The notes below the pieces were generated by a model that was not told the DNA's origin, ran no database searches, and was given only the letters and a program-made list of their open reading frames with translations. Positions 1 through 64,000 of a stretch of 64,000 bases of DNA are shown piece after piece. Source of the stretch: an uncultured Candidatus Binatia bacterium (GTDB lineage Bacteria; Desulfobacterota; Binatia; UBA9968; JAJDTQ01); contig OZ251459.1 in NCBI GenBank assembly GCA_965242525.1, forward strand, positions 4,032,001-4,096,000. The letters run 5' to 3'. Each line of letters opens with the position of its first letter. The stretch's first letter is position 1. The position numbers and the translations under genes were made by a program.

Positions 1-1
1 C

Positions 2-769
2 CAGGAGGTGCCCTACCAGATCGCGGTGGCCAAGGCCGCCAACACGCACTTCGCCAAGGAATACAACGCCCTGTCCGGCCGGCTGAGTTGCGTGGGGGTC
101 CTGCCCATGCGGGCGCCGGAGGAGGCGGCCCGGGAGCTGCGGCGCGCGGTCAACGACCTGGGCCTCAAGGGTTTCGAGATCCTCCCCACGGGGCTGCCCA
201 TCGCCCTGGGCGAGACCTTCTACGACCCCATCTACCGGGCGGCGGAGGAGGAAGGCGTGGTGCTCGGCGTGCACGGCACCCGCAACACGTCACGCGAGCT
301 CGGGGCGTCCATCCTCAGCACCTTTGCCGAGGTCCACTCCTACGCCTTTACCGCGGGGATCCTGCTCCAGTTCACCAGCATGGTGTGCCAGGGGATCACC
401 GAGCGGTTCCCCAGGCTCAAGCTCGCGTTCCTGGAGATCGGCGCCACTTGGCTTCCCTACTACCTGGACCGTCTCGACGAGCACTGGGAGAAACGCGGCG
501 CCCACGAGATGCCCCTGCTCGGGCGGAAGCCCAGCGACGTGGTGCGGGAGTCCGAAATGTACTTCAGCCTGGAGTCCGGCGAGTCGCAGCTTGCCGCCAC
601 CGTGGACTACCTGGGCAGCGACCACTTCGTCTATGCCTCGGACATCCCCCACTGGGACAACGAGTTCCCGGAGAACCTGCGCCATCTCCGGAACCACCCG
701 GACCTCTCGGACGAGGTCAAGGAGAAGATCCTCAGGAAGAACGCCCGGCGGCTGTTCGCCCTCGACTAG
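2..769 (+). CDS. Amidohydrolase family protein (Amidohydro_2, LigW/ACMSD-like); 5' partial
   Basis: Frame is open to the window edge; motifs LGVHG, RFPRLKLAFLEIGATWLPY, YASDIPHWD, KILRKNARRLF. Confidence 0.85.
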   Translation, partial: QEVPYQIAVAKAANTHFAKEYNALSGRLSCVGVLPMRAPEEAARELRRAVNDLGLKGFEILPTGLPIALGETFYDPIYRAAEEEGVVLGVHGTRNTSRELGASILSTFAEVHSYAFTAGILLQFTSMVCQGITERFPRLKLAFLEIGATWLPYYLDRLDEHWEKRGAHEMPLLGRKPSDVVRESEMYFSLESGESQLAATVDYLGSDHFVYASDIPHWDNEFPENLRHLRNHPDLSDEVKEKILRKNARRLFALD

Positions 770-841
770 CGGCCCGGATGCGATCCGGCGCCCCCGGCCC
801 TGCATCGAGGGGGAGGGCCGGGGCGAGGGGGGCGAAGCGCG

Positions 842-1885
842 TCAGTAGTTGAAGATCTCCTTCAGCGCCGCCTTGTTCTCCGCGGGGATGTCCACCATCC
901 TCTCCACCAGCGACTGGAGCTCCTTGCCGGGGAGCGGGTTGATCTGGATGCGCGCCTTCCTGGCGTCTTCGAGGAAGGCCGGGTCCTCCATCAGGCTGGC
1001 GAACGCCCGGCGCATGGTCTCCACCCGTTCCGGGGGCGCCCCGGGAGGCATGACCCAGGGGCGTCCCACGGACAACTGCCGGTTGTACACCTCCAGGAAG
1101 TCCTTCTTGTCCGGCCTGGCGAGGTCCGACGCCAGCGGCACGTCCGGCAGCGCGGGATGCTTCTCCCGACCGATCTGCACCAGGATACGGATGGACTCGT
1201 TGGCGAACCAGTCCGCCTTGAGCGCCCGCAGCGAGGCGTAGCCCCAACCGCAGATGCCGTCCGCCTCTCCCTTGTCCACCGCCAGGGCGGTGGCCATGAT
1301 GCCGCGGTAGCCGGAGGTGACCTCCATGCGGGTCCCCATCACGTCGTTGAGCATGAGCGGGACGATGAAGACGTCCGAGCGCGGCTGCGTGGCCGCCATC
1401 TTCACCGGCTTGGCGGCCTGCACAAGGTCTTCCGCCTTCCGGTACGGACTGTCGCTGCGGACGAAGCAGGAGGCGGTCTCCTGCACCGGCGTCCCGATCC
1501 AGTGGAACCGGACCGGATCGAACCGGGCCTGGGGAACGCCCAGGGCCTGGGTCAGCGGCAGGGTGCGATGGATCGCGCCGATGGTGAGACCGTCTCGCCT
1601 GGCGATGTTGTAGAGCCAGTTGGCGGCCACCATGCCCGATGCGCCGGGCATGTTCTTGACCACGATCCGGGGTTTCCCGGGGATATGCTTGGCCATGTGC
1701 CGCGCGGCGATGCGCGGGTAGCGGTCGTAGGACGTCCCCGCGTCCGCGGACACCACGATGACCACCTGCTTGCCCCTGTACGCGGACTCGTCGGCAAGGG
1801 CGCTCGACCAGAGGCATCCGAGCGCCGTGGAGACCGCGAGGAAATTGCGAAGCGACGTCATGCACCACCTCCTTTCATCGCCCAT
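842..1885 (-). CDS. Tripartite tricarboxylate transporter substrate-binding protein (Bug/TctC family)
   Basis: Signal-like N-terminus, VVKNMPGASGMVAANWLYNIARRDGLTIG, PPGAPPERVETMRRAF; adjacent to a TctA-like gene. Confidence 0.85.
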   Translation of the reverse strand: MGDERRWCMTSLRNFLAVSTALGCLWSSALADESAYRGKQVVIVVSADAGTSYDRYPRIAARHMAKHIPGKPRIVVKNMPGASGMVAANWLYNIARRDGLTIGAIHRTLPLTQALGVPQARFDPVRFHWIGTPVQETASCFVRSDSPYRKAEDLVQAAKPVKMAATQPRSDVFIVPLMLNDVMGTRMEVTSGYRGIMATALAVDKGEADGICGWGYASLRALKADWFANESIRILVQIGREKHPALPDVPLASDLARPDKKDFLEVYNRQLSVGRPWVMPPGAPPERVETMRRAFASLMEDPAFLEDARKARIQINPLPGKELQSLVERMVDIPAENKAALKEIFNY

Positions 1886-2008
1886 GGACCCCTGTATGGA
1901 CTCGGCCCCCGTTTGTCAAGGCGCGCGAGCCCGCCTTCGTCGAACCCTCGTGGGGACCTCCCGCTCCGGCGTCGCCCGGCAGGCGGACGGGCGACCTCCC
2001 GGCCCTTG

Positions 2009-4129
2009 CTATCCTCCCAGCCATTGCAGCACCACCTCCTGGGGCCATGCCGCGAGACCCTGGGGCCAGGGGATGCGGAGCGCGTAGTGGAACACCCCCA
2101 GCAGGAACGCCAGGGCCACCGCGGTATAGCCGAGGCGCGTCCACCACCGGGCGCGGGCGCGAAGGGCCAAGTACAGCCACAGGAACACCGGCACGCTCCA
2201 CAGGAAACCGATGATCCATATGGCCGCCAGGAGCGCCAGGATCCAGCCGAAGACGTCCGCGGCCCGGCGGGCCGCCACCGGGCCGGGGACGCCGCGCTCC
2301 GGCTCCAGGTCCATGATCCGGGCCGCGCCCTCCGGGGGCTCGCGGAACAGGTCCAGGGCCAGTTGCGCCGCGCACAGGACCAACGCCGTCAGGCCGATGA
2401 CCAGGGGGAACAGCCGCGCCTGGTCCGGCCACCCGCGGGCCGTGACCACCGCGCCAAGGACCGCTAGGAGGACCGCGAAGGTGAACCCGGCCGGCAGCCC
2501 GAGACGGAACCGGAGACCCGGCGCGGGCGTCTCCGGAACCGGATCGGCCGCGGCCGTGCCTCGCACGGGCGTCTCCGGAACGGGATCGGCCGCGGCTATG
2601 CCCCGTGCAGCCATCTTCGGAACCGGATCGGCCGCGGCCGCGCCCGGCCGGCCCCATTTGCGGCCGTACGCCAGACCGGCGACCATGAACGCGGCGATGG
2701 CCAGCACCATGGGGCGCAAGAGCCAGCTCGCGCCGTAGTGGCTGGCGGAGATGAAGAAGTAGTTCTCCAGCACGCTGCTCAGCACCAGCCCCAGGATGAG
2801 CGGCGGCCTCGGCCAGCCGAAGCGCTTCATGAGCCAACCCAGGGCGGCGAAGGAAACCAGCAGGAGCAGGTCGCCGAAGTGCCGCTTGGCCTGGAACGCG
2901 GCCAGGAACACCACCACGATCACCAGCGGGACCAGCAGGTGCGCCCGGACGCCGGCGAGCCGGGCCAGGGAGTTGGTGAGGAGCAGGCACAGGCCGGCGC
3001 CGAAGACGTTGGCGACGGCGATGCTCCACACCATGGTGTAGGTCACGTCCAGTCGTTTGGTGAGCATTTCGGGACCCGGGCTGATCCCCTGGATCAGGAA
3101 CACCCCGAGCAGTATGGCCATGGCGGCGCTGCCGGGCACGCCGAAGGCCAGGGTGGGGATCAGGGAGCCGCCCTCCTTGGCGTTGTTGGCGCTCTCCGGC
3201 GCGATGACGCCGCGCACGTCGCCCGTGCCGAAGGAGTCCCGGGCGCCGCGCTCGGTCTGGGCCGCGTGCCCGTAGGCGAACCAGTCCACCACCGCGCCTC
3301 CCAGACCCGGGGTGGCGCCCACCCACACGCCCACGGCGCTGGACCGAAGCACCAGGAACCAGTGGCGGAAGGCGTCCCGGACGCCCGCGCCCACGCCCCT
3401 CAGGGCGTCCTTGGGCACGTCGGCGACGCGCGCGCCGCGGACCGCCAAGTCCACCATCTCCGGGACCGCGAAGATCCCCAGGGCCACGGGCACCAGCGGC
3501 ACGCCCTCCCAGAGGTAGAGTTGGCCGAAGGTCCAACGCATCTCTCCCACCTGGTAGTCCATGCCGACCATGCCCACCATGAGGCCCAACGCTCCCACCA
3601 CCAGCCCCTTGAGGGGCGCGCTGCCGCTCAGCACCGCCACCATGGAGATGCCCAGCATCCCCATCATGAAGAACTCGGGAGCGCCGAAGGCGAGCACGAC
3701 GGGACGGAGGACCGGTATGGAGACGGCCAGGATCAGCGCCCCGAAGAGCCCTCCCATCATGGAGGCCGTGTAGGCGGCGCCAAAGGCCCGGCCCGCCTCT
3801 CCCCTCCGGGCCATGGGATGGCCGTCCAGGATGGTGGCCTGCGAAGCCGCGGTGCCGGGAACGCCGAAGAGCACCGACGGGATGGTGTCCGACGTGCTGG
3901 TCACCGAGATGAGACCCACCATGACGGCGAACGCGTTCACGGCGTCCAGGTCCAGGGTGAAGGGCAGCAGGATGGCGAGACCCACGAGGCCGCCGAGTCC
4001 CGGGACGGCCCCCAGGGAGAGGCCCATGACCACGCCCAGCAACAGGAAGGCCAGGCTCCGCGGGATCAGGTCGGCGAAACAGGGGCAACCGAATATGTTC
4101 TGGGCCGCGCTGAGGGCTGCATCCCACAT
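2009..4129 (-). CDS. Tripartite tricarboxylate transporter permease TctA with fused C-terminal TctB-like domain
   Basis: GVPGTAASQATILDGHPMA, GVIAPESANNAKEGGSLIPTLAFGVPG; likely start MWDAALSAAQ; the C-terminal TM domain resembles the standalone TctB at 53744-54289 (ARIMDL vs GQIMDL). Confidence 0.85.
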   Translation of the reverse strand: MWDAALSAAQNIFGCPCFADLIPRSLAFLLLGVVMGLSLGAVPGLGGLVGLAILLPFTLDLDAVNAFAVMVGLISVTSTSDTIPSVLFGVPGTAASQATILDGHPMARRGEAGRAFGAAYTASMMGGLFGALILAVSIPVLRPVVLAFGAPEFFMMGMLGISMVAVLSGSAPLKGLVVGALGLMVGMVGMDYQVGEMRWTFGQLYLWEGVPLVPVALGIFAVPEMVDLAVRGARVADVPKDALRGVGAGVRDAFRHWFLVLRSSAVGVWVGATPGLGGAVVDWFAYGHAAQTERGARDSFGTGDVRGVIAPESANNAKEGGSLIPTLAFGVPGSAAMAILLGVFLIQGISPGPEMLTKRLDVTYTMVWSIAVANVFGAGLCLLLTNSLARLAGVRAHLLVPLVIVVVFLAAFQAKRHFGDLLLLVSFAALGWLMKRFGWPRPPLILGLVLSSVLENYFFISASHYGASWLLRPMVLAIAAFMVAGLAYGRKWGRPGAAAADPVPKMAARGIAAADPVPETPVRGTAAADPVPETPAPGLRFRLGLPAGFTFAVLLAVLGAVVTARGWPDQARLFPLVIGLTALVLCAAQLALDLFREPPEGAARIMDLEPERGVPGPVAARRAADVFGWILALLAAIWIIGFLWSVPVFLWLYLALRARARWWTRLGYTAVALAFLLGVFHYALRIPWPQGLAAWPQEVVLQWLGG
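2525..2645. repeat. About 3 x 42-bp in-frame tandem repeat in the TctA-TctB linker
   Basis: Units at 2525, 2567, 2609 containing cggaaccggatcggccgcggc; peptide AAADPVP repeated three times. Confidence 0.85.
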
Positions 4130-4296
4130 GGCTTTCGAGGTCCCGGGACGCGAGCAGGGCGGCTCGGTGACGGAACGCCGCGGCCGCCCGCGCCTGACCG
4201 GAGACATTGCCACAAACGACGGCGGCGCACAAAACCGGCGCCCGCGGAGTTCCCTGGAGGGACGTCTGCTCGACACCGGCTCTCCCTCGGGAAAGC

Positions 4297-4336
4297 CCGT
4301 CCTTCGACTTCGCTTCGCTAGGCTCGGGACGAACGG
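4297..4336. repeat. Dispersed REP-like repeat family 2 (ccttcgacttcgcttcgctacgctcaggacgaacgg)
   Basis: Near-identical copies at 6515-6553(-), 6811-6983 (tandem), 16411-16449(-), 56895-56933(-), 59719-59757(+), all intergenic. Confidence 0.85.
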
Positions 4337-4447
4337 CGTGGTTGTCCGGGGTTCCCTTGCGATTTCGTTCCGGTTGCCCTAGTCCTATGGCGAGACGCGG
4401 ACCCCGCAGCGGACGTTCCGCTGCTCCACATCGGACGAGGGGGGAAC

Positions 4448-4870
4448 ATGGGCATCGCAGCCATCGATCATTGGGTCCTCGTGGTCCGGGACCTGGAGGA
4501 GACCTTCGCGTTCTACCGGAAGCTCGGCCTCGACGCGGGCTGGCAGGAGCGGCCGGGCGGACGAGGGAAGCGGCCCATCGTCCGCATCAGCGAGACCCAG
4601 AAGCTGAACTTGTACGTGGCGGACCGCTACGAGACCGAGAGCCCGACCCACGCGCCCCACTACGCCACGGGGGCCGCGGACTTCTGCCTGCGGTGGGAAG
4701 GGACCGTGAGGGAAGCGCAGACTTTCCTGGAACGGGCCGGGGTTCCCGTCATCTCGGGTCCGGTGGAGCGCACCGGCTCCCGGGGAGTGGGCGTGAGCCT
4801 GTATTTCCGCGACCCCGACGACAACCTGATCGAGCTGATGACCTACGGCGACCCCGAGTACGCCCCATAA
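4448..4870 (+). CDS. VOC family (glyoxalase/bleomycin resistance) protein
   Basis: IDHWVLVVRDLEETFAFY and SLYFRDPDDNLIEL motifs. Confidence 0.9.
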   Translation: MGIAAIDHWVLVVRDLEETFAFYRKLGLDAGWQERPGGRGKRPIVRISETQKLNLYVADRYETESPTHAPHYATGAADFCLRWEGTVREAQTFLERAGVPVISGPVERTGSRGVGVSLYFRDPDDNLIELMTYGDPEYAP

Positions 4871-4923
4871 ACCCGATGACGGATGCGGGCGGGACGCCCG
4901 CGCTCCCGGGGAACGCCCCCCGC

Positions 4924-6126
4924 CTACGCCGCCTCTGGGCGCGGGCCGACGGTGACGGGGCCCGGCCGGTAGAGGGGTTGGCGGATCCCGGACTCGTCCA
5001 CGTCGAGCTTGTAGAGCCCGACCGCGTTGTCCATGAGGATCTTCTTGCGCTCCTCCGCGGACTCCACGTCCTGCAGCGAATGGGTCCTGCACCACACGGA
5101 CTTGGGCCACGTGGTGGTGCCGTGGGGGTAGTCCACCGAGTAGAGGATCTTGTCCACGCCGATCTCGTCGCGGCTCCGGATGCCGTGGCGCTCGTGCCAG
5201 AAGGTGCTCCACATGTTGGACCGGAACACCTCGCCGGGCTTCCGGGTGAGGCTGGTGTGGTCGGCCACCCTGCGCTCCTCGAACTCGTGGTCCAGCTCTT
5301 CCAGCAGGTACGGCAGCCAGCCCACGCCGCTCTCGACGCTGATGGCCTTGAGCCTGGGGAACCGCTCGAACACGCCCGAATACAGGATGTTGGAGACGAT
5401 CTCCATGTGGCTCACGAAAGTCATGGAGACCCGCAGGGCGAACTGGGCGCTCCCTTCCAGCGAATCCCACGCCGGCAAGGCGGGCAGCGCGGTGGAGTGC
5501 AGGCACAGGGGCACGTCCAGGTCGCAGCACGCCTGGTACACCGGATGCCAGTAGGGGTCGTTGAAGTGCTTCAGCCCCAGCACGTGGGGGGCGCCGTGCC
5601 ACACCAGCGCCTTGTGGCCGCGTTTCACCGCGCGATGGATCTCGGCCACGCACAGGTCCACGTCCCACATGGGGGTGACGCACTGGGCCACGAACCTGGG
5701 CGAGTAGTCCTGCCACTCTTCGATGAGCCAGTCGTTGTACGCCCGGATGCAGGCCAGTCGGAACTCCTCGCTGCCCTCCTTCTGGAAGTTCTGGTTGGTG
5801 ATGCCGATGACGTTGGGGAAGAGCACCGTGGCGTCCAGCTCCTCCTGGTCCAGGACCTTGAGGCGCTCCGACGCCACGTAGGTGGAGGGAGGCACGTCGT
5901 CCCAGGTGCGCACGTCGGGGTTGACGCCCGCGACCCGGGCCAGACCGCCGAACCCCTTGTTGTCGCCGCCCAGGACCCAAGTCTGGCTGCCGTCCGGCAG
6001 GTCCACGATGTGCGGGATGTCGTCGCCGAACCTGGCTTTGGACATGCGGTTGGTCCAGACGTCGGGCGCCTCCTGGATGTGGTCGTCCGCGGAGACGACG
6101 CCGTATTTCATCTTCAGGGTCGCCAT
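4924..6126 (-). CDS. Amidohydrolase family protein (Amidohydro_2)
   Basis: SADDHIQE, RAYNDWL, LCLH, ERFPRLKAISVESGVGW, YSVDYPH; likely start MATLKMK. Confidence 0.88.
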   Translation of the reverse strand: MATLKMKYGVVSADDHIQEAPDVWTNRMSKARFGDDIPHIVDLPDGSQTWVLGGDNKGFGGLARVAGVNPDVRTWDDVPPSTYVASERLKVLDQEELDATVLFPNVIGITNQNFQKEGSEEFRLACIRAYNDWLIEEWQDYSPRFVAQCVTPMWDVDLCVAEIHRAVKRGHKALVWHGAPHVLGLKHFNDPYWHPVYQACCDLDVPLCLHSTALPALPAWDSLEGSAQFALRVSMTFVSHMEIVSNILYSGVFERFPRLKAISVESGVGWLPYLLEELDHEFEERRVADHTSLTRKPGEVFRSNMWSTFWHERHGIRSRDEIGVDKILYSVDYPHGTTTWPKSVWCRTHSLQDVESAEERKKILMDNAVGLYKLDVDESGIRQPLYRPGPVTVGPRPEAA

Positions 6127-6287
6127 GGGGTCCCTCGTGCGCCTGCGTTCCCGTCGCCGATCCTTCCGCCTCGGAGCGGACCGCGCCAAGCCGGGGCCGA
6201 ATCTACTATCGCCCCCTGACCGCTGTCAATCCGGGACCGCCGTACCCACCCTGACCCTCCCCCTCAAGGGGGGAAGGAATCGGAGGT

Positions 6288-6733
6288 GGCTCTTCCGGCT
6301 TTCGTGTGGGTAAGGCAGGATGGAAAGGGGAGCGACAGGGATCACGCCGTCATTCCCGCAGCCGCCCACTCCGTCATTCCCGCGAAAGCATGTCCTCGCG
6401 GAAGCGGGGGCGGGAATCCAGCCATTTTGTACAACGAGGTAGAGAAAAGGAACCTCTGAACAATCGAAAGATCCAGGATGGATTCCCGATTCCCTCACCC
6501 TGACGCCCCTATTTCCGTTCGTCCTGAGCGTAGCGAAGCGGAGTCGAAGGACGTGCTCGTGCCCCCTGTACGGATTGTTCAGAGGTTCCAAAAGTGGATT
6601 CCCGCTTTCGCGGGAATGACGGAGTGGGGCGTCCGCGACGCCAAACCGAAAACGGCATGGTCGGAACAGGAAGGAAGCTAACCTCATCGTGTGCGTGGGG
6701 AGTGTCACAATCCACACGAATTCCTGAAGAGCC
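6288..6733 (+). mobile_element. Non-autonomous element (MITE-like) copy A with ISL3-like terminal inverted repeats and internal REP palindromes
   Basis: Left end GGCTCTTCCGGCTTTCGTGTGG, right end (revcomp) GGCTCTTCAGGAATTCGTGTGG; flanks tcggaggt / tccgaggt (8 bp, 1 mismatch); internal inverted gtcattcccgcgaaagc...gggaatcc palindromes. Confidence 0.75.
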
Positions 6734-6810
6734 TCCGAGGTTTTCCCGGCGCATCCTGAAGTTCTCCGGTTCGGAACCTCTGGACGATCGGGACGGGGGC
6801 ATGAGCGCGT

Positions 6811-6983
6811 CCTTCGACTCCGCTTCGCTACGCTCAGGACGAACGGGGGGGACTTCGCTTCGCTACGCTCAGGATGAACGGGAGGACTCCGCTTCGCTAC
6901 GCTCAGGACGAGCGGGAGGACTCCGCTTCGCTATGCTCAGGACGAACGGGAGGACTTTGCTTCGCTACGATCAGGATGAACGG
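6811..6983 (+). repeat. Five head-to-tail ~34-bp units of REP family 2, with no unique spacers
   Basis: gactccgcttcgctacgctcaggacgaacgggag x5 with small variations; together with 6986-7026 it forms an inverted repeat of 6472-6558. Confidence 0.85.
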
Positions 6984-7061
6984 GGATAGGGGCGTCAGGG
7001 TGGGGGAATCGGGAATCCATCCTGGACCATCCCGGATGTCCCGATCGTTCGGAGGTTCCGT

Positions 7062-8372
7062 TCATAATTCCCGGGGCCGCAGTTCCCGGAGGCGCTCCGT
7101 GTCGAAGAAGCGGCGCAGGACGCGGCTCAGGTCGAAGGCGTCCTGGGCGCCGGCGAGTTCGCGGACCGAGTGCATGGCCCACTGGGGAGCGCCCACGTCC
7201 ACGGTCCGCACGCCGGTCTCGGCCGCGGCCAGGGGTCCGATGGTGCTGCCGCAGGGCATGTCGCTGCGCGCCGCGAACGTCTGCACGGGCACGCCCTCGT
7301 CTTCGGCCAGCCGGCGGAAGGCCGCGGCGGTCTCGCTGTTGGTGGCGTAGCGCTGGTTGGCGTTGACCTTGATGACCGGACCGCGGTTCAGCCGCGGTCC
7401 GTGGTTGTCGTCGTGCCGGTCGGCGAAGTTCGGATGGACGGCGTGGGCGTTGTCCACCGATACCAGCATGGAGCGGGACAGGGCCCGGTTGCGCTCTTCC
7501 GGGTCCGGCAGCAGGCGTTCCAGGACCTGCGTCAGCATGGGGCCGCGGGCGCCGGACGCGGTGGTGCTCCCCACTTCCTCGTGGTCGTGGCACGCCAGCA
7601 GCGCGCCGGTCCCGGGGCCTGCGTCCAGCAACGCCCGGAGGCCGGTGAAGCAGCTCAGCAGGTTGTCGAGCCGGGCCGACGCGAGGAACTCCCGGTCCAG
7701 TCCCACCAGGGCGGGCGGCTGGGTGTCGTAGAGCAGCAACTCGTAGTCCAGCACCCGGCCCACCTCCGCGCCGGCGTCCTCCTCCAGCCGCCGGCGCAGC
7801 AGCGCCTTCAAGCCGTCGCCGCGGCTCTCCCCCAGCACCGGCGGGAGGCAGGTCTGGGCGTTGACCGTGCGGTTCTCGTTGGCCTCCCGGTCCAGGTGGA
7901 TGGCGAGGCTGGGGATCACCGCAACGGGCCGGGCGAAGTCCACGAGACCGTGCGCGAGGGCGCCGCCGCGGTCGAGGTAGCTCACCCGTCCCGCCAGGGA
8001 CAGGTCCCGGTCGAACCACGGGTTCAGGAGCGCTCCGCCGTACACCTCCACCGCGAGTTGCAGGCATCCGTGCCGCTGCAACTCCGGCTCTGGCTTGACC
8101 TTGAGGCACGGCGAGTCCGTGTGGGCGCCCGCCATGCGAAGACCGCGCTCGGCGAGGGCGCCGCGGGCAGGCGCGGTCCAGGCGATGAGGGAGGAATCGT
8201 TGCGGGTGGTGAAGTAGCGCCCGTTGGGCTCCAGCCGCCAGGCGTCGGCCTCGGGCCGGTATCGGAAGCCGGCCTCCGACAGCCGCTGCGCCATCTCCCG
8301 GACCGCGTGGAAGGGCGTGGGCGACGAGGCCAGGAAGTCCATCAGTTCCCGGTTGAAGCGTTGCAGGTCCAT
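7062..8372 (-). CDS. apeB: M18 family aminopeptidase (ApeB-like aspartyl aminopeptidase)
   Basis: SPTPFHAV, GAHTDSP, WFDRDL, RLDNL, DHEEVGS, DNAHAVHPN, CGSTIGP, MHSVRE. Confidence 0.92.
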   Translation of the reverse strand: MDLQRFNRELMDFLASSPTPFHAVREMAQRLSEAGFRYRPEADAWRLEPNGRYFTTRNDSSLIAWTAPARGALAERGLRMAGAHTDSPCLKVKPEPELQRHGCLQLAVEVYGGALLNPWFDRDLSLAGRVSYLDRGGALAHGLVDFARPVAVIPSLAIHLDREANENRTVNAQTCLPPVLGESRGDGLKALLRRRLEEDAGAEVGRVLDYELLLYDTQPPALVGLDREFLASARLDNLLSCFTGLRALLDAGPGTGALLACHDHEEVGSTTASGARGPMLTQVLERLLPDPEERNRALSRSMLVSVDNAHAVHPNFADRHDDNHGPRLNRGPVIKVNANQRYATNSETAAAFRRLAEDEGVPVQTFAARSDMPCGSTIGPLAAAETGVRTVDVGAPQWAMHSVRELAGAQDAFDLSRVLRRFFDTERLRELRPREL

Positions 8373-8426
8373 GGTTCTTCGGGGCGCGGTGGAGGGCCGT
8401 GCGTCTCCGGGCCGCGGAGGCGCGGC

Positions 8427-9425
8427 TCAGGGCAGGCGGTATTCCCTCCGGGGGTTGGCCACCGCCACGAGTTCGACCGCGGCGGGGTCGAGGCCGGCCC
8501 GCTCCAGGCTCCCCAGGGGGTCCGGGTCGCCGGGCGGGAACGGCGCGTCGCCGCCCAGCAGGATGCGCTCGGTCCCCACCAGGTCCCGCAGGAACCCCAG
8601 CGCCTCCCGGCTGTGCACGATGCTGTCGTAGAGGAAGCGCCGGAGGTAGGCGCTGGGCGGGTGCGCCGCCCGGTCTCCGGTGGCGTTCCGGTCCGCGGCC
8701 TCGTGCATGCGGTCGAAACGGCCGATGAGGTAGGGCAGGCTCCCGCCCCCGTGGGACAACAACAGCCGGAGCCTGGGAAAGCGGTCGAGGGTCCCGCCCA
8801 GGATCAGGGAGCCCGCGGCCAGGGTGGTGTCCATGGTGTAGGCGCAGGTCTGGTTGAGGCTGAACTTCTCGGCCCTGGGCAGCGGCTGCGGCAGGGAAGG
8901 GTGGACGAAGACCGGCGCGTCCAGGGTCTCGCAGGCGCTCCAGAACTCGTTCAGGGGGACTTCCCCCAGGTTCCGTCCGTGGACGTTGGCGGTGACGATG
9001 ACGCCCGCGGCGCCGTTCCCCATCCCGCGCTCCAGCTCCCGGGCCGCTCCCGCGTCGTCGTCCAGGGGCGCGGAAGCCATCCACGAGAACCGCTCCGGAC
9101 GGGCCGCACACAACTCCGCGGTGGCGTCGTTCAGGATGCGGTGCCACGCGCGGCACTTGGCCGGGTCCATGCCGTAGCCGAAGACGTCGGTCCACACGGA
9201 CAGGACCTGCCGTTGCACCCGCTGCCCGTCCATCTCCCGGAGCCGGGCGTCCACGTCCAGCAGGCCGGGAAGGAAGGGGCGCACTTCCAGGCCGTGGTCG
9301 AACCGGCAGCAACGGGACCCGGGCGCCTTCTCCACCAGCGCGATGCCGAGGGCCGCGCCCTTGTCCGCCAGCGTCTCCAGGACCGCGGGGGGCACGAAGT
9401 GGGCGTGTACGTCAACCGCGGTCAC
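8427..9425 (-). CDS. Amidohydrolase family protein (ACMSD-like decarboxylase/hydratase)
   Basis: VDVHAH, VFVHP, LSHGGGSLPYLIGR, ILLGGDAPF. Confidence 0.88.
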   Translation of the reverse strand: MTAVDVHAHFVPPAVLETLADKGAALGIALVEKAPGSRCCRFDHGLEVRPFLPGLLDVDARLREMDGQRVQRQVLSVWTDVFGYGMDPAKCRAWHRILNDATAELCAARPERFSWMASAPLDDDAGAARELERGMGNGAAGVIVTANVHGRNLGEVPLNEFWSACETLDAPVFVHPSLPQPLPRAEKFSLNQTCAYTMDTTLAAGSLILGGTLDRFPRLRLLLSHGGGSLPYLIGRFDRMHEAADRNATGDRAAHPPSAYLRRFLYDSIVHSREALGFLRDLVGTERILLGGDAPFPPGDPDPLGSLERAGLDPAAVELVAVANPRREYRLP

Positions 9426-10224
9426 GGGAACGGTCCATCAGCGCCTTTTCCTGGCCGCCGTCGATCTCGATCATGGTCCCGTTGACGAAGTGCATGAGCG
9501 GCGACGCCAGCATGACCACGAGGTTGGCCACCTCCGCGCTCTCGGCAATGCGGCCCAGGGGGATCGAGCGGGGCGCAAGCCGGTCGGCCTCTTCGTAGCT
9601 CAGGCCCATGTCCCGGGACATGCTCTCCACCAAGCCGGCCCAGCGTTCGGTGCGGACCGGGCCCGGGTTCACCGCGGCGAAGCTGATGCCGTACCGGCCG
9701 TACTGGCCCGCCAGCGCCCTGGTCAGGTTCTGGCCCGCGGCGTTGGCCGCGCCCGGCGCCACCTCCCAATAGGAGGTCTTGACCCCGTCGTTGCCGATGA
9801 GGTTCACCACGCGCCCGCCGCCCTGCTCGCGCATGATGGGCAGGGCGTAGCGCAGGCAGCGCACGTAGCCCATGAACTTGAGCTGCAGGGCTTGGGCCCA
9901 GTCGTCCTCGGTCAGGTTCTCGATGACGCCGCCGGGAGCGGAGCCGGCGTTGTTCACCAGCACGTCGATGCGCCCCAGGGCGTCGGCCGCGGCGTGGACG
10001 AACCGGCGCGCGTCGTCGTCCCGGGTCAGGTCCGCGGCGATGGGGACCACCTTGCGTCCGTAGGCGCTCGCCGCCGCGGCCGCGGCCTCCTCCAGCGGCC
10101 CCGCCCGCCGGGCGCACATGGCCACGTCCGCGCCTTCGCGCGCCAACGCCTCCACGATGGCCTTGCCGATGCCCGCGCTGCCGCCGGTGACCACCGCGGC
10201 CTTTCCTTCCAGTTGCAGGTCCAT
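9412..10224 (-). CDS. SDR family oxidoreductase
   Basis: TGGSAGIG NAD(P)-binding motif, LVNNAG, VNPGPVRT. Confidence 0.92.
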   Translation of the reverse strand: MDLQLEGKAAVVTGGSAGIGKAIVEALAREGADVAMCARRAGPLEEAAAAAASAYGRKVVPIAADLTRDDDARRFVHAAADALGRIDVLVNNAGSAPGGVIENLTEDDWAQALQLKFMGYVRCLRYALPIMREQGGGRVVNLIGNDGVKTSYWEVAPGAANAAGQNLTRALAGQYGRYGISFAAVNPGPVRTERWAGLVESMSRDMGLSYEEADRLAPRSIPLGRIAESAEVANLVVMLASPLMHFVNGTMIEIDGGQEKALMDRSRDRG

Positions 10225-10251
10225 GGCTCTTGCTCCCTGCCGTGGGTCCGG

Positions 10252-11982
10252 TCAACGGCCGTGACCCACCGCTCCCTTTTCCGGGTCCGTGCCGGCGAAC
10301 AGGCCCCGGAACCGCTCGCGCAACTCCGCCTTCACCACTTTGCCCAGCTCGTTGCGGGGGATGGCGTCCACCGGAACGACCCGCTTCGGCGTCTTGTAGG
10401 ACGCGAGCTCCGTCTTCAGATACCGGATGCACGCGCTTTCGTCGAACTCGCCGGACGGCGCGGTCTCCACCGCCGCGACCACGGCCTCGCCGAAGTCCGG
10501 GTGCGGCGCGCCGAACACCGCGGCGCCGGCCACCCCGGGGCACCGGCCCAGGACTTCCTCCACCTCCCCGGGATAGACGTTCAGGCCGCCGGTGATGACC
10601 ACGTCGGTCTGCCGCCCCAGGATGCGAACGCAGCCCTGGGCGTCGATCTCCGCCACGTCCCCGGTCACGAACCAGCCGTCTTCGGTGAACGCCCGCTCGT
10701 CCGGGCGGAGCCAGTAGCCGGCGAAGACGTTGTGCCCCCGGGTCTCCAGCACGCCCGCGGCCGAGGACTCGAAGCGCCCGCGGTCGTTGGCCACCCGTAC
10801 CCGCACCCCGGGCAGCGGCCACCCCACCCATCCCTGCCGTCCCGCGGCGCCCGGCGGGACCGCGGTGACGATGGCGGCCTCGGTGGAGCCGTAGCGCTCG
10901 ACGATCTCCATGCCCGTGACCCGCCGGAACTCCTGCGCGGTTTCCCGCGGCAGCGGCGCCGAGCCGGAGACGGCCAAGCGCAGCGCCCCCGCCGCCGCGG
11001 CCAAGCCCGGCTCCCGGACCAGACGCGCGTAGTGCGTGGGCACCCCCATGATGACGGTGCAGCCGGGCAGGGCCCGCAGCACGCTCTCCGGCTCGAACCG
11101 GGCCAGGAAGCAGACCGCGCCGCCGGCCCGGAGCATGACGTCGATGGCGGTCAGGAGCCCGTGGGCGTGGAAGGCCGGCAGCGCGTGCAGCAGCACGTCC
11201 CCGGGCCCCAACCGCCAGACCTCCGCCAGCGCCTCGGCGCTGTCGGCCAGGTTGCCGTGGGTGATGAGCGCGCCCTTGGGCCGTCCGGTGGTGCCGGAAG
11301 TATAGAGCAGCGCCGCAGGCGCATGGGCGGGCAGCTCCACGGCGTCGGCCGCGGACCCGGAGGCTCGGGCCAACTCGGCAAAGGAACCCTGGCCGCCCTG
11401 GGAACCCCGGCTGTCCTGGGATCCCTGGCCGCCCCAGGAATCCTGGCCGCCCCGGAGCCCTTGGCTGTCCCAGGAACCTTGGCCGTCCCGGGAACCCCGG
11501 CTGTCCCGGGAACCTTGGCCTCCATGGATCCCTTGGCTGCTCCAGGAACCCCAGCCACCCCGGGAACCCTGGCTGTCCCGGGAACCCCAGCCGCCCCGGA
11601 GTCCCTCGATGCGGAAACCGTGGGTCGCGGCGGCCGCGGCGAAGGTCTCGGTCTCGTCGGGGTCGCACACCAGCAGACGGGGGCGCGCGTCGGCCAGCAG
11701 CGCCTCCGTCTCTCGCGGGGTATAGGCGGTGTTCATGGGGTGGAGTATGGCGCCGACCTTGAAGCAGGCGTGGGCCAGGAACACCGCTTCCACGCACTTG
11801 TGGACCTTTACCGAGACCCGGTCCCCCGGCCGGACGCCGCAAGCGGCCAAGGCGCCCGCGGCGTGGTCGATGGCGGTGGTCGCGTCCCCTGTGGAGAGGG
11901 ACGGCCCGCCCGGCAGGACGAAGGCCGGGTCGTCGTCGGCTCGGTGGCCGTACAGTGCATGGATCAGGTTGCCGCTGGTCAT
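10252..11982 (-). CDS. Acyl-CoA synthetase (malonyl-CoA synthetase MatB-like) with a low-complexity insertion
   Basis: YTSGTTGRPKG AMP-binding motif, HALPAFHAHGL, ERYGSTE, TGD, PRNELGKV. Confidence 0.85.
   Translation of the reverse strand: MTSGNLIHALYGHRADDDPAFVLPGGPSLSTGDATTAIDHAAGALAACGVRPGDRVSVKVHKCVEAVFLAHACFKVGAILHPMNTAYTPRETEALLADARPRLLVCDPDETETFAAAAATHGFRIEGLRGGWGSRDSQGSRGGWGSWSSQGIHGGQGSRDSRGSRDGQGSWDSQGLRGGQDSWGGQGSQDSRGSQGGQGSFAELARASGSAADAVELPAHAPAALLYTSGTTGRPKGALITHGNLADSAEALAEVWRLGPGDVLLHALPAFHAHGLLTAIDVMLRAGGAVCFLARFEPESVLRALPGCTVIMGVPTHYARLVREPGLAAAAGALRLAVSGSAPLPRETAQEFRRVTGMEIVERYGSTEAAIVTAVPPGAAGRQGWVGWPLPGVRVRVANDRGRFESSAAGVLETRGHNVFAGYWLRPDERAFTEDGWFVTGDVAEIDAQGCVRILGRQTDVVITGGLNVYPGEVEEVLGRCPGVAGAAVFGAPHPDFGEAVVAAVETAPSGEFDESACIRYLKTELASYKTPKRVVPVDAIPRNELGKVVKAELRERFRGLFAGTDPEKGAVGHGR
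11383..11598. repeat. 12 x 18-bp in-frame tandem repeat inside the acyl-CoA synthetase
   Basis: ggaaccc(t/c)ggc(c/t)g(c/t)cc(c/t)g-like units over 216 bp, encoding hexapeptides such as RGGQGS/RDSQGS. Confidence 0.9.
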
Positions 11983-12033
11983 GGCCGGGTCGGGATTCTG
12001 CGTCTGTGTCGAGAAAACTCGGAAGAAACTCCG

Positions 12034-12545
12034 GGCGCTTCAGGCTTTCGTGCGGGTTGTGACACTCCCCTCCCATGCGATGTGGTCCGATCCCCACCCA
12101 TTCCGACCATGCCGTCCTCGGTTTGGCGTCGCAGACGCCCTACCCTCCGCAGACGCCCCCTTCCGTCATTCCCGCGAAAGCGGGAATCCATCCGGTTTCA
12201 TCGCTCTCGTTGTACAACCCACTCCAGCTCGGATGACCCTTCTCGATCCACTCGATCTTCCTTGACCGATTCCGTTTCCGGACCGCCTTTTCTCTCCGGA
12301 TAGCGCTTTCCATGGGTTCAGGAACTTCGTTCCAACCAACCATGGCACAGTGATGCAGGGCGTCTCGAGGTTGGGTCGGAAGGACGGAAACACGGGAGAA
12401 TGGATGGATTCCCGCTTTCGCGGGAATGACGAAGGGTGGGGCATCTGCGGGAATGAGGGGAGTCGGCGTCTGCGGGGCAATGACCGCGTGTTCCTTTTCG
12501 CTCCCCTTTCCCTCCTGCCTTGCCCACACGAAAGCCGGAAGATCC
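12034..12545 (-). mobile_element. MITE-like element copy B carrying a decayed GIY-YIG nuclease between REP palindromes
   Basis: Ends GGCGCTTCAGGCTTTCGTGCGG (12034) and revcomp GGATCTTCCGGCTTTCGTGTGG (12545); subterminal arms match copy A. Confidence 0.75.
12195..12400 (-). pseudogene. GIY-YIG nuclease (UPF0213-like) remnant
   Basis: Translates VGWNEVPEPMESAIRREKAVRKRNRSRKIEWIEKGHPSWSGLYNE, resembling the family C-terminus LVWYE.H..M.SAI.REK.IK.W.R.WKI.LIE..NP.W.DLY; GIY/YIG motifs are lost. Confidence 0.7.
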
Positions 12546-12547
12546 CG

Positions 12548-12949
12548 CTAGCTCAGCTCGTCCCGACGCATGCTCAGCAGCACCGCTGCGCCCGCGGACC
12601 CCACCATCGCCATCAGGGTGTAAACCACCGCCAGGATGGTTTCGCCGCTGCCCGACGGCGGGTGGTAGCGCCAGTACATCGCCGAGTTCAGGATCACGTA
12701 GATGGCGTACGCGTGGGCCAGCCCGAGGGCGAAGCGCTTCATGTACCAGAGGCCCAGGCCGTACACCACCAGGTAAGCGCCGAAGGCCAGGCTCCACAGG
12801 AGGTTGTCGCCGCCCGCCAGACGGGTACCGAGCAGGACGAAGCCGCTCTCCCCGCGGAGGTCCAACGGCTTCAGGAGGTTCGAGACCGCCAGCAGCCAGA
12901 AGCAGATGGCGAGCCCGCAGAAGACCCGATCCCGTGGTGGTCCAGCCAT
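12548..12949 (-). CDS. Hypothetical membrane protein (about 4 TM)
   Basis: AAGGAGG RBS before MAGPPRDRVF; four hydrophobic segments. Confidence 0.75.
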   Translation of the reverse strand: MAGPPRDRVFCGLAICFWLLAVSNLLKPLDLRGESGFVLLGTRLAGGDNLLWSLAFGAYLVVYGLGLWYMKRFALGLAHAYAIYVILNSAMYWRYHPPSGSGETILAVVYTLMAMVGSAGAAVLLSMRRDELS

Positions 12950-13023
12950 GGTCGTCCTCCTTCCCGCGGCGGTCTCGTCACCGTCTCCGCGAACCCGGTC
13001 TCCGGGAGGGGCCTTCGGGCGCG

Positions 13024-13129
13024 CCGGGGCTATCCCGCCCGCCGGTGCGCCATCCACCCGCCGCTTCCCGGTAAGCGGGACGCCTACGGCCAGGACCGGG
13101 GCTATCCCGCCTGCCGGTGCGCCATCCAC
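13024..13129. repeat. 34-bp direct repeat duplicating the 3' end of the hydrolase gene
   Basis: ccggggctatcccgcc(c/t)gccggtgcgccatccac at 13024-13057 and 13096-13129. Confidence 0.75.
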
Positions 13130-13956
13130 GATCCGTCGGCCGCGGAGCGGAACAACTCGGCCAGCGCCGCGTTGACCGCCGCGGGCTCTTCCAGGGGCAG
13201 GGTATGCCCGGAGCGCGGCGCCACCGCGAGGGCCGCCCCGGGCGCGGTGCGCTTGAGGAAGACGCTGCCGTCCAGGCACGGGTCGTCCTCGTCGCCCACC
13301 ATCACCAGCAGCGGCGTCTCCAGGCGCGACAACGGCTCCTCCAGGTCCCACAGGGTCGGGCGCCGCCCCTGGACTTGGGACATGGTGAGGGCCAGCCCCG
13401 CGGCCGAGTGGTCGGCGAGGGCCTTCTCGAACTCGGCGAACCCGCGCGGGTCCTTGGCCTCGAAGGGTTTGCGCATGGGTTGGCGCGCGTACCGGGCCGC
13501 GGCCTCGGCCATGGGCTCCTCCCGGAACATGCGGGCCAGGTCCGCGCACAGGGCCTCCCGTTCGTCCCGCTGGTCGGGACGGGAGCCCCAGCCGCAGCCG
13601 ATGGCGGCCACCGACAGGCAGCGCTCGGGGTAGCGGATGGCCACGTGGAGCGCCGTATAGGCCCCCATGGAGTGCCCCACGATGTGGGCCCGCTCCAGCC
13701 CGAGGCCGTCGAGCACCGCCCGCACGTCCTCCCGGGCCGCGTCCTGGCCGTACGCTTCCGGCGTCTCGGGCACGTCCGACGGCAGGTAGCCGCGGGAGTC
13801 GAAGGCGATGCAGCGGTGGGAACGCGAGAAGAACCGCACCTGGGGCTCGAAGCTCCGGCGGTCGCCGGCGAACTCGTGGACGAACACGACGGGGACGCCC
13901 CGCCCCGATTCCTCGTAGTGGAGACGGACGCCGTCGGCTGCGGTGACGGTCGGCAA
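13102..13956 (-). CDS. Alpha/beta hydrolase
   Basis: DGVRLHYEESG, FVHEFAG, GHSMG nucleophile elbow, SGHTLPLEEP; TTG start after the upstream LLM gene. Confidence 0.88.
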   Translation of the reverse strand: MPTVTAADGVRLHYEESGRGVPVVFVHEFAGDRRSFEPQVRFFSRSHRCIAFDSRGYLPSDVPETPEAYGQDAAREDVRAVLDGLGLERAHIVGHSMGAYTALHVAIRYPERCLSVAAIGCGWGSRPDQRDEREALCADLARMFREEPMAEAAARYARQPMRKPFEAKDPRGFAEFEKALADHSAAGLALTMSQVQGRRPTLWDLEEPLSRLETPLLVMVGDEDDPCLDGSVFLKRTAPGAALAVAPRSGHTLPLEEPAAVNAALAELFRSAADGSWMAHRQAG

Positions 13957-13964
13957 CTGCGCCC

Positions 13965-15200
13965 TCAGGAAGCGGCTGCGGCGAGCGGCTCGTTGGTCAC
14001 GGGGTCCACGTCGTAGGGTCCCGGCAGACCGAGCTCGTCGGCGATCTCCCGGAGCCGGGGCATGACCTCCTCGCCCATGAGCTTCAGGGTCCGCATCTGG
14101 GCCTCGTGGGTCATGGCCCCGTCGCCCGTGCGGAAGATGATGATCCCCGGGCGCAGGGCTTCCAGGATGTAGCGCACCTTGGGGACCACGCTGTCGGGGG
14201 TGCCGACGATCATGCCGTGGGTCGCCACCTGGTCCTCGAAGGTGGCCCTGGCCCCTGCACGGGTGCGGCCCTCCGAGTCCGCGGCCACCATCTTGCGGCG
14301 AAGGGCCCGGGCGCTGCGGGTGGCGATGCCCGGGGGGCCCGCAATCCACGGCCGGGGCCTCTGGGCGCCGGGGTCGTAGGGGCTGCGGACCCCCATGGTC
14401 AGGGTCCGGCCCACCTCCATGGCCTTCTCTTCGGTCTCCTCCACGTGGAAGAAGAACATGAAGCCCAGGTGCTGGGGACCGGCTTCGTAGCCCTCTTCCC
14501 GCGCGGTGTCGTAATACACCTTGTACATCTGCCGGGTCAGGTCGATCTGGCTGGCCAGCATGATGTAGGGGTAGCGGCGCCGGGCCGCCCACTCCACCGT
14601 CTCCCGGCTGGAGGTTCCGGGCACCCAGATGGGCGGATGGGGTTTCTGGTACGGCACCGCCCAGGGGTTCACGTACCGGAAGTGGTAGTGCTTGCCCTCC
14701 CAGCGGAAGGGTCCCGGGGTGGTCCACGTCTTGATGAGGAAGTCGTGGGCCTCCTCGAAACGCTCCCGGTTGAAGTGCGGCGGGGCGTTGTGCGTCAGGC
14801 TCTCGCTGCCGCCGCCCCGGACCACGCCGGGGATCAGCCGGCCCCGGGAGACCACGTCGATCATCGCAAGCTGCTCGGCCAGCCAGAGGGGGTCGTCATG
14901 GATGGGAAGGATGTTGCCGAGGATCAGGATCTTGGCCCTGGTAGTGATGCGGGCGAGGATGGCGGCCTGGACGTTGGCCACCCCGTTCATGCAGAACGGG
15001 GCGCTGTGGTGCTCGTTGACCATGATCCCGTCGAAGCCCATCTCCTCGGCATAGACCTTCTCGTCCATGTAGCGGTGGTAGAGTCCGGCGGCGCGAAGGG
15101 GGTCGTATTCCCGGTTGCTCACCTCCATGACCCCCGACCCCCATTCCGCGGGCCAGTCCTCTTTCTGCCAGGGTGCTTCCGTAAAGTGGCCTATGAACAT
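13965..15200 (-). CDS. LLM class flavin-dependent oxidoreductase (luciferase-like)
   Basis: GFDGIMVNEHH, PLWLAEQLAMIDVVSRGRL, PYQKPHPPIW. Confidence 0.9.
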   Translation of the reverse strand: MFIGHFTEAPWQKEDWPAEWGSGVMEVSNREYDPLRAAGLYHRYMDEKVYAEEMGFDGIMVNEHHSAPFCMNGVANVQAAILARITTRAKILILGNILPIHDDPLWLAEQLAMIDVVSRGRLIPGVVRGGGSESLTHNAPPHFNRERFEEAHDFLIKTWTTPGPFRWEGKHYHFRYVNPWAVPYQKPHPPIWVPGTSSRETVEWAARRRYPYIMLASQIDLTRQMYKVYYDTAREEGYEAGPQHLGFMFFFHVEETEEKAMEVGRTLTMGVRSPYDPGAQRPRPWIAGPPGIATRSARALRRKMVAADSEGRTRAGARATFEDQVATHGMIVGTPDSVVPKVRYILEALRPGIIIFRTGDGAMTHEAQMRTLKLMGEEVMPRLREIADELGLPGPYDVDPVTNEPLAAAAS

Positions 15201-15292
15201 CGCGCCTCACCTCGCCGTCCCCTTCTCCGTGGAGGAAGGGGACTCGCAACGCCAGACTGCTGGCTGCCTGTCCGGGTCCCGCCCGGTCTCCG

Positions 15293-16090
15293 TCAACCTT
15301 CCAGGAACTCGACGACGGCCTCGGCGAACTCCTCCGGCTTTTCCATCTCGGGCATGTGCCCGCAGTCCTCGATCACCGCGGCCCGGGCGCCGGGTATGCC
15401 CTCCCGGTAGAGTTCGCAACTGCTCAGGGGGACGATGGCGTCCTGCCTGCCCCATACCAGCAGGGTCGGGGTCGCGATGGCCGGAAGGAGGCCGGGCAGC
15501 GTGATGCTGTGCATGTAGGGGCGCCAGACGTAGCGGATGGTCGCCTCCCGGTTGGTCTCCACCTGTTCGGCCTCCTCCGGGGTCCAGTCCCTGCCGAAGT
15601 GCTTCCGGTATTCGGGCGAGGCGAGGTCGTGGAACGACCGCTGGAACGCCTCCTTGGGGGAGTTCAGGAAGTAGTCCCAGATCTCTCCTTCCCGGGGCTT
15701 GACGCCGGCCGCTCCCACCAGGACCATCTTCGAGAAGATGTCGCTGTTGGCCGCGGCGAGCTCGGCCGCGGCCCAGCCTCCCAGGGAGAAGCCGACCACC
15801 CGGAGCGGGGTGGGCAGGCCGTAGTCCCGCACGAACCAGCTCACCCAGGCGGACAGGTCCCGGACCGACATCATCCATTCGGGCATGGACGAGGCGCCGA
15901 ACCCCGGCAGGGAGGGGACGTACACGGAGTAGCGTCGAGCCAGGAGCTCGTGGGCTTGCAGCCAGCCGGGCACCCCCAGCTCGCCGTGGAGGAGCAGCAA
16001 CGGCTCTCCGCCGCCCCCGCGCCGCATCTGCACGGACGCGCCGGCCAAGTCGAGGGTCTCTTCGATGAAAGCTGCGGACGTCGTGGTCAC
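15293..16090 (-). CDS. Alpha/beta hydrolase
   Basis: GGAGGA RBS then GTG; LLLHG, LPGFG, GFSLGG, CGHMPEMEKP. Confidence 0.88.
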   Translation of the reverse strand: MTTTSAAFIEETLDLAGASVQMRRGGGGEPLLLLHGELGVPGWLQAHELLARRYSVYVPSLPGFGASSMPEWMMSVRDLSAWVSWFVRDYGLPTPLRVVGFSLGGWAAAELAAANSDIFSKMVLVGAAGVKPREGEIWDYFLNSPKEAFQRSFHDLASPEYRKHFGRDWTPEEAEQVETNREATIRYVWRPYMHSITLPGLLPAIATPTLLVWGRQDAIVPLSSCELYREGIPGARAAVIEDCGHMPEMEKPEEFAEAVVEFLEG

Positions 16091-16410
16091 TGGCTCCTCC
16101 GGTGTCCTCCGGTGGTATGCGCGCGTCGCGGTGGGCTTTCCCGTGGCTGCATCCGGTCGTGGCCACTGGCTCCCCCGGTGCTGTGCGCCCGGTGCGCGCG
16201 TCGAGTCGCCTGCATCATAGACGGGCGCCGCGGGAACGTCAACGTCGCCTGCCGCCCCGGACCCGTACCGGACCCCGGCGGGGCGGGATGGGGTGGTGGC
16301 CGGGTTCGTCCCGTCGTCGCATGCCGCCCCGGATCCGGCAGGGCGTGACAGGGTACTCTGATCCATCGAGCCGTGCATGGATGTATCCCCTCACTCTGAC
16401 CTTCCTGTCC

Positions 16411-16449
16411 CCGTTCGTCCTGAGCGTAGCGAAGCGAAGTCGAAGGACG
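16411..16449. repeat. REP family 2 copy
   Basis: ccgttcgtcctgagcgtagcgaagcgaagtcgaaggacg. Confidence 0.85.
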
Positions 16450-16485
16450 CATTCTCCTTCCGGGATCGAGCAGGGTTTCCGAAAG

Positions 16486-18027
16486 TCACCCGCGCGGGTC
16501 CCGCGGCCCGGTGGATTCCATGAAGCAGCTCAGGACGAGGCCCGCGCCCGCGGCCGCGAACCCGGCCAGGAACGCCCACCAGAGGGCGTTGACGAGGGCG
16601 GCGGTCAACTCCGGCGCGAGGTCCGCGGGTATCAGCGCGCGGGTGGAGGGGTCCAGCAGGTTCTGCGGGTTCAGGAGCTTCCGGACCACCGGCTCCGGCA
16701 CGGATGCCTTCAGGTCCGCGGCCATGACCGTGAAGGCGGCGTTCATGCGTTGCAGCAGGATGCTGCCCATGAGGCTGATGACGAAGGCGCCGCCGATGGT
16801 CCGGAACAGCATCACCGTGGAAGTGGCGACTCCCAGGTGCCGGAACGGCGCCGCGCCCTGGGCGGCCACCAGCGCGGTGACGTTGACCATCCCCATGCCG
16901 GTCCCGGCCGCGCTCACCGCGGCGATCATGAGGGCCATGCCGCCGGCCTCCTCCAACAGCAGGAACGGCAGGTAGCCCGCCGCCATCAACGTCATGCCCG
17001 CGGCGCAGACCTTGCGGTAGCCCCAGGCCGGGGCCGCCCGGCCCGCGGTGAGGCTCCCCGCGGTCCAACCCACACTCAGGGGCAGCAAGGTCAGGCCGGC
17101 CAGCGCCGCGCTGCCGCCGAGGGCCCCCTGGACGTACAACGGCAGGAATCCGACGATGCCGAAGATGCCCATGGCCGCCAGCAGGCTGAGGACCGCGGGC
17201 CGGCTGTAGCGCTGCAGGCGGAACAGCGCCATGGGCAACAGCGGGTCCGCGGCCTTGCCCTCGATGAAGACGAAGAGCGCCAGCAGCAGGACCACCCCCA
17301 CCGCCACCGAGACGGATTCCGCGGTCACCAGGTCCAACTGGTTCGCCGCCGCCAGGAGCCCGTAGAACAGCAGCAACAGGGCGCTCAGCAGCGCCGCGGC
17401 CCCGCCCAGGTCCAGCGGCTGGCGCCGCGGCGCCGCGCGCTCCTCCCGGAACCCCAGGACGAAGAGTCCCGCGGCCAGTATCCCCAAGGGCAGGTTGATC
17501 CAGAAGATCCAGCGCCAACTCCAGTAGTCGGCCATGAGTCCGCCGCCCACCGGACCCAGCACGGAGGCGACGCCCCAGACGCTGGCGATGAGTCCCTGCA
17601 TCCGCGCCCGCTGGTCCGCGGGGAAGACCACCCCCACGATGATGAACGCGAGGGCATAGACCGCGCCGCCGCCCAGGCCCTGGACGGCGCGGAAGAAGAT
17701 GAGCTGCGGCATGCTGCGGGCGGCGCCGCAGGCCACCGAGCCGGCCACGAAGGCGCCGATGGCCAGCAACATGAGGAGACGCCGGCTGTACAGGTCCGAG
17801 AGCTTGCCGAAGACCGGCGTGGCCAGGGCCGACGTGAGCATGTAGGCCGAGAAGACCCAACCGTACAGCTCGATGCCGCCGAGGTTCGCCACCACTGTCG
17901 GCAGGGCGCTGCTGACGATGGTGGCGTCGATGGCGAAGAGGAAGACCGCCAGCATGACCCCCAGGACCGCCATGGGGACCCCGGCGGACTTCCTCGCGCT
18001 GCTCTCGATGCTTGACACGGTTCGCAT
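16486..18027 (-). CDS. MFS multidrug efflux transporter (DHA2/EmrB-QacA-like)
   Basis: DATIVSSALPT, WVFSAYML, GKLSDLYSRR, FRAVQGLGGG, WRWIFWINLP. Confidence 0.9.
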   Translation of the reverse strand: MRTVSSIESSARKSAGVPMAVLGVMLAVFLFAIDATIVSSALPTVVANLGGIELYGWVFSAYMLTSALATPVFGKLSDLYSRRLLMLLAIGAFVAGSVACGAARSMPQLIFFRAVQGLGGGAVYALAFIIVGVVFPADQRARMQGLIASVWGVASVLGPVGGGLMADYWSWRWIFWINLPLGILAAGLFVLGFREERAAPRRQPLDLGGAAALLSALLLLFYGLLAAANQLDLVTAESVSVAVGVVLLLALFVFIEGKAADPLLPMALFRLQRYSRPAVLSLLAAMGIFGIVGFLPLYVQGALGGSAALAGLTLLPLSVGWTAGSLTAGRAAPAWGYRKVCAAGMTLMAAGYLPFLLLEEAGGMALMIAAVSAAGTGMGMVNVTALVAAQGAAPFRHLGVATSTVMLFRTIGGAFVISLMGSILLQRMNAAFTVMAADLKASVPEPVVRKLLNPQNLLDPSTRALIPADLAPELTAALVNALWWAFLAGFAAAGAGLVLSCFMESTGPRDPRG

Positions 18028-18047
18028 GGCGGTCCTATTTAAGGGGC

Positions 18048-18287
18048 ATGCCCATCCTGAAACGCGGCCGCGCGGATCTCTGCTGCGAGGTCACCGGCAA
18101 GGGCCGGCCGTTGGTGTTCCTCGGCGAGACCGCGTGCGCCGGCGAGGCGTGGAAGACCTGCCCGGCGCCGGAGTCCTCCCGTGACCATCGGTGCATCACC
18201 CTGGATTACCGCAGCGCCGGGCGCTCCGGCAAGCCGTCCGTCCCCTGCACGCTTCGACTCCCGTTTGCGACGGCTTCGGCCGGCTGA
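18048..18287 (+). pseudogene. Truncated N-terminus of an alpha/beta hydrolase
   Basis: MPILKRGRADLCCEVTGKGRPLVFL...ITLDYRSAGRS parallels the N-terminus of the 26387 hydrolase (YYETHGQGEPLVF...HDPRGCGRS) and stops just before the rSAM gene. Confidence 0.65.
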
Positions 18288-18297
18288 CCAGGACGCC

Positions 18298-19524
18298 ATG
18301 AACGCGCTGCAGGTTTCCACCGTCATTGACACGGTGCTTCTCAAGGTCGCGAGTCGATGCAACCTCGACTGCAACTACTGCTACGTCTATCACATGGGTG
18401 ACGACGGTTGGCGCGCTCAGCCGAAGCGCATGCCCGCGGCGGTTCAACAGGCCGCGGTCCGGCAGCTTGGGGACCTTTACGTCCACCAGCGGCAGCCGTT
18501 CAGCGTCGTGCTGCACGGGGGAGAACCGCTGCTGTTGGGGGCCGATGGTTTGCGCGACTTCTGCAATCGTCTTCGCTCTGCGCTTCCGGCGCCCTGCGGG
18601 ATCCACGTCCAGACGAACGGCGTGCTCTTGACCGAGGAGATCATCGACGTCTTCGTCCGGTTCGACGTCGGGATCTCCGTCAGCATCGACGGCCCTCGGG
18701 ACCTCCATGACCGATTTCGTCTCGATCTCCGAGGAAGGGGGTCCCATGACCGGGTGCGGGAAGCCATCGGCCGGTTGACTGCCCGGAGCGACGCCCGTCC
18801 CTTGTTCGCCGGAGTCCTGGCGGTGATCGATCCCGGTTCCAACCCTGGATCCGTCTATGCCTCCCTCAAGGCCACCGGCGCCCCGAGCCTCGATTTCCTG
18901 ATCCGCGATGGAAACCATGCGCGTCTGCCGCCGGGGAAAACCAGCGTTGACTCGACCGAATACGGACGCTGGATGGTCGGCATGCTCGACGTCTATCTCA
19001 GGGACCCGGAACCGCCGCGTGTGCGCATCCTCGACGACATGCTCCGGGTCATCCTTGGCGGCCAGGCTCGGAAAGAAGGGGTCGGCGTCAATGACTACGG
19101 TATCCTGACCATCGAGACCGATGGTCGCATCAACAAGAACGACACGTTGAAAGTCGCCCACCCAGGCGCGGACCGGTTCGAACGGAACTCATGGTCGATC
19201 CTTTCGGATAGCCTGCTCGACGTCCTCCGCAGCCAGTCCTATGCAGACTATTACCGCCAGCAGCGCCCCACTGCCCTCGCTTGTCGCGCCTGTCCCGAGC
19301 GGAACGTCTGCGGGGGCGGGATGGTGGCGCACCGATGGAGCGACGATCGCGGTTTTGACAATCCGTCCGTCTTTTGCGCAGACCAGCTATTGCTGATAAG
19401 GCGTATGCGGGAATGGGTTGCGCGGCGCCAAACCACGAGAAAAGCGGAAGGAGACTCCCTTGGACAACAGGAAAGATTCCCCCGATACCTGGAAGCACCA
19501 GTCGGCGGAGAACTCCGAGTTTGA
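18298..19524 (+). CDS. Radical SAM/SPASM peptide maturase, cyclophane-forming (triceptide, YhhB-like)
   Basis: LKVASRCNLDCNYCY (CxxxCxxC), LHGGEPLL, QTNG, SIDGP, C-terminal CRACPERNVCGGG..HRW...NPSVFC; adjacent precursor with aromatic-X-X motifs. Confidence 0.88.
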   Translation: MNALQVSTVIDTVLLKVASRCNLDCNYCYVYHMGDDGWRAQPKRMPAAVQQAAVRQLGDLYVHQRQPFSVVLHGGEPLLLGADGLRDFCNRLRSALPAPCGIHVQTNGVLLTEEIIDVFVRFDVGISVSIDGPRDLHDRFRLDLRGRGSHDRVREAIGRLTARSDARPLFAGVLAVIDPGSNPGSVYASLKATGAPSLDFLIRDGNHARLPPGKTSVDSTEYGRWMVGMLDVYLRDPEPPRVRILDDMLRVILGGQARKEGVGVNDYGILTIETDGRINKNDTLKVAHPGADRFERNSWSILSDSLLDVLRSQSYADYYRQQRPTALACRACPERNVCGGGMVAHRWSDDRGFDNPSVFCADQLLLIRRMREWVARRQTTRKAEGDSLGQQERFPRYLEAPVGGELRV

Positions 19525-19645
19525 GCCAAAGTACGTCGATAGCGTTGCCTTGACCCGCCTCATCGAGGAGGTACGGAACCGGGGTGACGGCGAAATCGGC
19601 TCACCGACGGCCTATAATCGCACGTACCACCGTCACAACAGGTGA
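19460..19645 (+). CDS. RiPP precursor peptide (YhhA-like triceptide precursor), 61 aa
   Basis: GGAGA RBS then TTG at 19460; leader ...DSVALTRLIEEVRN..., core SPTAYNRTYHRHNR-stop; overlaps the rSAM 3' end. Confidence 0.85.
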   Translation: MDNRKDSPDTWKHQSAENSEFEPKYVDSVALTRLIEEVRNRGDGEIGSPTAYNRTYHRHNR

Positions 19646-19660
19646 TCGTCCGGGGCTTCC

Positions 19661-20278
19661 ATGCAGCCGTCCTGCGAGACGTCGCCTTGGTGCGCCCTTG
19701 GCCCGGTAGATCTCCGTGTTTCCCCTTTCCGCTACTTCCTGGCGCCGCGTTGCCTTGCGCCCGGTATGGAGCGGGCGCTCCTCGAATGGTTCGAGACCGA
19801 CGCGCCCTGGCGGCTCGTGGAGACCGATTTCTACCAGCAGTACGAATTCGACATGCTCCACATGGCCCTACCGACAAGCGTAGCTCCATTGATCTCGCCG
19901 GGGAACCTCACGGCGCTTCGTCGGGAAATGGCGGATATTTTCGACGTAGCCTTCGACGACCGGATCATGCTGGTAGCGCACAAACTGACATCCGGCCAAC
20001 GGATCGCCATTCACAACGACCATCTCGTTGGTGAAGAGACACATCGCTTGACCGTTCAGCTCAACCGGGGCCTTGATGATGAAGACGGCGGGCTCATCAT
20101 GTTGTTCAACAGCTTCGATCCCGCAGACGTCCATCGGATCATCCGTCCGGTCACCGGGAGCGGCATCGGGTTCGAGATCGGCGAGAACTCCCATCACGCG
20201 GTTTCCCGCCTGCACTGCGGAGAACGTTACACGCTCGTCTATTCCTTCCATGCTCGGCGGAACTCAGGAGACGGTTAG
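19661..20278 (+). CDS. 2OG-Fe(II) oxygenase (YhhC-like RiPP tailoring enzyme)
   Basis: HND (HxD), HHAVS distal His, RYTLVYSF 2OG-binding Arg; directly follows the precursor. Confidence 0.85.
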   Translation: MQPSCETSPWCALGPVDLRVSPFRYFLAPRCLAPGMERALLEWFETDAPWRLVETDFYQQYEFDMLHMALPTSVAPLISPGNLTALRREMADIFDVAFDDRIMLVAHKLTSGQRIAIHNDHLVGEETHRLTVQLNRGLDDEDGGLIMLFNSFDPADVHRIIRPVTGSGIGFEIGENSHHAVSRLHCGERYTLVYSFHARRNSGDG

Positions 20279-21104
20279 AAAGGCGATCGTTCGATTCGCG
20301 GAGCCGTGGCTCCCCGGTCTCGCCGGTCCGTTGACGGCGAGCGCGTGGCAGGGGCTTGCGCACCACGGATTCGTCCCGTCGAACTACGGGACACACCGGT
20401 GGCTGGAGAGAGGTCCTGCGGCTGAGCGTCTGATTCTCGCTACGATTGAAATGGCTGGCCCTCTCGAGTGCCGAATCGAAGCGTTACCGGAGTCAAGTCG
20501 CACGCGCTACGAAAGAATCGGTCTGAGGTTCCCCGAATCCATCTCCATCGAGACCCATGTCGCAGCCTTGCGACAAGCACTCTCTCTCATTGCCCTGGTT
20601 CCGAGCCTCTACGCCGCCATTGCGGCTTACCTGCAAACCTTGCACGTTCTGGGATCCCCTGGCAAGGATCTCGACGTCAGTCACAGCGATCCGGATGTGC
20701 CTTTCTCGATTTTCACCTCGGTTCCGTCCGCCTGTCCGAACGGAGCCCTGCGTCTCGCCGAGTCCATCATCCACGAATGCATGCACCTCCAACTCACCAT
20801 GATCGAGACACTGCTGCCGCTCGTGGGCACGGAGGGCAGGGGGGCTTTCTCTCCTTGGCAGCAACGACAGCGACCACTCCGCGGCATCCTGCACGGCCTG
20901 TATGTTTTTTCCGTGATCGATGCATGGTTCCAAGCTCTGGACCAAGGCGACTTTCTAGCGCTGGAGAGCAGAACCTTCGTTGTCAAGCGTCGAGGAGAGA
21001 TCGCGCACGAGGTCGCACAAGTGGCCGATCTCGTTACCGTCGAAGGGTTGACGGAGTGTGGGCGAAACCTGGCATGTGGTGCTCTCCGGCGTTGCAAGAT
21101 TTGA
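20250..21104 (+). CDS. HExxH-domain protein (aKG-HExxH peptide beta-hydroxylase-like)
   Basis: SHSDPDVPFSIF, LAESIIHECMHLQL, SPWQQRQRPLRGILHGLYVF; likely start MLGGTQE overlapping the upstream gene. Confidence 0.82.
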   Translation: MLGGTQETVRKAIVRFAEPWLPGLAGPLTASAWQGLAHHGFVPSNYGTHRWLERGPAAERLILATIEMAGPLECRIEALPESSRTRYERIGLRFPESISIETHVAALRQALSLIALVPSLYAAIAAYLQTLHVLGSPGKDLDVSHSDPDVPFSIFTSVPSACPNGALRLAESIIHECMHLQLTMIETLLPLVGTEGRGAFSPWQQRQRPLRGILHGLYVFSVIDAWFQALDQGDFLALESRTFVVKRRGEIAHEVAQVADLVTVEGLTECGRNLACGALRRCKI

Positions 21105-21184
21105 TCTTATGGAAACCCTGATCAACTTTATAGGGAGAGCGCGAGGGAATACCTTCATGCATGGCTCGATTGATCAAAGTGCCC

Positions 21185-21943
21185 TTACGCGAGAAAGTCT
21201 GCTGCCATGGCACTGAATTGTGCCGTTGGTTCCACTGCCGCGGCAAGCAGGCTACGAGCTTCGTCCCGAGTTTTGACGGCCTTTGCATCCGAATAGCCAT
21301 CCAGGAGTTGAGATATTACCGTCAAGTACCTGATCCCGTTCAGACAGCTCCAGCGAGCATCTATCAAGGCTGGCCGATTGAGGCCGGCAAGATCGATCGT
21401 CGTTCGTCCGCGAGTCGTCGAGCTCTCAGCAATTTCATTTTGAAATTGTATGTGCCCACGAGGATCATCCGTTCCACCCGGGTCAAGGATGAGCGGTTTT
21501 TCGCACGAGAGATCATCAGTATGGGAGCGTGCGCGCAGTGCGGGGTCGGACAATGGAAAAAGCGAACCCTTGGTCGAGTTGCAAATGCTGCAGGAATAAT
21601 ACAGGTTCTTCCAGGAGTAAGCTAGCCAGTAATACCCTGGATATAGAGCTTTCGAGCCTTTGCGCTGTTTCACGGCCCCCTTGGGTCGGTAATGCTCGAC
21701 GTCCCCGGGGGCATATGCATCGAACTTGCCTTCACAAAAACAGCATTTCCCGTGCTGGTCCGTCTTCAGTGCTTTCTTGATGGCTTTATGACCGTAGATT
21801 TTCGGCTCAAAGCAGAATTGCTTCGTTCCATTTCGAAACTCATGGCTATGCGCTTCGTAAGCTTGGCAATCTCGTTTGGTGCGATCAGTGCTCGCTTTCG
21901 CAAGTTTCGCAGGGGTGGACGACCGTTTATGGATTCGGATCAT
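21185..21943 (-). CDS. HNH endonuclease (Septu PtuB / retron-effector-like)
   Basis: KCCFCE, DVEHYRPK, WLAYSWKNLYYSCSICN; ATGA-coupled to the upstream ATPase. Confidence 0.82.
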   Translation of the reverse strand: MIRIHKRSSTPAKLAKASTDRTKRDCQAYEAHSHEFRNGTKQFCFEPKIYGHKAIKKALKTDQHGKCCFCEGKFDAYAPGDVEHYRPKGAVKQRKGSKALYPGYYWLAYSWKNLYYSCSICNSTKGSLFPLSDPALRARSHTDDLSCEKPLILDPGGTDDPRGHIQFQNEIAESSTTRGRTTIDLAGLNRPALIDARWSCLNGIRYLTVISQLLDGYSDAKAVKTRDEARSLLAAAVEPTAQFSAMAADFLA

Positions 21944-23316
21944 GACGAAAGGTTCCCTGGCTGAAGAAGCTCGGCTGCCTTGCGTATGACTTCCATGGCT
22001 TTTTGGTCTTCAGGCGATTCTGCGGTGGGTAGTTCAAGAGCCCGCCGGTCCAAATCGGCGAGTTCCTCGCGTTCGGCCTTCGAGAGCCTCTGTTTCTGGC
22101 GCAAGGCAACACGGCGCTTCTGTTGCTCCACGGTCTCAGGCGGTCGCGCTGATTCGAAGCCGAAGAGATCGCTTGTGAGAACCTGGTCCAGACGCCAGCT
22201 TCTGATGACGGCAGGATCGTTTTCGATTGTCACATGGTCCTTCCGCCATCGGACGACGGCCAAGTTTTGGCTCAGTGAGCTCTGCGCCATGAGCGGGCTG
22301 TGCGCAGTGGCGATGAACTGAACGTTGGGAAAATGGCCGGTAAGATGCTCACGAATCTCCCGCTGCCAGCGCGGATGGAGATGGAGGTCGATTTCGTCAA
22401 CGATCACGATGGCCGGTTCCTTGAAGGGGTCGGAACTTTCCGGGTATTGCTCGATGAGCCTCCAGGCGATGTCCATCGTCAAGGCAAACATCGTCTGGTA
22501 GCCAAGGCTCAACTGATCGAGAGGCACTTCTCCCGAAGGGGTCCTCACGTGAACTCCGGTTCGATCAGAGATGTAAGCCGTACTCCTCGGGCCAAGTATC
22601 CTGACGTCTCGGGGATCCTGGATGTCCGGGAGGATCTCGGCAAGCATAAACGTGAGGCTGTCGAGAAGTTTCCTGGCGCGCTGGCGTTCTTCAGGGGTGT
22701 GACCTTTTGTCAACGAAGCATATTCCAGATCGCACAGGTTCTTTTCGGCATCATAGAGTTCGGACTCGACCCTGAATAATGACTGAACCGGGTCTATTTC
22801 AGGCGGTCGGTGACGCTCGGTCTTTGGGTGGCGTCCCGCGCCGTAGGCCAGGATAAAAGGTGGTTCCTCGTGGTACCTGGGGGCATCTCCACCGGGATCA
22901 ACATCCGTGATGTCGCCGTCCTTGCGTTTGATGGCAAGGGTTGTCGAAATGGTTCTGGGTTTACTGGTTCCGGGTTTACGCCGTTTTGGCCCCGCCAATG
23001 GCAATCCAACCGAAAGAGACGCCTTCAGTTGCACCTCCGCATCGATGCCGGATCGCGCCAACGCGCTCAGCACACGGTTTTCCTCTCTCACCAATTCGGG
23101 TTGGATATTGTCCTCGTCAGGGTTGAACTCCGGGCGCATGTACGCCAAGCATTGGAGTAGCGTGGTCTTGCCGGCGCCGTTGTCGCCTATGACGAGGGTC
23201 CACTGAGCGGGCCGGCCGTCGTCGTCGGTGAGGTCCAACTCCTGCCGTTCGCCGAAGCAGCGGACGTTTTCGAGCGACAGTTTCCGAAAGTAAATCGGGT
23301 TGGCTTTTCTGGACAT
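21940..23316 (-). CDS. ABC-type AAA ATPase (Septu PtuA-like)
   Basis: Walker A GDNGAGKTT, LSLGYQ signature, IVDEIDLHLHPRWQ, QFIATAHSP. Confidence 0.85.
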   Translation of the reverse strand: MSRKANPIYFRKLSLENVRCFGERQELDLTDDDGRPAQWTLVIGDNGAGKTTLLQCLAYMRPEFNPDEDNIQPELVREENRVLSALARSGIDAEVQLKASLSVGLPLAGPKRRKPGTSKPRTISTTLAIKRKDGDITDVDPGGDAPRYHEEPPFILAYGAGRHPKTERHRPPEIDPVQSLFRVESELYDAEKNLCDLEYASLTKGHTPEERQRARKLLDSLTFMLAEILPDIQDPRDVRILGPRSTAYISDRTGVHVRTPSGEVPLDQLSLGYQTMFALTMDIAWRLIEQYPESSDPFKEPAIVIVDEIDLHLHPRWQREIREHLTGHFPNVQFIATAHSPLMAQSSLSQNLAVVRWRKDHVTIENDPAVIRSWRLDQVLTSDLFGFESARPPETVEQQKRRVALRQKQRLSKAEREELADLDRRALELPTAESPEDQKAMEVIRKAAELLQPGNLSS

Positions 23317-23394
23317 GGGCCACCGAAGTCAAGCATGCCGTCGATCACCATCAGGCGCCCGCGCGCTTTGCGGCGCCGCTCGCGCCAGCGGGAC

Positions 23395-26193
23395 CTACTC
23401 CTCCCTCGGCGGGAACTCGAACGTGACCTTGCCGGCGTCGTCGAGGACGAGCCAGGCGGCGAAAGTGCGGCCGGATCGGGAGGAGACGAAGCCCTCCAGC
23501 AGGTCGGTCTTGCCCTCGGACAGGAGCTTGGCCATCTGGGCTCGGTCCACGGGCTGCTCCAGGATCACCGTCCCGGACTTGAACTTGCAGGGCTTGGTCT
23601 CCGCCTGGGACTTCTCGCACAGGTACCGGGAGTCCCACTCGAAGACCCGGCTCCGGCAGCGGGGGCACGGGCCCAGGGGCTCCTGCCCGGTGAAGTCCGC
23701 CTTGGGCGCGGGTTTGTCCCGTTTGGCCGCGGTCTTCCTGGCGGGGCGCGGCTCGAACTCGAACCCTACCTTGCCCTGCTGCAACGCGAGGAACGCCTTG
23801 AACGAGCGGCCGGTCCTGGACGAGACGAACTGGGGCAGCAGGTCGGTCTTGCCGTCGGCCAGCAGCTTGGCCATCTGCTCCCGCTCCACCGGTTGCCGGA
23901 GGATGATCTTGCCGGACGAGAACTCGCAGGTCCGCTGTTCGCCCACGGCGTTCTCGCACACGTAGCGCATGGGCAGCTCGAAGACGCGCCCGGCGCACCG
24001 GGGGCACGGCCCCAGGGGCTCCTGGCCGGTGAAGTCTTCGTTCTGTTCTGCCTGGCCGTCCCCGTTGCGCGGTTCGTTGCCGAAGTCGAAGGCGATCCTG
24101 TGATCGGGGGACAGTTGCAACACCGCGTCGAACGGCCGGCCCTGGCGGCTGCGGAACCCCTGGAGCGGCCCGACTTGGCGATGCTCCACGAGCGCCGCGG
24201 CCTCGTCGGCGCTCAGCAGCCGTCCGGCCAGGATCTTGGGCAAGGTGAAGTCGCAGTTCGCGCACTGGAAGTTGCGGTACTTTTCGTGCACCTCGCCGGC
24301 GCACTTGGGACACGGCGCCGAGAGCGAGCCGAAGTCCCCCGGGATGGTGTCGTGCTCGTACTGCCGCGCCCGGTCCACGATCTGGCGGGTCATCTCGGCG
24401 ATCTCGCCCATGAACTCGTCGCGGCTCTTCTTCCCGCCCTGCATCTGGAAGAGCTGGTACTCCCAGTTGCCGGTGAGCTCGGGCCGGGTGAGCTCCCGCA
24501 CGCCGAGGCCGTTGAGCAGCTCCATGAGCATGAACGCCTTGGGGGTGGCGTGCAGGTCCTTGCCCTCCCGGATGAGGTAGTCCTCGTCGAGGAGCCCCTC
24601 GATGATGGACGCACGGGTGGCGGACGTGCCGAGCCCCTTGCCCGCCATGGCCGTGCGCAGGTCCTCGTCGGTCACCAGCTTGCCGGCCCCTTCCATGGCG
24701 CCCAGCAGCGTGGCCTCGGTGAAGCGCGCCGGCGGCCGGGTCCGGCTCTGCTTGACCTCGACCTCGCCGGCCTCGACCTCCTCGCCCGCCCGGACCGGCG
24801 CCAGGCTGGCCTCGTCCGAGGACTTGGAGGCGTCCCTGCCGTGGACTTCCATCCAACCGGCCTTGACCATGACCTTGCCCGCGGTCTTGAACGGCTCCCC
24901 TTCCACCCGCGTGATCCGGGTGGTCTCCAGGAACTCGGCCGCGGGGTAGAAGACGGCCAGGAAGCGCCGGGCCACCAAGTCGTAGATCTTCTGCTCGGTC
25001 TCGTTGAGGCGCCTGGGCGCTTCGGTGGTGGGGATGATGGCGAAGTGGTCCGACACCTTGGCGTCGTTGAAGACCCGTTTGTCGGGCTTGACCCATCCCT
25101 GGCTCAGGATGGCCCCGGCGAACGGCGCGTAGCTCGTGTTCCCGAGCATCCGGAGCGAGTCCTTGACCGTGGCCACGTAGTCTTCCGGCAAGGCCCGGGA
25201 GTCGGTGCGCGGGTAGGTGAGGACCTTGTGGCGCTCGTACAACGCCTGGGCGATCTGCACGGTGCGGTTGGCGCTCAGGCCGAAACGGGCGTTGGCTTCG
25301 CGCTGGAGGCTCGTGAGGTCGAACAGGGGCGGCGGCGCCTGCCGGACGGGCTTGCTCTCCTCGCTCACGCTGCCCGGCTTGCCCAAGCACTTCTCCCGGA
25401 CGGCCTCGGCGGCGGCCTGCTCCCAGAACCGCTCGGCCCGGGCGTCGGGCTGGTCGTCCCGCTTCCGGAACCCCTCGTCGAACCAGCGCCCCTGGTACGC
25501 GCCCCCTTCGGACCGGAAGGTGGCGACCACCTCCCAGTAGTCCACGGGCCGGAAGTCCCGGATGGCGGCCTCGCGCTCCGCCACGATGGCCAGGGTCGGG
25601 GTCTGCACCCGCCCCACGGTGGTCTTGTAGAAGCCCCCCGGCTTGGAGTTGAACGCGGTCATGGCCCGGGTGCCGTTGATCCCCACCAGCCAGTCGGCCT
25701 CGGAGCGGCTCAGGGCGGCGTCGGCCAGGGGCAGCATCTCCTCGTCCTCGCGGAGCTTCACGAAGCCGTTGCGGATGGCGTCGGGGGTCATGGACTGGAG
25801 CCAGAGCCGCTTGATGGGTTTCCTGGCCTTGGCGTGGCGGACGATGTTGCGGAAGATCAGCTCGCCTTCCCGTCCGGCGTCACAGGCGTTGACCAGGTCG
25901 TCCACGTCCCTGCGCTTGATGAGCTTGACCAGCAGCTTGAGCCGGGAGGCGGACTTCTGGATGGGCTTCAGGTCGAAGTAGGGCGGGATCACCGGCAGGT
26001 TGGCGAAGCTCCACTTGCCCCGCTGGGCCTCGGCCCCTTCCGGCGGGACCTGCTCCAGCAGGTGGCCCACCGCGGACGACAACACGTAGTCGTCGCTCTC
26101 GTAGTAGTCCTGGCGCCGCTGGAAGCCGCCCAGGGCCCGGGCCACGTCCGCGGCCACCGATGGCTTCTCCGCGATGATGAGTGATTTGCCCAT
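23395..26193 (-). CDS. topB: DNA topoisomerase III with C-terminal Zn-ribbon/Toprim_Crpt repeats
   Basis: IIAEKPSVA, NACDAGREGELIF, GRVQTPTL, catalytic LTYPRTDS; duplicated DFTGQEPLGPCPRC modules. Confidence 0.93.
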   Translation of the reverse strand: MGKSLIIAEKPSVAADVARALGGFQRRQDYYESDDYVLSSAVGHLLEQVPPEGAEAQRGKWSFANLPVIPPYFDLKPIQKSASRLKLLVKLIKRRDVDDLVNACDAGREGELIFRNIVRHAKARKPIKRLWLQSMTPDAIRNGFVKLREDEEMLPLADAALSRSEADWLVGINGTRAMTAFNSKPGGFYKTTVGRVQTPTLAIVAEREAAIRDFRPVDYWEVVATFRSEGGAYQGRWFDEGFRKRDDQPDARAERFWEQAAAEAVREKCLGKPGSVSEESKPVRQAPPPLFDLTSLQREANARFGLSANRTVQIAQALYERHKVLTYPRTDSRALPEDYVATVKDSLRMLGNTSYAPFAGAILSQGWVKPDKRVFNDAKVSDHFAIIPTTEAPRRLNETEQKIYDLVARRFLAVFYPAAEFLETTRITRVEGEPFKTAGKVMVKAGWMEVHGRDASKSSDEASLAPVRAGEEVEAGEVEVKQSRTRPPARFTEATLLGAMEGAGKLVTDEDLRTAMAGKGLGTSATRASIIEGLLDEDYLIREGKDLHATPKAFMLMELLNGLGVRELTRPELTGNWEYQLFQMQGGKKSRDEFMGEIAEMTRQIVDRARQYEHDTIPGDFGSLSAPCPKCAGEVHEKYRNFQCANCDFTLPKILAGRLLSADEAAALVEHRQVGPLQGFRSRQGRPFDAVLQLSPDHRIAFDFGNEPRNGDGQAEQNEDFTGQEPLGPCPRCAGRVFELPMRYVCENAVGEQRTCEFSSGKIILRQPVEREQMAKLLADGKTDLLPQFVSSRTGRSFKAFLALQQGKVGFEFEPRPARKTAAKRDKPAPKADFTGQEPLGPCPRCRSRVFEWDSRYLCEKSQAETKPCKFKSGTVILEQPVDRAQMAKLLSEGKTDLLEGFVSSRSGRTFAAWLVLDDAGKVTFEFPPREE

Positions 26194-26386
26194 GTCCTCG
26201 ACCCCCGCCCGGAGAAGCGCGCGCCGCGGCGCGCCCTCCGTCCCTCATGCACAGTGCATATGTATGATCGAGGCATACCTGTCAAGGCGCGGGGGCGAGC
26301 CGTTCGCGGTAGGGGGCGGATGGGTGTAAGAAGGGGGCGCGGGGAACGGAGGCCCGTTGCCCGGCGCTCCAGGGAGGACCGAGCCC

Positions 26387-27214
26387 ATGCCCCACGTCAA
26401 GTGCCCCACCGGCGTCGAACTCTATTACGAGACCCACGGACAGGGGGAGCCCCTGGTCTTCGTGCCGTCCACCGCCTACTCCGGCGAGGTCTGGAAGCCG
26501 TCGCAGATGCCGCTGGCGGAGTCCCTGAACCTGGTCTTCCACGACCCGCGGGGGTGCGGGCGCTCGGTGGCGCAGCAGGGCGTCTATACCATCGAGCTCA
26601 TGGCCATGGACATCGTGGCGCTCATGGACCATCTCGGTTGTCCGTCCGCCCACTTCATCGGCCACTCCATGGGGGGCCGCATCGCGTTGTCCCTGGCCCA
26701 GAACTTCCCCGGACGGGTCAAGAGCCTGATCATGGCGGCCGCGGGCTCGGGGACCGCGGGCCGGGCCGGACCGGACTGCGTGCCCGGCCTGCCGCACCAG
26801 CTCGTGTACGAGCTGGTGGAGATGGGGTTCGAGAAGTTCGTCCGGGACGAGATCGTGGAGTCCGACACCTTCTTCACCGCGGACTACCGGGCCGCCCACC
26901 GCGCCGAGGTCGAAGCGTTCTACAGGCTCGCCTGGGAGACCCACGCCAGGCTGCCGGAGTTCATCCACCTGGTCATGGCGCGGCACAGCTTCGAGGGCAC
27001 CCATCGGCTGGGCGACGTCCGGGCGCCCACCATGGTCCTCATCGGCGACGGCGACACGGTGGGGAGCAACCACGTGGCCCAGGCGCAGGTGCTGGCCGAC
27101 CGCATCCCGGGCGCGGAGTTGAAGGTCCTGGAGGGGCAGACCCACGGGTTCTTCTGGCAGGACCCGGAAGGGACCAACGACGTGATCCTGTCCTGGGTCC
27201 GGCGCCACAGTTGA
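26387..27214 (+). CDS. Alpha/beta hydrolase
   Basis: GGAGG RBS; DPRGCGRS, GHSMGG, THGFFW. Confidence 0.88.
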   Translation: MPHVKCPTGVELYYETHGQGEPLVFVPSTAYSGEVWKPSQMPLAESLNLVFHDPRGCGRSVAQQGVYTIELMAMDIVALMDHLGCPSAHFIGHSMGGRIALSLAQNFPGRVKSLIMAAAGSGTAGRAGPDCVPGLPHQLVYELVEMGFEKFVRDEIVESDTFFTADYRAAHRAEVEAFYRLAWETHARLPEFIHLVMARHSFEGTHRLGDVRAPTMVLIGDGDTVGSNHVAQAQVLADRIPGAELKVLEGQTHGFFWQDPEGTNDVILSWVRRHS

Positions 27215-27252
27215 CGTCTTCGGTGACGGGGAAAGCCCGGCGCCGTCCTTCC

Positions 27253-28458
27253 ATGCCCCCCGGTCCGGCCGGCAGCCCGAGTTTCTGGACGCCCACGTTC
27301 CTCCTGTTGTGCGCGGCGCAGTTCCTGGCCTACGGCCATCACGCGCTGCTGACCCCGACCCTGCCCCTCTACCTGGACCACCTGGGCGGCTCGCCGTTCC
27401 TGGTGGGCCTGCTGCTGGCCTCGTTCAGCGCCACCAGCGTGGCCATCCGTCCCCTGGTGGGCGCCTGGGTGGACTCCTGGGGCGAGACCCGGGTGCTCAG
27501 CCTGAGCTGCGCCGGCCTGTGCCTGGCGGTGCTGGTCTTCGTGGTCCCCCAGGTGGAAGGGGCCTTTGCCGCCAACGTCCTGCGCGGCTTCTCCTGGGCC
27601 GGCATCAACACCAGCGGCTACGCCTTCCTCGCCGCGGTGGTGCCCGACCACCGCCGCGGCGAAGCCAGCGGCTACTACTCCGGCATCCAGAGCAGCTCGT
27701 CGGTGTTCTTCCCGTCCGCGGCCCTGTGGATCATCGGCCATCCGGCCGGCGGCTACGCCGCGGTGTTCGTGCTGTCGAGCGCGGTGGCCCTCCTGGCCGC
27801 GGGACTGGCCCACGCCTGCGGTCGGGGCGCGCCCCGACCGGCGCCGCGAACGGACCCGGGCGGCCTGCCGGACCCGCCTCGGGCCAGGACCTACTTCGAC
27901 CGGGGCATCCTCTTCAGCGCGGCGCTGCTCTTCTGCATGAACCTGCCCTGGTCGGGTCTCACCTCCTTCATCGTACTCTACGCCCGCGAGGTCGGCATCG
28001 AGAGCCTGGGTTGGTACTTCGTGGCCATCGGACTCGCCAGCCTCGTGGGCCGGCCCCTCCTCGGCCGCGTGTCGGACCGGGTGGGCCGGGGTCCCGCGGT
28101 GGCCGCTGCCTACGTCCTGGAGATGGCCGGCATCGGGCTGGTCCTGATAGCGGCCGACGTGGCCGTGATGATGGCGGCCGGCGCGCTGTACTTCCTGGGG
28201 TACGCGCTGGGAGTCTCCACCACCCTGGCCCTGGCCATGGAGCGGGCCGACCCCCAACGCCGGGGCGTGGCCATGGCCACGTTCTCCATGGCCTTCCCCC
28301 TGGGCTCGGGGCTGGGGGCGGCGCTGGCGGGAGGCGTCGTGGCCCTGGTGGGCTACCGGGGCATGTACCTGGTCATGGGGGCGGCCCTCGCGGTGGGGCT
28401 CGTGTTGGCCCTGGCCAACCGGTCGGGCTTGGCGGCGCCGTCGCCCCGGGATGGGTGA
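27253..28458 (+). CDS. MFS transporter
   Basis: About 12 hydrophobic segments, GAWVDSWG and GRVSDRVGR motif-A-like loops; start approximate. Confidence 0.85.
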   Translation: MPPGPAGSPSFWTPTFLLLCAAQFLAYGHHALLTPTLPLYLDHLGGSPFLVGLLLASFSATSVAIRPLVGAWVDSWGETRVLSLSCAGLCLAVLVFVVPQVEGAFAANVLRGFSWAGINTSGYAFLAAVVPDHRRGEASGYYSGIQSSSSVFFPSAALWIIGHPAGGYAAVFVLSSAVALLAAGLAHACGRGAPRPAPRTDPGGLPDPPRARTYFDRGILFSAALLFCMNLPWSGLTSFIVLYAREVGIESLGWYFVAIGLASLVGRPLLGRVSDRVGRGPAVAAAYVLEMAGIGLVLIAADVAVMMAAGALYFLGYALGVSTTLALAMERADPQRRGVAMATFSMAFPLGSGLGAALAGGVVALVGYRGMYLVMGAALAVGLVLALANRSGLAAPSPRDG

Positions 28459-28493
28459 AGCCGTCGGAGGACGGGCCGGAGCCGCTCCCGCGG

Positions 28494-30548
28494 TCACTCC
28501 AGCAGCGCCTTCCACAGCGCATCCGGCGTATCCGAATAGAACTGCACGTTGACCCGCGTGGCCATGTGGTCGGACAGGTCGAACAACTGCTTGCGCGCGG
28601 ACACCGGCAGCAGCACCGCCGCGGCCCCCTTCTCCACCGCGGCTTCCACGACGCCCACGGCGTTCGCCAGCGGCTCCACCGACCCGCCGAGGTTCAACGC
28701 CCCCGCCACGATCAGGCCGCCCCGGACGCTCTTCTCCAGCAGCCCGCTGCAAAGCGCCATCAATACCGGCAGGCCGAGGCCGGCCCCGCCGCGGTCGTTG
28801 TCCATGGCGCGGAGCTGCACGGAGAACTCGTGGGCGCGGGGGTCCCGGTCCCCCACCAGCTCCCTGGCCCTGGCGTAGAGGTTCTGCTCCGCGTACCGGG
28901 CGCTCTCGCGGAACGCCGGCGGGACCGGGGCGTTCAGGATCCGGACGCCGCCGCCCCGGCCCGCCGCGACCTCGATGCGGTAGAGGCCGGGTCCCGTATC
29001 CGGCCCGCCCGGACCGATCCCCCACACCTGCCCGGGCGGCAGCGGGTCCGGGTCGATGGCGTCGTCGCTGCGAAGCTCCGGCGTGGAGACGAACTTCTCG
29101 ACTCCGTCCTCGCCCATGGCGTAGCTGAAGTGGGTGTTGCGGAACTCGCTCTTGAACACCCGCTTCTGCTGCTCCTTGACCCGGCGGCGCATTTCGAGGG
29201 CGGCGCGCGCCAGCGCCTCCAGCTCGTCGTCCGGCACGGGCATGTCCGGGTCCGGGTAGAGCAGCTTGAGCAGCGCGCTCACCGTCTTGTTGACCGCGGT
29301 GAGGTCGCGCCCGCTGAGGGCGCCGCCGTAGTGCAGCCTGTCCTGCAGGGCCGGGGCGCGGCTGCCGGTGCGGAGCCGGCTCCAGCACTCGGACAGGAAA
29401 TCGCTGACCAGGCCGAAGTGGTCGGTGAAGTGCTCGTTCGGGTTGAGTTTCGGGAAGTCCCAGCCGGGCAGGTAGGCGTGGATGCGGTCCATGAACGCGG
29501 TGTCGTCGCGCAGGTCCGCGGAGAGCGGGCTCAGCAGGTGCCCGACGCGCTGTTGCTGCTCCACGTCCACGTCGAGGTTCCCCACCATGACCACGCCGCC
29601 CTCCGCCCGGATGCTCTCCTTGCCGCGGGAGAACTCGCCGGACTCCATGTAGCCCTTGAGGATGTTCACTCCGTCCTTCTGGTCGAAGGCGACCCCCGAG
29701 ATCTCGTCGAAGCACACCACGTCGTACTGGCAGACGAGCCCGCGCTGTCCGTTGGCGTTGTTGACGAACATCTTGGCCACCGTCGCCTTGCCGCCGGAGA
29801 CCAGGTGGGAGTAGGGGGAGACCTGCTGGAACAGGTGGCTCTTGCCCGTGCCCCGCGGCCCCAGCTCGACCAGGTTGTAGTTCCGCTCGACGAAGGGCGC
29901 CATGCGCAGGAGGGCGACCGTCTGCGCCCGTTCCGACAGGGCCGCGGGCTCCAGCCCGACGCTGCGCAACAGGACGCGCCTCCACTCTTCGGCGGTAAAG
30001 GCATGCCTCCCGCGTCGGAGCGTGTCCAGGACGTCGGCCCTGGAAAGCTGGATGGCCCGGAGGGCGTCGATGGCGAAGGGACGCCCGTTCTTCTCCTGGG
30101 CGATGGCGGCGTCGTAGCCGAGTGTGACCTCGGCGTAGAAGCCGCCCGTCAACATGCGCTCGTGCTGCCTGACCAGGCCGTCGTCGATGCGCACGTCCCG
30201 GAGCGAAAGGCTCGGAAGCTCCGCGATCAGGGAGTCCGTCCGGGCGTCCAGCCTCGCGTTCACCACGTCGATGAGCTTGATGGATCCCCTTTCCCGCGCC
30301 CTCGCCTTGAACAGTTCCTCCTCGCCCGTGCGCACCGTCCGGTCGGAAAGCTGCCGCTCGACGATGGCCAGCCCTTCCTCGATCTCCCGTTCGTCGGTGG
30401 TCGCGCAGTAGCGCCCGAGCAGGAACTCCACCACGTAGGTGGGCACCGGGTACTGCCGGCTGTACTTGCGGACCAGGTCCTTGCGGACCAGGTAGCCCTC
30501 GAACGCGGCGGCCGCCCGCCGGTCGAGGTCGTCGATCGCCAGTGTCAA
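28494..30548 (-). CDS. brxL: BREX system Lon-like protein BrxL
   Basis: YPVPTYVVEFLLGRYC, Walker A ELGPRGTGKSH, VCFDEI, LKGYMESGEFSRG, AFMDRIH; Lon-like C-terminus; last gene of the operon. Confidence 0.88.
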   Translation of the reverse strand: MTLAIDDLDRRAAAAFEGYLVRKDLVRKYSRQYPVPTYVVEFLLGRYCATTDEREIEEGLAIVERQLSDRTVRTGEEELFKARARERGSIKLIDVVNARLDARTDSLIAELPSLSLRDVRIDDGLVRQHERMLTGGFYAEVTLGYDAAIAQEKNGRPFAIDALRAIQLSRADVLDTLRRGRHAFTAEEWRRVLLRSVGLEPAALSERAQTVALLRMAPFVERNYNLVELGPRGTGKSHLFQQVSPYSHLVSGGKATVAKMFVNNANGQRGLVCQYDVVCFDEISGVAFDQKDGVNILKGYMESGEFSRGKESIRAEGGVVMVGNLDVDVEQQQRVGHLLSPLSADLRDDTAFMDRIHAYLPGWDFPKLNPNEHFTDHFGLVSDFLSECWSRLRTGSRAPALQDRLHYGGALSGRDLTAVNKTVSALLKLLYPDPDMPVPDDELEALARAALEMRRRVKEQQKRVFKSEFRNTHFSYAMGEDGVEKFVSTPELRSDDAIDPDPLPPGQVWGIGPGGPDTGPGLYRIEVAAGRGGGVRILNAPVPPAFRESARYAEQNLYARARELVGDRDPRAHEFSVQLRAMDNDRGGAGLGLPVLMALCSGLLEKSVRGGLIVAGALNLGGSVEPLANAVGVVEAAVEKGAAAVLLPVSARKQLFDLSDHMATRVNVQFYSDTPDALWKALLE

Positions 30549-32917
30549 TCCTCACCTCCGATGATCGTCGATTGCCTCGCGAGGACCTGTCCGTCGGAAT
30601 CCAGGACCACCACCGCGGCCGGCGCCCCCTCACGCTCGTCGTCGGGGACCAGCAGGCTCGCTGCGCCCTCGTCATCTGCCGGCCGCGCGCCCCCGCTGAC
30701 GCTCGAATCCGGGTCGTTGACCTGCGTTCGCAGATCGACGGACAGGCCCGGAGCGGCGCCCCCGAGCCGCACCCGGCACCGCAACCCGACCCACGAAACC
30801 GCGGCGACGTTGGTTTGCTCCCTGGCGGCAGCCGCGCCGGCGCTGACCCGAACCACCGGCACCAGGCATTCCTGGAGGCTGACCCCCCCGTGGACCCATT
30901 GGTTGCCCGCGCCGAAGCACGCGATGCCGGGGCCGACGGCCACCCGTTCCCGGGCGTTCCAACGCCAGGGTACGGTGGGGACCTCCGGCGCGGCCCCGTC
31001 CTGGACGGCCGCGCACCGCGCCCAGCGGCTCAGGGTGAGGTACTTCGGCAGATCGACCTTCGGCAGCCCGCCCGGAAGCCACAGCCAGCCGTGGTCCGTC
31101 ACCACCCGGACCTCGCGCCACCCGGCGCGGAGCAGGGCGTCGATGCGTTCCGCCAGCAGATCGACCTGTTCGTCGATCCGAGCCGCGAGCCTTCCTTGCA
31201 GTGAATGGCCCAGCTCGTCGATCCCGCCGTGTTCGGTCCAGGCCCGGCCCGACGGGTCTCCGGTCTCATCCGCGGTGATGTACGGGTAGCCGGCCGCGTC
31301 GAGAAGGGCGCGGAACCGATGGGTGGTGAGGGGTCCTCCGCCCTCCGTTACCGCGGGGAGGAAGTCCTCGCCGAGGGACCGCCCCTCGATGCGCTCCGCC
31401 ACCGGAGACACCGCGGGCTTGGCGGTGGCGGTGACCGTGGGGAGGGCGGCCCACCGGGTCGAGGCCGCTGCGGAACGGCCCCTGGTTTGCAGACGTTCCA
31501 ACAGCCGCTGCGCCACGTCCAGGCGCAGGGCGTCCGCGAAGAGGACCACCGTGCCGGGACCGGCGGGGGCATCGTCCCCCGGGAGCGCGGGCGTCTCGCC
31601 TGCGTCCGGACCGGGGAACGGCGCCGCATCCGCGAGCTCCTGGAGGCGCCGGGCCGCGGACTCCAGCCACGGACGGTAGATCGCGTCCAGCGCTGCGCTC
31701 ACGGCCTGGCCGTCCGCGGACGATTGCACCGCGGCCATGCCGTGGAGCGCCGCAGCGTCGATCTCCCAGGCTCCTTCGGCGTACAGACGGGCCATTTCGG
31801 CCGGGGAGGCCCCGCCGAGCTCGTTCGACGTGCGTCGCGCGAGGGTCGCCAGGTGCGCCAGGGCGCAGGCCAGCGGCGCCTGCCCGAGCTTCGCCCAGAC
31901 CCAGTTTCGCCTCTTGCCGTGCGTCCCTTCGAGCGACAGGACCTCGTCCCGGGCCTCGGACGGCGCATCGCCTCCCAGCTCCAGCAGGGCGCGCCGCAGG
32001 GCTGCTTCTTCCCCTTCGTTGTGCTGGGGCCAGGAAGACGGCTCCGCGAACAGCGGCTCCGCGAACGGGTCGTCCGGCATGGCCCTGCGCAAGAGATCCG
32101 GCAAGCCCGGATACAGGGCGGGCGCCTCGGCGAAACGCCGCCATACCGACGCCCACGCCCCCTCGCGTCTGCCCAGGCGCTCCGCCGCGACGGTCTCGCC
32201 GTCCTTCTCCGGGTCGAACCCCAGGTCCGCGTTGCAGCGGGACGCAAAAGCGTTCCAGCGCTCGGCGGCCCACCCGGTCCGTACCGCCGCGGGGTCGCTC
32301 AGCCAGACCAGCACGTCCCTCACGGGATCGTCGGAGAAGAGCCGGTCGAAGTCCTCCGCTTCCAGGCGCCTGCCCCGCAACGCCGTCACCGGGGTCGCCG
32401 CAAGCTCGGTCAAGGCCCGCAGCATGGACTGCCGGGTGGCCGCGTCGCGCGCGACGTCCAGGTCCAGGCCGCTGTCCCGGGAGGTCAGGAACGCCTCCAC
32501 CGTCCAGTCCCTGCCGTTCCTCTGGGTCCAGCAGACGCCGCGGTACTGGAGCTCCACCAGGGGTTTCAGGTGGTCCGGGCAGGTCCCGGCGGCGCCGATC
32601 TCCTGGCGGCCCGCGCCGGCCAGATAGACGATGGGCGTCGTCCCGGGGGGAAACCCGGGAGGCTCCAGCGCCCGGTCGATGACGCACCGCAGCCAGATCG
32701 CCGGCCCGGTGCGCTCCTCGGGACGGTACTCCCCGAGGACCAGGAGCTGCGGCAACAGGGGCCGGAGTTGCGGGACGATGGGCCGCCACCGCGAATCGGG
32801 GTCCGTCCAAAGCACCGCGGCCGGCCTCTCCGCGTCGCCGGGGTTGGAAGCGGAGGCGGCTTCGAGGAAGGCGGCCAGGACCTCGATGACGGTGGCGGAA
32901 GGCGGCGGTGTGTTCAT
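30545..32917 (-). CDS. pglZ: BREX PglZ alkaline-phosphatase-fold protein (type B-like)
   Basis: AVLWTDPD, TGPAIWLRC, FADALRLD, LPTVTATAKP, VVTDHGW, HGGVSLQE; ATGA overlaps on both sides. Confidence 0.88.
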   Translation of the reverse strand: MNTPPPSATVIEVLAAFLEAASASNPGDAERPAAVLWTDPDSRWRPIVPQLRPLLPQLLVLGEYRPEERTGPAIWLRCVIDRALEPPGFPPGTTPIVYLAGAGRQEIGAAGTCPDHLKPLVELQYRGVCWTQRNGRDWTVEAFLTSRDSGLDLDVARDAATRQSMLRALTELAATPVTALRGRRLEAEDFDRLFSDDPVRDVLVWLSDPAAVRTGWAAERWNAFASRCNADLGFDPEKDGETVAAERLGRREGAWASVWRRFAEAPALYPGLPDLLRRAMPDDPFAEPLFAEPSSWPQHNEGEEAALRRALLELGGDAPSEARDEVLSLEGTHGKRRNWVWAKLGQAPLACALAHLATLARRTSNELGGASPAEMARLYAEGAWEIDAAALHGMAAVQSSADGQAVSAALDAIYRPWLESAARRLQELADAAPFPGPDAGETPALPGDDAPAGPGTVVLFADALRLDVAQRLLERLQTRGRSAAASTRWAALPTVTATAKPAVSPVAERIEGRSLGEDFLPAVTEGGGPLTTHRFRALLDAAGYPYITADETGDPSGRAWTEHGGIDELGHSLQGRLAARIDEQVDLLAERIDALLRAGWREVRVVTDHGWLWLPGGLPKVDLPKYLTLSRWARCAAVQDGAAPEVPTVPWRWNARERVAVGPGIACFGAGNQWVHGGVSLQECLVPVVRVSAGAAAAREQTNVAAVSWVGLRCRVRLGGAAPGLSVDLRTQVNDPDSSVSGGARPADDEGAASLLVPDDEREGAPAAVVVLDSDGQVLARQSTIIGGED

Positions 32918-33738
32918 TGCTCCGGACCGGCGGCGCCCGGCTCCAGGTGGAACGTCACCCGCACGAATCGGTTGCGTTCGTCGTTGACCAGTGCCGGTTC
33001 GGTTCCGTTGAAGCGCCTCATGGCGTGGCGCATGGTCAGCCAGCCCCGCCCGCGCCGCTCCATGAGTCCGCGCACGACCATGGCGTTCGCCATCATTTCG
33101 TTGCGGGAACGCGGAGCTCCGCCCATCCGCGCCTGCTCGATCGTCATGTGGTTGGGCAACGCGCCGGGGCTCGTCACCGCGATGCGGTCGTCGAACACTT
33201 CCAGCAGGATCTGGGATCCGGTGATGGCGTAGTCCCTGTGGATGACCGCGTTGACCAGCGCCTCTCGCAGCGCGCCTTCCGGCAGCCGCGGAACGTCCTG
33301 GCGGTAGAGGCCTCGATAGACCTCCCGCCGGCCCAGGCTGCGAAACCACCCCATCGCACGGTTCACCTGTTCTTCCAGGCGCCCCTTTCCTTCCCCCGCA
33401 CTCAGTACGTCGGCCGCCTGGTCGGCGCCGCCGTACGCGGCGCATTGCACGAACAGGCTCAGGGTGTGCGGATACGCCTGCGGGTCCCGCCCGAACACCA
33501 TCAGTCCGTACAATGTAGGGCGAAGCACGCCGTCCAGTTCATCGACGATGCTGGCGTTGCGCAAGTCGTCCTCCCGCGCCGGCTGCGGCGTCCGGTCGGT
33601 ATCCAGCCCCTGCGCCCGCATGAAGGTGCGCACGGCGCCGAAGTCGATGTCATCCACGGTGGCGTACGGCACGACCTGTCTTTCGTTGAGGACGAGGTCA
33701 TGCAGCAGTACTTGAGATTTCGGAAGAAACGAAGGCAT
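32914..33738 (-). CDS. HATPase_c_4 / RecG-C-like ATP-binding protein lacking the N-terminal AlbA domain (possible fragment)
   Basis: LREALVNAVIHRDY, VFDDRIAVTSPG, RNEMMAN, MERRGRG; paralogous to the C-terminal part of 34114-35406; start uncertain. Confidence 0.7.
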   Translation of the reverse strand: MPSFLPKSQVLLHDLVLNERQVVPYATVDDIDFGAVRTFMRAQGLDTDRTPQPAREDDLRNASIVDELDGVLRPTLYGLMVFGRDPQAYPHTLSLFVQCAAYGGADQAADVLSAGEGKGRLEEQVNRAMGWFRSLGRREVYRGLYRQDVPRLPEGALREALVNAVIHRDYAITGSQILLEVFDDRIAVTSPGALPNHMTIEQARMGGAPRSRNEMMANAMVVRGLMERRGRGWLTMRHAMRRFNGTEPALVNDERNRFVRVTFHLEPGAAGPEQ

Positions 33739-33784
33739 TGCTTCTGAATGAGCGATGGCTCGATCCGTAATCACTTCGGCCGTT

Positions 33785-34117
33785 CTACGCCGGTCCAGGC
33801 TCCGGATTACGGGAGCGATTGCGGTCCTTCCTGAGATCATCGATGTTGACGACACGACCATACTCGTCGACGAGTGTGGCCGTGCGGGGTTTCCTCATCT
33901 CGTACAGCGCCTTGCCTTGGCCATTGAAATAGCTTTGGCAGACGGGTTCATCTCGAAAGAAGTGGAGTATTGCTTCAGGACCTTCTTCGGAACGGAGGGT
34001 CAATGAACCAGCCTCTGCGCCATGAGTATCCCACAGGATCAAACGGTAATGATCCGCCGTCTTCTCCACTTCGAGTCTGCCCCAGGGCTGCTTCAGGTCA
34101 TAGTAGGAAGTGCTCAT
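33785..34117 (-). CDS. Hypothetical protein (110 aa) inside the BREX operon
   Basis: ATG overlaps the stop of the upstream AlbA gene (ATGA); balanced protein-like composition, unlike the GC shadow ORFs. Confidence 0.65.
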   Translation of the reverse strand: MSTSYYDLKQPWGRLEVEKTADHYRLILWDTHGAEAGSLTLRSEEGPEAILHFFRDEPVCQSYFNGQGKALYEMRKPRTATLVDEYGRVVNIDDLRKDRNRSRNPEPGPA

Positions 34118-35406
34118 GTCCGATGGTCCTCACTTGATGGTTCTTCCGGGTCGGCCGGGGCGTAGATCGTCAACAGGATCTCCGCGTCGCCGACCAGGCG
34201 GTACTCGGGCTCCCGGCCAGACAACCTGATGCTGTTGTCCAGGATCACGGGCACGCCCTCGCCGCGCCTGTCCATCATCGTCTGGCGATGCGTCGTCAAC
34301 CAAGGTATGTTCTTCGGCACGGGGCACTTGGCAAGGAGGCTGGTGACCACCTCGTTTCGGGTCGCCTGCAAATGAGGCAGATCCTGCAAACCCATCGTGT
34401 TCGGAATCGCGCCTGGCGAATAGAGTTCGAGGCGGTCCTGAAAGAGACGCAGTCGGATCTTCGATCCCTGGATGGAGTAGTCGCGGTGGGCCACGGCGTT
34501 GACGACGGCTTCGAATACCGCCCCCATGTCGAACTGCGGTCGATCCATGCGGCCTTGATCCTTGAACGCGGCCACCTTCATGTTCTTTGCCACGAACCGG
34601 CAGGCTCCCTCTACCTGTTCATTCAATGGCCCGGCAACGTCGGCAGCGTCCAGTTGGTAGGGATCATGGGTGCTCGTTCTGATCGTCGTGCCTCGGTAGG
34701 CAACGGCCTGGATGTATGCACTGGACAACCATCTCCTCGGGTCCTCGGAGGCCATGAGTACCCCGGCAACGGTTGGTCTGAGCGATCCGTTCTCGTCCAT
34801 CCGGGCCAAATGGAGCTTGGCCAACACGTCGTCCCGCTCATCCCCCGTGTGTGTGGTCTGAAATCGACTCCAGATTTCGCGAGACAGATCGTCCAGGGTT
34901 GCATCGGGAACGATTTGCTCATCGAAGCGGATGATGCGAACCTGGCTCCGCTGCTGGAACAACCGCGCGAGGTATTCGGGTGACATCGCCCGTTTTCCGC
35001 TGCCGACCCGATGCATATAGCCGCCCGGGGATCGATGCACGAACAGGCTGCGAGGCACGTCGATCTTGATGACTGCCGCCTCCTCGCCGGTGATCGTCGG
35101 CAAAAACAGACGCTCGATGACGGGCGTAATGGTTGGTTCGATGGAGTCTTGGCAAACATCCCGTACATGACGCTCTGCCGATTCGAGACGATCCAGAGGA
35201 ATCCCGATGATCTCACGCGTCTTGTCTTCCACGCCCAGTACGAAGACGCCTCCATGGCTGTTGGCAAACGCAGCGAGCTCATCGGCAAGAGAATCACGGT
35301 GAGGTCCGGTAACCCGTTCCCCGGCGAAGCGCGCCTCCTTGTATTCCAGGAACGTGTCCTCGCCCAACCGAATCTTGTCCAGCAGCTCCTTTCTGTTGTC
35401 AAACAT
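34114..35406 (-). CDS. AlbA_2 (Schlafen-like) domain + HATPase_c_4 protein
   Basis: GEDTFLEYKE, LAAFANSHGGVFVLGVED, FEAVVNAVAHRDY, RLELYSPG, MDRRGEG. Confidence 0.85.
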   Translation of the reverse strand: MFDNRKELLDKIRLGEDTFLEYKEARFAGERVTGPHRDSLADELAAFANSHGGVFVLGVEDKTREIIGIPLDRLESAERHVRDVCQDSIEPTITPVIERLFLPTITGEEAAVIKIDVPRSLFVHRSPGGYMHRVGSGKRAMSPEYLARLFQQRSQVRIIRFDEQIVPDATLDDLSREIWSRFQTTHTGDERDDVLAKLHLARMDENGSLRPTVAGVLMASEDPRRWLSSAYIQAVAYRGTTIRTSTHDPYQLDAADVAGPLNEQVEGACRFVAKNMKVAAFKDQGRMDRPQFDMGAVFEAVVNAVAHRDYSIQGSKIRLRLFQDRLELYSPGAIPNTMGLQDLPHLQATRNEVVTSLLAKCPVPKNIPWLTTHRQTMMDRRGEGVPVILDNSIRLSGREPEYRLVGDAEILLTIYAPADPEEPSSEDHRT

Positions 35407-38230
35407 GAGGCGGCTCCGGCCCCAGACGCCGATAGCGGCGTCTGAACGCTTCGCGTCCACCCTCCATGATTCGGCAGACTTCCTCTCGCATCGCTTCCTC
35501 CTGCAGGGAACCTGACTGCGCGACGACGCACTGACCTCCCCGAAAGTCAAGGGCATACAGCATCTCCGCATCCCCGTTCACGACGATGTTGGGGTTGTGG
35601 GTCACCACGATGATCTGTCGCCTGAGCTTGTTTTCCCGAATCTGCCGCACGACCAGATCATAGATCAGGTAGTTGTCCAGGTCGTCTTCCGGCTGATCCA
35701 GTACCAGCGGCTCCTCGCCATGGGCGAGCAGGAATGCCAGCATTGCCGCCGCCCGCTGTCCCGCGGACGCCTGGACAATGGGATGGAAATCCGTTCCGTC
35801 GCCCCGGCGGCTATACTCCACCAGCAACCCGTCTTCGGGGAACCATGTCTGCACCTTGTCGAAGACCTCGGGGCTCTTCTTGTATTTGGCTTCGAGATGG
35901 TTGTTGAAATGTCCACCGAAGCCGCCCTTGCCCGTGCCAGCGGCATGGATGCGGTCCTTGATCTGTCTGAGGCGGTCTTCCATTTCCAAGCCTCGGTGGG
36001 TCGGATCCTCCGGCAAGTCTTTGAGGATCTCTGCGACACAGCCCTTGACTGCACGCCCCTCCTCCATGACGAGGATGTCACCCTCGAAGTGATCGAGAGT
36101 CTCCAGTGTCTCACGCAGGGAAAGTTCGACAGATCGAGGGTCATCGCCATATTTCAAGCTTCGCATATGCACGAATCCGTTGTGCGCCAATGTTTCTCTC
36201 AAGAATCGGTCGCGGCCATGACTCAACGCGCGGCGAGCTTTCGTCACGTTCTCGAGCAGGGATCGAGATTGCTCGACCAACCTGTCGCGCTCTTCTTCCA
36301 CCGCTTTCAGGCTGGCCAATTCACTATCGAGCCGTTGCCTGTCCTGCACCAAGTGGCCGTATTCGTTCGGGTCGGTGACGCCTTCCTTGCGCAACGTCTC
36401 GATCAGTGCTTCGTACTCGTTCGCCGCGTCTTCGAATGCAGCTTGCCAAGCGCTCTTGGTCAACTTTTCGCGTTGCGTCTCGATACATCCGCGCAGGCGC
36501 TCTGCGATGTTACACAAGTCTTGGGCAGCACTGCGCAGGTTGGTGGCCAGTGTAGCCATGATTGCGGTAATTTGCCGATCTTCTTCCAGGTCCTCATTGA
36601 ATAGTCCGTCGGGCAGATCTTCGGGTTGCAGCGTCGCTGCCGCGTGCTCAATGCGACTGGCCGCCGCTTCTGCCGTATCGAACTGCCGGTCTGCTTCCGC
36701 GTGCTGACGATTGCGACTCCGGTAAGCCGTCAGGATTGCGGTATGCCCTGCTTCCTCGAAGCGCTTCAACTTGCGTTCTACGTCCCGCTGGTCGGTGGCG
36801 AGGTTGTTCCGGCGGCTCAACTTGCCTTCGAGTTCCCGGATACGCGCTTTCGCCGCATAAAATGCGTTGCGGGCTTCTTCCATCTCTCTTTGCAGCGTGG
36901 TCATTCCTGCCGCTTCATCAATGACCTGTAGCAACGCCCGCTGGTTTTCGCCTGCCAGCGCGGCGATCTGTCCCTGGCTGAACATACGAACCGGAAAGCG
37001 CTCGGGCGTGACCGTCTGGGCGAGCGACGGCTGCCAATCGGCTTTGCCTGTGTCTTCCTCCACTGTCGTGCCGTTGCCGTCCTGTCGCCAATGCAGGCGA
37101 TGCCGGACACCATCACGCACCATGATCCATTCAATGTTCGTCTTCTTTCTCAAACCGCCCTTGCCAGTGCGATCCTTGGGCACCTGCTTGAACCGTTCGA
37201 AGGTCCAGAGAGGTTCACTGTGTTCTTCCAGATGCTTCAATTCATCTTCACGCCTTGCCGCAAGCCTCATTGCATGGATCACGGTCGATTTGCCGGTGCC
37301 GCGTCCGCCCACCAAAGCGTTGAACCACGGGTTGAATCCGAGCTTGGCGGGCTCGCCGCGGCCCATATATTGCGCGTTTGAGATCTCGATGGATTCAATG
37401 AAATGTTCGGGTACTCTGAATGGATCGAGAGGTTTCGGGTCGTCGCTACGCCGAATGGAAAAACCGCTTCCGTCCAGAAGGGCCAAGCGCAACCCTTCAA
37501 GGGATGGTTTTTCCATTTTCACCCACGTATAGTGGGAGCCGGGGAGACGATCTCCGGTTTCATCTACCGGGCGATGAGAATCCGATCCTAGAACCTCCGA
37601 CCATGTGAGCTTGCGTTGTCGATATAAATCTGGTTTTTCCTTGCTTACATCAACCACTTCCATGGCGAACAAGTCGTCGAGGTCGAGTAATGGCGCGAGC
37701 GTGTTTCCGGGCAGTTCCCAAGCGCCAGACGGCCCGTCAACGTGTGCAAGTATGGGGATTCCGCCGGCATCCGTGATGGCTTTCACAACGTCGATGGCTG
37801 CCGCATCCGCCGCGATGTCGCTTTTCCCCGCGTCACCTTGATATCGGGTCGTTCCAAGCAGCCGGTCTATATCGGTTGATCTCTTGTCACCGTCAAGTAT
37901 CGCAAGGATGTGGATACTGCCGTTTGCGGTGATCTCTACACCCGGGAACAGGTGCAGCGCTCGAAAATCCGGAGGAGGCTCCTGCTCCAAATCATGAAGC
38001 GCATCCTTCAGATCATTGATCCACCCTCCCGAGTTGTGATCGGTGACCGCCACACAATCCACGCCGGCTCGCATGAATCCGAGTAGCCATTCCCGCGGGG
38101 TTGTCTTCTTGAGTGCGGTTTGGTTGGATCCCTTCCCATAATCCATTGATGCTGGCGTATGTGTGTGGAAGTCGAACTTCCACCAACGCGCACCGGGGTA
38201 GGGCCAACCAGTGGATGTATTGTTGGTCAT
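35399..38230 (-). CDS. PHP-domain + ABC ATPase protein (TrlF/Ppl-like defence protein)
   Basis: WWKFDFHTHTPAS, AVTDHN, PGVEI, GSDSH (PHP); GGRGTGKS, SAGQR, LVLDQPEDDLD, IVVTHNPN (ATPase). Confidence 0.87.
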   Translation of the reverse strand: MTNNTSTGWPYPGARWWKFDFHTHTPASMDYGKGSNQTALKKTTPREWLLGFMRAGVDCVAVTDHNSGGWINDLKDALHDLEQEPPPDFRALHLFPGVEITANGSIHILAILDGDKRSTDIDRLLGTTRYQGDAGKSDIAADAAAIDVVKAITDAGGIPILAHVDGPSGAWELPGNTLAPLLDLDDLFAMEVVDVSKEKPDLYRQRKLTWSEVLGSDSHRPVDETGDRLPGSHYTWVKMEKPSLEGLRLALLDGSGFSIRRSDDPKPLDPFRVPEHFIESIEISNAQYMGRGEPAKLGFNPWFNALVGGRGTGKSTVIHAMRLAARREDELKHLEEHSEPLWTFERFKQVPKDRTGKGGLRKKTNIEWIMVRDGVRHRLHWRQDGNGTTVEEDTGKADWQPSLAQTVTPERFPVRMFSQGQIAALAGENQRALLQVIDEAAGMTTLQREMEEARNAFYAAKARIRELEGKLSRRNNLATDQRDVERKLKRFEEAGHTAILTAYRSRNRQHAEADRQFDTAEAAASRIEHAAATLQPEDLPDGLFNEDLEEDRQITAIMATLATNLRSAAQDLCNIAERLRGCIETQREKLTKSAWQAAFEDAANEYEALIETLRKEGVTDPNEYGHLVQDRQRLDSELASLKAVEEERDRLVEQSRSLLENVTKARRALSHGRDRFLRETLAHNGFVHMRSLKYGDDPRSVELSLRETLETLDHFEGDILVMEEGRAVKGCVAEILKDLPEDPTHRGLEMEDRLRQIKDRIHAAGTGKGGFGGHFNNHLEAKYKKSPEVFDKVQTWFPEDGLLVEYSRRGDGTDFHPIVQASAGQRAAAMLAFLLAHGEEPLVLDQPEDDLDNYLIYDLVVRQIRENKLRRQIIVVTHNPNIVVNGDAEMLYALDFRGGQCVVAQSGSLQEEAMREEVCRIMEGGREAFRRRYRRLGPEPPHV

Positions 38231-41200
38231 CTTTGTTCTGCCTTTGCTCGTATCCGAGCTTCATGCTTGTCCGCAGTGGCGAAGTGCACGTCGTTCATCC
38301 GCTCCCCGGTGAACTCGCCGTCGCGCCAGAACCAGGGGAAGCGTTCCTGGTCGCGGAAGGGCTCCCTGCCGCGGTCCTTGTTCCAGTGGACGTTTGGTTT
38401 GGCGCGGAGGAGGCCGGCGTCCTTCTTGCCGCCGGGGAGGTCGGCGGCCATGAAGGGGCGGAGGTGGAGGCGCACGCCGTCGTTCACGTCCGGCTCCCAG
38501 CCCACGGGTTGCGCTTCGACGGGTTTCCAGCGGATGAAGAGGTCGTGGGGCGGCTCGCCTTCGAGGATGGCGGCGAGGCGCTTTTGCAGCTCCAGGGCCG
38601 CGGCCAGGCGGTCTTCCGCCCCGCCTTCGCCGCGCTTCACCCCGTCCTGCTGGCGGACGATCCAGTCGCCGAGGTAGCTGTAGGTGAGGGCTTCGAGGCA
38701 TCGGCGGCCGTTGCCGCCGCCCTCCACCAGCTTGTGGTAGTTGACCAGCGCATGGAAGCCGTCGCGCTTGCGGCCGTCCCAGACGTGCCAGACGAAGGGA
38801 CGGTGGTGGAACAGCTTGCAGTGCTGCTCGAAGAAGCGGTTGCGGAGCCAGTCGTCGAGGCTCGGGCTGCCAACCTCGGCGAGCAAACGGCCGAGCAGGC
38901 CGTCGCTCCATGCGTCGCCGAAGGCGGCGGCCAGAAGCTGCCGGACTCGCTCCGCGGCGGACGGTTCGCCCCGTACCGGCGGGATGCAGACGATGCCGTC
39001 TTCGTCCGCGAAGGCGCACAAGGTCTCGCAACGCCGGACCCACTCGCGCTGCTCGTCGGCCAGCTCCATGTCGGCATCCTGTTCGGCGGGCCAGCGGTAG
39101 CCTGACAGGCGGGCGACGGCGACTTGGAGCACGGTGGGATCGGTGCGGAGCGGGCCGTGGGCGGTGCGTTTCTCCGCCTCGTCCCAGACCACCGAGCCGC
39201 AGGGGTGGCCGTGGAAGATCCATTGGGTGGGATCGTCGGAGTAGGGGCGGGGGAGGCTGTAGGGGTATTTCTCCCGCGCTACTTTGGTCCAGCGGTCGAG
39301 GTCGAAGGGGACCTTGACCAGCGTGGCGTTGGTGACCTTGAGTGCTTGATCTATGCTTCTCACCGATTCGTGGTACTCGGATGAAGAACAGAAACACCAG
39401 ATGGCAGGAAGATACGAATCTTCCTTCGGCGATACCACGGCAACGTTCTTATCGAAGATTTCCCTCGTAAACAACGTACAGGGGAGAGTCTGCATTTGAC
39501 TGACAGCGACACCAACCTTTCCCCATGCCATGCTTCCGGCAGGGACTGCCAGTCCCTTTCGTCCCCGTTCCGCTAGTACACCGAGACCCTTTTGCCAGTA
39601 AACGATCTGCTCGCAGCCGTGCCAGGCATGTGTGTTTTCAACGGTGGTTTGGAGGAATTGCCAATCATCGGTGAAGTTCACGATTTCCCAGAACTGCCTG
39701 AAGAAACCGGGGGAATCCTTGCTTCCGAACCCGTGAACCCCGTCAGCATATTTTGACAAAAGCGCGACATCTTCCGCTTTATCCAGCGCCACCCGCGCAT
39801 CCGGATTCTCCAACTGTCGGGCTTGCGCAACGCCAATGACCTCCATTTCCCGCAACCGTGCGGCCTTCTCACCCACGGTGCGGGCTTCGGAAACGTCCAG
39901 GCCGTACATCGTCCCGGCTGCCGACGCATCGTCGAACAACTCGCCCGGATCGCTGGCGGGGTGCCTGTGGCTCAGGGTGAGCAGGATCGCCTTGACGACT
40001 TCTCCGCTGATGGTCTCGAAGGCGCCCGGTCCCAACCGCGCCAACAGATGCCACGTCTCCGTCTTCAGCAGTTTTCCCCGCAGCTTCCGGTAGCCGGTGA
40101 GGAACAGCCAGTTTTGCGGCAGCACGAGGCTGGCGGTTCCTCCTTCCTCGCACAGCGCCAGGCAGCGCTCCAGGAACACGGTGGCCAGGTCGTTCTTTGC
40201 GTCGGGGTAGCGCCGCTGGCAGAAGGCGCGCAACGTCTTGTCCTGCTTGCCCCGGGCCAGGTACGGCACGTTGGTGGCCACTAGGTGGTAACGTCCGGCC
40301 AGCAGTTCCGCGGCGCGCGCCATCCCCTGCGCGGCCACCGCGTGCTCCGTCTGCTCGTCGCTCATTCGCTCCCGTTCGAGCGCGGCTGCGAACAGCGCCC
40401 GCACCGACTCGAAGTCGCTCTGGTAGAGGTCTGCCTCCAGCGCGTGCGGGTCGATGAGCGAACCGCGCTCCGGCGCCTGCCCGAACAGGTCGTGGAGCGC
40501 GTCCAGGCTGTTGCGGAGCGGCGCGGAGAGCAGCGTGTCTTCCACGTCGAACAGGTCGCGCGCCGGGGGCATCCCACCGGCAGCCGCGGCCAACTCCGCC
40601 AGCGCGGCCCATTGCTCCTTCGTCGCGTTGGGCGCCAACCCCGAACAGGCGACGTTGAGTTCCGGCAGGGGCCGATACCCTTCCGCACCCGGATACGTCC
40701 AGGCAGCGAGCGCAAGGGCGAACGCCGCGAGCTCCACGCATCGCGGGTCCAGTTCCAGGCCGTGCAGGTTGTCCTGCAGGACCGCGTCCACGGCATCGCG
40801 GGCGGCAAGGCCCTCCCGCGCCATGCGCATGGGGACCAGCATCAGGAACGCGGCGACCAGGAAGTGCCCCGAACCGCAGCAGGGGTCGAGGATCTTCAAC
40901 TCCCCCAAATGTTCCGGCCAGCCGCGGAATTCGCCGGCGGCGGGGCGCCACCCGGGCAACCGCGAAACGGTCGCGTCCTGTACGAAGCGCAGGGAGTCGA
41001 GGGTTGCGCCGGGAATCGCCACCTTCCGGCGCAACCCGGTTTCGCCGCCGGCTCCTTCCGGGTCGGCGCCGTCCAGCCGCCGCGCCGCCCACCAGGCCCC
41101 CAGAGTGTTGTCGAGCAGGAAGCTCACCATGTAGGGTTCGGTGAAGAGCTGGGTGACCGCGGGCAGTTCTCCGGCCCCGATCTTGGCCTCGGAACGGTTC

Positions 41201-41799
41201 ACCTCCGCCTTCTTCCGGGACTGCCAGAACTGATAGACCCAGCCGAGGGAATCGGTCGCCGTGAACGTTTCGGCCGGCAGACCTTCCACCAGCCCTTCCA
41301 GCTTCAGCCGGTGCTCCCGCGCGAACCGGACCTCGAACACCGGAAGGTCGGGCCGGAACACCTGGGGCAGCATCCGGTGGGCGAAGCGCGCCGCCAGCGC
41401 CCACTTGTCCGCGCCTTCGTCCTTGGCCAGTTCCTCGCATTCGTCCAGGGTGACGGCGACCTCCGTCTCCGGTTCGATGAGCAGCCGGTTCTCGGCGAGG
41501 AACCGGGCGAACAACATGCCGTGCCAATGCTCGTAGGCGCACTCCTGCGCCAGGCCTTCGATTGCCCGGCGTTGGCCGCCGGAGCGTGCGTCGAGCGGGT
41601 CGCCGAGCTGCAGGGCGTGGGCGCGCAGCCGCCGGCGCAGCGCCCGCTGCCCCTCGTCCATGTGCCCGTAGGGATCGCGCTCGTGCACCGCCAGCGCTTC
41701 CAGCGCCGCACGGGCGCCGGCCTCCGCACCGTCGCGTGCGTCCGCGACGGTGCGTTCGAGGTGGCGCCGCTGGCTGGATGTCAACGTCCGCATACTCAT
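38227..41799 (-). CDS. pglX: BREX PglX-like adenine DNA methyltransferase, copy 2
   Basis: TQLFTEPYMV, motif I LDPCCGSGHF, motif IV TNVPY, GAFETISGEVV, FHHRPFVWH; lies between brxC and pglZ. Confidence 0.85.
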   Translation of the reverse strand: MSMRTLTSSQRRHLERTVADARDGAEAGARAALEALAVHERDPYGHMDEGQRALRRRLRAHALQLGDPLDARSGGQRRAIEGLAQECAYEHWHGMLFARFLAENRLLIEPETEVAVTLDECEELAKDEGADKWALAARFAHRMLPQVFRPDLPVFEVRFAREHRLKLEGLVEGLPAETFTATDSLGWVYQFWQSRKKAEVNRSEAKIGAGELPAVTQLFTEPYMVSFLLDNTLGAWWAARRLDGADPEGAGGETGLRRKVAIPGATLDSLRFVQDATVSRLPGWRPAAGEFRGWPEHLGELKILDPCCGSGHFLVAAFLMLVPMRMAREGLAARDAVDAVLQDNLHGLELDPRCVELAAFALALAAWTYPGAEGYRPLPELNVACSGLAPNATKEQWAALAELAAAAGGMPPARDLFDVEDTLLSAPLRNSLDALHDLFGQAPERGSLIDPHALEADLYQSDFESVRALFAAALERERMSDEQTEHAVAAQGMARAAELLAGRYHLVATNVPYLARGKQDKTLRAFCQRRYPDAKNDLATVFLERCLALCEEGGTASLVLPQNWLFLTGYRKLRGKLLKTETWHLLARLGPGAFETISGEVVKAILLTLSHRHPASDPGELFDDASAAGTMYGLDVSEARTVGEKAARLREMEVIGVAQARQLENPDARVALDKAEDVALLSKYADGVHGFGSKDSPGFFRQFWEIVNFTDDWQFLQTTVENTHAWHGCEQIVYWQKGLGVLAERGRKGLAVPAGSMAWGKVGVAVSQMQTLPCTLFTREIFDKNVAVVSPKEDSYLPAIWCFCSSSEYHESVRSIDQALKVTNATLVKVPFDLDRWTKVAREKYPYSLPRPYSDDPTQWIFHGHPCGSVVWDEAEKRTAHGPLRTDPTVLQVAVARLSGYRWPAEQDADMELADEQREWVRRCETLCAFADEDGIVCIPPVRGEPSAAERVRQLLAAAFGDAWSDGLLGRLLAEVGSPSLDDWLRNRFFEQHCKLFHHRPFVWHVWDGRKRDGFHALVNYHKLVEGGGNGRRCLEALTYSYLGDWIVRQQDGVKRGEGGAEDRLAAALELQKRLAAILEGEPPHDLFIRWKPVEAQPVGWEPDVNDGVRLHLRPFMAADLPGGKKDAGLLRAKPNVHWNKDRGREPFRDQERFPWFWRDGEFTGERMNDVHFATADKHEARIRAKAEQR
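41125..41754. repeat. About 630-bp direct repeat shared by the 5' parts of both pglX copies (partner 44786-45415)
   Basis: Gap-free alignment at offset 3661; about 18 mismatches counted by eye (~97% identity). Confidence 0.9.
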
Positions 41800-42055
41800 C
41801 GCATCAATACGCCTGATCCGGCATAACCGGAACCAAAGGTTGGTCTCGGTCCCGGGATAGCGTGGCCGGTAGATGAAGCATGTTTCGTCACCTTGCTCAA
41901 AGGTTTCATGGACAGGAAGGCTAATACACGCCCCATCGACGGCCGCCCTTCATCCTGAATTCTCCTTCGATGGAGGCTGAACGTTGCTTCCACTTCTTCA
42001 CCTCGGCCATGCGGCCAATCGTCAGCCGCACGCGTCGCCAGCAACTTCAGGACTT

Positions 42056-45000
42056 TCATGCTTTTTCCCTCGAAGCGCTGTCGTACTCGAAGGGCGCATG
42101 ACGGGAGATCTCCGCCATCGTCCGCCGATGCTGTTTTTCTGCGTTCCGAAAATGCCCGTCGTTGGTCCGGGCTCCGGTGAATACGTCGCCTTCCCAAAAC
42201 CAGGGGAAGCAGGTCTGGTTCCGTAAGGGCTCTCTGCCTCGATCCTTCTTCCAGTGAAGGTTGGGCCTGGAGCGAAGGATGCCCGTTCCTTTCCTGCCGC
42301 CAGGGATGTCGTCGGCCATGAAGGGGCGGATGTTGAGGCGCACGCCGTCGTCGATGTCCGGCGCCCAGCCGATGGGTTGCCGATCGATCGGTTTCCAGCG
42401 AATGAAGATGTCGAAGGGCGGTTCGCCCTCCAGGATGGCGACAAGGCGTTTCTGCAACTCCACCGCTGCCGACAAACGGTCTTCCGCGCCGTCCCCGTTT
42501 CGTTTCAAGGCGTCCTGCTGGCGGGAAATCCAGTCACCGAGATAGCTGTACGTCAGCGATTCCAGGAGCTGGCGGCCACGGCCACCGCCGGCGGCCAGTT
42601 TGTGGTAGTTGATGAAGGCGTGGAAGCCGTCGCCTCTCCGTCCGTCCCAGACGTGCCAGATGAAGGGACGATGGAGAAACAGCTTGCAATGCTCGTCGAA
42701 GAACCGATCCCGAAGCCAGTCGTCGAGGCTGGAACTGCCGGCATCGACGAGCAGGTTGGAAAGTACGCCGTCGTGCCAGTCCGCGCCCCAGCAGGCCGCC
42801 AGCAGCCTGAGCAGACGTTCTTCGGCCGGCCGTTCGCCCAAGACGGAAGGGAGGCAGACGATGCCGTCCTTGTCCTCGAAGTCGTGGAGTGTCCTCGTGT
42901 CCTCGACCCGGGCGCGGGCGGCCTCCGACAATTCCATGTCGGGGTCACCTTCCGCCGGCCACCGGTAGCCGAGAAGTCGCGCCATGGCCACCTGCAACGG
43001 CTCCGTCGCATCTCCCGGATGGCCGTGGAACGCCCATTGTGTCGGGTCCGTCGTATGGACGCTGAACAGATCGGCCGTCGTCCGCCCGCCTGCCTTCCGT
43101 TCCCACTTCCCGGCGGAGTAGGGGACCTTGGCGAGCGCGCCATTGGTCACGGAGAGCTTCTTGTTCAGCTTTCTCACGTCTTCGCCATATTTCGGGGAGC
43201 TGCAATACGTCCATATTGCCGGAACGTCCTTTTCGTCGCAGGGGATGAGGACAGCGACGTTGCAATCGAATTTGGAGCCGAAATACAACGACGCCGGGAG
43301 ATCGCCCATCCGATTGACGGCGATGCCGCGCTTTCCCCACGCCGCGTGTCCCGATTGCCATCCGCCGAGTCTTCCCTCCAGCCTGAGGGCTGCCGCATGA
43401 TTGGCGTATCTTCCCTGCTCGTCTCCCCAGAAGATGACGTGGCTGCAACCGCTCATCTCCGTCGTGGCGTCGGGAGCGAATTGGAAGAACTCCCAACCCC
43501 GTCCGATGGCCGGAAGCTCCCAGAAGTTGAACACGAACTGCGCGTTGTCGCTGGTCGCAAGCCCCTGGTGGCTGTACGCCCTGGTTTCCAGAAGCTCGCA
43601 TGATTCCGCTGGTGCGTATCCGATGATCGAATCCGGGTTGGCGATCTGGCCGGAACGAGTGAGCGGTACGGAAGGCGCGTTGCGCAGTGCGCTTTCCTTG
43701 TCCGACAGGCCCTTGCATTCGGAAACGTCAAGCCATGAAAGATCGTCGTTTCCCTTTCCCGGTGAACGCGCGATTGCCAGGAGGCAGGTTTTCACTACTT
43801 CACCGGAGATGGTCTCGAAGGCCCCGGCTCCCAACGTCGCCAGGAACCGCCACCGATGCCGTTCCAGAAGCTGTTTGCGAAGTTGCTTGTACCGGTTGAG
43901 GAACAGCCAGTTCCATGGCAGTACCAGGAATACGTCACCGGCCGGTTCACAGAATTCCATGAGGCGTTCAACGAAGACCGTGGCCAAATCGTGTTTCGAT
44001 ACGGGATAATGGTCTTCGCAGAAGCGTCGAAGGCTTTCCGTATGTTTTTCCCTCCCGAGATAGGGTACGTTGGTGACTACCAGATGATAGCGGGAAGTCA
44101 ACAAATCGGCAGCCTCGGCCAGCCCCCGTGCTGCGATGGCCGTCTCTTCGTACTCCTCATCGCCGCCATGTTCCCGCAGCGCCGTTCCCAGGAGTTGCTC
44201 CAGGTCGGCAAAATCGGCCCTCAGCAGATCACCGGAGAGGCCGCCCGGATCGATGAGACTGCCGAGAACGGAGGCTTCGCGGAACATGTCGTACAGCCTG
44301 CCCATCCCGCCTTCCCGGCGAGGGTCGCCTTCCGCCAGCGCCGTCCACTGCCCGCGTTTCCCGCTCACCGGCTGCCCGCACCATGCGAGCCGGATCCGCG
44401 GCAGGGGTCGATAGCCCCCGGCGCCAGGATAGCGCCACGCTTCCAGCGCGAGTGCGAAGGCGGCTATCGCCACGCAGCGCCGGTCCAACTCCAATCCGTT
44501 CAGGTTGTCTCGCAATACTGCATCCACGGCTTCGCCGGCGCCTGTGCCTTCCAGCGCCATGCGCATGGGCACGAGCATCAGGAATGCGGCGACGAGGAAG
44601 TGTCCCGAGCCGCAACATGGGTCCAGCATCCTGAACTTCGCGAGATCGTCAGGCCAGCTTTCAAAACCGCCAGTCTCGGGCGAACCCTGCTCCGTCTCGC
44701 GCAGATACGTCAACTCGACCGGACGCCGCTTGTCCGGATGTCGGTTAACCCACCACGCTCCCAGCGAGTTATGCAGCAGGAACTGCACCATGTAGGGCTC
44801 GGTGAAGAGCTGGGTGACCGCGGGCAGCTCTCCGGCCCCGATCTTGGCTTCGGAACGGTTCACCTCCGCCTTCTTCCGGGACTGCCAGAACTGATAGACC
44901 CAACCGAGGGAATCCGTCGCCGTGAACGTTTCGGCCGGCAGACCTTCCACCAGCCCTTCGAGCTTCAGCCGGTGCTCCCGCGCGAACCGGACCTCGAACA

Positions 45001-45454
45001 CCGGAAGGTCGGGCCGGAACACCTGGGGCAGCATCCGGTGGGCGAAGCGCGCGGCCAGCGCCCACTTGTCCGCTCCCTCGTCCTTCGCCAGTTCCTCGCA
45101 TTCCTCCAGGGTGACGGCGACCCCCGTCTCCGGTTCGATGAGCAGCCGGTTCTCGGCGAGGAACCGGGCGAACAACATGCCGTGCCAATGCTCGTAGGCG
45201 CACTCCTGCACCAGGCCTTCGATGGCCCGGCGTTGGCCGCCGGAGCGTGCGTCGAGCGGGTCGCCAAGCTGCCGGGCGTGGGCGCGCAGCCGCCGGCGCA
45301 GCGCCCGCTGCCCCTCGTCCATGTGCCCGTAGGGTTCGCGCTCGTGCACCGCCAGCGCTTCCAGCGCTGCACGGGCGCCGGCCTCCGCACCGTCGCGTGC
45401 GTCCGCGACGGTGCGCTCAAGCTGCTTTCGGAGATTCGGTGGCAATGTGTTCAT
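42056..45454 (-). CDS. pglX: BREX PglX-like adenine DNA methyltransferase, copy 1
   Basis: Same motifs (LDPCCGSGHF, TNVPY, GAFETISGEVV, FLHRPFIWH) with a different central putative target-recognition region. Confidence 0.85.
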   Translation of the reverse strand: MNTLPPNLRKQLERTVADARDGAEAGARAALEALAVHEREPYGHMDEGQRALRRRLRAHARQLGDPLDARSGGQRRAIEGLVQECAYEHWHGMLFARFLAENRLLIEPETGVAVTLEECEELAKDEGADKWALAARFAHRMLPQVFRPDLPVFEVRFAREHRLKLEGLVEGLPAETFTATDSLGWVYQFWQSRKKAEVNRSEAKIGAGELPAVTQLFTEPYMVQFLLHNSLGAWWVNRHPDKRRPVELTYLRETEQGSPETGGFESWPDDLAKFRMLDPCCGSGHFLVAAFLMLVPMRMALEGTGAGEAVDAVLRDNLNGLELDRRCVAIAAFALALEAWRYPGAGGYRPLPRIRLAWCGQPVSGKRGQWTALAEGDPRREGGMGRLYDMFREASVLGSLIDPGGLSGDLLRADFADLEQLLGTALREHGGDEEYEETAIAARGLAEAADLLTSRYHLVVTNVPYLGREKHTESLRRFCEDHYPVSKHDLATVFVERLMEFCEPAGDVFLVLPWNWLFLNRYKQLRKQLLERHRWRFLATLGAGAFETISGEVVKTCLLAIARSPGKGNDDLSWLDVSECKGLSDKESALRNAPSVPLTRSGQIANPDSIIGYAPAESCELLETRAYSHQGLATSDNAQFVFNFWELPAIGRGWEFFQFAPDATTEMSGCSHVIFWGDEQGRYANHAAALRLEGRLGGWQSGHAAWGKRGIAVNRMGDLPASLYFGSKFDCNVAVLIPCDEKDVPAIWTYCSSPKYGEDVRKLNKKLSVTNGALAKVPYSAGKWERKAGGRTTADLFSVHTTDPTQWAFHGHPGDATEPLQVAMARLLGYRWPAEGDPDMELSEAARARVEDTRTLHDFEDKDGIVCLPSVLGERPAEERLLRLLAACWGADWHDGVLSNLLVDAGSSSLDDWLRDRFFDEHCKLFLHRPFIWHVWDGRRGDGFHAFINYHKLAAGGGRGRQLLESLTYSYLGDWISRQQDALKRNGDGAEDRLSAAVELQKRLVAILEGEPPFDIFIRWKPIDRQPIGWAPDIDDGVRLNIRPFMADDIPGGRKGTGILRSRPNLHWKKDRGREPLRNQTCFPWFWEGDVFTGARTNDGHFRNAEKQHRRTMAEISRHAPFEYDSASREKA

Positions 45455-45463
45455 CGAACCGGC

Positions 45464-45844
45464 TTACTCGAACAACGACCGGGGCAAGCCCGACTGCCGG
45501 ATAACGGACATGGCTCTTCGGGATTCCGTGTGGGTTGTGACACTCCCCACCCAGGCGATGAGGTCGCTTCCCTCCCCTTCCGACCACGCCGTCCTGGTTT
45601 GGCGTTGCAGACGCCCCACCCCGTCATTCCCGCGAAAGCGGGAATCCATCCATTCTTATGAAAACCCCCGTGTTCCCATCCTTCCGACCCAACCCCAGGG
45701 TGCCCTGCATGATGGATTCCCGCTTTCGCGGGAATGACAGGGGATGGGAGTGCGGGAGTGACCGCGTGATCCTTTTCTCTCCCCTTTCCCTCCTACCTTG
45801 CCCACACGAAAGCCGGAAGAGCCAGAATCCGCAGCTTAGCCAAC
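45464..45844 (-). pseudogene. HicA-family toxin split by, and largely replaced with, the MITE-like element
   Basis: TTG-AKLRIL overlapping the hicB stop runs into the element end at 45823; MSVIRQSGLPRSLFE-stop resumes after the other end at 45512. Confidence 0.7.
45512..45823 (-). mobile_element. MITE-like element copy C
   Basis: Ends GGCTCTTCGGGATTCCGTGTGG (45512) and revcomp GGCTCTTCCGGCTTTCGTGTGG (45823); two inverted gtcattcccgcgaaagcgggaatcc palindromes; no target duplication. Confidence 0.78.
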
Positions 45845-46057
45845 TGCAACCTCGACTTGGGTTACGTACACCTCGTTGTGTAGCCGCCGTTCGATCTCCG
45901 TAGCGGAGGCTTCCTCGAAGAACAGCTCCAACGCCTCCTTCAGGTTGCTGCGCGCTTCGTCCACGGTCCCGCCCTGGCTGGCTATATCCAGCTCGGGGCA
46001 GAGTGACACGTAACCGTCGCCTTCGCGCTCTATGATTGCCGTCAACTGTCTGGTCAT
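45836..46057 (-). CDS. HicB-family antitoxin
   Basis: LTAIIEREGDGYVSLCPELDIASQGGTVDEARSNLKEALELF; GGAGG RBS. Confidence 0.88.
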   Translation of the reverse strand: MTRQLTAIIEREGDGYVSLCPELDIASQGGTVDEARSNLKEALELFFEEASATEIERRLHNEVYVTQVEVAVG

Positions 46058-46103
46058 CGTGCCCTCCTGTTTCGGAATCCGTGCTCCGGCCTTCGACTGC
46101 CGT

Positions 46104-47297
46104 TCACGGGTTTGCTCCCAACTCGCCCATTAGCCACAAGTCGCCGAGCCGGTAATCTTCCAGCCACGAGGCGAGCTTCTCCGGGTCAAGTCTTCGCAGG
46201 ACGGTTCCGGCCCCTGGCCTTTCACAGGCGATGATGGCGTCCGGCTGGTTGGTCAATGCCGAAACCAGGGCATCGGAATGCGTCGTGACCACGAGTTGCG
46301 TTCTTTCGGATGCATCGACGAGCAGGTCGGCGAGCAACGAAATCGCGTCGGGGTGCAACCCGAGCTCGGGCTCCTCGATACACACGAGGGGCGGCGGCGA
46401 TGGAGACAGCAGCGTTGCCAGGATCGCGATGAATCGAATCGTGCCGTCGGACAGCCGGGTTGCCGGTATGGGCGCCCGGAAGCCGGATTCGTGAAGGTAG
46501 AACTGTACCGTGCCGCCGGAGACCTTGGTGGACAGTCGTTCGAAGCGGGGAAAGAACTGCTTCAACATCTGGTTCAGGCGGGTCTCCCCGGCGTGTTCGA
46601 TCTGGTTCAGCACCAGCGCCAGATTACGGCTGTCCGGGAGCAGCCGGTCTTCAGGGAGGTCCGCGGGTTGCGGCTGCCGGAGCGGGACGTAGCGGCCGAA
46701 GGTCCATTCCCGGAAGGTCTGGATACTGCCGAACATCCTGCCCGTCCAGGTGACTTCCGGATACTGATCGGGGTCCTTCCGTTGCGCCAGAACGGACTGA
46801 TCGGGCAACAGGTCCTGGCGCCGAAGCTGCCGCCGGTCCATCGGTCCGCCCTTATGATCCCGAACGCTGATTGCCGGATGGCCCTGCTGGAAGCGGTAAT
46901 AGAAAAGCACGTCCGAAGCGTCCGGTCTGTAGGGGTCCCGTTCGGCCTCTTCGATTGCTTCGTCCAGGATCTCCACACGACTCTGAACCGTAGAGAACCT
47001 CAGCCGATACCGCAATGGCCGGCCGGTCGGCGTGCCGCTTTCGAGCACGGCCTCGATCTCCGCATGTCCCTTTGCATCGCCTCCCTTCCACAGCCACTCG
47101 GCCGGCCCTCCTCCGTCTCGCACCGACGCCGCGAAGTCGTGCGGAGTCGCCGATAGCAGCTCGAACGCCTCGATCAGGTTCGATTTGCCGGATCCGTTCG
47201 GCCCGATCAGTACGTTCAGGTCCCGCAACTCGAAGGCCTCCGAACCCGGGGGGAACGACAGCAACCCGTCGAGACGGATATCCTTGATGGCGATCAT
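46104..47297 (-). CDS. AAA_21/ABC-type ATPase (RecF/SMC-like)
   Basis: GPNGSGKSN, LSDGTIRF, IEEPELGLHP, VVTTHS; start MIAIKDIRL. Confidence 0.85.
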   Translation of the reverse strand: MIAIKDIRLDGLLSFPPGSEAFELRDLNVLIGPNGSGKSNLIEAFELLSATPHDFAASVRDGGGPAEWLWKGGDAKGHAEIEAVLESGTPTGRPLRYRLRFSTVQSRVEILDEAIEEAERDPYRPDASDVLFYYRFQQGHPAISVRDHKGGPMDRRQLRRQDLLPDQSVLAQRKDPDQYPEVTWTGRMFGSIQTFREWTFGRYVPLRQPQPADLPEDRLLPDSRNLALVLNQIEHAGETRLNQMLKQFFPRFERLSTKVSGGTVQFYLHESGFRAPIPATRLSDGTIRFIAILATLLSPSPPPLVCIEEPELGLHPDAISLLADLLVDASERTQLVVTTHSDALVSALTNQPDAIIACERPGAGTVLRRLDPEKLASWLEDYRLGDLWLMGELGANP

Positions 47298-47380
47298 CTG
47301 GCACCTCGTTGCGCCCTGCGCTTCTCCCTGCAACCCGGCGGGGCCGGCCGGATGCGCCGCATGAACCCTTGCCCGCCTCC

Positions 47381-50300
47381 TCAGCTTACCACGACCGGAC
47401 CCTTCTTGATCCCGTCCAGCAGTTCCCGTTCGGTCGCTTCTACCCACGACTTCACGTCCTCCGGCGTCCGCAGCGGAGGGCTTGCGAGTTTCAGGTGGCG
47501 CACCGCAGGCTCGATGAGCCGGTCGGCTTCGGCCCGGGCGTCCGCGAAGAGCTGCGGGAGGGCGGCGCTGCGCGTCCGCCAGCCATCCAGGGAGATACGC
47601 TCCAGGGACTCCAGCACTTCCCGTTCCGTGCCGGTGGCGCCCTTCGCCGCCTTTGCCATGCGCAGCCGGCCGAGTATCCCGTCGCGGGCCTCCGGTTGGA
47701 TCTTCCGCCAGCTCTCCGCGCTCGACAGGCGCTGCAACTCTTCGTCGTAGATTTCGGCGTGGCGCTTCTCCGCGTCCGCCAAGGCGGTACGGAGCGCGTC
47801 CGCCAGCTTCCCGGCGAGGTCGGGCACGGGGTCCGTCGGCGCCAGCAGGCTCCGGTTCGCGGCGACCGCCTCGATTTGCGGCCGCGCCTCCTGCGCTGCG
47901 TCCAACCCCTCGCCATGCTTGGCGAGAGCCAGCAAGCGCCGGTAGGCAGGCAGGCGCTCTTCCGCCAGGGCGCGCGCCTTGCTCCATTTCTCGAAGTTCG
48001 CAGCCAACTCGTCGTGCCGTTCGAGGATGGCCGCAAGCTGCTCGTTCCCCGCAAGCGACCCTAGGTCCGACAGGCTGCGGGTGTCGGGGCGTTCCGGCAA
48101 CGGCGCCTCGCCCCCGGTGTCCCGGGCCAACTCCCCGAGCTTCTCCAGCAACCGTCCGGCCGCCGCAGCCTCCTCGTTGGGCTTGCAATCGACCCCCGCG
48201 GTCTGGAAGAGCTTGCGCAGCTTCAGGCGCTGCCGGGTGTCGATGGTGGCGCTCTCCACCCGGAAGTCGGCGTTGGGGACCTTCGCCTGGTCGAGTTGGG
48301 GCGGGCGCAACGCCGCGCCGTTCACGACCGCGCGCAGATGCCCGGCGCCGAACAGGCTGATGAGGGCCGCGTCGATGGCGTCCCTCGGCCAGCCGTGGGG
48401 CGGGGCGGAGAAGTAGGCGCGCACCTCCTTCCCCTTCCTGCCGGAGCCCACGAAGGACAGCACCGCGGCGCACACGGGGTGGTCCTCGGTCCTGCCCGGG
48501 TGGTCCAGGACCTCCAGCGGGTGTTCGGCGCCCCCGCGGGCGCGTTCGATGGCCTTGGGCCAGCGATGGTCGTCGGCGTCGTCGAACTCGTGGAAGAGCC
48601 GGGCCAGGGAGGCGTATGCGGCTTCCTTCACCTTGTCGGGCAGGGTCGCTTCGAACCGTTCGTTGCCGCCGCCCGAGAGGACCCTCGCGCCGCCGATGAC
48701 GTCGGCCACCAGGGCGCGCAAGCCGTTCTCCGCCTCGGTGCGGCGGGTCTCCATTCCCTGGCGGGCCTCAGCGCCTTCCCGGGTCGAAGGGATGCCCTTG
48801 TAATCCAGCGTGTCGTTGGCGGCATGCCGGGTAGCGATGAGGCGCGCCAACTCATCCGCCCGGGACTTGGGCACGAACACGTGGACCGTCGGGCTGTCTG
48901 CCCCGGCCGCCCGGGCGTCGGCGACCACGCCCTTTTCCTCGGCGCCCCAGCCGTCGCGTATCCACACCGCCACTTCGGGGCCGTCGTCCGGCGGCGGCTC
49001 GGCGCCGAAGTGCAGGGAGAGCTTGCGCGGTTCCTTGCACGTTCCGTGCAGGAGCCGCATGGACCCCAACGCATCGCGCACCGCGGCGCCGAGCCGCTGG
49101 GCGCGCTTGCCGCTCATGTCCGTGAGGTCGTTGGCGAGCCGGCTCTGCCGGTTGCGGAACTCGGCCTCCCACTCGCTGCTCTCCCGCGTTTGCAGGCTGT
49201 ACTCGTCGTCCAGCTTCATCAGCGTGCCGGCCGCGGCCAACTCGTCCAGGAGCGCCGGGAGCCGCCCGCGCAACGCCGCGCCGCCCCCGGCCAGGTCCTG
49301 CACCAGCAGATCCGCCAGGGTGTCCGCGGTGGCGCGCACGCCGCTGTCCACGCCGGCCTCGCGGGGGAGCTTGCGGATCAGGAACACCAGCGCGCACAGC
49401 CGGGACTTGAGCCTCCCGTCCGCGCCGCCGTCGTCCTGGCTGACGATGGTTTCGTGGAGCTCCCGGAGCAGCACGCCGGATTGCAGCAGGTTGGCCGCGA
49501 CCTGCTCGAACAGGAAGTCGGCCGGCACCACCGTGCCCACCGGGTCGTCGGCGCTGTGGCGGATGGCGTCGTACACGATGCGGAGCTGGGTGCGGAGCTG
49601 GCCCGCGGTGCCCGCGCGATCGACCGCGCGCAGCGCCTGCTCCCAGAAGCGCCGGCGCACGGGCAGGAGCGGGTAATCCTCCACCAGGACCTGCTTGTCT
49701 TCGCCGCGGGGGGCGATCCGGGAGCCGCCCAGGTGGCGGTCGATCTCCCCTGCGCTGGCGTCCAGCGCGGCCTGGACGTGGCCCGTACGGTCCGGGCGTT
49801 TCGCGAGGACCACCCGCCGGATCACCGTCTCCACGTCGTGGTCCGACAATTCCACGTTGACCGTGAACCGTCCTTGCAGGCGTTGCAGCGCCGGGGTGCC
49901 GGAGAGCGCGGTCTGTCCGGTGCCCAGGAAGAGCAGGCGGTCGCCGAAGCGCTTGCTGCACGCCTCGACCACCTCCTGCACCACGTAGGAGCGGCCGGTG
50001 TCCTCCCCGATGTACTGCTGCACCTCGTCGAGGATGACGACCGTGCAGGGCATGTGGCCGTCGGGGGCGAGCACGTCCTTCAGGGCGTCGGTGAACTCGT
50101 CCGTCGTGATGTCCGCGGGCCTGGGAAACTGGACGCGCAGGGCCGCCCGGGCGTCCTTCTCGTTGCTTGCGAAGCCCGGGTCCGCGTCCAGCAGCGCCCG
50201 GGCGATGAGCGGGCTCACGTACAGGTCGTTCAGCTCCCGCCGGAACTCCCTCCCGGCCGCCTCGACCGCTTCCCGCACCCGGTCGTGGACGCCGTTCTTC

Positions 50301-50824
50301 CCGAGCCAGAGGCGGAAGCGCGCCTGGGGGAAGCTCTCGGGAAGCCCCGCGGACTTGAACACGATTCCGAGCAGGGCGAGCCGGACGCTGTTCCCCGCGC
50401 CGGCACCGAGGGTTCCCGCCGCGGCATGCAGCCCGTGCCCTCGCCGACCGAGGGTCGAGACCTCGGTCAACAGTTCCAGCACGTCGTCCGGCAGCCGCGC
50501 CAGCCCGCGGGCGCGGGCGCCGTCTTCGGGGAACTCGTAGTCCGTCCACAGGAAGCGCAGCATCTTCGCCAAGTGCGACTTGCCGCTGCCGAAGAAGCCG
50601 CTGACCCACGCGGCCGGCTGCTCGGGCTGGCCCTGGTGGTGGACGTAGGACTCCAGGATGCGGACGAGTCCGCTCCGGTACTGGCCCTCGCAGACGAAGT
50701 GCGTGAGCTCGAAGCGCAGCGTGCGGCGCTCGTCGCCGGTCAGGGCGTCCGTCACGGTCGCCACGCCGTTGTTCAGGAGTGCGATCTCGAAGGGGTCCCG
50801 CTGGTAGACGTCCCGGTTCTTCAT
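47381..50824 (-). CDS. brxC: BREX system P-loop ATPase BrxC
   Basis: ELTHFVCEGQY, WVSGFFGSGKSH, ILDEVQQYI, YPLLP, PPHGWPRD; ATGA-coupled to brxB. Confidence 0.9.
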   Translation of the reverse strand: MKNRDVYQRDPFEIALLNNGVATVTDALTGDERRTLRFELTHFVCEGQYRSGLVRILESYVHHQGQPEQPAAWVSGFFGSGKSHLAKMLRFLWTDYEFPEDGARARGLARLPDDVLELLTEVSTLGRRGHGLHAAAGTLGAGAGNSVRLALLGIVFKSAGLPESFPQARFRLWLGKNGVHDRVREAVEAAGREFRRELNDLYVSPLIARALLDADPGFASNEKDARAALRVQFPRPADITTDEFTDALKDVLAPDGHMPCTVVILDEVQQYIGEDTGRSYVVQEVVEACSKRFGDRLLFLGTGQTALSGTPALQRLQGRFTVNVELSDHDVETVIRRVVLAKRPDRTGHVQAALDASAGEIDRHLGGSRIAPRGEDKQVLVEDYPLLPVRRRFWEQALRAVDRAGTAGQLRTQLRIVYDAIRHSADDPVGTVVPADFLFEQVAANLLQSGVLLRELHETIVSQDDGGADGRLKSRLCALVFLIRKLPREAGVDSGVRATADTLADLLVQDLAGGGAALRGRLPALLDELAAAGTLMKLDDEYSLQTRESSEWEAEFRNRQSRLANDLTDMSGKRAQRLGAAVRDALGSMRLLHGTCKEPRKLSLHFGAEPPPDDGPEVAVWIRDGWGAEEKGVVADARAAGADSPTVHVFVPKSRADELARLIATRHAANDTLDYKGIPSTREGAEARQGMETRRTEAENGLRALVADVIGGARVLSGGGNERFEATLPDKVKEAAYASLARLFHEFDDADDHRWPKAIERARGGAEHPLEVLDHPGRTEDHPVCAAVLSFVGSGRKGKEVRAYFSAPPHGWPRDAIDAALISLFGAGHLRAVVNGAALRPPQLDQAKVPNADFRVESATIDTRQRLKLRKLFQTAGVDCKPNEEAAAAGRLLEKLGELARDTGGEAPLPERPDTRSLSDLGSLAGNEQLAAILERHDELAANFEKWSKARALAEERLPAYRRLLALAKHGEGLDAAQEARPQIEAVAANRSLLAPTDPVPDLAGKLADALRTALADAEKRHAEIYDEELQRLSSAESWRKIQPEARDGILGRLRMAKAAKGATGTEREVLESLERISLDGWRTRSAALPQLFADARAEADRLIEPAVRHLKLASPPLRTPEDVKSWVEATERELLDGIKKGPVVVS

Positions 50825-51384
50825 GCCTCGTACACTCCTCGGGGGTCCCGCAAGGTGATGGGGGTGGCCAGGTAGTTCCACCCGTCCCGCGCGTCCAGCA
50901 GCCGATAGTTGCCGTCCTCGTATTCGCCGGGAAAGAAGACCGCGATGCGGCCCTTGACGTCAGGCTCTATGGCCTGCATCAGTTCCGATACGCGGAGGAA
51001 CCCGTACAGCGAGGCGATGCCGGAGACGGCGACCACCGAGTTGTCGTCCGCCTCCGCCAGCGCTTGCCGTACCCTGTCGGCGACGTGGTTCAGAAGGTCG
51101 TCCTCCAGTTTCAGGTCCAGGTCCTGCGGAGACTCGAAGTAGCTGTCCCGATACTCGACGTCCGCCATCCACCTCGCGAACGTCCCGGTCAGGTCGCAGT
51201 CGATCCAGCCGTGTCCGAGTTCCCGGGTCGCCATTTCGAAGAGGGCCTTGCGCGCTCGCAGCCGCCGCTCGTCGCCCTTGTCATAGACGATGAAGATGGT
51301 GCGCTCCGCGCCGGCGAGGTCCTTCCGCCACGGCAGCGCGATGTGGCGCCGGTAGCGCTCAGCCAGACTGTCGATGCGCCCCAC
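50821..51384 (-). CDS. brxB: BREX BrxB (DUF1788) protein
   Basis: 187 aa; SLYGFLRVS, VFFPGEY, YRLLDARDGWNY; immediately upstream of brxC. Confidence 0.82.
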   Translation of the reverse strand: MGRIDSLAERYRRHIALPWRKDLAGAERTIFIVYDKGDERRLRARKALFEMATRELGHGWIDCDLTGTFARWMADVEYRDSYFESPQDLDLKLEDDLLNHVADRVRQALAEADDNSVVAVSGIASLYGFLRVSELMQAIEPDVKGRIAVFFPGEYEDGNYRLLDARDGWNYLATPITLRDPRGVYEA

Positions 51385-52207
51385 GGATCAACGCTCCTTC
51401 CTTCCGGGTGAACATGGCCGGAAACGACACGTCTATCATGCGTCCGGACTGTTTGAGGTCCATCAGACCGAGTCTCTTGGCCTCGACGGCGGCGTCGATC
51501 AAGCTGTCGGGATCGGAATCCAGGACCGCGGCCCACGGGGTCTCGAACAGCAAGCGCCCCCGGCGGCCCACGGCGAATCCGAGAAGCAGCGCATACGCCG
51601 CGGCCGCGGGCGTCGCCCGGACGCGCTGGCGGCTCTTTCGGCCCCTTCCCCTCAGATGGCCGGATTGCGTCCAGGACGAAGCCGCGTTGCGCACGGCCTT
51701 GTCCAGGGTGTCCTGGTTCAGACGGTCGCCGGTGGCCTCGGACAGGGCGTCCTTCATGGGTTGCCGCGAAAGCTCGTGCCCGTAGGGGGTCCGAAGGACG
51801 GCTGCCGCCGCGGCCCGGAGCAGCGGATCCCGCGCCAGTGCGAGCAGGAGCGCCAGCAAGGGACGACTCGATTCGTGGCGGGGCCACAGGTCCCTGAAGA
51901 CGCGGAACAGGATTGCCCGCGGTTCGAGGCCGTAGAGTTCCTTCAGGTGTTGCAGCGAGATCCTGCGGTTCACCGCGGTCTTCTTTCCGAGGCAGTTGCC
52001 CGCGGTGACGGCATCCGCATAGTCCCCGCGGGACGCGGCCCCGGGCACGGCCGCCAGAAGCTGCGTTATTTCGTCGAGCATGATCGTCCGGCTCGTGTGG
52101 GTCCCTCGTTCACCCGAACGGAATCCCCAGGTCGAGGCCTCGCCCGGGGGAAGGCCGACGATCCCGCGCTCGAAGTCCAGGTCCACCAAGTCGGATGTTG
52201 CAGTCAT
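51359..52207 (-). CDS. First gene of the BREX operon, BrxA-like protein
   Basis: GFRSGERGTHTSRTIML, NCLGKKT, RNAASSWTQSGHL; overlaps the brxB start; BrxA assignment is positional and the start is approximate. Confidence 0.65.
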   Translation of the reverse strand: MTATSDLVDLDFERGIVGLPPGEASTWGFRSGERGTHTSRTIMLDEITQLLAAVPGAASRGDYADAVTAGNCLGKKTAVNRRISLQHLKELYGLEPRAILFRVFRDLWPRHESSRPLLALLLALARDPLLRAAAAAVLRTPYGHELSRQPMKDALSEATGDRLNQDTLDKAVRNAASSWTQSGHLRGRGRKSRQRVRATPAAAAYALLLGFAVGRRGRLLFETPWAAVLDSDPDSLIDAAVEAKRLGLMDLKQSGRMIDVSFPAMFTRKEGALIRGAHRQSG

Positions 52208-52293
52208 GTCGGAGGGGACCGTAGCAGGTTTTGGAGCCGATGGCAAGGCGTTGATAATTATACCGGCAAACTGGCCGGTTGAATTTTCGGACT

Positions 52294-52480
52294 GGATTCC
52301 CGCTTTCGCGGGAATGACGGAGGTGGGGGTCTGCGGGAATGACAGGAGGCGGGCGTTTGCGGGAATGACGGAGGTGGGCGTGCGCGGGAATGACGGGGCG
52401 GGCGTTTGCGGAGCAATGACGGCGTGATCCTTTTCGATCCTCTTTCCATCCTGCTTCACCACACGAAAGCCGGAAGAGCC
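52294..52480 (-). mobile_element. Partial MITE-like element copy D (one end plus REP palindrome and tandem half-repeats)
   Basis: ccacacgaaagccggaagagcc ends at 52480; ggattcccgctttcgcgggaatgac followed by several gcgggaatgac half-units; second end not seen. Confidence 0.7.
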
Positions 52481-52577
52481 GGGTAAAGTTTTCGGCGAAT
52501 CGAGCTTGCGTTCGAGGGATGGCTGGACTATTAGGGCTTATCCGTTTGAGGGATCATTACGCCAAGGAGGTATTCCC

Positions 52578-53675
52578 ATGTCGGAGAAGTTCACGAGGAA
52601 GGGCCGTTTGCTGCGGTTCCTGGGCGGTCTTTCGGCTCTGGCGCTGGCGGGCTCGCTGCTCACGCCGTCCGGCGCATGGGCCCAGCGTTCCCAGGAAGAT
52701 CTGGCCAGGCTCTTCGAGTCCAAGCCGGTGACGATCATCGTGGGGTCGGCTCCCGGAGGCGGTTACGACACGTTCTCCCGGCTGGTGGCGCGTTTCGTCG
52801 GCAACTACCTGCCGGGCAACCCGTCGTTCATCGTCCGCAACGTGCCGGGGGCGGGCCAGCTCCGGGGTCTGCGCCGGGCCATGAAGGCCAAGCCGGACGG
52901 TCTGACCCTGGGACTGCTCCATCCCCGGTTCGTCCAGCGCGAGCTGGCAGGCAAGGACGTGCCGGATTTCGATCTCAAGACCGTGCGGGTGCTGGGAAGC
53001 CCCAGTTCCGGCGAGGTGCCTCGCATCTGGTGCGTCCGCCGCAGTATCGGCACGACCTACGCGGACCTGGTCAAGCGCGGCAAGCCGGTGACCAGCGGCG
53101 GCAACGCTCCGGGCGCGGCCTTCGGCATCGGCCCCCAGTTCGTGCAGGATCTGGGCGGTCCGATCAAGATGGTCTATGGCTACGGCGGCACCTCCGAGAT
53201 CATGGCCGCCTTCGACCGGGACGAGATGGAAGGCGTCGATCGCTGCGTCGAGGAGAACGTGCCGCGGCTGTTCCCGAAATGGATCACCGACAAGAAGGCG
53301 GCGCCCATCTTCTGGTGGGAAAAGGAACCCTCCAAGGACTGGCTGGGCCAGCTCGGAGCCGCCGACGTGCCGCACATCTTCGAGGTGGTGAACGCCACCG
53401 AGGAGCAGCAGAACGCCTTCCTCGTGGCCCAGAGGTTCAACACGTTCAGCCGGATCTACGTGCTCCAGCCCGGCGTCCCGAACGACGTGTACGGCGTCTG
53501 GAAGAAGGCCTTCGAGTCAACCACGAAGGACGCCGGGTTCCTGAAGGCCGCAGGGGTCGCGGGCTACGAGGTCTCGCTGGGCACCGCGGAAGACTTCAAC
53601 GATGGGCTCAAGCGCTACCAGTCCCTTACCCCGGACGGGGAAAAGCTGCTCAAGAGGCTCATGGGCATCAACTAG
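52578..53675 (+). CDS. Tripartite tricarboxylate transporter substrate-binding protein (Bug/TctC family)
   Basis: AAGGAGG RBS; signal peptide; IIVGSAPGGGYDTFSR, RNVPGAG, KPDGLTLG. Confidence 0.88.
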   Translation: MSEKFTRKGRLLRFLGGLSALALAGSLLTPSGAWAQRSQEDLARLFESKPVTIIVGSAPGGGYDTFSRLVARFVGNYLPGNPSFIVRNVPGAGQLRGLRRAMKAKPDGLTLGLLHPRFVQRELAGKDVPDFDLKTVRVLGSPSSGEVPRIWCVRRSIGTTYADLVKRGKPVTSGGNAPGAAFGIGPQFVQDLGGPIKMVYGYGGTSEIMAAFDRDEMEGVDRCVEENVPRLFPKWITDKKAAPIFWWEKEPSKDWLGQLGAADVPHIFEVVNATEEQQNAFLVAQRFNTFSRIYVLQPGVPNDVYGVWKKAFESTTKDAGFLKAAGVAGYEVSLGTAEDFNDGLKRYQSLTPDGEKLLKRLMGIN

Positions 53676-53698
53676 CCATCCCGGAAGCTGCGGGCGCG

Positions 53699-53737
53699 AA
53701 AACGGCCATCCGTCACTTGGCGGATGGCCGTTTTTTT
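53699..53737. terminator. Probable bidirectional intrinsic terminator
   Basis: aaaacggccatccg-tcacttgg-cggatggccgttttttt between convergent genes. Confidence 0.8.
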
Positions 53738-53743
53738 CCCGGG

Positions 53744-54289
53744 TCAACCCCAGAACAGCCTGAGGAGCGGGGGTTCGTGCCACGTGGCGTTCAGGAACCG
53801 GTCATAGACCAGCACGATCAGGGCCAGGAACAGGAGACCCAGGACCGAGGACCAGAACCACCCGGCGCGGCCGTACACGAGCACGTAGAAGAAGACCCAC
53901 AGCGGGACGGCGATGTGGAACCCCACCAGCCAGACCGCGGCGTAGAGGCCCAGGATGTAGAGGCAGATGCGGGCGAAGCGCATCCTCTCGCCCCCGGGGT
54001 CGGCGCCGGTTCGGAAGCCCAGGTCCATGATCTGCCCGGATGCGGGCTCCCGGGCGCTGCGCACCAGGACGACCAGGCGCAAGACCCAGAACGGCGTCCC
54101 CAACCCGATGGCGATGCGGGGCATGAGGGCCGAGCCTTCGGGCCAGGAGAAGGACTCGATGAACATGTAGAGGAAGAGCCCGCCGACCATGGCCAGCAGG
54201 ATGATCTCTCCCAGCACTTCCACGGAGAAGCCGCGCCGGGCGGTCCCCGCGGGGTCCTTGCCGGCGTTCGCCTGCCTGTTTCCATCCAT
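53744..54289 (-). CDS. Tripartite tricarboxylate transporter TctB-family protein
   Basis: TGATG overlap with the tctA stop; 181 aa, strongly hydrophobic. Confidence 0.78.
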   Translation of the reverse strand: MDGNRQANAGKDPAGTARRGFSVEVLGEIILLAMVGGLFLYMFIESFSWPEGSALMPRIAIGLGTPFWVLRLVVLVRSAREPASGQIMDLGFRTGADPGGERMRFARICLYILGLYAAVWLVGFHIAVPLWVFFYVLVYGRAGWFWSSVLGLLFLALIVLVYDRFLNATWHEPPLLRLFWG

Positions 54290-55824
54290 CAGATCTGGTC
54301 CGTCCCCGCTTCCTGCCCTTCCCCGGTGGACTCCTCCGCGGCCCTCTTGGCGCCCTGCTGCATCCGCAGGCTCACCACCATCACCAGGACCATCACTGCG
54401 ATGATGGCAAGGAACTGCGGGCGCGCGAACATGGACCAGCCATAGCTGTTGGCCGAGAGCCAGAGGTACTTCTCCACGATGTCCGCCAGCACCACCGCGA
54501 TGAGGATCGGCGGACGGGGCCAGCCGTAGCGCTTCATGAAGAGCCCCAGGACGCCGAAGGCAAGCACCAGGCCCAGGTCCTCCATGGAGTAGGTGGCCTG
54601 GTAGGCGGCGAGGGTGACCAGGCCGATGATGACCGGGGCCAGGACGTTGGGCGATATGGCCGCGATGCGCGTCATGAAAGGCGCGAACCAGAGCATGATG
54701 GGCACCACCACCACGTTCCCCAGGACGATGGTGTAAACCAGGCTGATGGTGAGGTCCAGGTTCTCGGTCAGCATGGCCGGGCCCGGCTGCACCCCGGACA
54801 GCACCAGGATCGCCAGCAGGATGGCCATGCCGCCGCTCCCCGGTATGCCGAACACCACCGTGGGGATCAGCACGCCCCCGTCCACCGAGTTGTTGGCCGA
54901 GTCCGCGGCGATGACGCCCCTCACGTCGCCCTTGCCGAAGGTCTCCATGGCGCCCTTCTCGGTATGGCGCGCCTGGGCGTAGGCGATCCAGTGGGCCCCC
55001 GACGAGCCGATGCCCGGCATCATCCCCACGAAGGTGCCGATGAGGGACGAGCGCACCAGCAGCCACTTGTTGCGAAGGGCTTCGCGCATGCCCTTGTACA
55101 CGTCCCGGTCCGCCTCCTTCAGCATGGTTTCGAGACGTTCCCGGGCGATGGGGGTGTTGGACACCACCAGGTCCACCACCTCGGGCAGCGCGAACAGGCC
55201 GATGACCACCGGGGCCAGCGGTATCCCGTCCCAGAGGTAGTCGATGCCGAAGGTGGAGCGGGCGTTGCCGCCGATGACGGAGAAACCGATCATGGAGATG
55301 GCGAGGCCGAAACAGGCCGTGAGCATGCCCTTGACGAACGCTCCCGAACTGACGATGGCCACGCACATGAGCCCCAGGAGCGACAGCAGGAAGAACTCCG
55401 CGGACCCGAAGAGCTTCAGCAGTTCCCGTGAGACGGGCAGGGCGAGGAGCAGGGCGAGGGCGCCCACGATGCCGCCCACCAGCGTGCACATGTAGCTGGC
55501 CCCCAAGGCCACGCCGGCCAGCCCCTTGCGGGACATGGGATAGCCGTCGAGGATGGTGGCCTGGGCCGAGCGGGCGCCCGGAATCCCCATGAGTATGGAG
55601 GGGACCGGCTCGGTGATGTCGCTGGCCGCCAGGAAGAACACCACCGCGGTCACCGTGATCCACGGGTCCACGTACCCGGCGAACCCCAGCAGCACCACCG
55701 CCACGGGAAGGTTCCCCCCGGGCATGAGGCCCGAGACCAGCGCAACGGGCAGCATCACCAGCATGGCCAGCAGCGGCCCGGTGGAAAAGAGCTTGTCCGC
55801 CGCGCTTATGGCAGCTTCCCACAT
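54289..55824 (-). CDS. Tripartite tricarboxylate transporter permease TctA
   Basis: GIPGARSAQATILDGYPM, GVIAADSANNSVDGGVLIPT, GWPRPP; start MWEAAISAA. Confidence 0.88.
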   Translation of the reverse strand: MWEAAISAADKLFSTGPLLAMLVMLPVALVSGLMPGGNLPVAVVLLGFAGYVDPWITVTAVVFFLAASDITEPVPSILMGIPGARSAQATILDGYPMSRKGLAGVALGASYMCTLVGGIVGALALLLALPVSRELLKLFGSAEFFLLSLLGLMCVAIVSSGAFVKGMLTACFGLAISMIGFSVIGGNARSTFGIDYLWDGIPLAPVVIGLFALPEVVDLVVSNTPIARERLETMLKEADRDVYKGMREALRNKWLLVRSSLIGTFVGMMPGIGSSGAHWIAYAQARHTEKGAMETFGKGDVRGVIAADSANNSVDGGVLIPTVVFGIPGSGGMAILLAILVLSGVQPGPAMLTENLDLTISLVYTIVLGNVVVVPIMLWFAPFMTRIAAISPNVLAPVIIGLVTLAAYQATYSMEDLGLVLAFGVLGLFMKRYGWPRPPILIAVVLADIVEKYLWLSANSYGWSMFARPQFLAIIAVMVLVMVVSLRMQQGAKRAAEESTGEGQEAGTDQI

Positions 55825-55925
55825 GTGTCCCTCACGAACCCTCGGAGCGACGGCGTTGCGCCGCGGCCCCGCGCCAATGCGAAGTGCTGACTTGCCATGA
55901 CCGGCGCGTGCTGTCAACTTGACCC

Positions 55926-56798
55926 ATGCCCATCGAAGTCCTCGCCCTGCTGACGGCGCTGTCCTACGCCACGGCCAACGTCTCGGCCCGGTGGGGGCTG
56001 CGGTACTCGACTCCCAACACCGCGGTCATCTTCTCCCTGACCCTGCATGCGGTGGGACTCTCCACCCTGGCGCTCCTCACCGGAGGCGTGGCCGCGGTCC
56101 CCCGGACCGCCCTCTACCTCGTGGTCGCCACCGGCCTGCTGCAGGCCCTGCTGCGCTCCTGCCACTACCTAGCCATATCCCGGGTCGGCGTATCCCGGGC
56201 CGTGACCCTGCGCAACACGCACCCCATGTTCGCCGTCCTCATCGGCATCACGGTCCTGGGAGAGCAGGCGGGGGCGCTCAACCTCCTGGGAGTGGCGCTG
56301 ATCGTGGGCGGCACGGCCTTCACCTCGTGGCGGATGGACGAGAACGTCCCGGACTTCCGCCCGAAATACCTCTGGCTGCCGGCCGCCACCTGCGTCATCA
56401 CCGCCACGGTCCACCCCGTCCGACGGTACGCCCTGACCATCGCCCAGGAGCCGCTCTTCTTCGCCGCCCTGGTGGGCGTGGTCTCGCTGGCCTGCTTCGC
56501 CGCCTACCTGGCGCTGCCGCTGCCCCGGGAGAAGCTGATGTGGCACCCCAAGGCCCTGCTGCCCTTCGCCGTCTCGGGGGTCAGCGAGACCCTGGCCATC
56601 CTGTTCCTGTTCTTCGCCCTGGCCTCGGGTCCGGTGGTAGTGGTCTCGCCCATCGCCGCCACCTCCCCGGTCTGGACCGTGATCCTCGCCAGCATCGTCC
56701 TGCGCCGCGTCGAGCGCACCACGCTGGCGGTGGTCCTCGGCACCCTGCTGGTGGTGGCGGGGGCGGCGTGCGTGGCGGTGGGGAGGATCGGGGGTTAG
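55926..56798 (+). CDS. DMT/EamA family transporter
   Basis: Two EamA-like halves, GPVVVVSPIAATSP, about 10 TM. Confidence 0.85.
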   Translation: MPIEVLALLTALSYATANVSARWGLRYSTPNTAVIFSLTLHAVGLSTLALLTGGVAAVPRTALYLVVATGLLQALLRSCHYLAISRVGVSRAVTLRNTHPMFAVLIGITVLGEQAGALNLLGVALIVGGTAFTSWRMDENVPDFRPKYLWLPAATCVITATVHPVRRYALTIAQEPLFFAALVGVVSLACFAAYLALPLPREKLMWHPKALLPFAVSGVSETLAILFLFFALASGPVVVVSPIAATSPVWTVILASIVLRRVERTTLAVVLGTLLVVAGAACVAVGRIGG

Positions 56799-56894
56799 GG
56801 AGACCCTGGACCATCGAGACATGGATGGGGGACTTCCTTCACCCTGACTATCCTTCCCCGTTACGGGGGATTGCCCTCACCCCGACCCTCATTC

Positions 56895-56933
56895 CCGTTC
56901 GTCCTGAGCGTAGCGAAGCGAAGTCGAAGGACG
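56895..56933. repeat. REP family 2 copy
   Basis: ccgttcgtcctgagcgtagcgaagcgaagtcgaaggacg. Confidence 0.85.
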
Positions 56934-57121
56934 CGCTCCTTTGAGCCGGGCGGGCGACCGGGCCGCTACAAGACCATCGAGGTCTTCGGCCGAAGCACCG
57001 AGTGGTCTCGGCCGTGCCCTTCCGCGACCGGGTGGCGCAGAGGGCGAATCGGGTTGACGCACGCCAAGGATCCGCTGGCGCCGTGCGTCCAACTTGGCGA
57101 CGGGGGGAGAACGGCGGATGA

Positions 57122-57667
57122 ATGGCGGATAGCGACAGGGTGTTGAGCCGGCGGGCCGGCGAGGGCGACCGGGAGGCGTTCGCGGAGTTGGTGGAGCGGC
57201 ACTATGAACGGATCTACCGGATCGGGTTGCGCCTGCTCGGGGATGCGGACGACGCCGCGGACTTGGCCCAGGAGGTCTGCGAGGGGCTCGCCCGGAAGGT
57301 CCGGTCCTATCGCGGAGAGAGCGAGTTCACCACTTGGCTCTACCGGATCGTGGTCAACGCCGCGCGCGACGCGGTGCGGCGTAATGCGGCCCGGCGACGG
57401 GCCAACCAGCGCTACGCGGACGTGAGCGCGCTGGCGCGCGCCGGGGCCGCGGCCCGGGAGGCGGAGGCGCGCTGGCTCTACGAGGTCCTGGCCGTCCTGA
57501 CCGACGATCTCCGCGAGACCGCGGTGCTGGTGCTGCAGGAAGGGCTCGGCCATGCCGAGGCCGGGGAGGTCCTGGGAGTGAAGGAATCCACCGTCTCCTG
57601 GCGCATGCACGAGGTGCGCAAGCGGCTGAAAGCGCTGGCCCGGGCCGGCGGGGATGGACTGCCATGA
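57122..57667 (+). CDS. ECF RNA polymerase sigma factor
   Basis: GDREAFAELV, DAADLAQE, FTTWLYRIVVNAARD, EVLGVKESTVSWRM. Confidence 0.92.
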   Translation: MADSDRVLSRRAGEGDREAFAELVERHYERIYRIGLRLLGDADDAADLAQEVCEGLARKVRSYRGESEFTTWLYRIVVNAARDAVRRNAARRRANQRYADVSALARAGAAAREAEARWLYEVLAVLTDDLRETAVLVLQEGLGHAEAGEVLGVKESTVSWRMHEVRKRLKALARAGGDGLP

Positions 57668-59715
57668 CGGACGAGTTGAAGCGGCTGGAAGAGGCGCTGC
57701 GCGGGCCGTTGCCCGGACCCGAACCGCAGGCGCGCGAACGCGCCCTGGCCGCGGCTCTGGCGGCCTTCGATGCGGCGGGCCAACAAGCCCGCCAAGGATC
57801 GCGCGCCGCGGAACGTCCAATGGGGCGAGCTTGGATTTGGCTCGAAAACCTTTTCAGGAGGAACGCCATGAACCTTGCCCGCGCCAACTTTCGCTACCGC
57901 CTCATAGGCGCCGCCGGCCTTGCGGTGCTCGCGGCGGCGGTCGCCGCCAGGACGCTCATCACGGACCCGGCCTCCGTGTACGGTCCCGAAGAGGACATGC
58001 ATGCCTTGTCGTTGCCGAGCCCGGTCGAGCAGCCCATGGGGGGTTCCATGCCGGAGTTCGCCAGCAACAAGGCGAGAGAATTGTCGTTGCGGAGCCTGGT
58101 CGAGCAGCGCATGAGGGAGATGGAGATGCCGCGCATGAGGGAGATGGAGATGTCGGCTTTGCACGCACGCCCGCCGGAGAGCAGCGGGAGACCGAAAGAG
58201 TCGATAGAGGGTCTGATGAACTTCATGGTGGGCCCGCACGTCTCGGACGATACCCCGGAGGTCCACGAACACTTGCAGGGCCGCGACCGCTTCCCTGCCT
58301 TCGGGACCAACCCGGTCAAGGCGGTGGCCCGGGAACCGGTATCGACCTTCTCCATCGACGTGGACACCGCCTCCTACGGCTTCGTGCGCGCCGCGCTGAA
58401 CCGGGGCGCCCTGCCCCCGCCCGAGGCGGTCCGGGTCGAGGAACTGGTCAACTATTTCCCCTACGACTACGAGGCCCCCGGGGACCGGCAGGCCCCCTTC
58501 GCCGTGGGCGTCTCGCTGATGCCGACGCCGTGGAACCCCGCCACCCGGCTCATGCACGTCGGTATCCGGGGCTACGCCCTGGCGCCCGAGGCGAAGCCCC
58601 GGACCAACCTGGTCTTCCTCATCGACACCTCGGGCTCCATGCACGAACCCGAGCGGCTGCCGCTGCTGGTGCGCTCCCTCAAGCTGCTGCTCGACGCCCT
58701 GGCGCCCGACGACACCGTGGCCATCGCGGCCTACGCGGGTTCCGCCGGCGTCGTGCTGGAGCCCACCCGGGCGGCCGAGCGGAGGAAGATCCTGGCGGCC
58801 CTCGACGGCTTGGACGCGGGCGGCTCCACCGCGGGCGCCGAAGGCCTCCGGCTGGCCTATGGACTGGCCGAGCAGAACTTCGCCGAAGACCGCATCAACC
58901 GGGTCATCCTCGCCACCGACGGCGACTTCAACGTCGGCGTCTCCGACCCCGGGGAGTTGGAGCGCTACGTGGCGCGCAAGCGCGCCACCGGCGTGTTCCT
59001 GTCGGTGCTGGGCTTCGGCATGGGCAACTACCACGACGAGATGATGCAGGCCCTGGCCCAGAACGGCAACGGCCACGCCGCCTACATCGACAGCCTGTCC
59101 GAGGCCCGCAAGGTGCTGGTGGAGGAGGCCACTTCGACGCTGTTCCCCATCGCCAGGGACGTCAAGGTCCAGGTGGAGTTCAACCCGGCGCTGGTGAGCG
59201 AGTACCGGCTCATCGGCTACGAGACCCGCAGGCTGGCGCGGGAGGACTTCAACGACGACAAGGTGGACGCCGGGGAGGTCGGCGCCGGCCACACGGTGAC
59301 CGCCATCTACGAGTTGACGCCGGCCGGTTCGGGCGCCGAGCGGATGGAGCCCTCGCGGTACCGGCCCGAAGGTCCCGATGCCGGGACCCCGGACCCCCGC
59401 TTCGCCGGGGAGTACGCCTTCCTCAAGATCCGCTACAAGCTGCCCGACCGTGACGACAGCACCCTGATCACCCGCACGGTGACCCGCGCCGACGAGGCGG
59501 AAGGGGTGGGCGGCGCCCCGCAGGAGGCGCGGTTCGCCGCAGCCGTGGCCGGCTTCGGCCAGTTGCTGCGCGGCGGCCGCTACACCGGCGACTACGGCTA
59601 CGACGATGTCCTCGCCCTGGCCCGGGACGCCCGGGGCGAGGACCGCTTCGGCTACCGCGCCGAGTTCCTCAACCTCGTCCGGTCCGCGGCCGCCCTCGAA
59701 GCGCAACGGCCCTGA
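57664..59715 (+). CDS. vWA domain protein (YfbK-like: vWF_A + vWA + DUF3520), candidate membrane-anchored anti-sigma partner
   Basis: STFSIDVDTASY, VRVEELVNYF, MIDAS DTSGS, ATDGDFNVG, YRLIGYETR, DKVDAGE; single TM; ATGA-coupled to the sigma gene. Confidence 0.88.
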   Translation: MTDELKRLEEALRGPLPGPEPQARERALAAALAAFDAAGQQARQGSRAAERPMGRAWIWLENLFRRNAMNLARANFRYRLIGAAGLAVLAAAVAARTLITDPASVYGPEEDMHALSLPSPVEQPMGGSMPEFASNKARELSLRSLVEQRMREMEMPRMREMEMSALHARPPESSGRPKESIEGLMNFMVGPHVSDDTPEVHEHLQGRDRFPAFGTNPVKAVAREPVSTFSIDVDTASYGFVRAALNRGALPPPEAVRVEELVNYFPYDYEAPGDRQAPFAVGVSLMPTPWNPATRLMHVGIRGYALAPEAKPRTNLVFLIDTSGSMHEPERLPLLVRSLKLLLDALAPDDTVAIAAYAGSAGVVLEPTRAAERRKILAALDGLDAGGSTAGAEGLRLAYGLAEQNFAEDRINRVILATDGDFNVGVSDPGELERYVARKRATGVFLSVLGFGMGNYHDEMMQALAQNGNGHAAYIDSLSEARKVLVEEATSTLFPIARDVKVQVEFNPALVSEYRLIGYETRRLAREDFNDDKVDAGEVGAGHTVTAIYELTPAGSGAERMEPSRYRPEGPDAGTPDPRFAGEYAFLKIRYKLPDRDDSTLITRTVTRADEAEGVGGAPQEARFAAAVAGFGQLLRGGRYTGDYGYDDVLALARDARGEDRFGYRAEFLNLVRSAAALEAQRP

Positions 59716-59718
59716 ACC

Positions 59719-59791
59719 CGTCCTTCGACTTCGCTTCGCTACGCTCAGGACGAACGGAGGGCTTGGTTCAGGGTTTCCGCAACCCTGAACC
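59719..59791. repeat. REP family 2 copy followed by an 11-bp perfect hairpin
   Basis: REP at 59719-59757; ggttcagggtt-tccgc-aaccctgaacc at 59765-59791. Confidence 0.7.
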
Positions 59792-60014
59792 CCTTTCCGG
59801 ACCGCAGCCTTGCGCCGCTCCAGCGCAGCGGCCTCGGCTGCGGTCTTGCCTCAGGATGTGCAACGGCGTCACGGGTTCCTCCACCGCGGAAGAACAGGAG
59901 GGAGAAAGGACGAAAACGAGTTTCAAGCGTCCCGCTTGTAGAGTACCGCCCGCTCAAGGTACTAAGGAACGGACTCTCTGATTCCCGGTTCTCGATCTCT
60001 CCAGGGAGGCGTTC

Positions 60015-61118
60015 ATGCTTCGAAACATGGTTTGGGCGGCGGTTGCGGCGCTGGCGCTGTCCTCGTCTCCCCTGTGGGCGGACTACGACGCGGGGCGGAA
60101 GGCATGGAATGCGGGCAATCCCGCGCAGGCGCTGTCGGAGTGGCGGACGGCGGCGAACGCGGGGGACCGGCGGGCCATGCTGGCGTTGGGACGGCTGTAT
60201 GCCCGGGGGCTGGGAGCGCCGCAGAATTACGTGTTGGCGCACGTGTGGCTCAACTTGGCGGCGAGCCGGGGAGAGTTGGCGGCAGTGAAGGATCGAGACG
60301 CGATCGAGGCGAAGCTGATGCCGGCGGAACGGGCAGAGGCGCAGAAGCGGGCGCAGGGCTTGGGAGAGAGGGTGGAACGAGGAGAGCGTTTGGCGAGAAA
60401 GTACCCGCCGGGAAGGAGGCTGCGGGACTGTGATGAGTGTCCTGAGCTGGTGGCGGTTCCCCGGGGGAGTTACAGGATGGGTCCTTCGCTTTCCGTGCAT
60501 CGTGTGGTGATAGGGGAGCCGTTTGCTGTGGGGATGTACGAGGTAACGTTCGATGAGTGGGAAGCGTGTGTGCGAGGGGGTGGGTGCAACGGATATCGGC
60601 CGGATGACGAAGGTTGGGGCCGGGGTCGTCGGCCGGTAGTCAATGTGGATTGGGGGGATGCGAAGGCGTATGTGGAGTGGTTGTCGAGAGAGACGGGCAA
60701 GGAGTATCGGTTGTTGAGCGAGTCGGAGTGGGAGTACGTGGCGCGAGGGGGGAGCAGGACGAGGTATCATTGGGGAGACTCGATAAGGCAGAACCGTGCG
60801 AATTGCAATGGTTGCGGGAGTCGGTGGGACAACGAGAGGACAGCGCCGGTGGGGAGTTTCGGAGCGAACGGATTTGGATTGTACGACGTGCACGGGAACG
60901 TGTGGGAGTGGGTGGAGGACTGTTGGAACGACGATTACGTGGGGGCGCCATCGGATGGGAGCGCATGGGAGAGTGGGCAATGTCGCCGGCGGGTGCTTCG
61001 CGGGGGTTCCTGGAGCTACATTCCGTGGCTCCTGCGGTCCGCGAACCGCAACTGGCTCGCCAGCGGTATCCGGTTCAACAACGTCGGGTTCCGTGTTGCC
61101 CGGACGCTCACCCTGTGA
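60015..61118 (+). CDS. Secreted Sel1-like repeat + FGE-sulfatase (CLec-fold) domain protein; candidate DGR target
   Basis: Signal peptide; ALGRLYARGLGAPQNYVLAHVWLNLAA (Sel1); DCDECPELV, YRLLSESEWEY, NGFGLYDVHGNVWEW, RVLRGGSW, GFRVAR. Confidence 0.88.
   Translation: MLRNMVWAAVAALALSSSPLWADYDAGRKAWNAGNPAQALSEWRTAANAGDRRAMLALGRLYARGLGAPQNYVLAHVWLNLAASRGELAAVKDRDAIEAKLMPAERAEAQKRAQGLGERVERGERLARKYPPGRRLRDCDECPELVAVPRGSYRMGPSLSVHRVVIGEPFAVGMYEVTFDEWEACVRGGGCNGYRPDDEGWGRGRRPVVNVDWGDAKAYVEWLSRETGKEYRLLSESEWEYVARGGSRTRYHWGDSIRQNRANCNGCGSRWDNERTAPVGSFGANGFGLYDVHGNVWEWVEDCWNDDYVGAPSDGSAWESGQCRRRVLRGGSWSYIPWLLRSANRNWLASGIRFNNVGFRVARTLTL
60990..61108 (+). other. Putative DGR variable region (VR)
   Basis: Between GGSW and GFRVAR the codons AGC TAC ATT, CTC, AAC, AAC, CTC, AGC, ATC, TTC, AAC AAC GTC are all derivable from AAY by changes at A only. 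Confidence 0.6.
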
Positions 61119-61231
61119 ATCGTCGGCTCCTTGCCTCGGCGCTCCGCAGGCGGCGCCTGGACGAGATCGGGTGCAAGATCGGGGCCTGGAGCAAGATACA
61201 TCGTGTTAGGGAAAGCGCGTAACTTCTTGGA

Positions 61232-61295
61232 CAGAAGGGCTACGCGGGCTATGTGGACGACTTCGCTCTGCTCCACGACGATCCCGAACGGTTAC
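61232..61295 (+). pseudogene. Reverse transcriptase remnant (YVDD motif, DGR-RT-like)
   Basis: Frame reads QKGYAGYVDDFALLHDDPERL; in-frame stop at 61220, no start and no other RT motifs. Confidence 0.55.
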
Positions 61296-61377
61296 ATGGC
61301 GTCGTCGTCGTGTGTCGGGGCGACCGTTGTATCGTCCTGAAGTTTGTGGGAGTATTGGCAGAACAAGGCAGGCGCCC

Positions 61378-61602
61378 ATGCGTACTTGCACCGCAGTCGT
61401 GGAACGCTGTCCCGACACGGGCCTCTATGTTGGCTACGTCCCGGGGTTTCCGGGGGCCCACAGTCAGGGAGAGACGCTCGAGGAGCTCGACGAGAACCTC
61501 AAGGAGGTGGTCGCCCTTCTCCTCGATGGCGGGGATCCCGTGTTGGAGGGCGAGTACGTCGGCGCCCGGACCGTCGTCGTAGCCTGCCCGTCCCCGTCCT
61601 GA
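61378..61602 (+). CDS. HicB-family antitoxin
   Basis: TAVVERCPDTGLYVGYVPGFPGAHSQGETLEELDENLKEV. Confidence 0.82.
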   Translation: MRTCTAVVERCPDTGLYVGYVPGFPGAHSQGETLEELDENLKEVVALLLDGGDPVLEGEYVGARTVVVACPSPS

Positions 61603-61718
61603 AACCGCGCGACGTCATCGTCATCCTTGCCGCACTCGGCTTCGAGGAAGCGCGCCAGCGTGGTTCACACAAGCAGTTTCGCCATGCCGACCGGAGTCGA
61701 GCCGGGCTTGACTCGTAG
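61583..61718 (+). pseudogene. HicA-family toxin fragment
   Basis: PVLKPRDVIVILAALGFEEARQRGSHKQFRHAD; no proper start, C-terminal half missing. Confidence 0.72.
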
Positions 61719-61740
61719 TATCGAACCCAGGAGGAATCCG

Positions 61741-62808
61741 ATGGCCAAAGCCAAAGTGTTCGTGTTCGCCCCCAACGACGCCAAGGGCGATTCCCACAGG
61801 AAGATGGAGGACGCCGGCTGCGAGCTGGTGCTGGGCCAGGCGGGCTGGCACACCCCGCAAGGCGACAACGAAGCCGAGATGTGCGCCATGGCCGAGGGGG
61901 CCCATGCCCTGGTGGGCACGTCCATCCGCAGTTCCCCCATCACCAAAGCCGTCATGCAGAGTTCCCGGGACCTGCGGGTGGTGGCCAAATACACCATCGG
62001 CGTGGACGACGTGGACGTGGAGGCGGCCACCGAGTTGGGCGTCATGGTTTGCCACGCGCCCACGGAGTCCAACTGGGGCGGCGTGGCCGAGGGAACCATC
62101 ACGGGCATGTTGACCATGCTCAAGCGGGTGCGCGAACGGGACCGGCACCTGAAGTCGGGGGGCGAATGGCGGGACCTGAGCCTGCAGGGAACCTACGTGG
62201 GGTCCCGCGCCATGGACGGCTACCCCGGCATCACCCTCGGCATCATCGGCCTGGGCCGCATCGGGACCCGCGTGGCCAAGCTCATGAAGCCCTGGGGCAT
62301 GAGGATGATCGCATCGGATCCCTACGTGCCGGACGGGAAGTTCGAGGAAGCCGGCGTGGAGAAGGTCGATCTGCCCACGCTGCTGCGGGAGTCGGACGTG
62401 GTGACGCTCCACGTGGTCCTCACCGGGGAGACCCACCACATGATCGGCAGAGAGCAGTTGGCGCAGATGAAGAAGACCGCGGTCTTCATCAACACCTCCC
62501 GCGGGTACTGCGTCAACGAGCCCGAGTTGGCAGAAGCGTTGCAGGACGACGTGATCTCGGGCGCGGTCCTCGACGTGTTCGAGGACGAGCCGCTGTCCAT
62601 GGACAGCCCGCTCAGGAAACTCGGTGACAAGGTGATCCTGTCGGCCCACATGGTATCGTCCAACCGGGGCAGCGGCCTCCACCCCGGCGTGGTCTGGGCC
62701 ACGAGCTCCGTGCTGGCCGCGCTGCGCGGCGAGGTCCCGGACAACGTCTACAACAAGGAGGTCATCGAGCAGTGGAAGAGCCGCTTCGGCGGCAAGAGCC
62801 TCATCTGA
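61741..62808 (+). CDS. D-isomer-specific 2-hydroxyacid dehydrogenase (SerA-like)
   Basis: AGGAGG RBS; IGVDDVD, GIIGLGRIG, INTSRG, LDVFEDEP, SAH. Confidence 0.9.
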   Translation: MAKAKVFVFAPNDAKGDSHRKMEDAGCELVLGQAGWHTPQGDNEAEMCAMAEGAHALVGTSIRSSPITKAVMQSSRDLRVVAKYTIGVDDVDVEAATELGVMVCHAPTESNWGGVAEGTITGMLTMLKRVRERDRHLKSGGEWRDLSLQGTYVGSRAMDGYPGITLGIIGLGRIGTRVAKLMKPWGMRMIASDPYVPDGKFEEAGVEKVDLPTLLRESDVVTLHVVLTGETHHMIGREQLAQMKKTAVFINTSRGYCVNEPELAEALQDDVISGAVLDVFEDEPLSMDSPLRKLGDKVILSAHMVSSNRGSGLHPGVVWATSSVLAALRGEVPDNVYNKEVIEQWKSRFGGKSLI

Positions 62809-62842
62809 GCCGTATGGCGACGACGGGACGGGGTTCAGGAAG

Positions 62843-63115
62843 ATGAGCACGGGATACATCCTCAGCGACTATCTCGAACAGGCCATGGCGTCGGCGACCT
62901 ACGACAAGCTGGACGACGGCAGCTTCGCGGGCCGGATCCCGCCGTGTACGGGCGTGGTCGCCTTTGGAGCTACGCTGATGGAGTGCGAGCGCCTGTTGCG
63001 CTCCACATTGGAGGATTGGCTTGTCCTCGGCCTGAGGCTCGGCCACTCGATCCCGGTTCTCGCGGGGCTCGATCTGAACGGGGAGACCGCTCGTGAGCGG
63101 TTGGACACCGTGTAA
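62843..63115 (+). CDS. HicB-family antitoxin
   Basis: YDKLDDGSFAGRIPPCTGVVAFGATLMECERLLRSTLEDW...IP. Confidence 0.8.
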   Translation: MSTGYILSDYLEQAMASATYDKLDDGSFAGRIPPCTGVVAFGATLMECERLLRSTLEDWLVLGLRLGHSIPVLAGLDLNGETARERLDTV

Positions 63116-63323
63116 GCGCAATCTCTTCATCCGCCGCTTGCGCAAACTCGATTTCGATGGACCGTTCTCGGGCTCACGGCACCAGTTCATGCTCTACGGG
63201 GTTCACCGGTTGGCCTTGCCGTCGAACGACGAGTATTCGGTCCCGCAGCTTCGCATGATGATTCGGGAAGTCGAAGGCGTCATGGGCCGTCCCGTTTCGC
63301 TGGACGAGTGGCGTCGGCTCTAG
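63093..63323 (+). CDS. HicA-family toxin
   Basis: FIRRLRKLDFDGPFSGSRHQFM...LALP...YSVPQLRMMIRE; overlaps hicB. Confidence 0.8.
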   Translation: MSGWTPCKRNLFIRRLRKLDFDGPFSGSRHQFMLYGVHRLALPSNDEYSVPQLRMMIREVEGVMGRPVSLDEWRRL

Positions 63324-63368
63324 CCGGGAATCACGGACGCTCTGAGCGGGTCGGGAACGGGAAGGGTA

Positions 63369-64000
63369 GTGGGAGACCAGGACGTAAGGCGGGACGAGGA
63401 CGCGGTCCGGCTGCGCTCGTTCATCTCGCGCCTGCTGTGCGACGTGCAGGCGTTGGAGCGGATGCTGTCGGAGGGGATGATCGAGTCCGGGGTGCACCGC
63501 ATCGGCGCCGAGCAGGAACTCTTCCTGGTGGACGCCTCCCGGCGGCCGGCGCCGCGGGCGCTGGAGTTGCTGGAGCGGGTGGCTGATCCCCACTACACCA
63601 CCGAGCTCGGGCTCTTCAACCTGGAGATCAACCTCGACCCGTTGCCGTTCGAGGACGACTGCCTGAGCCGGCTGGAGCGGCAGCTCGACGGCGCGCTGGC
63701 CCGGCTCCGGGAGGCGGCCCGCGAGTGCGGCGCGGAGGTGGTCCTCACCGGCATCCTGCCGACCCTGCGCAAGTCCGACCTGGCGCTGGCCTGCATGACC
63801 CCCCGGCCGCGCTACCGGGCGCTCAACTCGGTGCTCCGGCAACTGCGCGGGGGCGACTACGAGTTCCGGCTCAAGGGCGCCGACGAGTTGAACGTCAAGC
63901 ACGACTCGGTGATGCTCGAAGCGGCGTGCACCAGCTTCCAGGTGCACTACCAGGTGGAGCCCGCGGAGTTCGCCCGGTGCTACAACCTAGCCCAGGCCAT
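63369..64000 (+). CDS. Glutamate-cysteine ligase family 2 (GCS2-like) protein; 3' partial
   Basis: Read from GTG 63369: RIGAEQELFLVD, TTELGLFNLEIN, TGILPTL, TPRPRYRALN, EAACTSFQVH; open to the window end. Confidence 0.8.
   Translation, partial: MGDQDVRRDEDAVRLRSFISRLLCDVQALERMLSEGMIESGVHRIGAEQELFLVDASRRPAPRALELLERVADPHYTTELGLFNLEINLDPLPFEDDCLSRLERQLDGALARLREAARECGAEVVLTGILPTLRKSDLALACMTPRPRYRALNSVLRQLRGGDYEFRLKGADELNVKHDSVMLEAACTSFQVHYQVEPAEFARCYNLAQA

Follow-up and report, generated by a model that had tools for sequence, protein, structure and literature searches.

Gene content and boundaries of the block

The window analysed here is a 64,000-nt stretch of the Candidatus Binatia contig OZ251459.1 (positions are those of the whole window, forward strand), in which the block of interest spans 18298-23316. 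It comprises six intact genes, a peptide-modification module (yhhB, yhhA, yhhC and an aKG-HExxH gene) and a nuclease-ATPase pair (ptuB and ptuA), with the following features in and around it:

16486-18027, - strand: DHA2-family MFS efflux gene, just upstream of the block
18012-18287: alpha/beta hydrolase remnant, 91 aa, left boundary
18298..19524, + strand: yhhB, 408-aa cyclophane-forming radical SAM/SPASM peptide maturase (NF041707)
19460..19645, + strand: yhhA, 61-aa precursor peptide (NF041705)
19661..20278, + strand: yhhC, 205-aa 2OG-Fe(II) oxygenase, peptide Asp/Asn beta-hydroxylase (NF041706, Pfam 2OG-FeII_Oxy_3)
20250..21104, + strand: aKG-HExxH gene, 284-aa peptide-modifying enzyme with motif HECMH (TIGR04267)
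21105..21184: 80-bp gap separating the convergent yhh and ptu genes
21185..21943, - strand: ptuB, 252-aa HNH nuclease (PADLOC PDLC00339)
21940..23316, - strand: ptuA, 458-aa ABC/SMC-type ATPase (PADLOC PDLC00304, Pfam AAA_21 and AAA_15)
23395-26193: topB, right boundary

The four coupled genes and the convergent HNH-ATPase pair described in a first-pass annotation were all recovered, with a gap of 80 bp between the HExxH and ptuB stops and overlaps of 65 nt (yhhB/yhhA), 29 nt (yhhC/HExxH) and 4 nt (ptuA/ptuB). A terminator scan of the 80-bp spacer found none, and the regional total did not exceed that of shuffles.

YhhB scores 492.1 bits against NCBIfam NF041707 (cut-off 445, profile positions 1-367 of 369) and 339 bits against the FxsB subfamily model. 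Its CxxxCxxC cysteines (C21, C25 and C28) are invariant in 19 homologues, as are the later C329, C332, C338 and C360. YhhA (52.9 bits against NF041705, cut-off 36) starts at a TTG codon 6 nt downstream of GGAAGGAG. It contains the leader helix SVALTRLIEEVRN and ends in the core AYNRTYHRHNR, which carries three aromatic-x-Arg motifs; N-terminus, leader and core are all kept in relatives. YhhC scores 240 bits against NF041706 (cut-off 150) and contains the Pfam domain 2OG-FeII_Oxy_3, its function as a peptide Asp/Asn beta-hydroxylase being assigned from PMC12186529, while the aKG-HExxH enzyme scores 95.3 bits against TIGR04267 (cut-off 40).

The convergent pair had been called Septu-like. It is indeed an ATPase-HNH pair, but the label is too weak, since both proteins match PADLOC models over their full length: PtuB matches PDLC00339 at E 4.3e-88 (profile 1-253 of 261), and PtuA, with Pfam domains AAA_21 and AAA_15, matches PDLC00304 at E 7.6e-145 (profile 3-441 of 444). 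In PtuB, E83, H84, N113, N122 and C67 are invariant and C70, C118 and C121 nearly invariant among 50 homologues, and the homologue profile matches solved retron and Septu PtuB chains (Septu 8ee7 at E 1e-4). In PtuA, Walker A (G43-K49), the signature (S269/G271), Walker B (D306/E307) and H338 are invariant among 57 homologues, and the profile matches the solved PtuA chains 9n69, 9e8z and 8ee4 (E 1e-35 to 1e-39).

The block stands out in base composition, as first noted from the sequence, with GC in 1-kb windows of 0.53-0.61 over 19-23.5 kb versus 0.68-0.74 on both sides. The proposed edges were likewise borne out: topB closes the block on the right, and the hydrolase on the left is truncated, with 91 aa remaining versus 266 aa at the same place in the relative L005. 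The stated absence of a reverse transcriptase also held, no such Pfam domain occurring in the nine ORFs scanned, and no Rfam family was found over 16000-27500.

Conservation of the linkage across phyla

The 80 YhhB loci compared here, with a single genome per species, come from at least ten phyla, including Binatota, Nitrospirota, Acidobacteriota, Pseudomonadota, Bacteroidota, Chloroflexota, Gemmatimonadota and Actinomycetota. In 59 of the 80 the yhh genes have PtuA next to them, and in 60 they have PtuB. Because PtuA adjoins the yhh genes at so many related loci, their adjacency is more than chance. The enrichment near defence genes that the first-pass annotation had proposed to look for is strong, with PtuAB at these 59 loci and a different defence-type effector at another 13. 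In 45 cases PtuAB is downstream of the yhh genes in convergent orientation, and in 2 it is downstream on the same strand; where it lies upstream, it reads in the same direction in 8 cases and divergently in 4. At the 45 of 59 loci where the modules converge, they are therefore on separate transcripts.

By tblastn the aKG-HExxH gene is present in 74/80 related loci. In an all-against-all clustering of the ORFs of the 80 loci and the window, the families of YhhB, YhhC and the HExxH enzyme each cover 81 sources; PtuB covers 61 and PtuA 60, and no other non-shadow ORF family has more than 8. Elsewhere the RiPP pathway stands by itself: two Neisseria loci encode YhhB and YhhC, and neither the HExxH gene nor an effector was detected there by tblastn (L078 has a right flank of only 540 bp). 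Intact yhh genes with no effector occur at L078 and L079, and L073 retains only a PtuB fragment.

The same clustering of the 80 loci and the window yielded no exporter, transporter or peptidase family conserved with the module, which fits an intracellular peptide. The cluster had been described as exporter-less, and this stands for the conserved module; an MFS pump does adjoin it, yet as part of the flank. The DHA2 MFS gene is host flank, because tblastn matched it in just 7 of the 80 loci, with only 3 close matches, all in near relatives.

Conserved linkage can come from co-transfer on one mobile island. On such a reading, an ordinary triceptide cluster and a stand-alone Septu would simply travel together, with the peptide exported by host pumps, or the block would merely be an addiction module stabilising the island. 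The YhhB tree indicates clear transfer of the block across phyla, some loci have integrases, Tn7-like genes or insertion sequences nearby, the GC of the block is below that of its flanks, a pump adjoins it in the window, and sister PtuAB pairs are two-gene units. We nevertheless regard this explanation as improbable: the linkage persists across four arrangements and at least seven effector replacements at the same position, the MFS gene is found at few loci and sits beyond the truncated hydrolase at the block edge, and no exporter or peptidase family is conserved. In addition, secreted antimicrobial RiPPs usually have core conservation far below that of the YhhA core. The counts here argue against yhh-effector adjacency being no commoner than adjacency to other genes of the same island.

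Exchange of effectors

At 13 further loci, another suicide-type effector replaces PtuA directly beside the yhh genes: a SIR2 protein of ~680 aa (5 loci), a DUF4062-TPR protein (3 loci), or a KAP-like NTPase with an RdrB-like adenosine deaminase (5 loci). No locus among the 80 carries two effector types. The YhhB tree requires at least seven changes of effector type, some of them between sister pairs (SIR2 in L067 and PtuAB in L069; SIR2 in L039 and DUF4062-TPR in L040). The YhhA leader helix and the core YNRxΩxRHNR are nearly identical under all effector types, and no common sensor or receptor domain was detected across them (hhalign probability at most 2%, with shallow alignments).

This pattern bears on an alternative in which the peptide is an activating signal, made or completed only on infection, that switches on PtuAB, SIR2, DUF4062-TPR or the deaminase, much like the small-molecule signals of CBASS and Thoeris. 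Such a system would be expected to combine one conserved 'signal-making' module with exchangeable effectors that exclude one another, with the same peptide under each, and one effector type contains TPR repeats, a fold that typically binds peptides. For the related Fxs modules, Kaur et al. 2020 (PMC7159879) also predicted a 'peptide toxin or signal'. However, the effector types lack a detectable common receptor domain. Moreover, a peptide that is encoded by a gene and needs a radical SAM enzyme for its maturation makes a slow signal without amplification. Under this model yhh-less relics of the PtuAB lineage would be harmless and some should therefore persist, but none was seen in a small sample. 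We consider an activating signal a credible but rather unlikely explanation.

A dedicated PtuA lineage

In a PtuA tree of 99 rows ('quick' IQ-TREE searches, as for all trees here, with SH-aLRT support only), a single group with SH-aLRT 96 holds all 59 yhh-linked rows plus one row that was untestable, and 27 of 27 testable unlinked PtuA fall outside it. YhhB and PtuA have co-diversified (Mantel r 0.74, a value reached by 0 of 999 permutations). Among the 59 members of the clade, 57 (window included) are yhh-linked by construction, because they were drawn by YhhB-first sampling, and the unbiased, PtuA-first evidence consists of six of six testable cases. A PtuA-first search of 401 Sphingomonadaceae genomes gave three strong full-length matches, with yhh adjacent in all three. 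Yhh-linked PtuA also occurs on the metagenome contigs L098 and L103, which fall inside the clade, and on L107, whose PtuA is partial and was left off the tree. In this small sample, PtuAB of this lineage was never seen apart from yhh. Close sister PtuAB pairs (for example L106 and L099, at 39% identity) stand alone, so PtuAB needs no peptide in general. Judged from these trees, the yhh-linked PtuA is a dedicated lineage.

Such a lineage, confined to yhh neighbourhoods and co-diversifying with YhhB, is unexpected if the two modules are independent arms that do not touch, the Arg/His-rich cyclophane peptide itself being antiviral or toxic, perhaps by binding nucleic acid or the ribosome, and the neighbouring enzyme acting separately. 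The strict mutual exclusivity of effector types would also be left unexplained. The invariant, strongly cationic core suggests a conserved target in the cell or the virus, the RiPP genes function in the absence of effectors in clusters of the Neisseria type, and a 'peptide toxin' is likewise allowed by the prediction in PMC7159879; even so, we think parallel arms very unlikely.

Relationship to known systems

The block resembles type I Septu in its full-length PtuA and PtuB model matches, intact ATPase and HNH motifs and overlapping genes, and its PtuA family profile matches the solved Septu PtuA 8ee4 at E 2.6e-35. Septu is described as a self-sufficient pair of genes, whereas the PtuAB lineage described here was found only beside yhh, on a branch apart from 27 unlinked relatives.

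In retrons, a single conserved module is combined with many kinds of effector. In type I-A retrons (Eco7/Ec78 and Ec83; RT-msDNA, PtuA and PtuB), as here, PtuAB is joined to a co-encoded partner module, and the PtuA profile matches retron PtuA chains at E about 1e-39. The RT-msDNA is reported to hold PtuAB in check until the msDNA is cleaved by a nuclease of the phage (PMC12673091, PMC12475279). By contrast, the block has no reverse-transcriptase domain or Rfam family, its partner is a peptide-modification module, and its proteins score far below the NCBIfam cut-offs for retron PtuA (130 versus 500) and retron PtuB (44 versus 150).

CBASS, Thoeris and Pycsar are modular signalling defence systems with interchangeable effectors. 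The yhh loci share with them a conserved module and mutually exclusive suicide-type effectors (nuclease, SIR2, TIR-like) exchanged between close relatives, but the yhh product is a ribosomal peptide rather than a nucleotide, and the effectors showed no receptor domain in common.

YhhA, YhhB and YhhC exceed the NCBIfam equivalog cut-offs for the Yhh triceptide cluster (Sugiyama et al. 2022, JACS), and the YhhA core has the Tyr/His-x-Arg motifs reported as cross-linking sites of YhhB (PMC11002830). YhhC is reported as an Asp hydroxylase (PMC12186529), and the YhhABC work in these two papers used the three genes alone. The window type adds the aKG-HExxH enzyme and PtuAB, both of which the two Neisseria loci lack. 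Literature searches, whose coverage excluded Sugiyama et al. 2022 itself, found no paper linking Yhh to Septu.

The closest prior art is that of Kaur, Burroughs, Iyer & Aravind (2020, eLife, PMC7159879), who connected Fxs-type peptide-processing genes in silico with other conflict systems. Their paper describes peptide-processing systems linked to VMAP/FtsH ternary conflict systems, with effectors including TIR and TPR proteins coupled to a peptide, a radical SAM-SPASM enzyme and an HExxH 'metallopeptidase' gene, and the authors' prediction is of either a toxin or a signal. Common to their systems and the yhh loci are a small peptide with a conserved C-terminal motif, a radical SAM-SPASM enzyme, the FxSxx type being the sister family of YhhB, and an HExxH gene, all coupled to conflict-system effectors, and both cases are known computationally only. 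Their systems are actinobacterial, with Fxs-type peptides, vWA-MoxR-VMAP cores and AP-ATPase effectors, whereas the yhh loci span many phyla, have no conserved vWA-MoxR-VMAP core, and use PtuAB, SIR2, DUF4062-TPR or KAP-like NTPase plus deaminase.

A proposed peptide-guarded conflict system

On the evidence of comparative genomics, the yhh module and PtuAB are very probably functionally coupled, and a role in defence or conflict seems reasonably probable. Our preferred reading, offered tentatively, is that the six genes form one anti-phage (conflict) system in which the modified peptide controls PtuAB, likeliest as a retron-like guard. The first module would synthesize the peptide, and the second would be the dedicated-lineage Septu ATPase-nuclease pair. 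YhhB is predicted to form three-residue cyclophanes on the core motifs Y-N-R, Y-H-R and H-N-R, and YhhC and the aKG-HExxH enzyme to introduce hydroxylations, the latter perhaps also trimming the peptide. As a dedicated exporter or peptidase is lacking, the product would stay in the cytoplasm.

PtuAB may be controlled by the peptide alone or together with its enzymes. As to the direction of this control, we infer that the peptide most likely keeps PtuAB inactive, in the way that RT-msDNA restrains it in type I-A retrons. On infection, the supply of peptide would stop or the peptide would be destroyed, possibly by shut-off of the host, by failure of the maturation that depends on SAM or 2-oxoglutarate, or by proteolysis, and the freed nuclease would cleave DNA or tRNA and abort the infection. 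The observed asymmetry, in which yhh genes occur without an effector while PtuAB of this lineage was not seen without yhh, fits such a guard, although inhibition as the specific mechanism is a possibility we hold with some doubt. The arrangement suggests a type of bacterial immune system with a modified peptide as its control element, and yhh genes lie beside a phage-defence nuclease pair or another cell-suicide enzyme in many phyla.

No other PADLOC match was found in the flanks of 7 of 14 sampled PtuAB-type loci (a count without background control), and another named defence system lies within 6 kb in 5 of the 14. In the window itself, a type I BREX system is located 5-29 kb from the block.

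Genes of the block

The window spans 4,032,001-4,096,000 of contig 1 in a genome of 4.23 Mb, and its closest relatives among the fetched loci are genomes of Candidatus Binatia. All parts of the block belong to families already described (Yhh triceptide genes and the Septu pair PtuAB):

18298-21104, + strand, four genes (yhhB, yhhA, yhhC and the aKG-HExxH gene), overlapping or closely spaced
21185-21943, - strand, ptuB
21940-23316, - strand, ptuA, overlapping ptuB by 4 nt

The radical SAM/SPASM maturase YhhB passes the curated equivalog cut-off (NF041707, 492.1 bits, cut-off 445, profile positions 1-367 of 369), and the co-encoded precursor YhhA (61 aa; NF041705, 52.9 bits, cut-off 36) and 2OG-Fe(II) oxygenase YhhC (NF041706, 240 bits, cut-off 150) also score above theirs. 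The CxxxCxxC and SPASM cysteines of YhhB (C21, C25, C28, C329, C332, C338 and C360) are invariant among 19 homologues. The fourth protein is an aKG-HExxH enzyme by both domain score (TIGR04267, 95.3 bits, cut-off 40) and motif (HECMH in the translation). According to passages of the respective papers, YhhB links Tyr-C3 or His-C2 to the β-carbon of Arg (PMC11002830), YhhC produces erythro-β-hydroxy-Asp (PMC12186529), and aKG-HExxH enzymes catalyze side-chain hydroxylation and are capable of oxidative backbone cleavage (PMC12636437).

The yhhA gene starts with TTG, 6 bases downstream of GGAAGGAG. The C-terminus of the encoded peptide is AYNRTYHRHNR, and its core includes the candidate cross-link motifs Y-N-R, Y-H-R and H-N-R. 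A second radical SAM protein of the same genome (752-aa open frame), outside the window at 409713-410252 of the same contig (G000:C1), scores 111 bits against the YhhB model, well below cut-off, and may be another peptide maturase.

The ptuB and ptuA genes are located 80 bases beyond these four. Both products match the PADLOC models over their full length (PtuB, PDLC00339, E 4.3e-88; PtuA, PDLC00304, E 7.6e-145), and their family profiles match solved Septu and retron PtuA and PtuB chains, those of PtuA at E 1e-35 to 1e-39. The Walker A, Walker B and signature motifs of the PtuA ATPase are present and invariant (G43-K49, S269/G271, D306/E307 and H338), as are E83, H84, N113, N122 and C67 of the PtuB HNH nuclease, with C70, C118 and C121 nearly so.

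Conservation of the gene neighbourhood

Nineteen YhhB homologues were aligned, and a scan of GTDB (one genome per species) yielded 80 loci with YhhB identity of 43-91%, each taken with flanks of at most 10 kb. Presence of neighbours was scored by tblastn with the window proteins, and ORFs of the related loci were called mechanically.

Neighbours of yhhB in the 80 related loci (loci with a tblastn match)
YhhC, 79
HExxH enzyme, 74
YhhA, 73
PtuB, 60
PtuA, 59
MFS pump, 7 (3 of them close)
topB, 5
Downstream hydrolase, 5

PtuAB always directly adjoins the yhh genes, although its position differs among loci, as does that of the precursor gene, which lies before or after yhhB.

Placement of PtuAB relative to the yhh genes
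Downstream and convergent, 45 loci
Upstream and co-directional, 8 loci
Upstream and divergent, 4 loci
Downstream and co-directional, 2 loci

ORF clustering of the 80 loci and the window returns only the Yhh enzymes, PtuB and PtuA as conserved families, every other family, shadow ORFs aside, coming from at most 8 of the 81 sources; no conserved transporter or peptidase is among them. By record title, cultured members of Sphingomonas, Stakelama, Mesorhizobium, Bradyrhizobium, Cupriavidus and Mucilaginibacter are among the carriers.

Edges of the block

The GC content of the block is 0.53-0.61, compared with about 0.70 outside. Its left edge is an α/β hydrolase remnant of 91 aa (18012-18287), which at the corresponding place in a related locus (L005) is full length (266 aa), and its right neighbour is topB. 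The first-pass annotation, in which four tightly coupled genes and a convergent HNH-ATPase pair form an AT-rich block between a truncated hydrolase and topB, is thus borne out in every particular. The hydrolase at 26357-27214 is a separate, intact gene.

The cluster had also been called exporter-less. This holds in that no transporter is conserved among the 80 loci, but a DHA2-type MFS pump does adjoin the block as the next gene beyond the hydrolase remnant. The pump belongs to the flank and was rejected as the missing exporter, both because of its position outside the block edge and because it occurs in just 7/80 loci, of which only 3, from near relatives, match closely. TopB was likewise rejected as a member of the block, its 5 matching loci all having identical host synteny. 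In three loci labelled in their records as Acidimicrobiales (L012), Thermodesulfobacteriota (L013) and Syntrophobacterales (L016), topB is 80-84% identical to that of the window; L013 and L016 also have the downstream hydrolase (89% to the window), while the L012 contig stops inside topB. This points either to inconsistent record labels or to transfer of a larger region.

A promoter and terminator scan of 17900-23500 gives counts no higher than those of shuffled sequences, no convincing flanking repeats are found at the island ends, and the window contains no tRNA genes.

Effectors in loci without PtuA

The neighbours in the 21 loci that lack PtuA were scanned with Pfam and PADLOC, and then by tblastn.

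Genes beside yhh in the 21 loci without PtuA
L034, L036, L038, L039, L067: SIR2-domain protein, 667-716 aa, divergent, immediately upstream of yhh
L037, L040, L065: DUF4062 + TPR protein, about 555 aa, in the same place as SIR2 in its loci
L072, L074, L075, L077, L080: KAP-like NTPase and RdrB-like adenosine deaminase, co-directional (L077 cut by contig end)
L044: Sel1-DUF2971 protein, in the place held by PtuAB in sister loci
L005: yhh cluster interrupted by Mu-like prophage
L053: yhh cluster interrupted by insertion sequences
L071, L082: contig ends
L073: PtuB fragment only
L078, L079 (Neisseria): YhhB and YhhC only, HExxH gene and effector not found (right flank of L078 just 540 bp)

A recognisable suicide-type effector therefore lies beside the yhh genes in 72/80 loci, which agrees with the enrichment near defence genes expected in the first-pass annotation. 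No locus among the 80 has two effector types. Within each type the proteins form one homologous family across loci, and between types BLAST finds no similarity. Comparison of SIR2 with DUF4062-TPR, SIR2 with PtuA and KAP with SIR2 by hhalign, using alignments of 3-5 sequences, gives a probability of a shared domain of 2% or less. A permissive Pfam scan of the C-terminal halves of the SIR2 effectors yields non-significant TPR-like hints (E 0.04-0.18), and a PDB profile search from a 3-5-sequence alignment matches the SIR2 domain alone. The precursor is near-identical under every effector type, in both its leader helix (S-x-A-L-x-R-L-I-E-E-V-R-N) and its core ((A/S)-Y-N/D-R-x-Y/H/F-H/N-R-H-N-R). 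The peptide could itself be the toxic agent, acting in parallel with these enzymes, although we consider this very unlikely.

Several of these loci have peculiarities of their own. In L005 (11645-17037), from a related Binatia genome, Mu F, portal and terminase genes follow a truncated yhhC, and both the HExxH gene and PtuAB are missing; the prophage appears to have inserted into a yhh-PtuAB system. In L053 (Dehalococcoidia; 11304-13163), DDE transposase genes cut the cluster, leaving yhhB and a yhhC fragment. Two of the KAP/deaminase loci, both from Paracoccaceae, encode a YhhB-YhhC fusion ORF of 564-570 aa (L077:1257-2951 and L080:9995-11707). The gammaproteobacterial locus L072 has an extra 367-aa ORF between yhhB and yhhC (11175-12278), with no PADLOC match at E 1e-5 or better.

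Evolution of the yhh-PtuAB association

On a YhhB tree of 78 rows (IQ-TREE quick mode; 3 loci with partial YhhB excluded), effector type switches at least 7 times, with at least 3 independent origins of SIR2 and 3 of DUF4062-TPR; the sister pairs L067/L069 and L039/L040 have unlike effectors. Members of Binatota, Nitrospirota, Actinomycetota and Acidobacteriota occur together in one tight YhhB clade, which indicates movement of the module from phylum to phylum. The distances of PtuA correlate with those of YhhB (Mantel r 0.74; 0/999 permutations as high).

The reverse search started from PtuA. Among 401 Sphingomonadaceae genomes, 7 have matches at E 1e-20 or better: the strong full-length ones (35-43% identity) adjoin yhh genes in 3/3 cases, and the 4 weak ones belong to other Septu pairs, which lack yhh. 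The PtuA profile, run against metagenomes, gives 80 loci (25-47% identity), with yhh adjacent only in L098, L103 and L107. Several of the pairs without yhh are 37-40% identical, and first looked like counter-evidence. L106, one of these pairs, stands alone, its neighbours being Schlafen-like and methylase-Mrr genes.

On a PtuA tree of 99 rows (LG+G4, SH-aLRT), 59/59 yhh-linked proteins fall in one group (SH-aLRT 96), of which 57, the window included, come from YhhB-first sampling, the unbiased PtuA-first support being 6/6 testable cases. The group also includes L097, whose contig ends too early for a neighbour check, and 27/27 testable unlinked PtuA proteins fall outside it, which resolves the apparent counter-evidence. 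Both trees are quick searches, with the midpoint root for drawing only. The topology indicates that the yhh-linked PtuAB is a dedicated offshoot of Septu. It is improbable, in our estimate, that yhh and PtuAB simply travel together as hitch-hikers.

Comparison with known systems and proposed role of the peptide

The window pair shares with Septu type I the ABC/SMC-type ATPase and adjacent HNH nuclease, with motifs intact, but differs from Septu type I as a stand-alone two-gene system in that 59/59 testable members of its clade adjoin yhh genes. In type I-A retrons, as reported in PMC12673091 and PMC12475279, the RT-msDNA keeps PtuAB inactive until the msDNA is cut by a phage nuclease, and the released PtuAB cleaves host tRNA. 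The window proteins do not reach the NCBIfam equivalogs of retron Ec78 (PtuA, 130.1 bits versus 500; PtuB, 43.9 bits versus 150). As the first-pass annotation had noted, there is no reverse transcriptase in or beside the block: none of the nine ORFs in 16486-26193 has a reverse-transcriptase Pfam family. Rfam, which covers retron RNAs incompletely, identifies no msr/msd RNA in 16000-27500 and, at E 1 or better, nothing except a chance-level sRNA match (26949-27051).

The sister family Fxs offers a further comparison. In Kaur et al. 2020 (PMC7159879), a module of radical SAM-SPASM enzyme, HExxH enzyme and small peptide is assigned computationally to conflict systems, and tied to vWA-MoxR-VMAP cores and TIR/AP-ATPase/TPR effectors. 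The window shares with those systems the small peptide with a conserved C-terminus and the HExxH and rSAM-SPASM enzymes (PMC7159879), but their core (vWA-MoxR-VMAP or FtsH ternary; AP-ATPase/TIR/TPR effector) has no counterpart, there being no further conserved family among the 81 sources. A TPR effector, DUF4062-TPR, occurs in only 3/80 related loci and not in the window. Full-text literature searches gave no paper linking Septu/PtuAB or SIR2 effectors with triceptides or RiPPs, and none on Yhh with a dedicated PtuAB or its swap for SIR2, DUF4062-TPR or KAP-deaminase, although a passing mention in the primary Yhh paper or supplements is possible.

On the reading favoured here, the modified YhhA peptide would remain inside the cell and control PtuAB, most likely as a restraint that is lifted by infection. 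Alternatively, the peptide could be an activator that switches the effector on, which is possible although rather unlikely. Three points, none of them strong, favour restraint over activation: the precedent of the retrons, the lack of a receptor domain common to the effectors, and the finding of yhh without effector but not of this PtuAB lineage without yhh.

A broader and more speculative proposal, which we regard as unlikely in its full form, treats the Yhh module as a portable immune sensor that works through a peptide, the protein-world equivalent of msDNA in retrons. The short cytoplasmic peptide would need constant maturation by SAM-, iron- and 2-oxoglutarate-dependent enzymes, and the suicide effector would stay silent as long as the peptide is made. 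Destruction of SAM is a phage counter-measure against methylation-based defences such as BREX; this, or phage host shut-off, would end the peptide supply and trip the effector. The same module would serve with PtuAB, SIR2, TIR-like-TPR or RADAR-like deaminases as its effector. If true, RiPP-controlled immunity would be a new class, and triceptides would have their first biological role. To our knowledge, these three-residue cyclophane peptides have well-studied enzymology and no known biological role, and the conserved, exclusive pairing with suicide-type immune effectors suggests a testable one. Phage defence would gain a ribosomal modified peptide as a new control element beside nucleotides and msDNA, and retrons and the peptide module would each have recruited PtuAB as effector, at least two recruitments in all. 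With six genes in about 5 kb, the system is compact, and its natural effector swaps are ready-made comparisons.

Neighbouring defence systems

A type I BREX system lies 5 kb from the block (28494-52462, - strand), with BrxL, PglZ, BrxC, BrxB, BrxA and two full-length copies of PglX. Two genes, a 485-aa ORF and a Ppl-like gene, are inserted between PglX and PglZ; they and the PglX copies are placed as follows:

34117-35571, - strand, 485-aa ORF with weak pAgo-associated matches
35402-38230, - strand, Ppl-like gene (PADLOC Ppl, E 5.7e-134)
38230-41799, - strand, PglX, full length
42059-45454, - strand, PglX, full length

The flanks of 14 of the 59 PtuAB-type loci, chosen across the tree, were sampled. 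A second named defence system lies within 6 kb in 5/14, a count without background control (PglW, ThsB, Dsr2, type I R-M with KwaB, and CBASS); the remainder comprise 2 with ambiguous matches and 7 with none. Flanks of loci without PtuAB contain a type ISP restriction enzyme, a Gabija-like helicase, an ABC-3C system, Lamassu-like and Schlafen genes, Shedu, HipA and RES toxin domains, integrases and Tn7-like genes.
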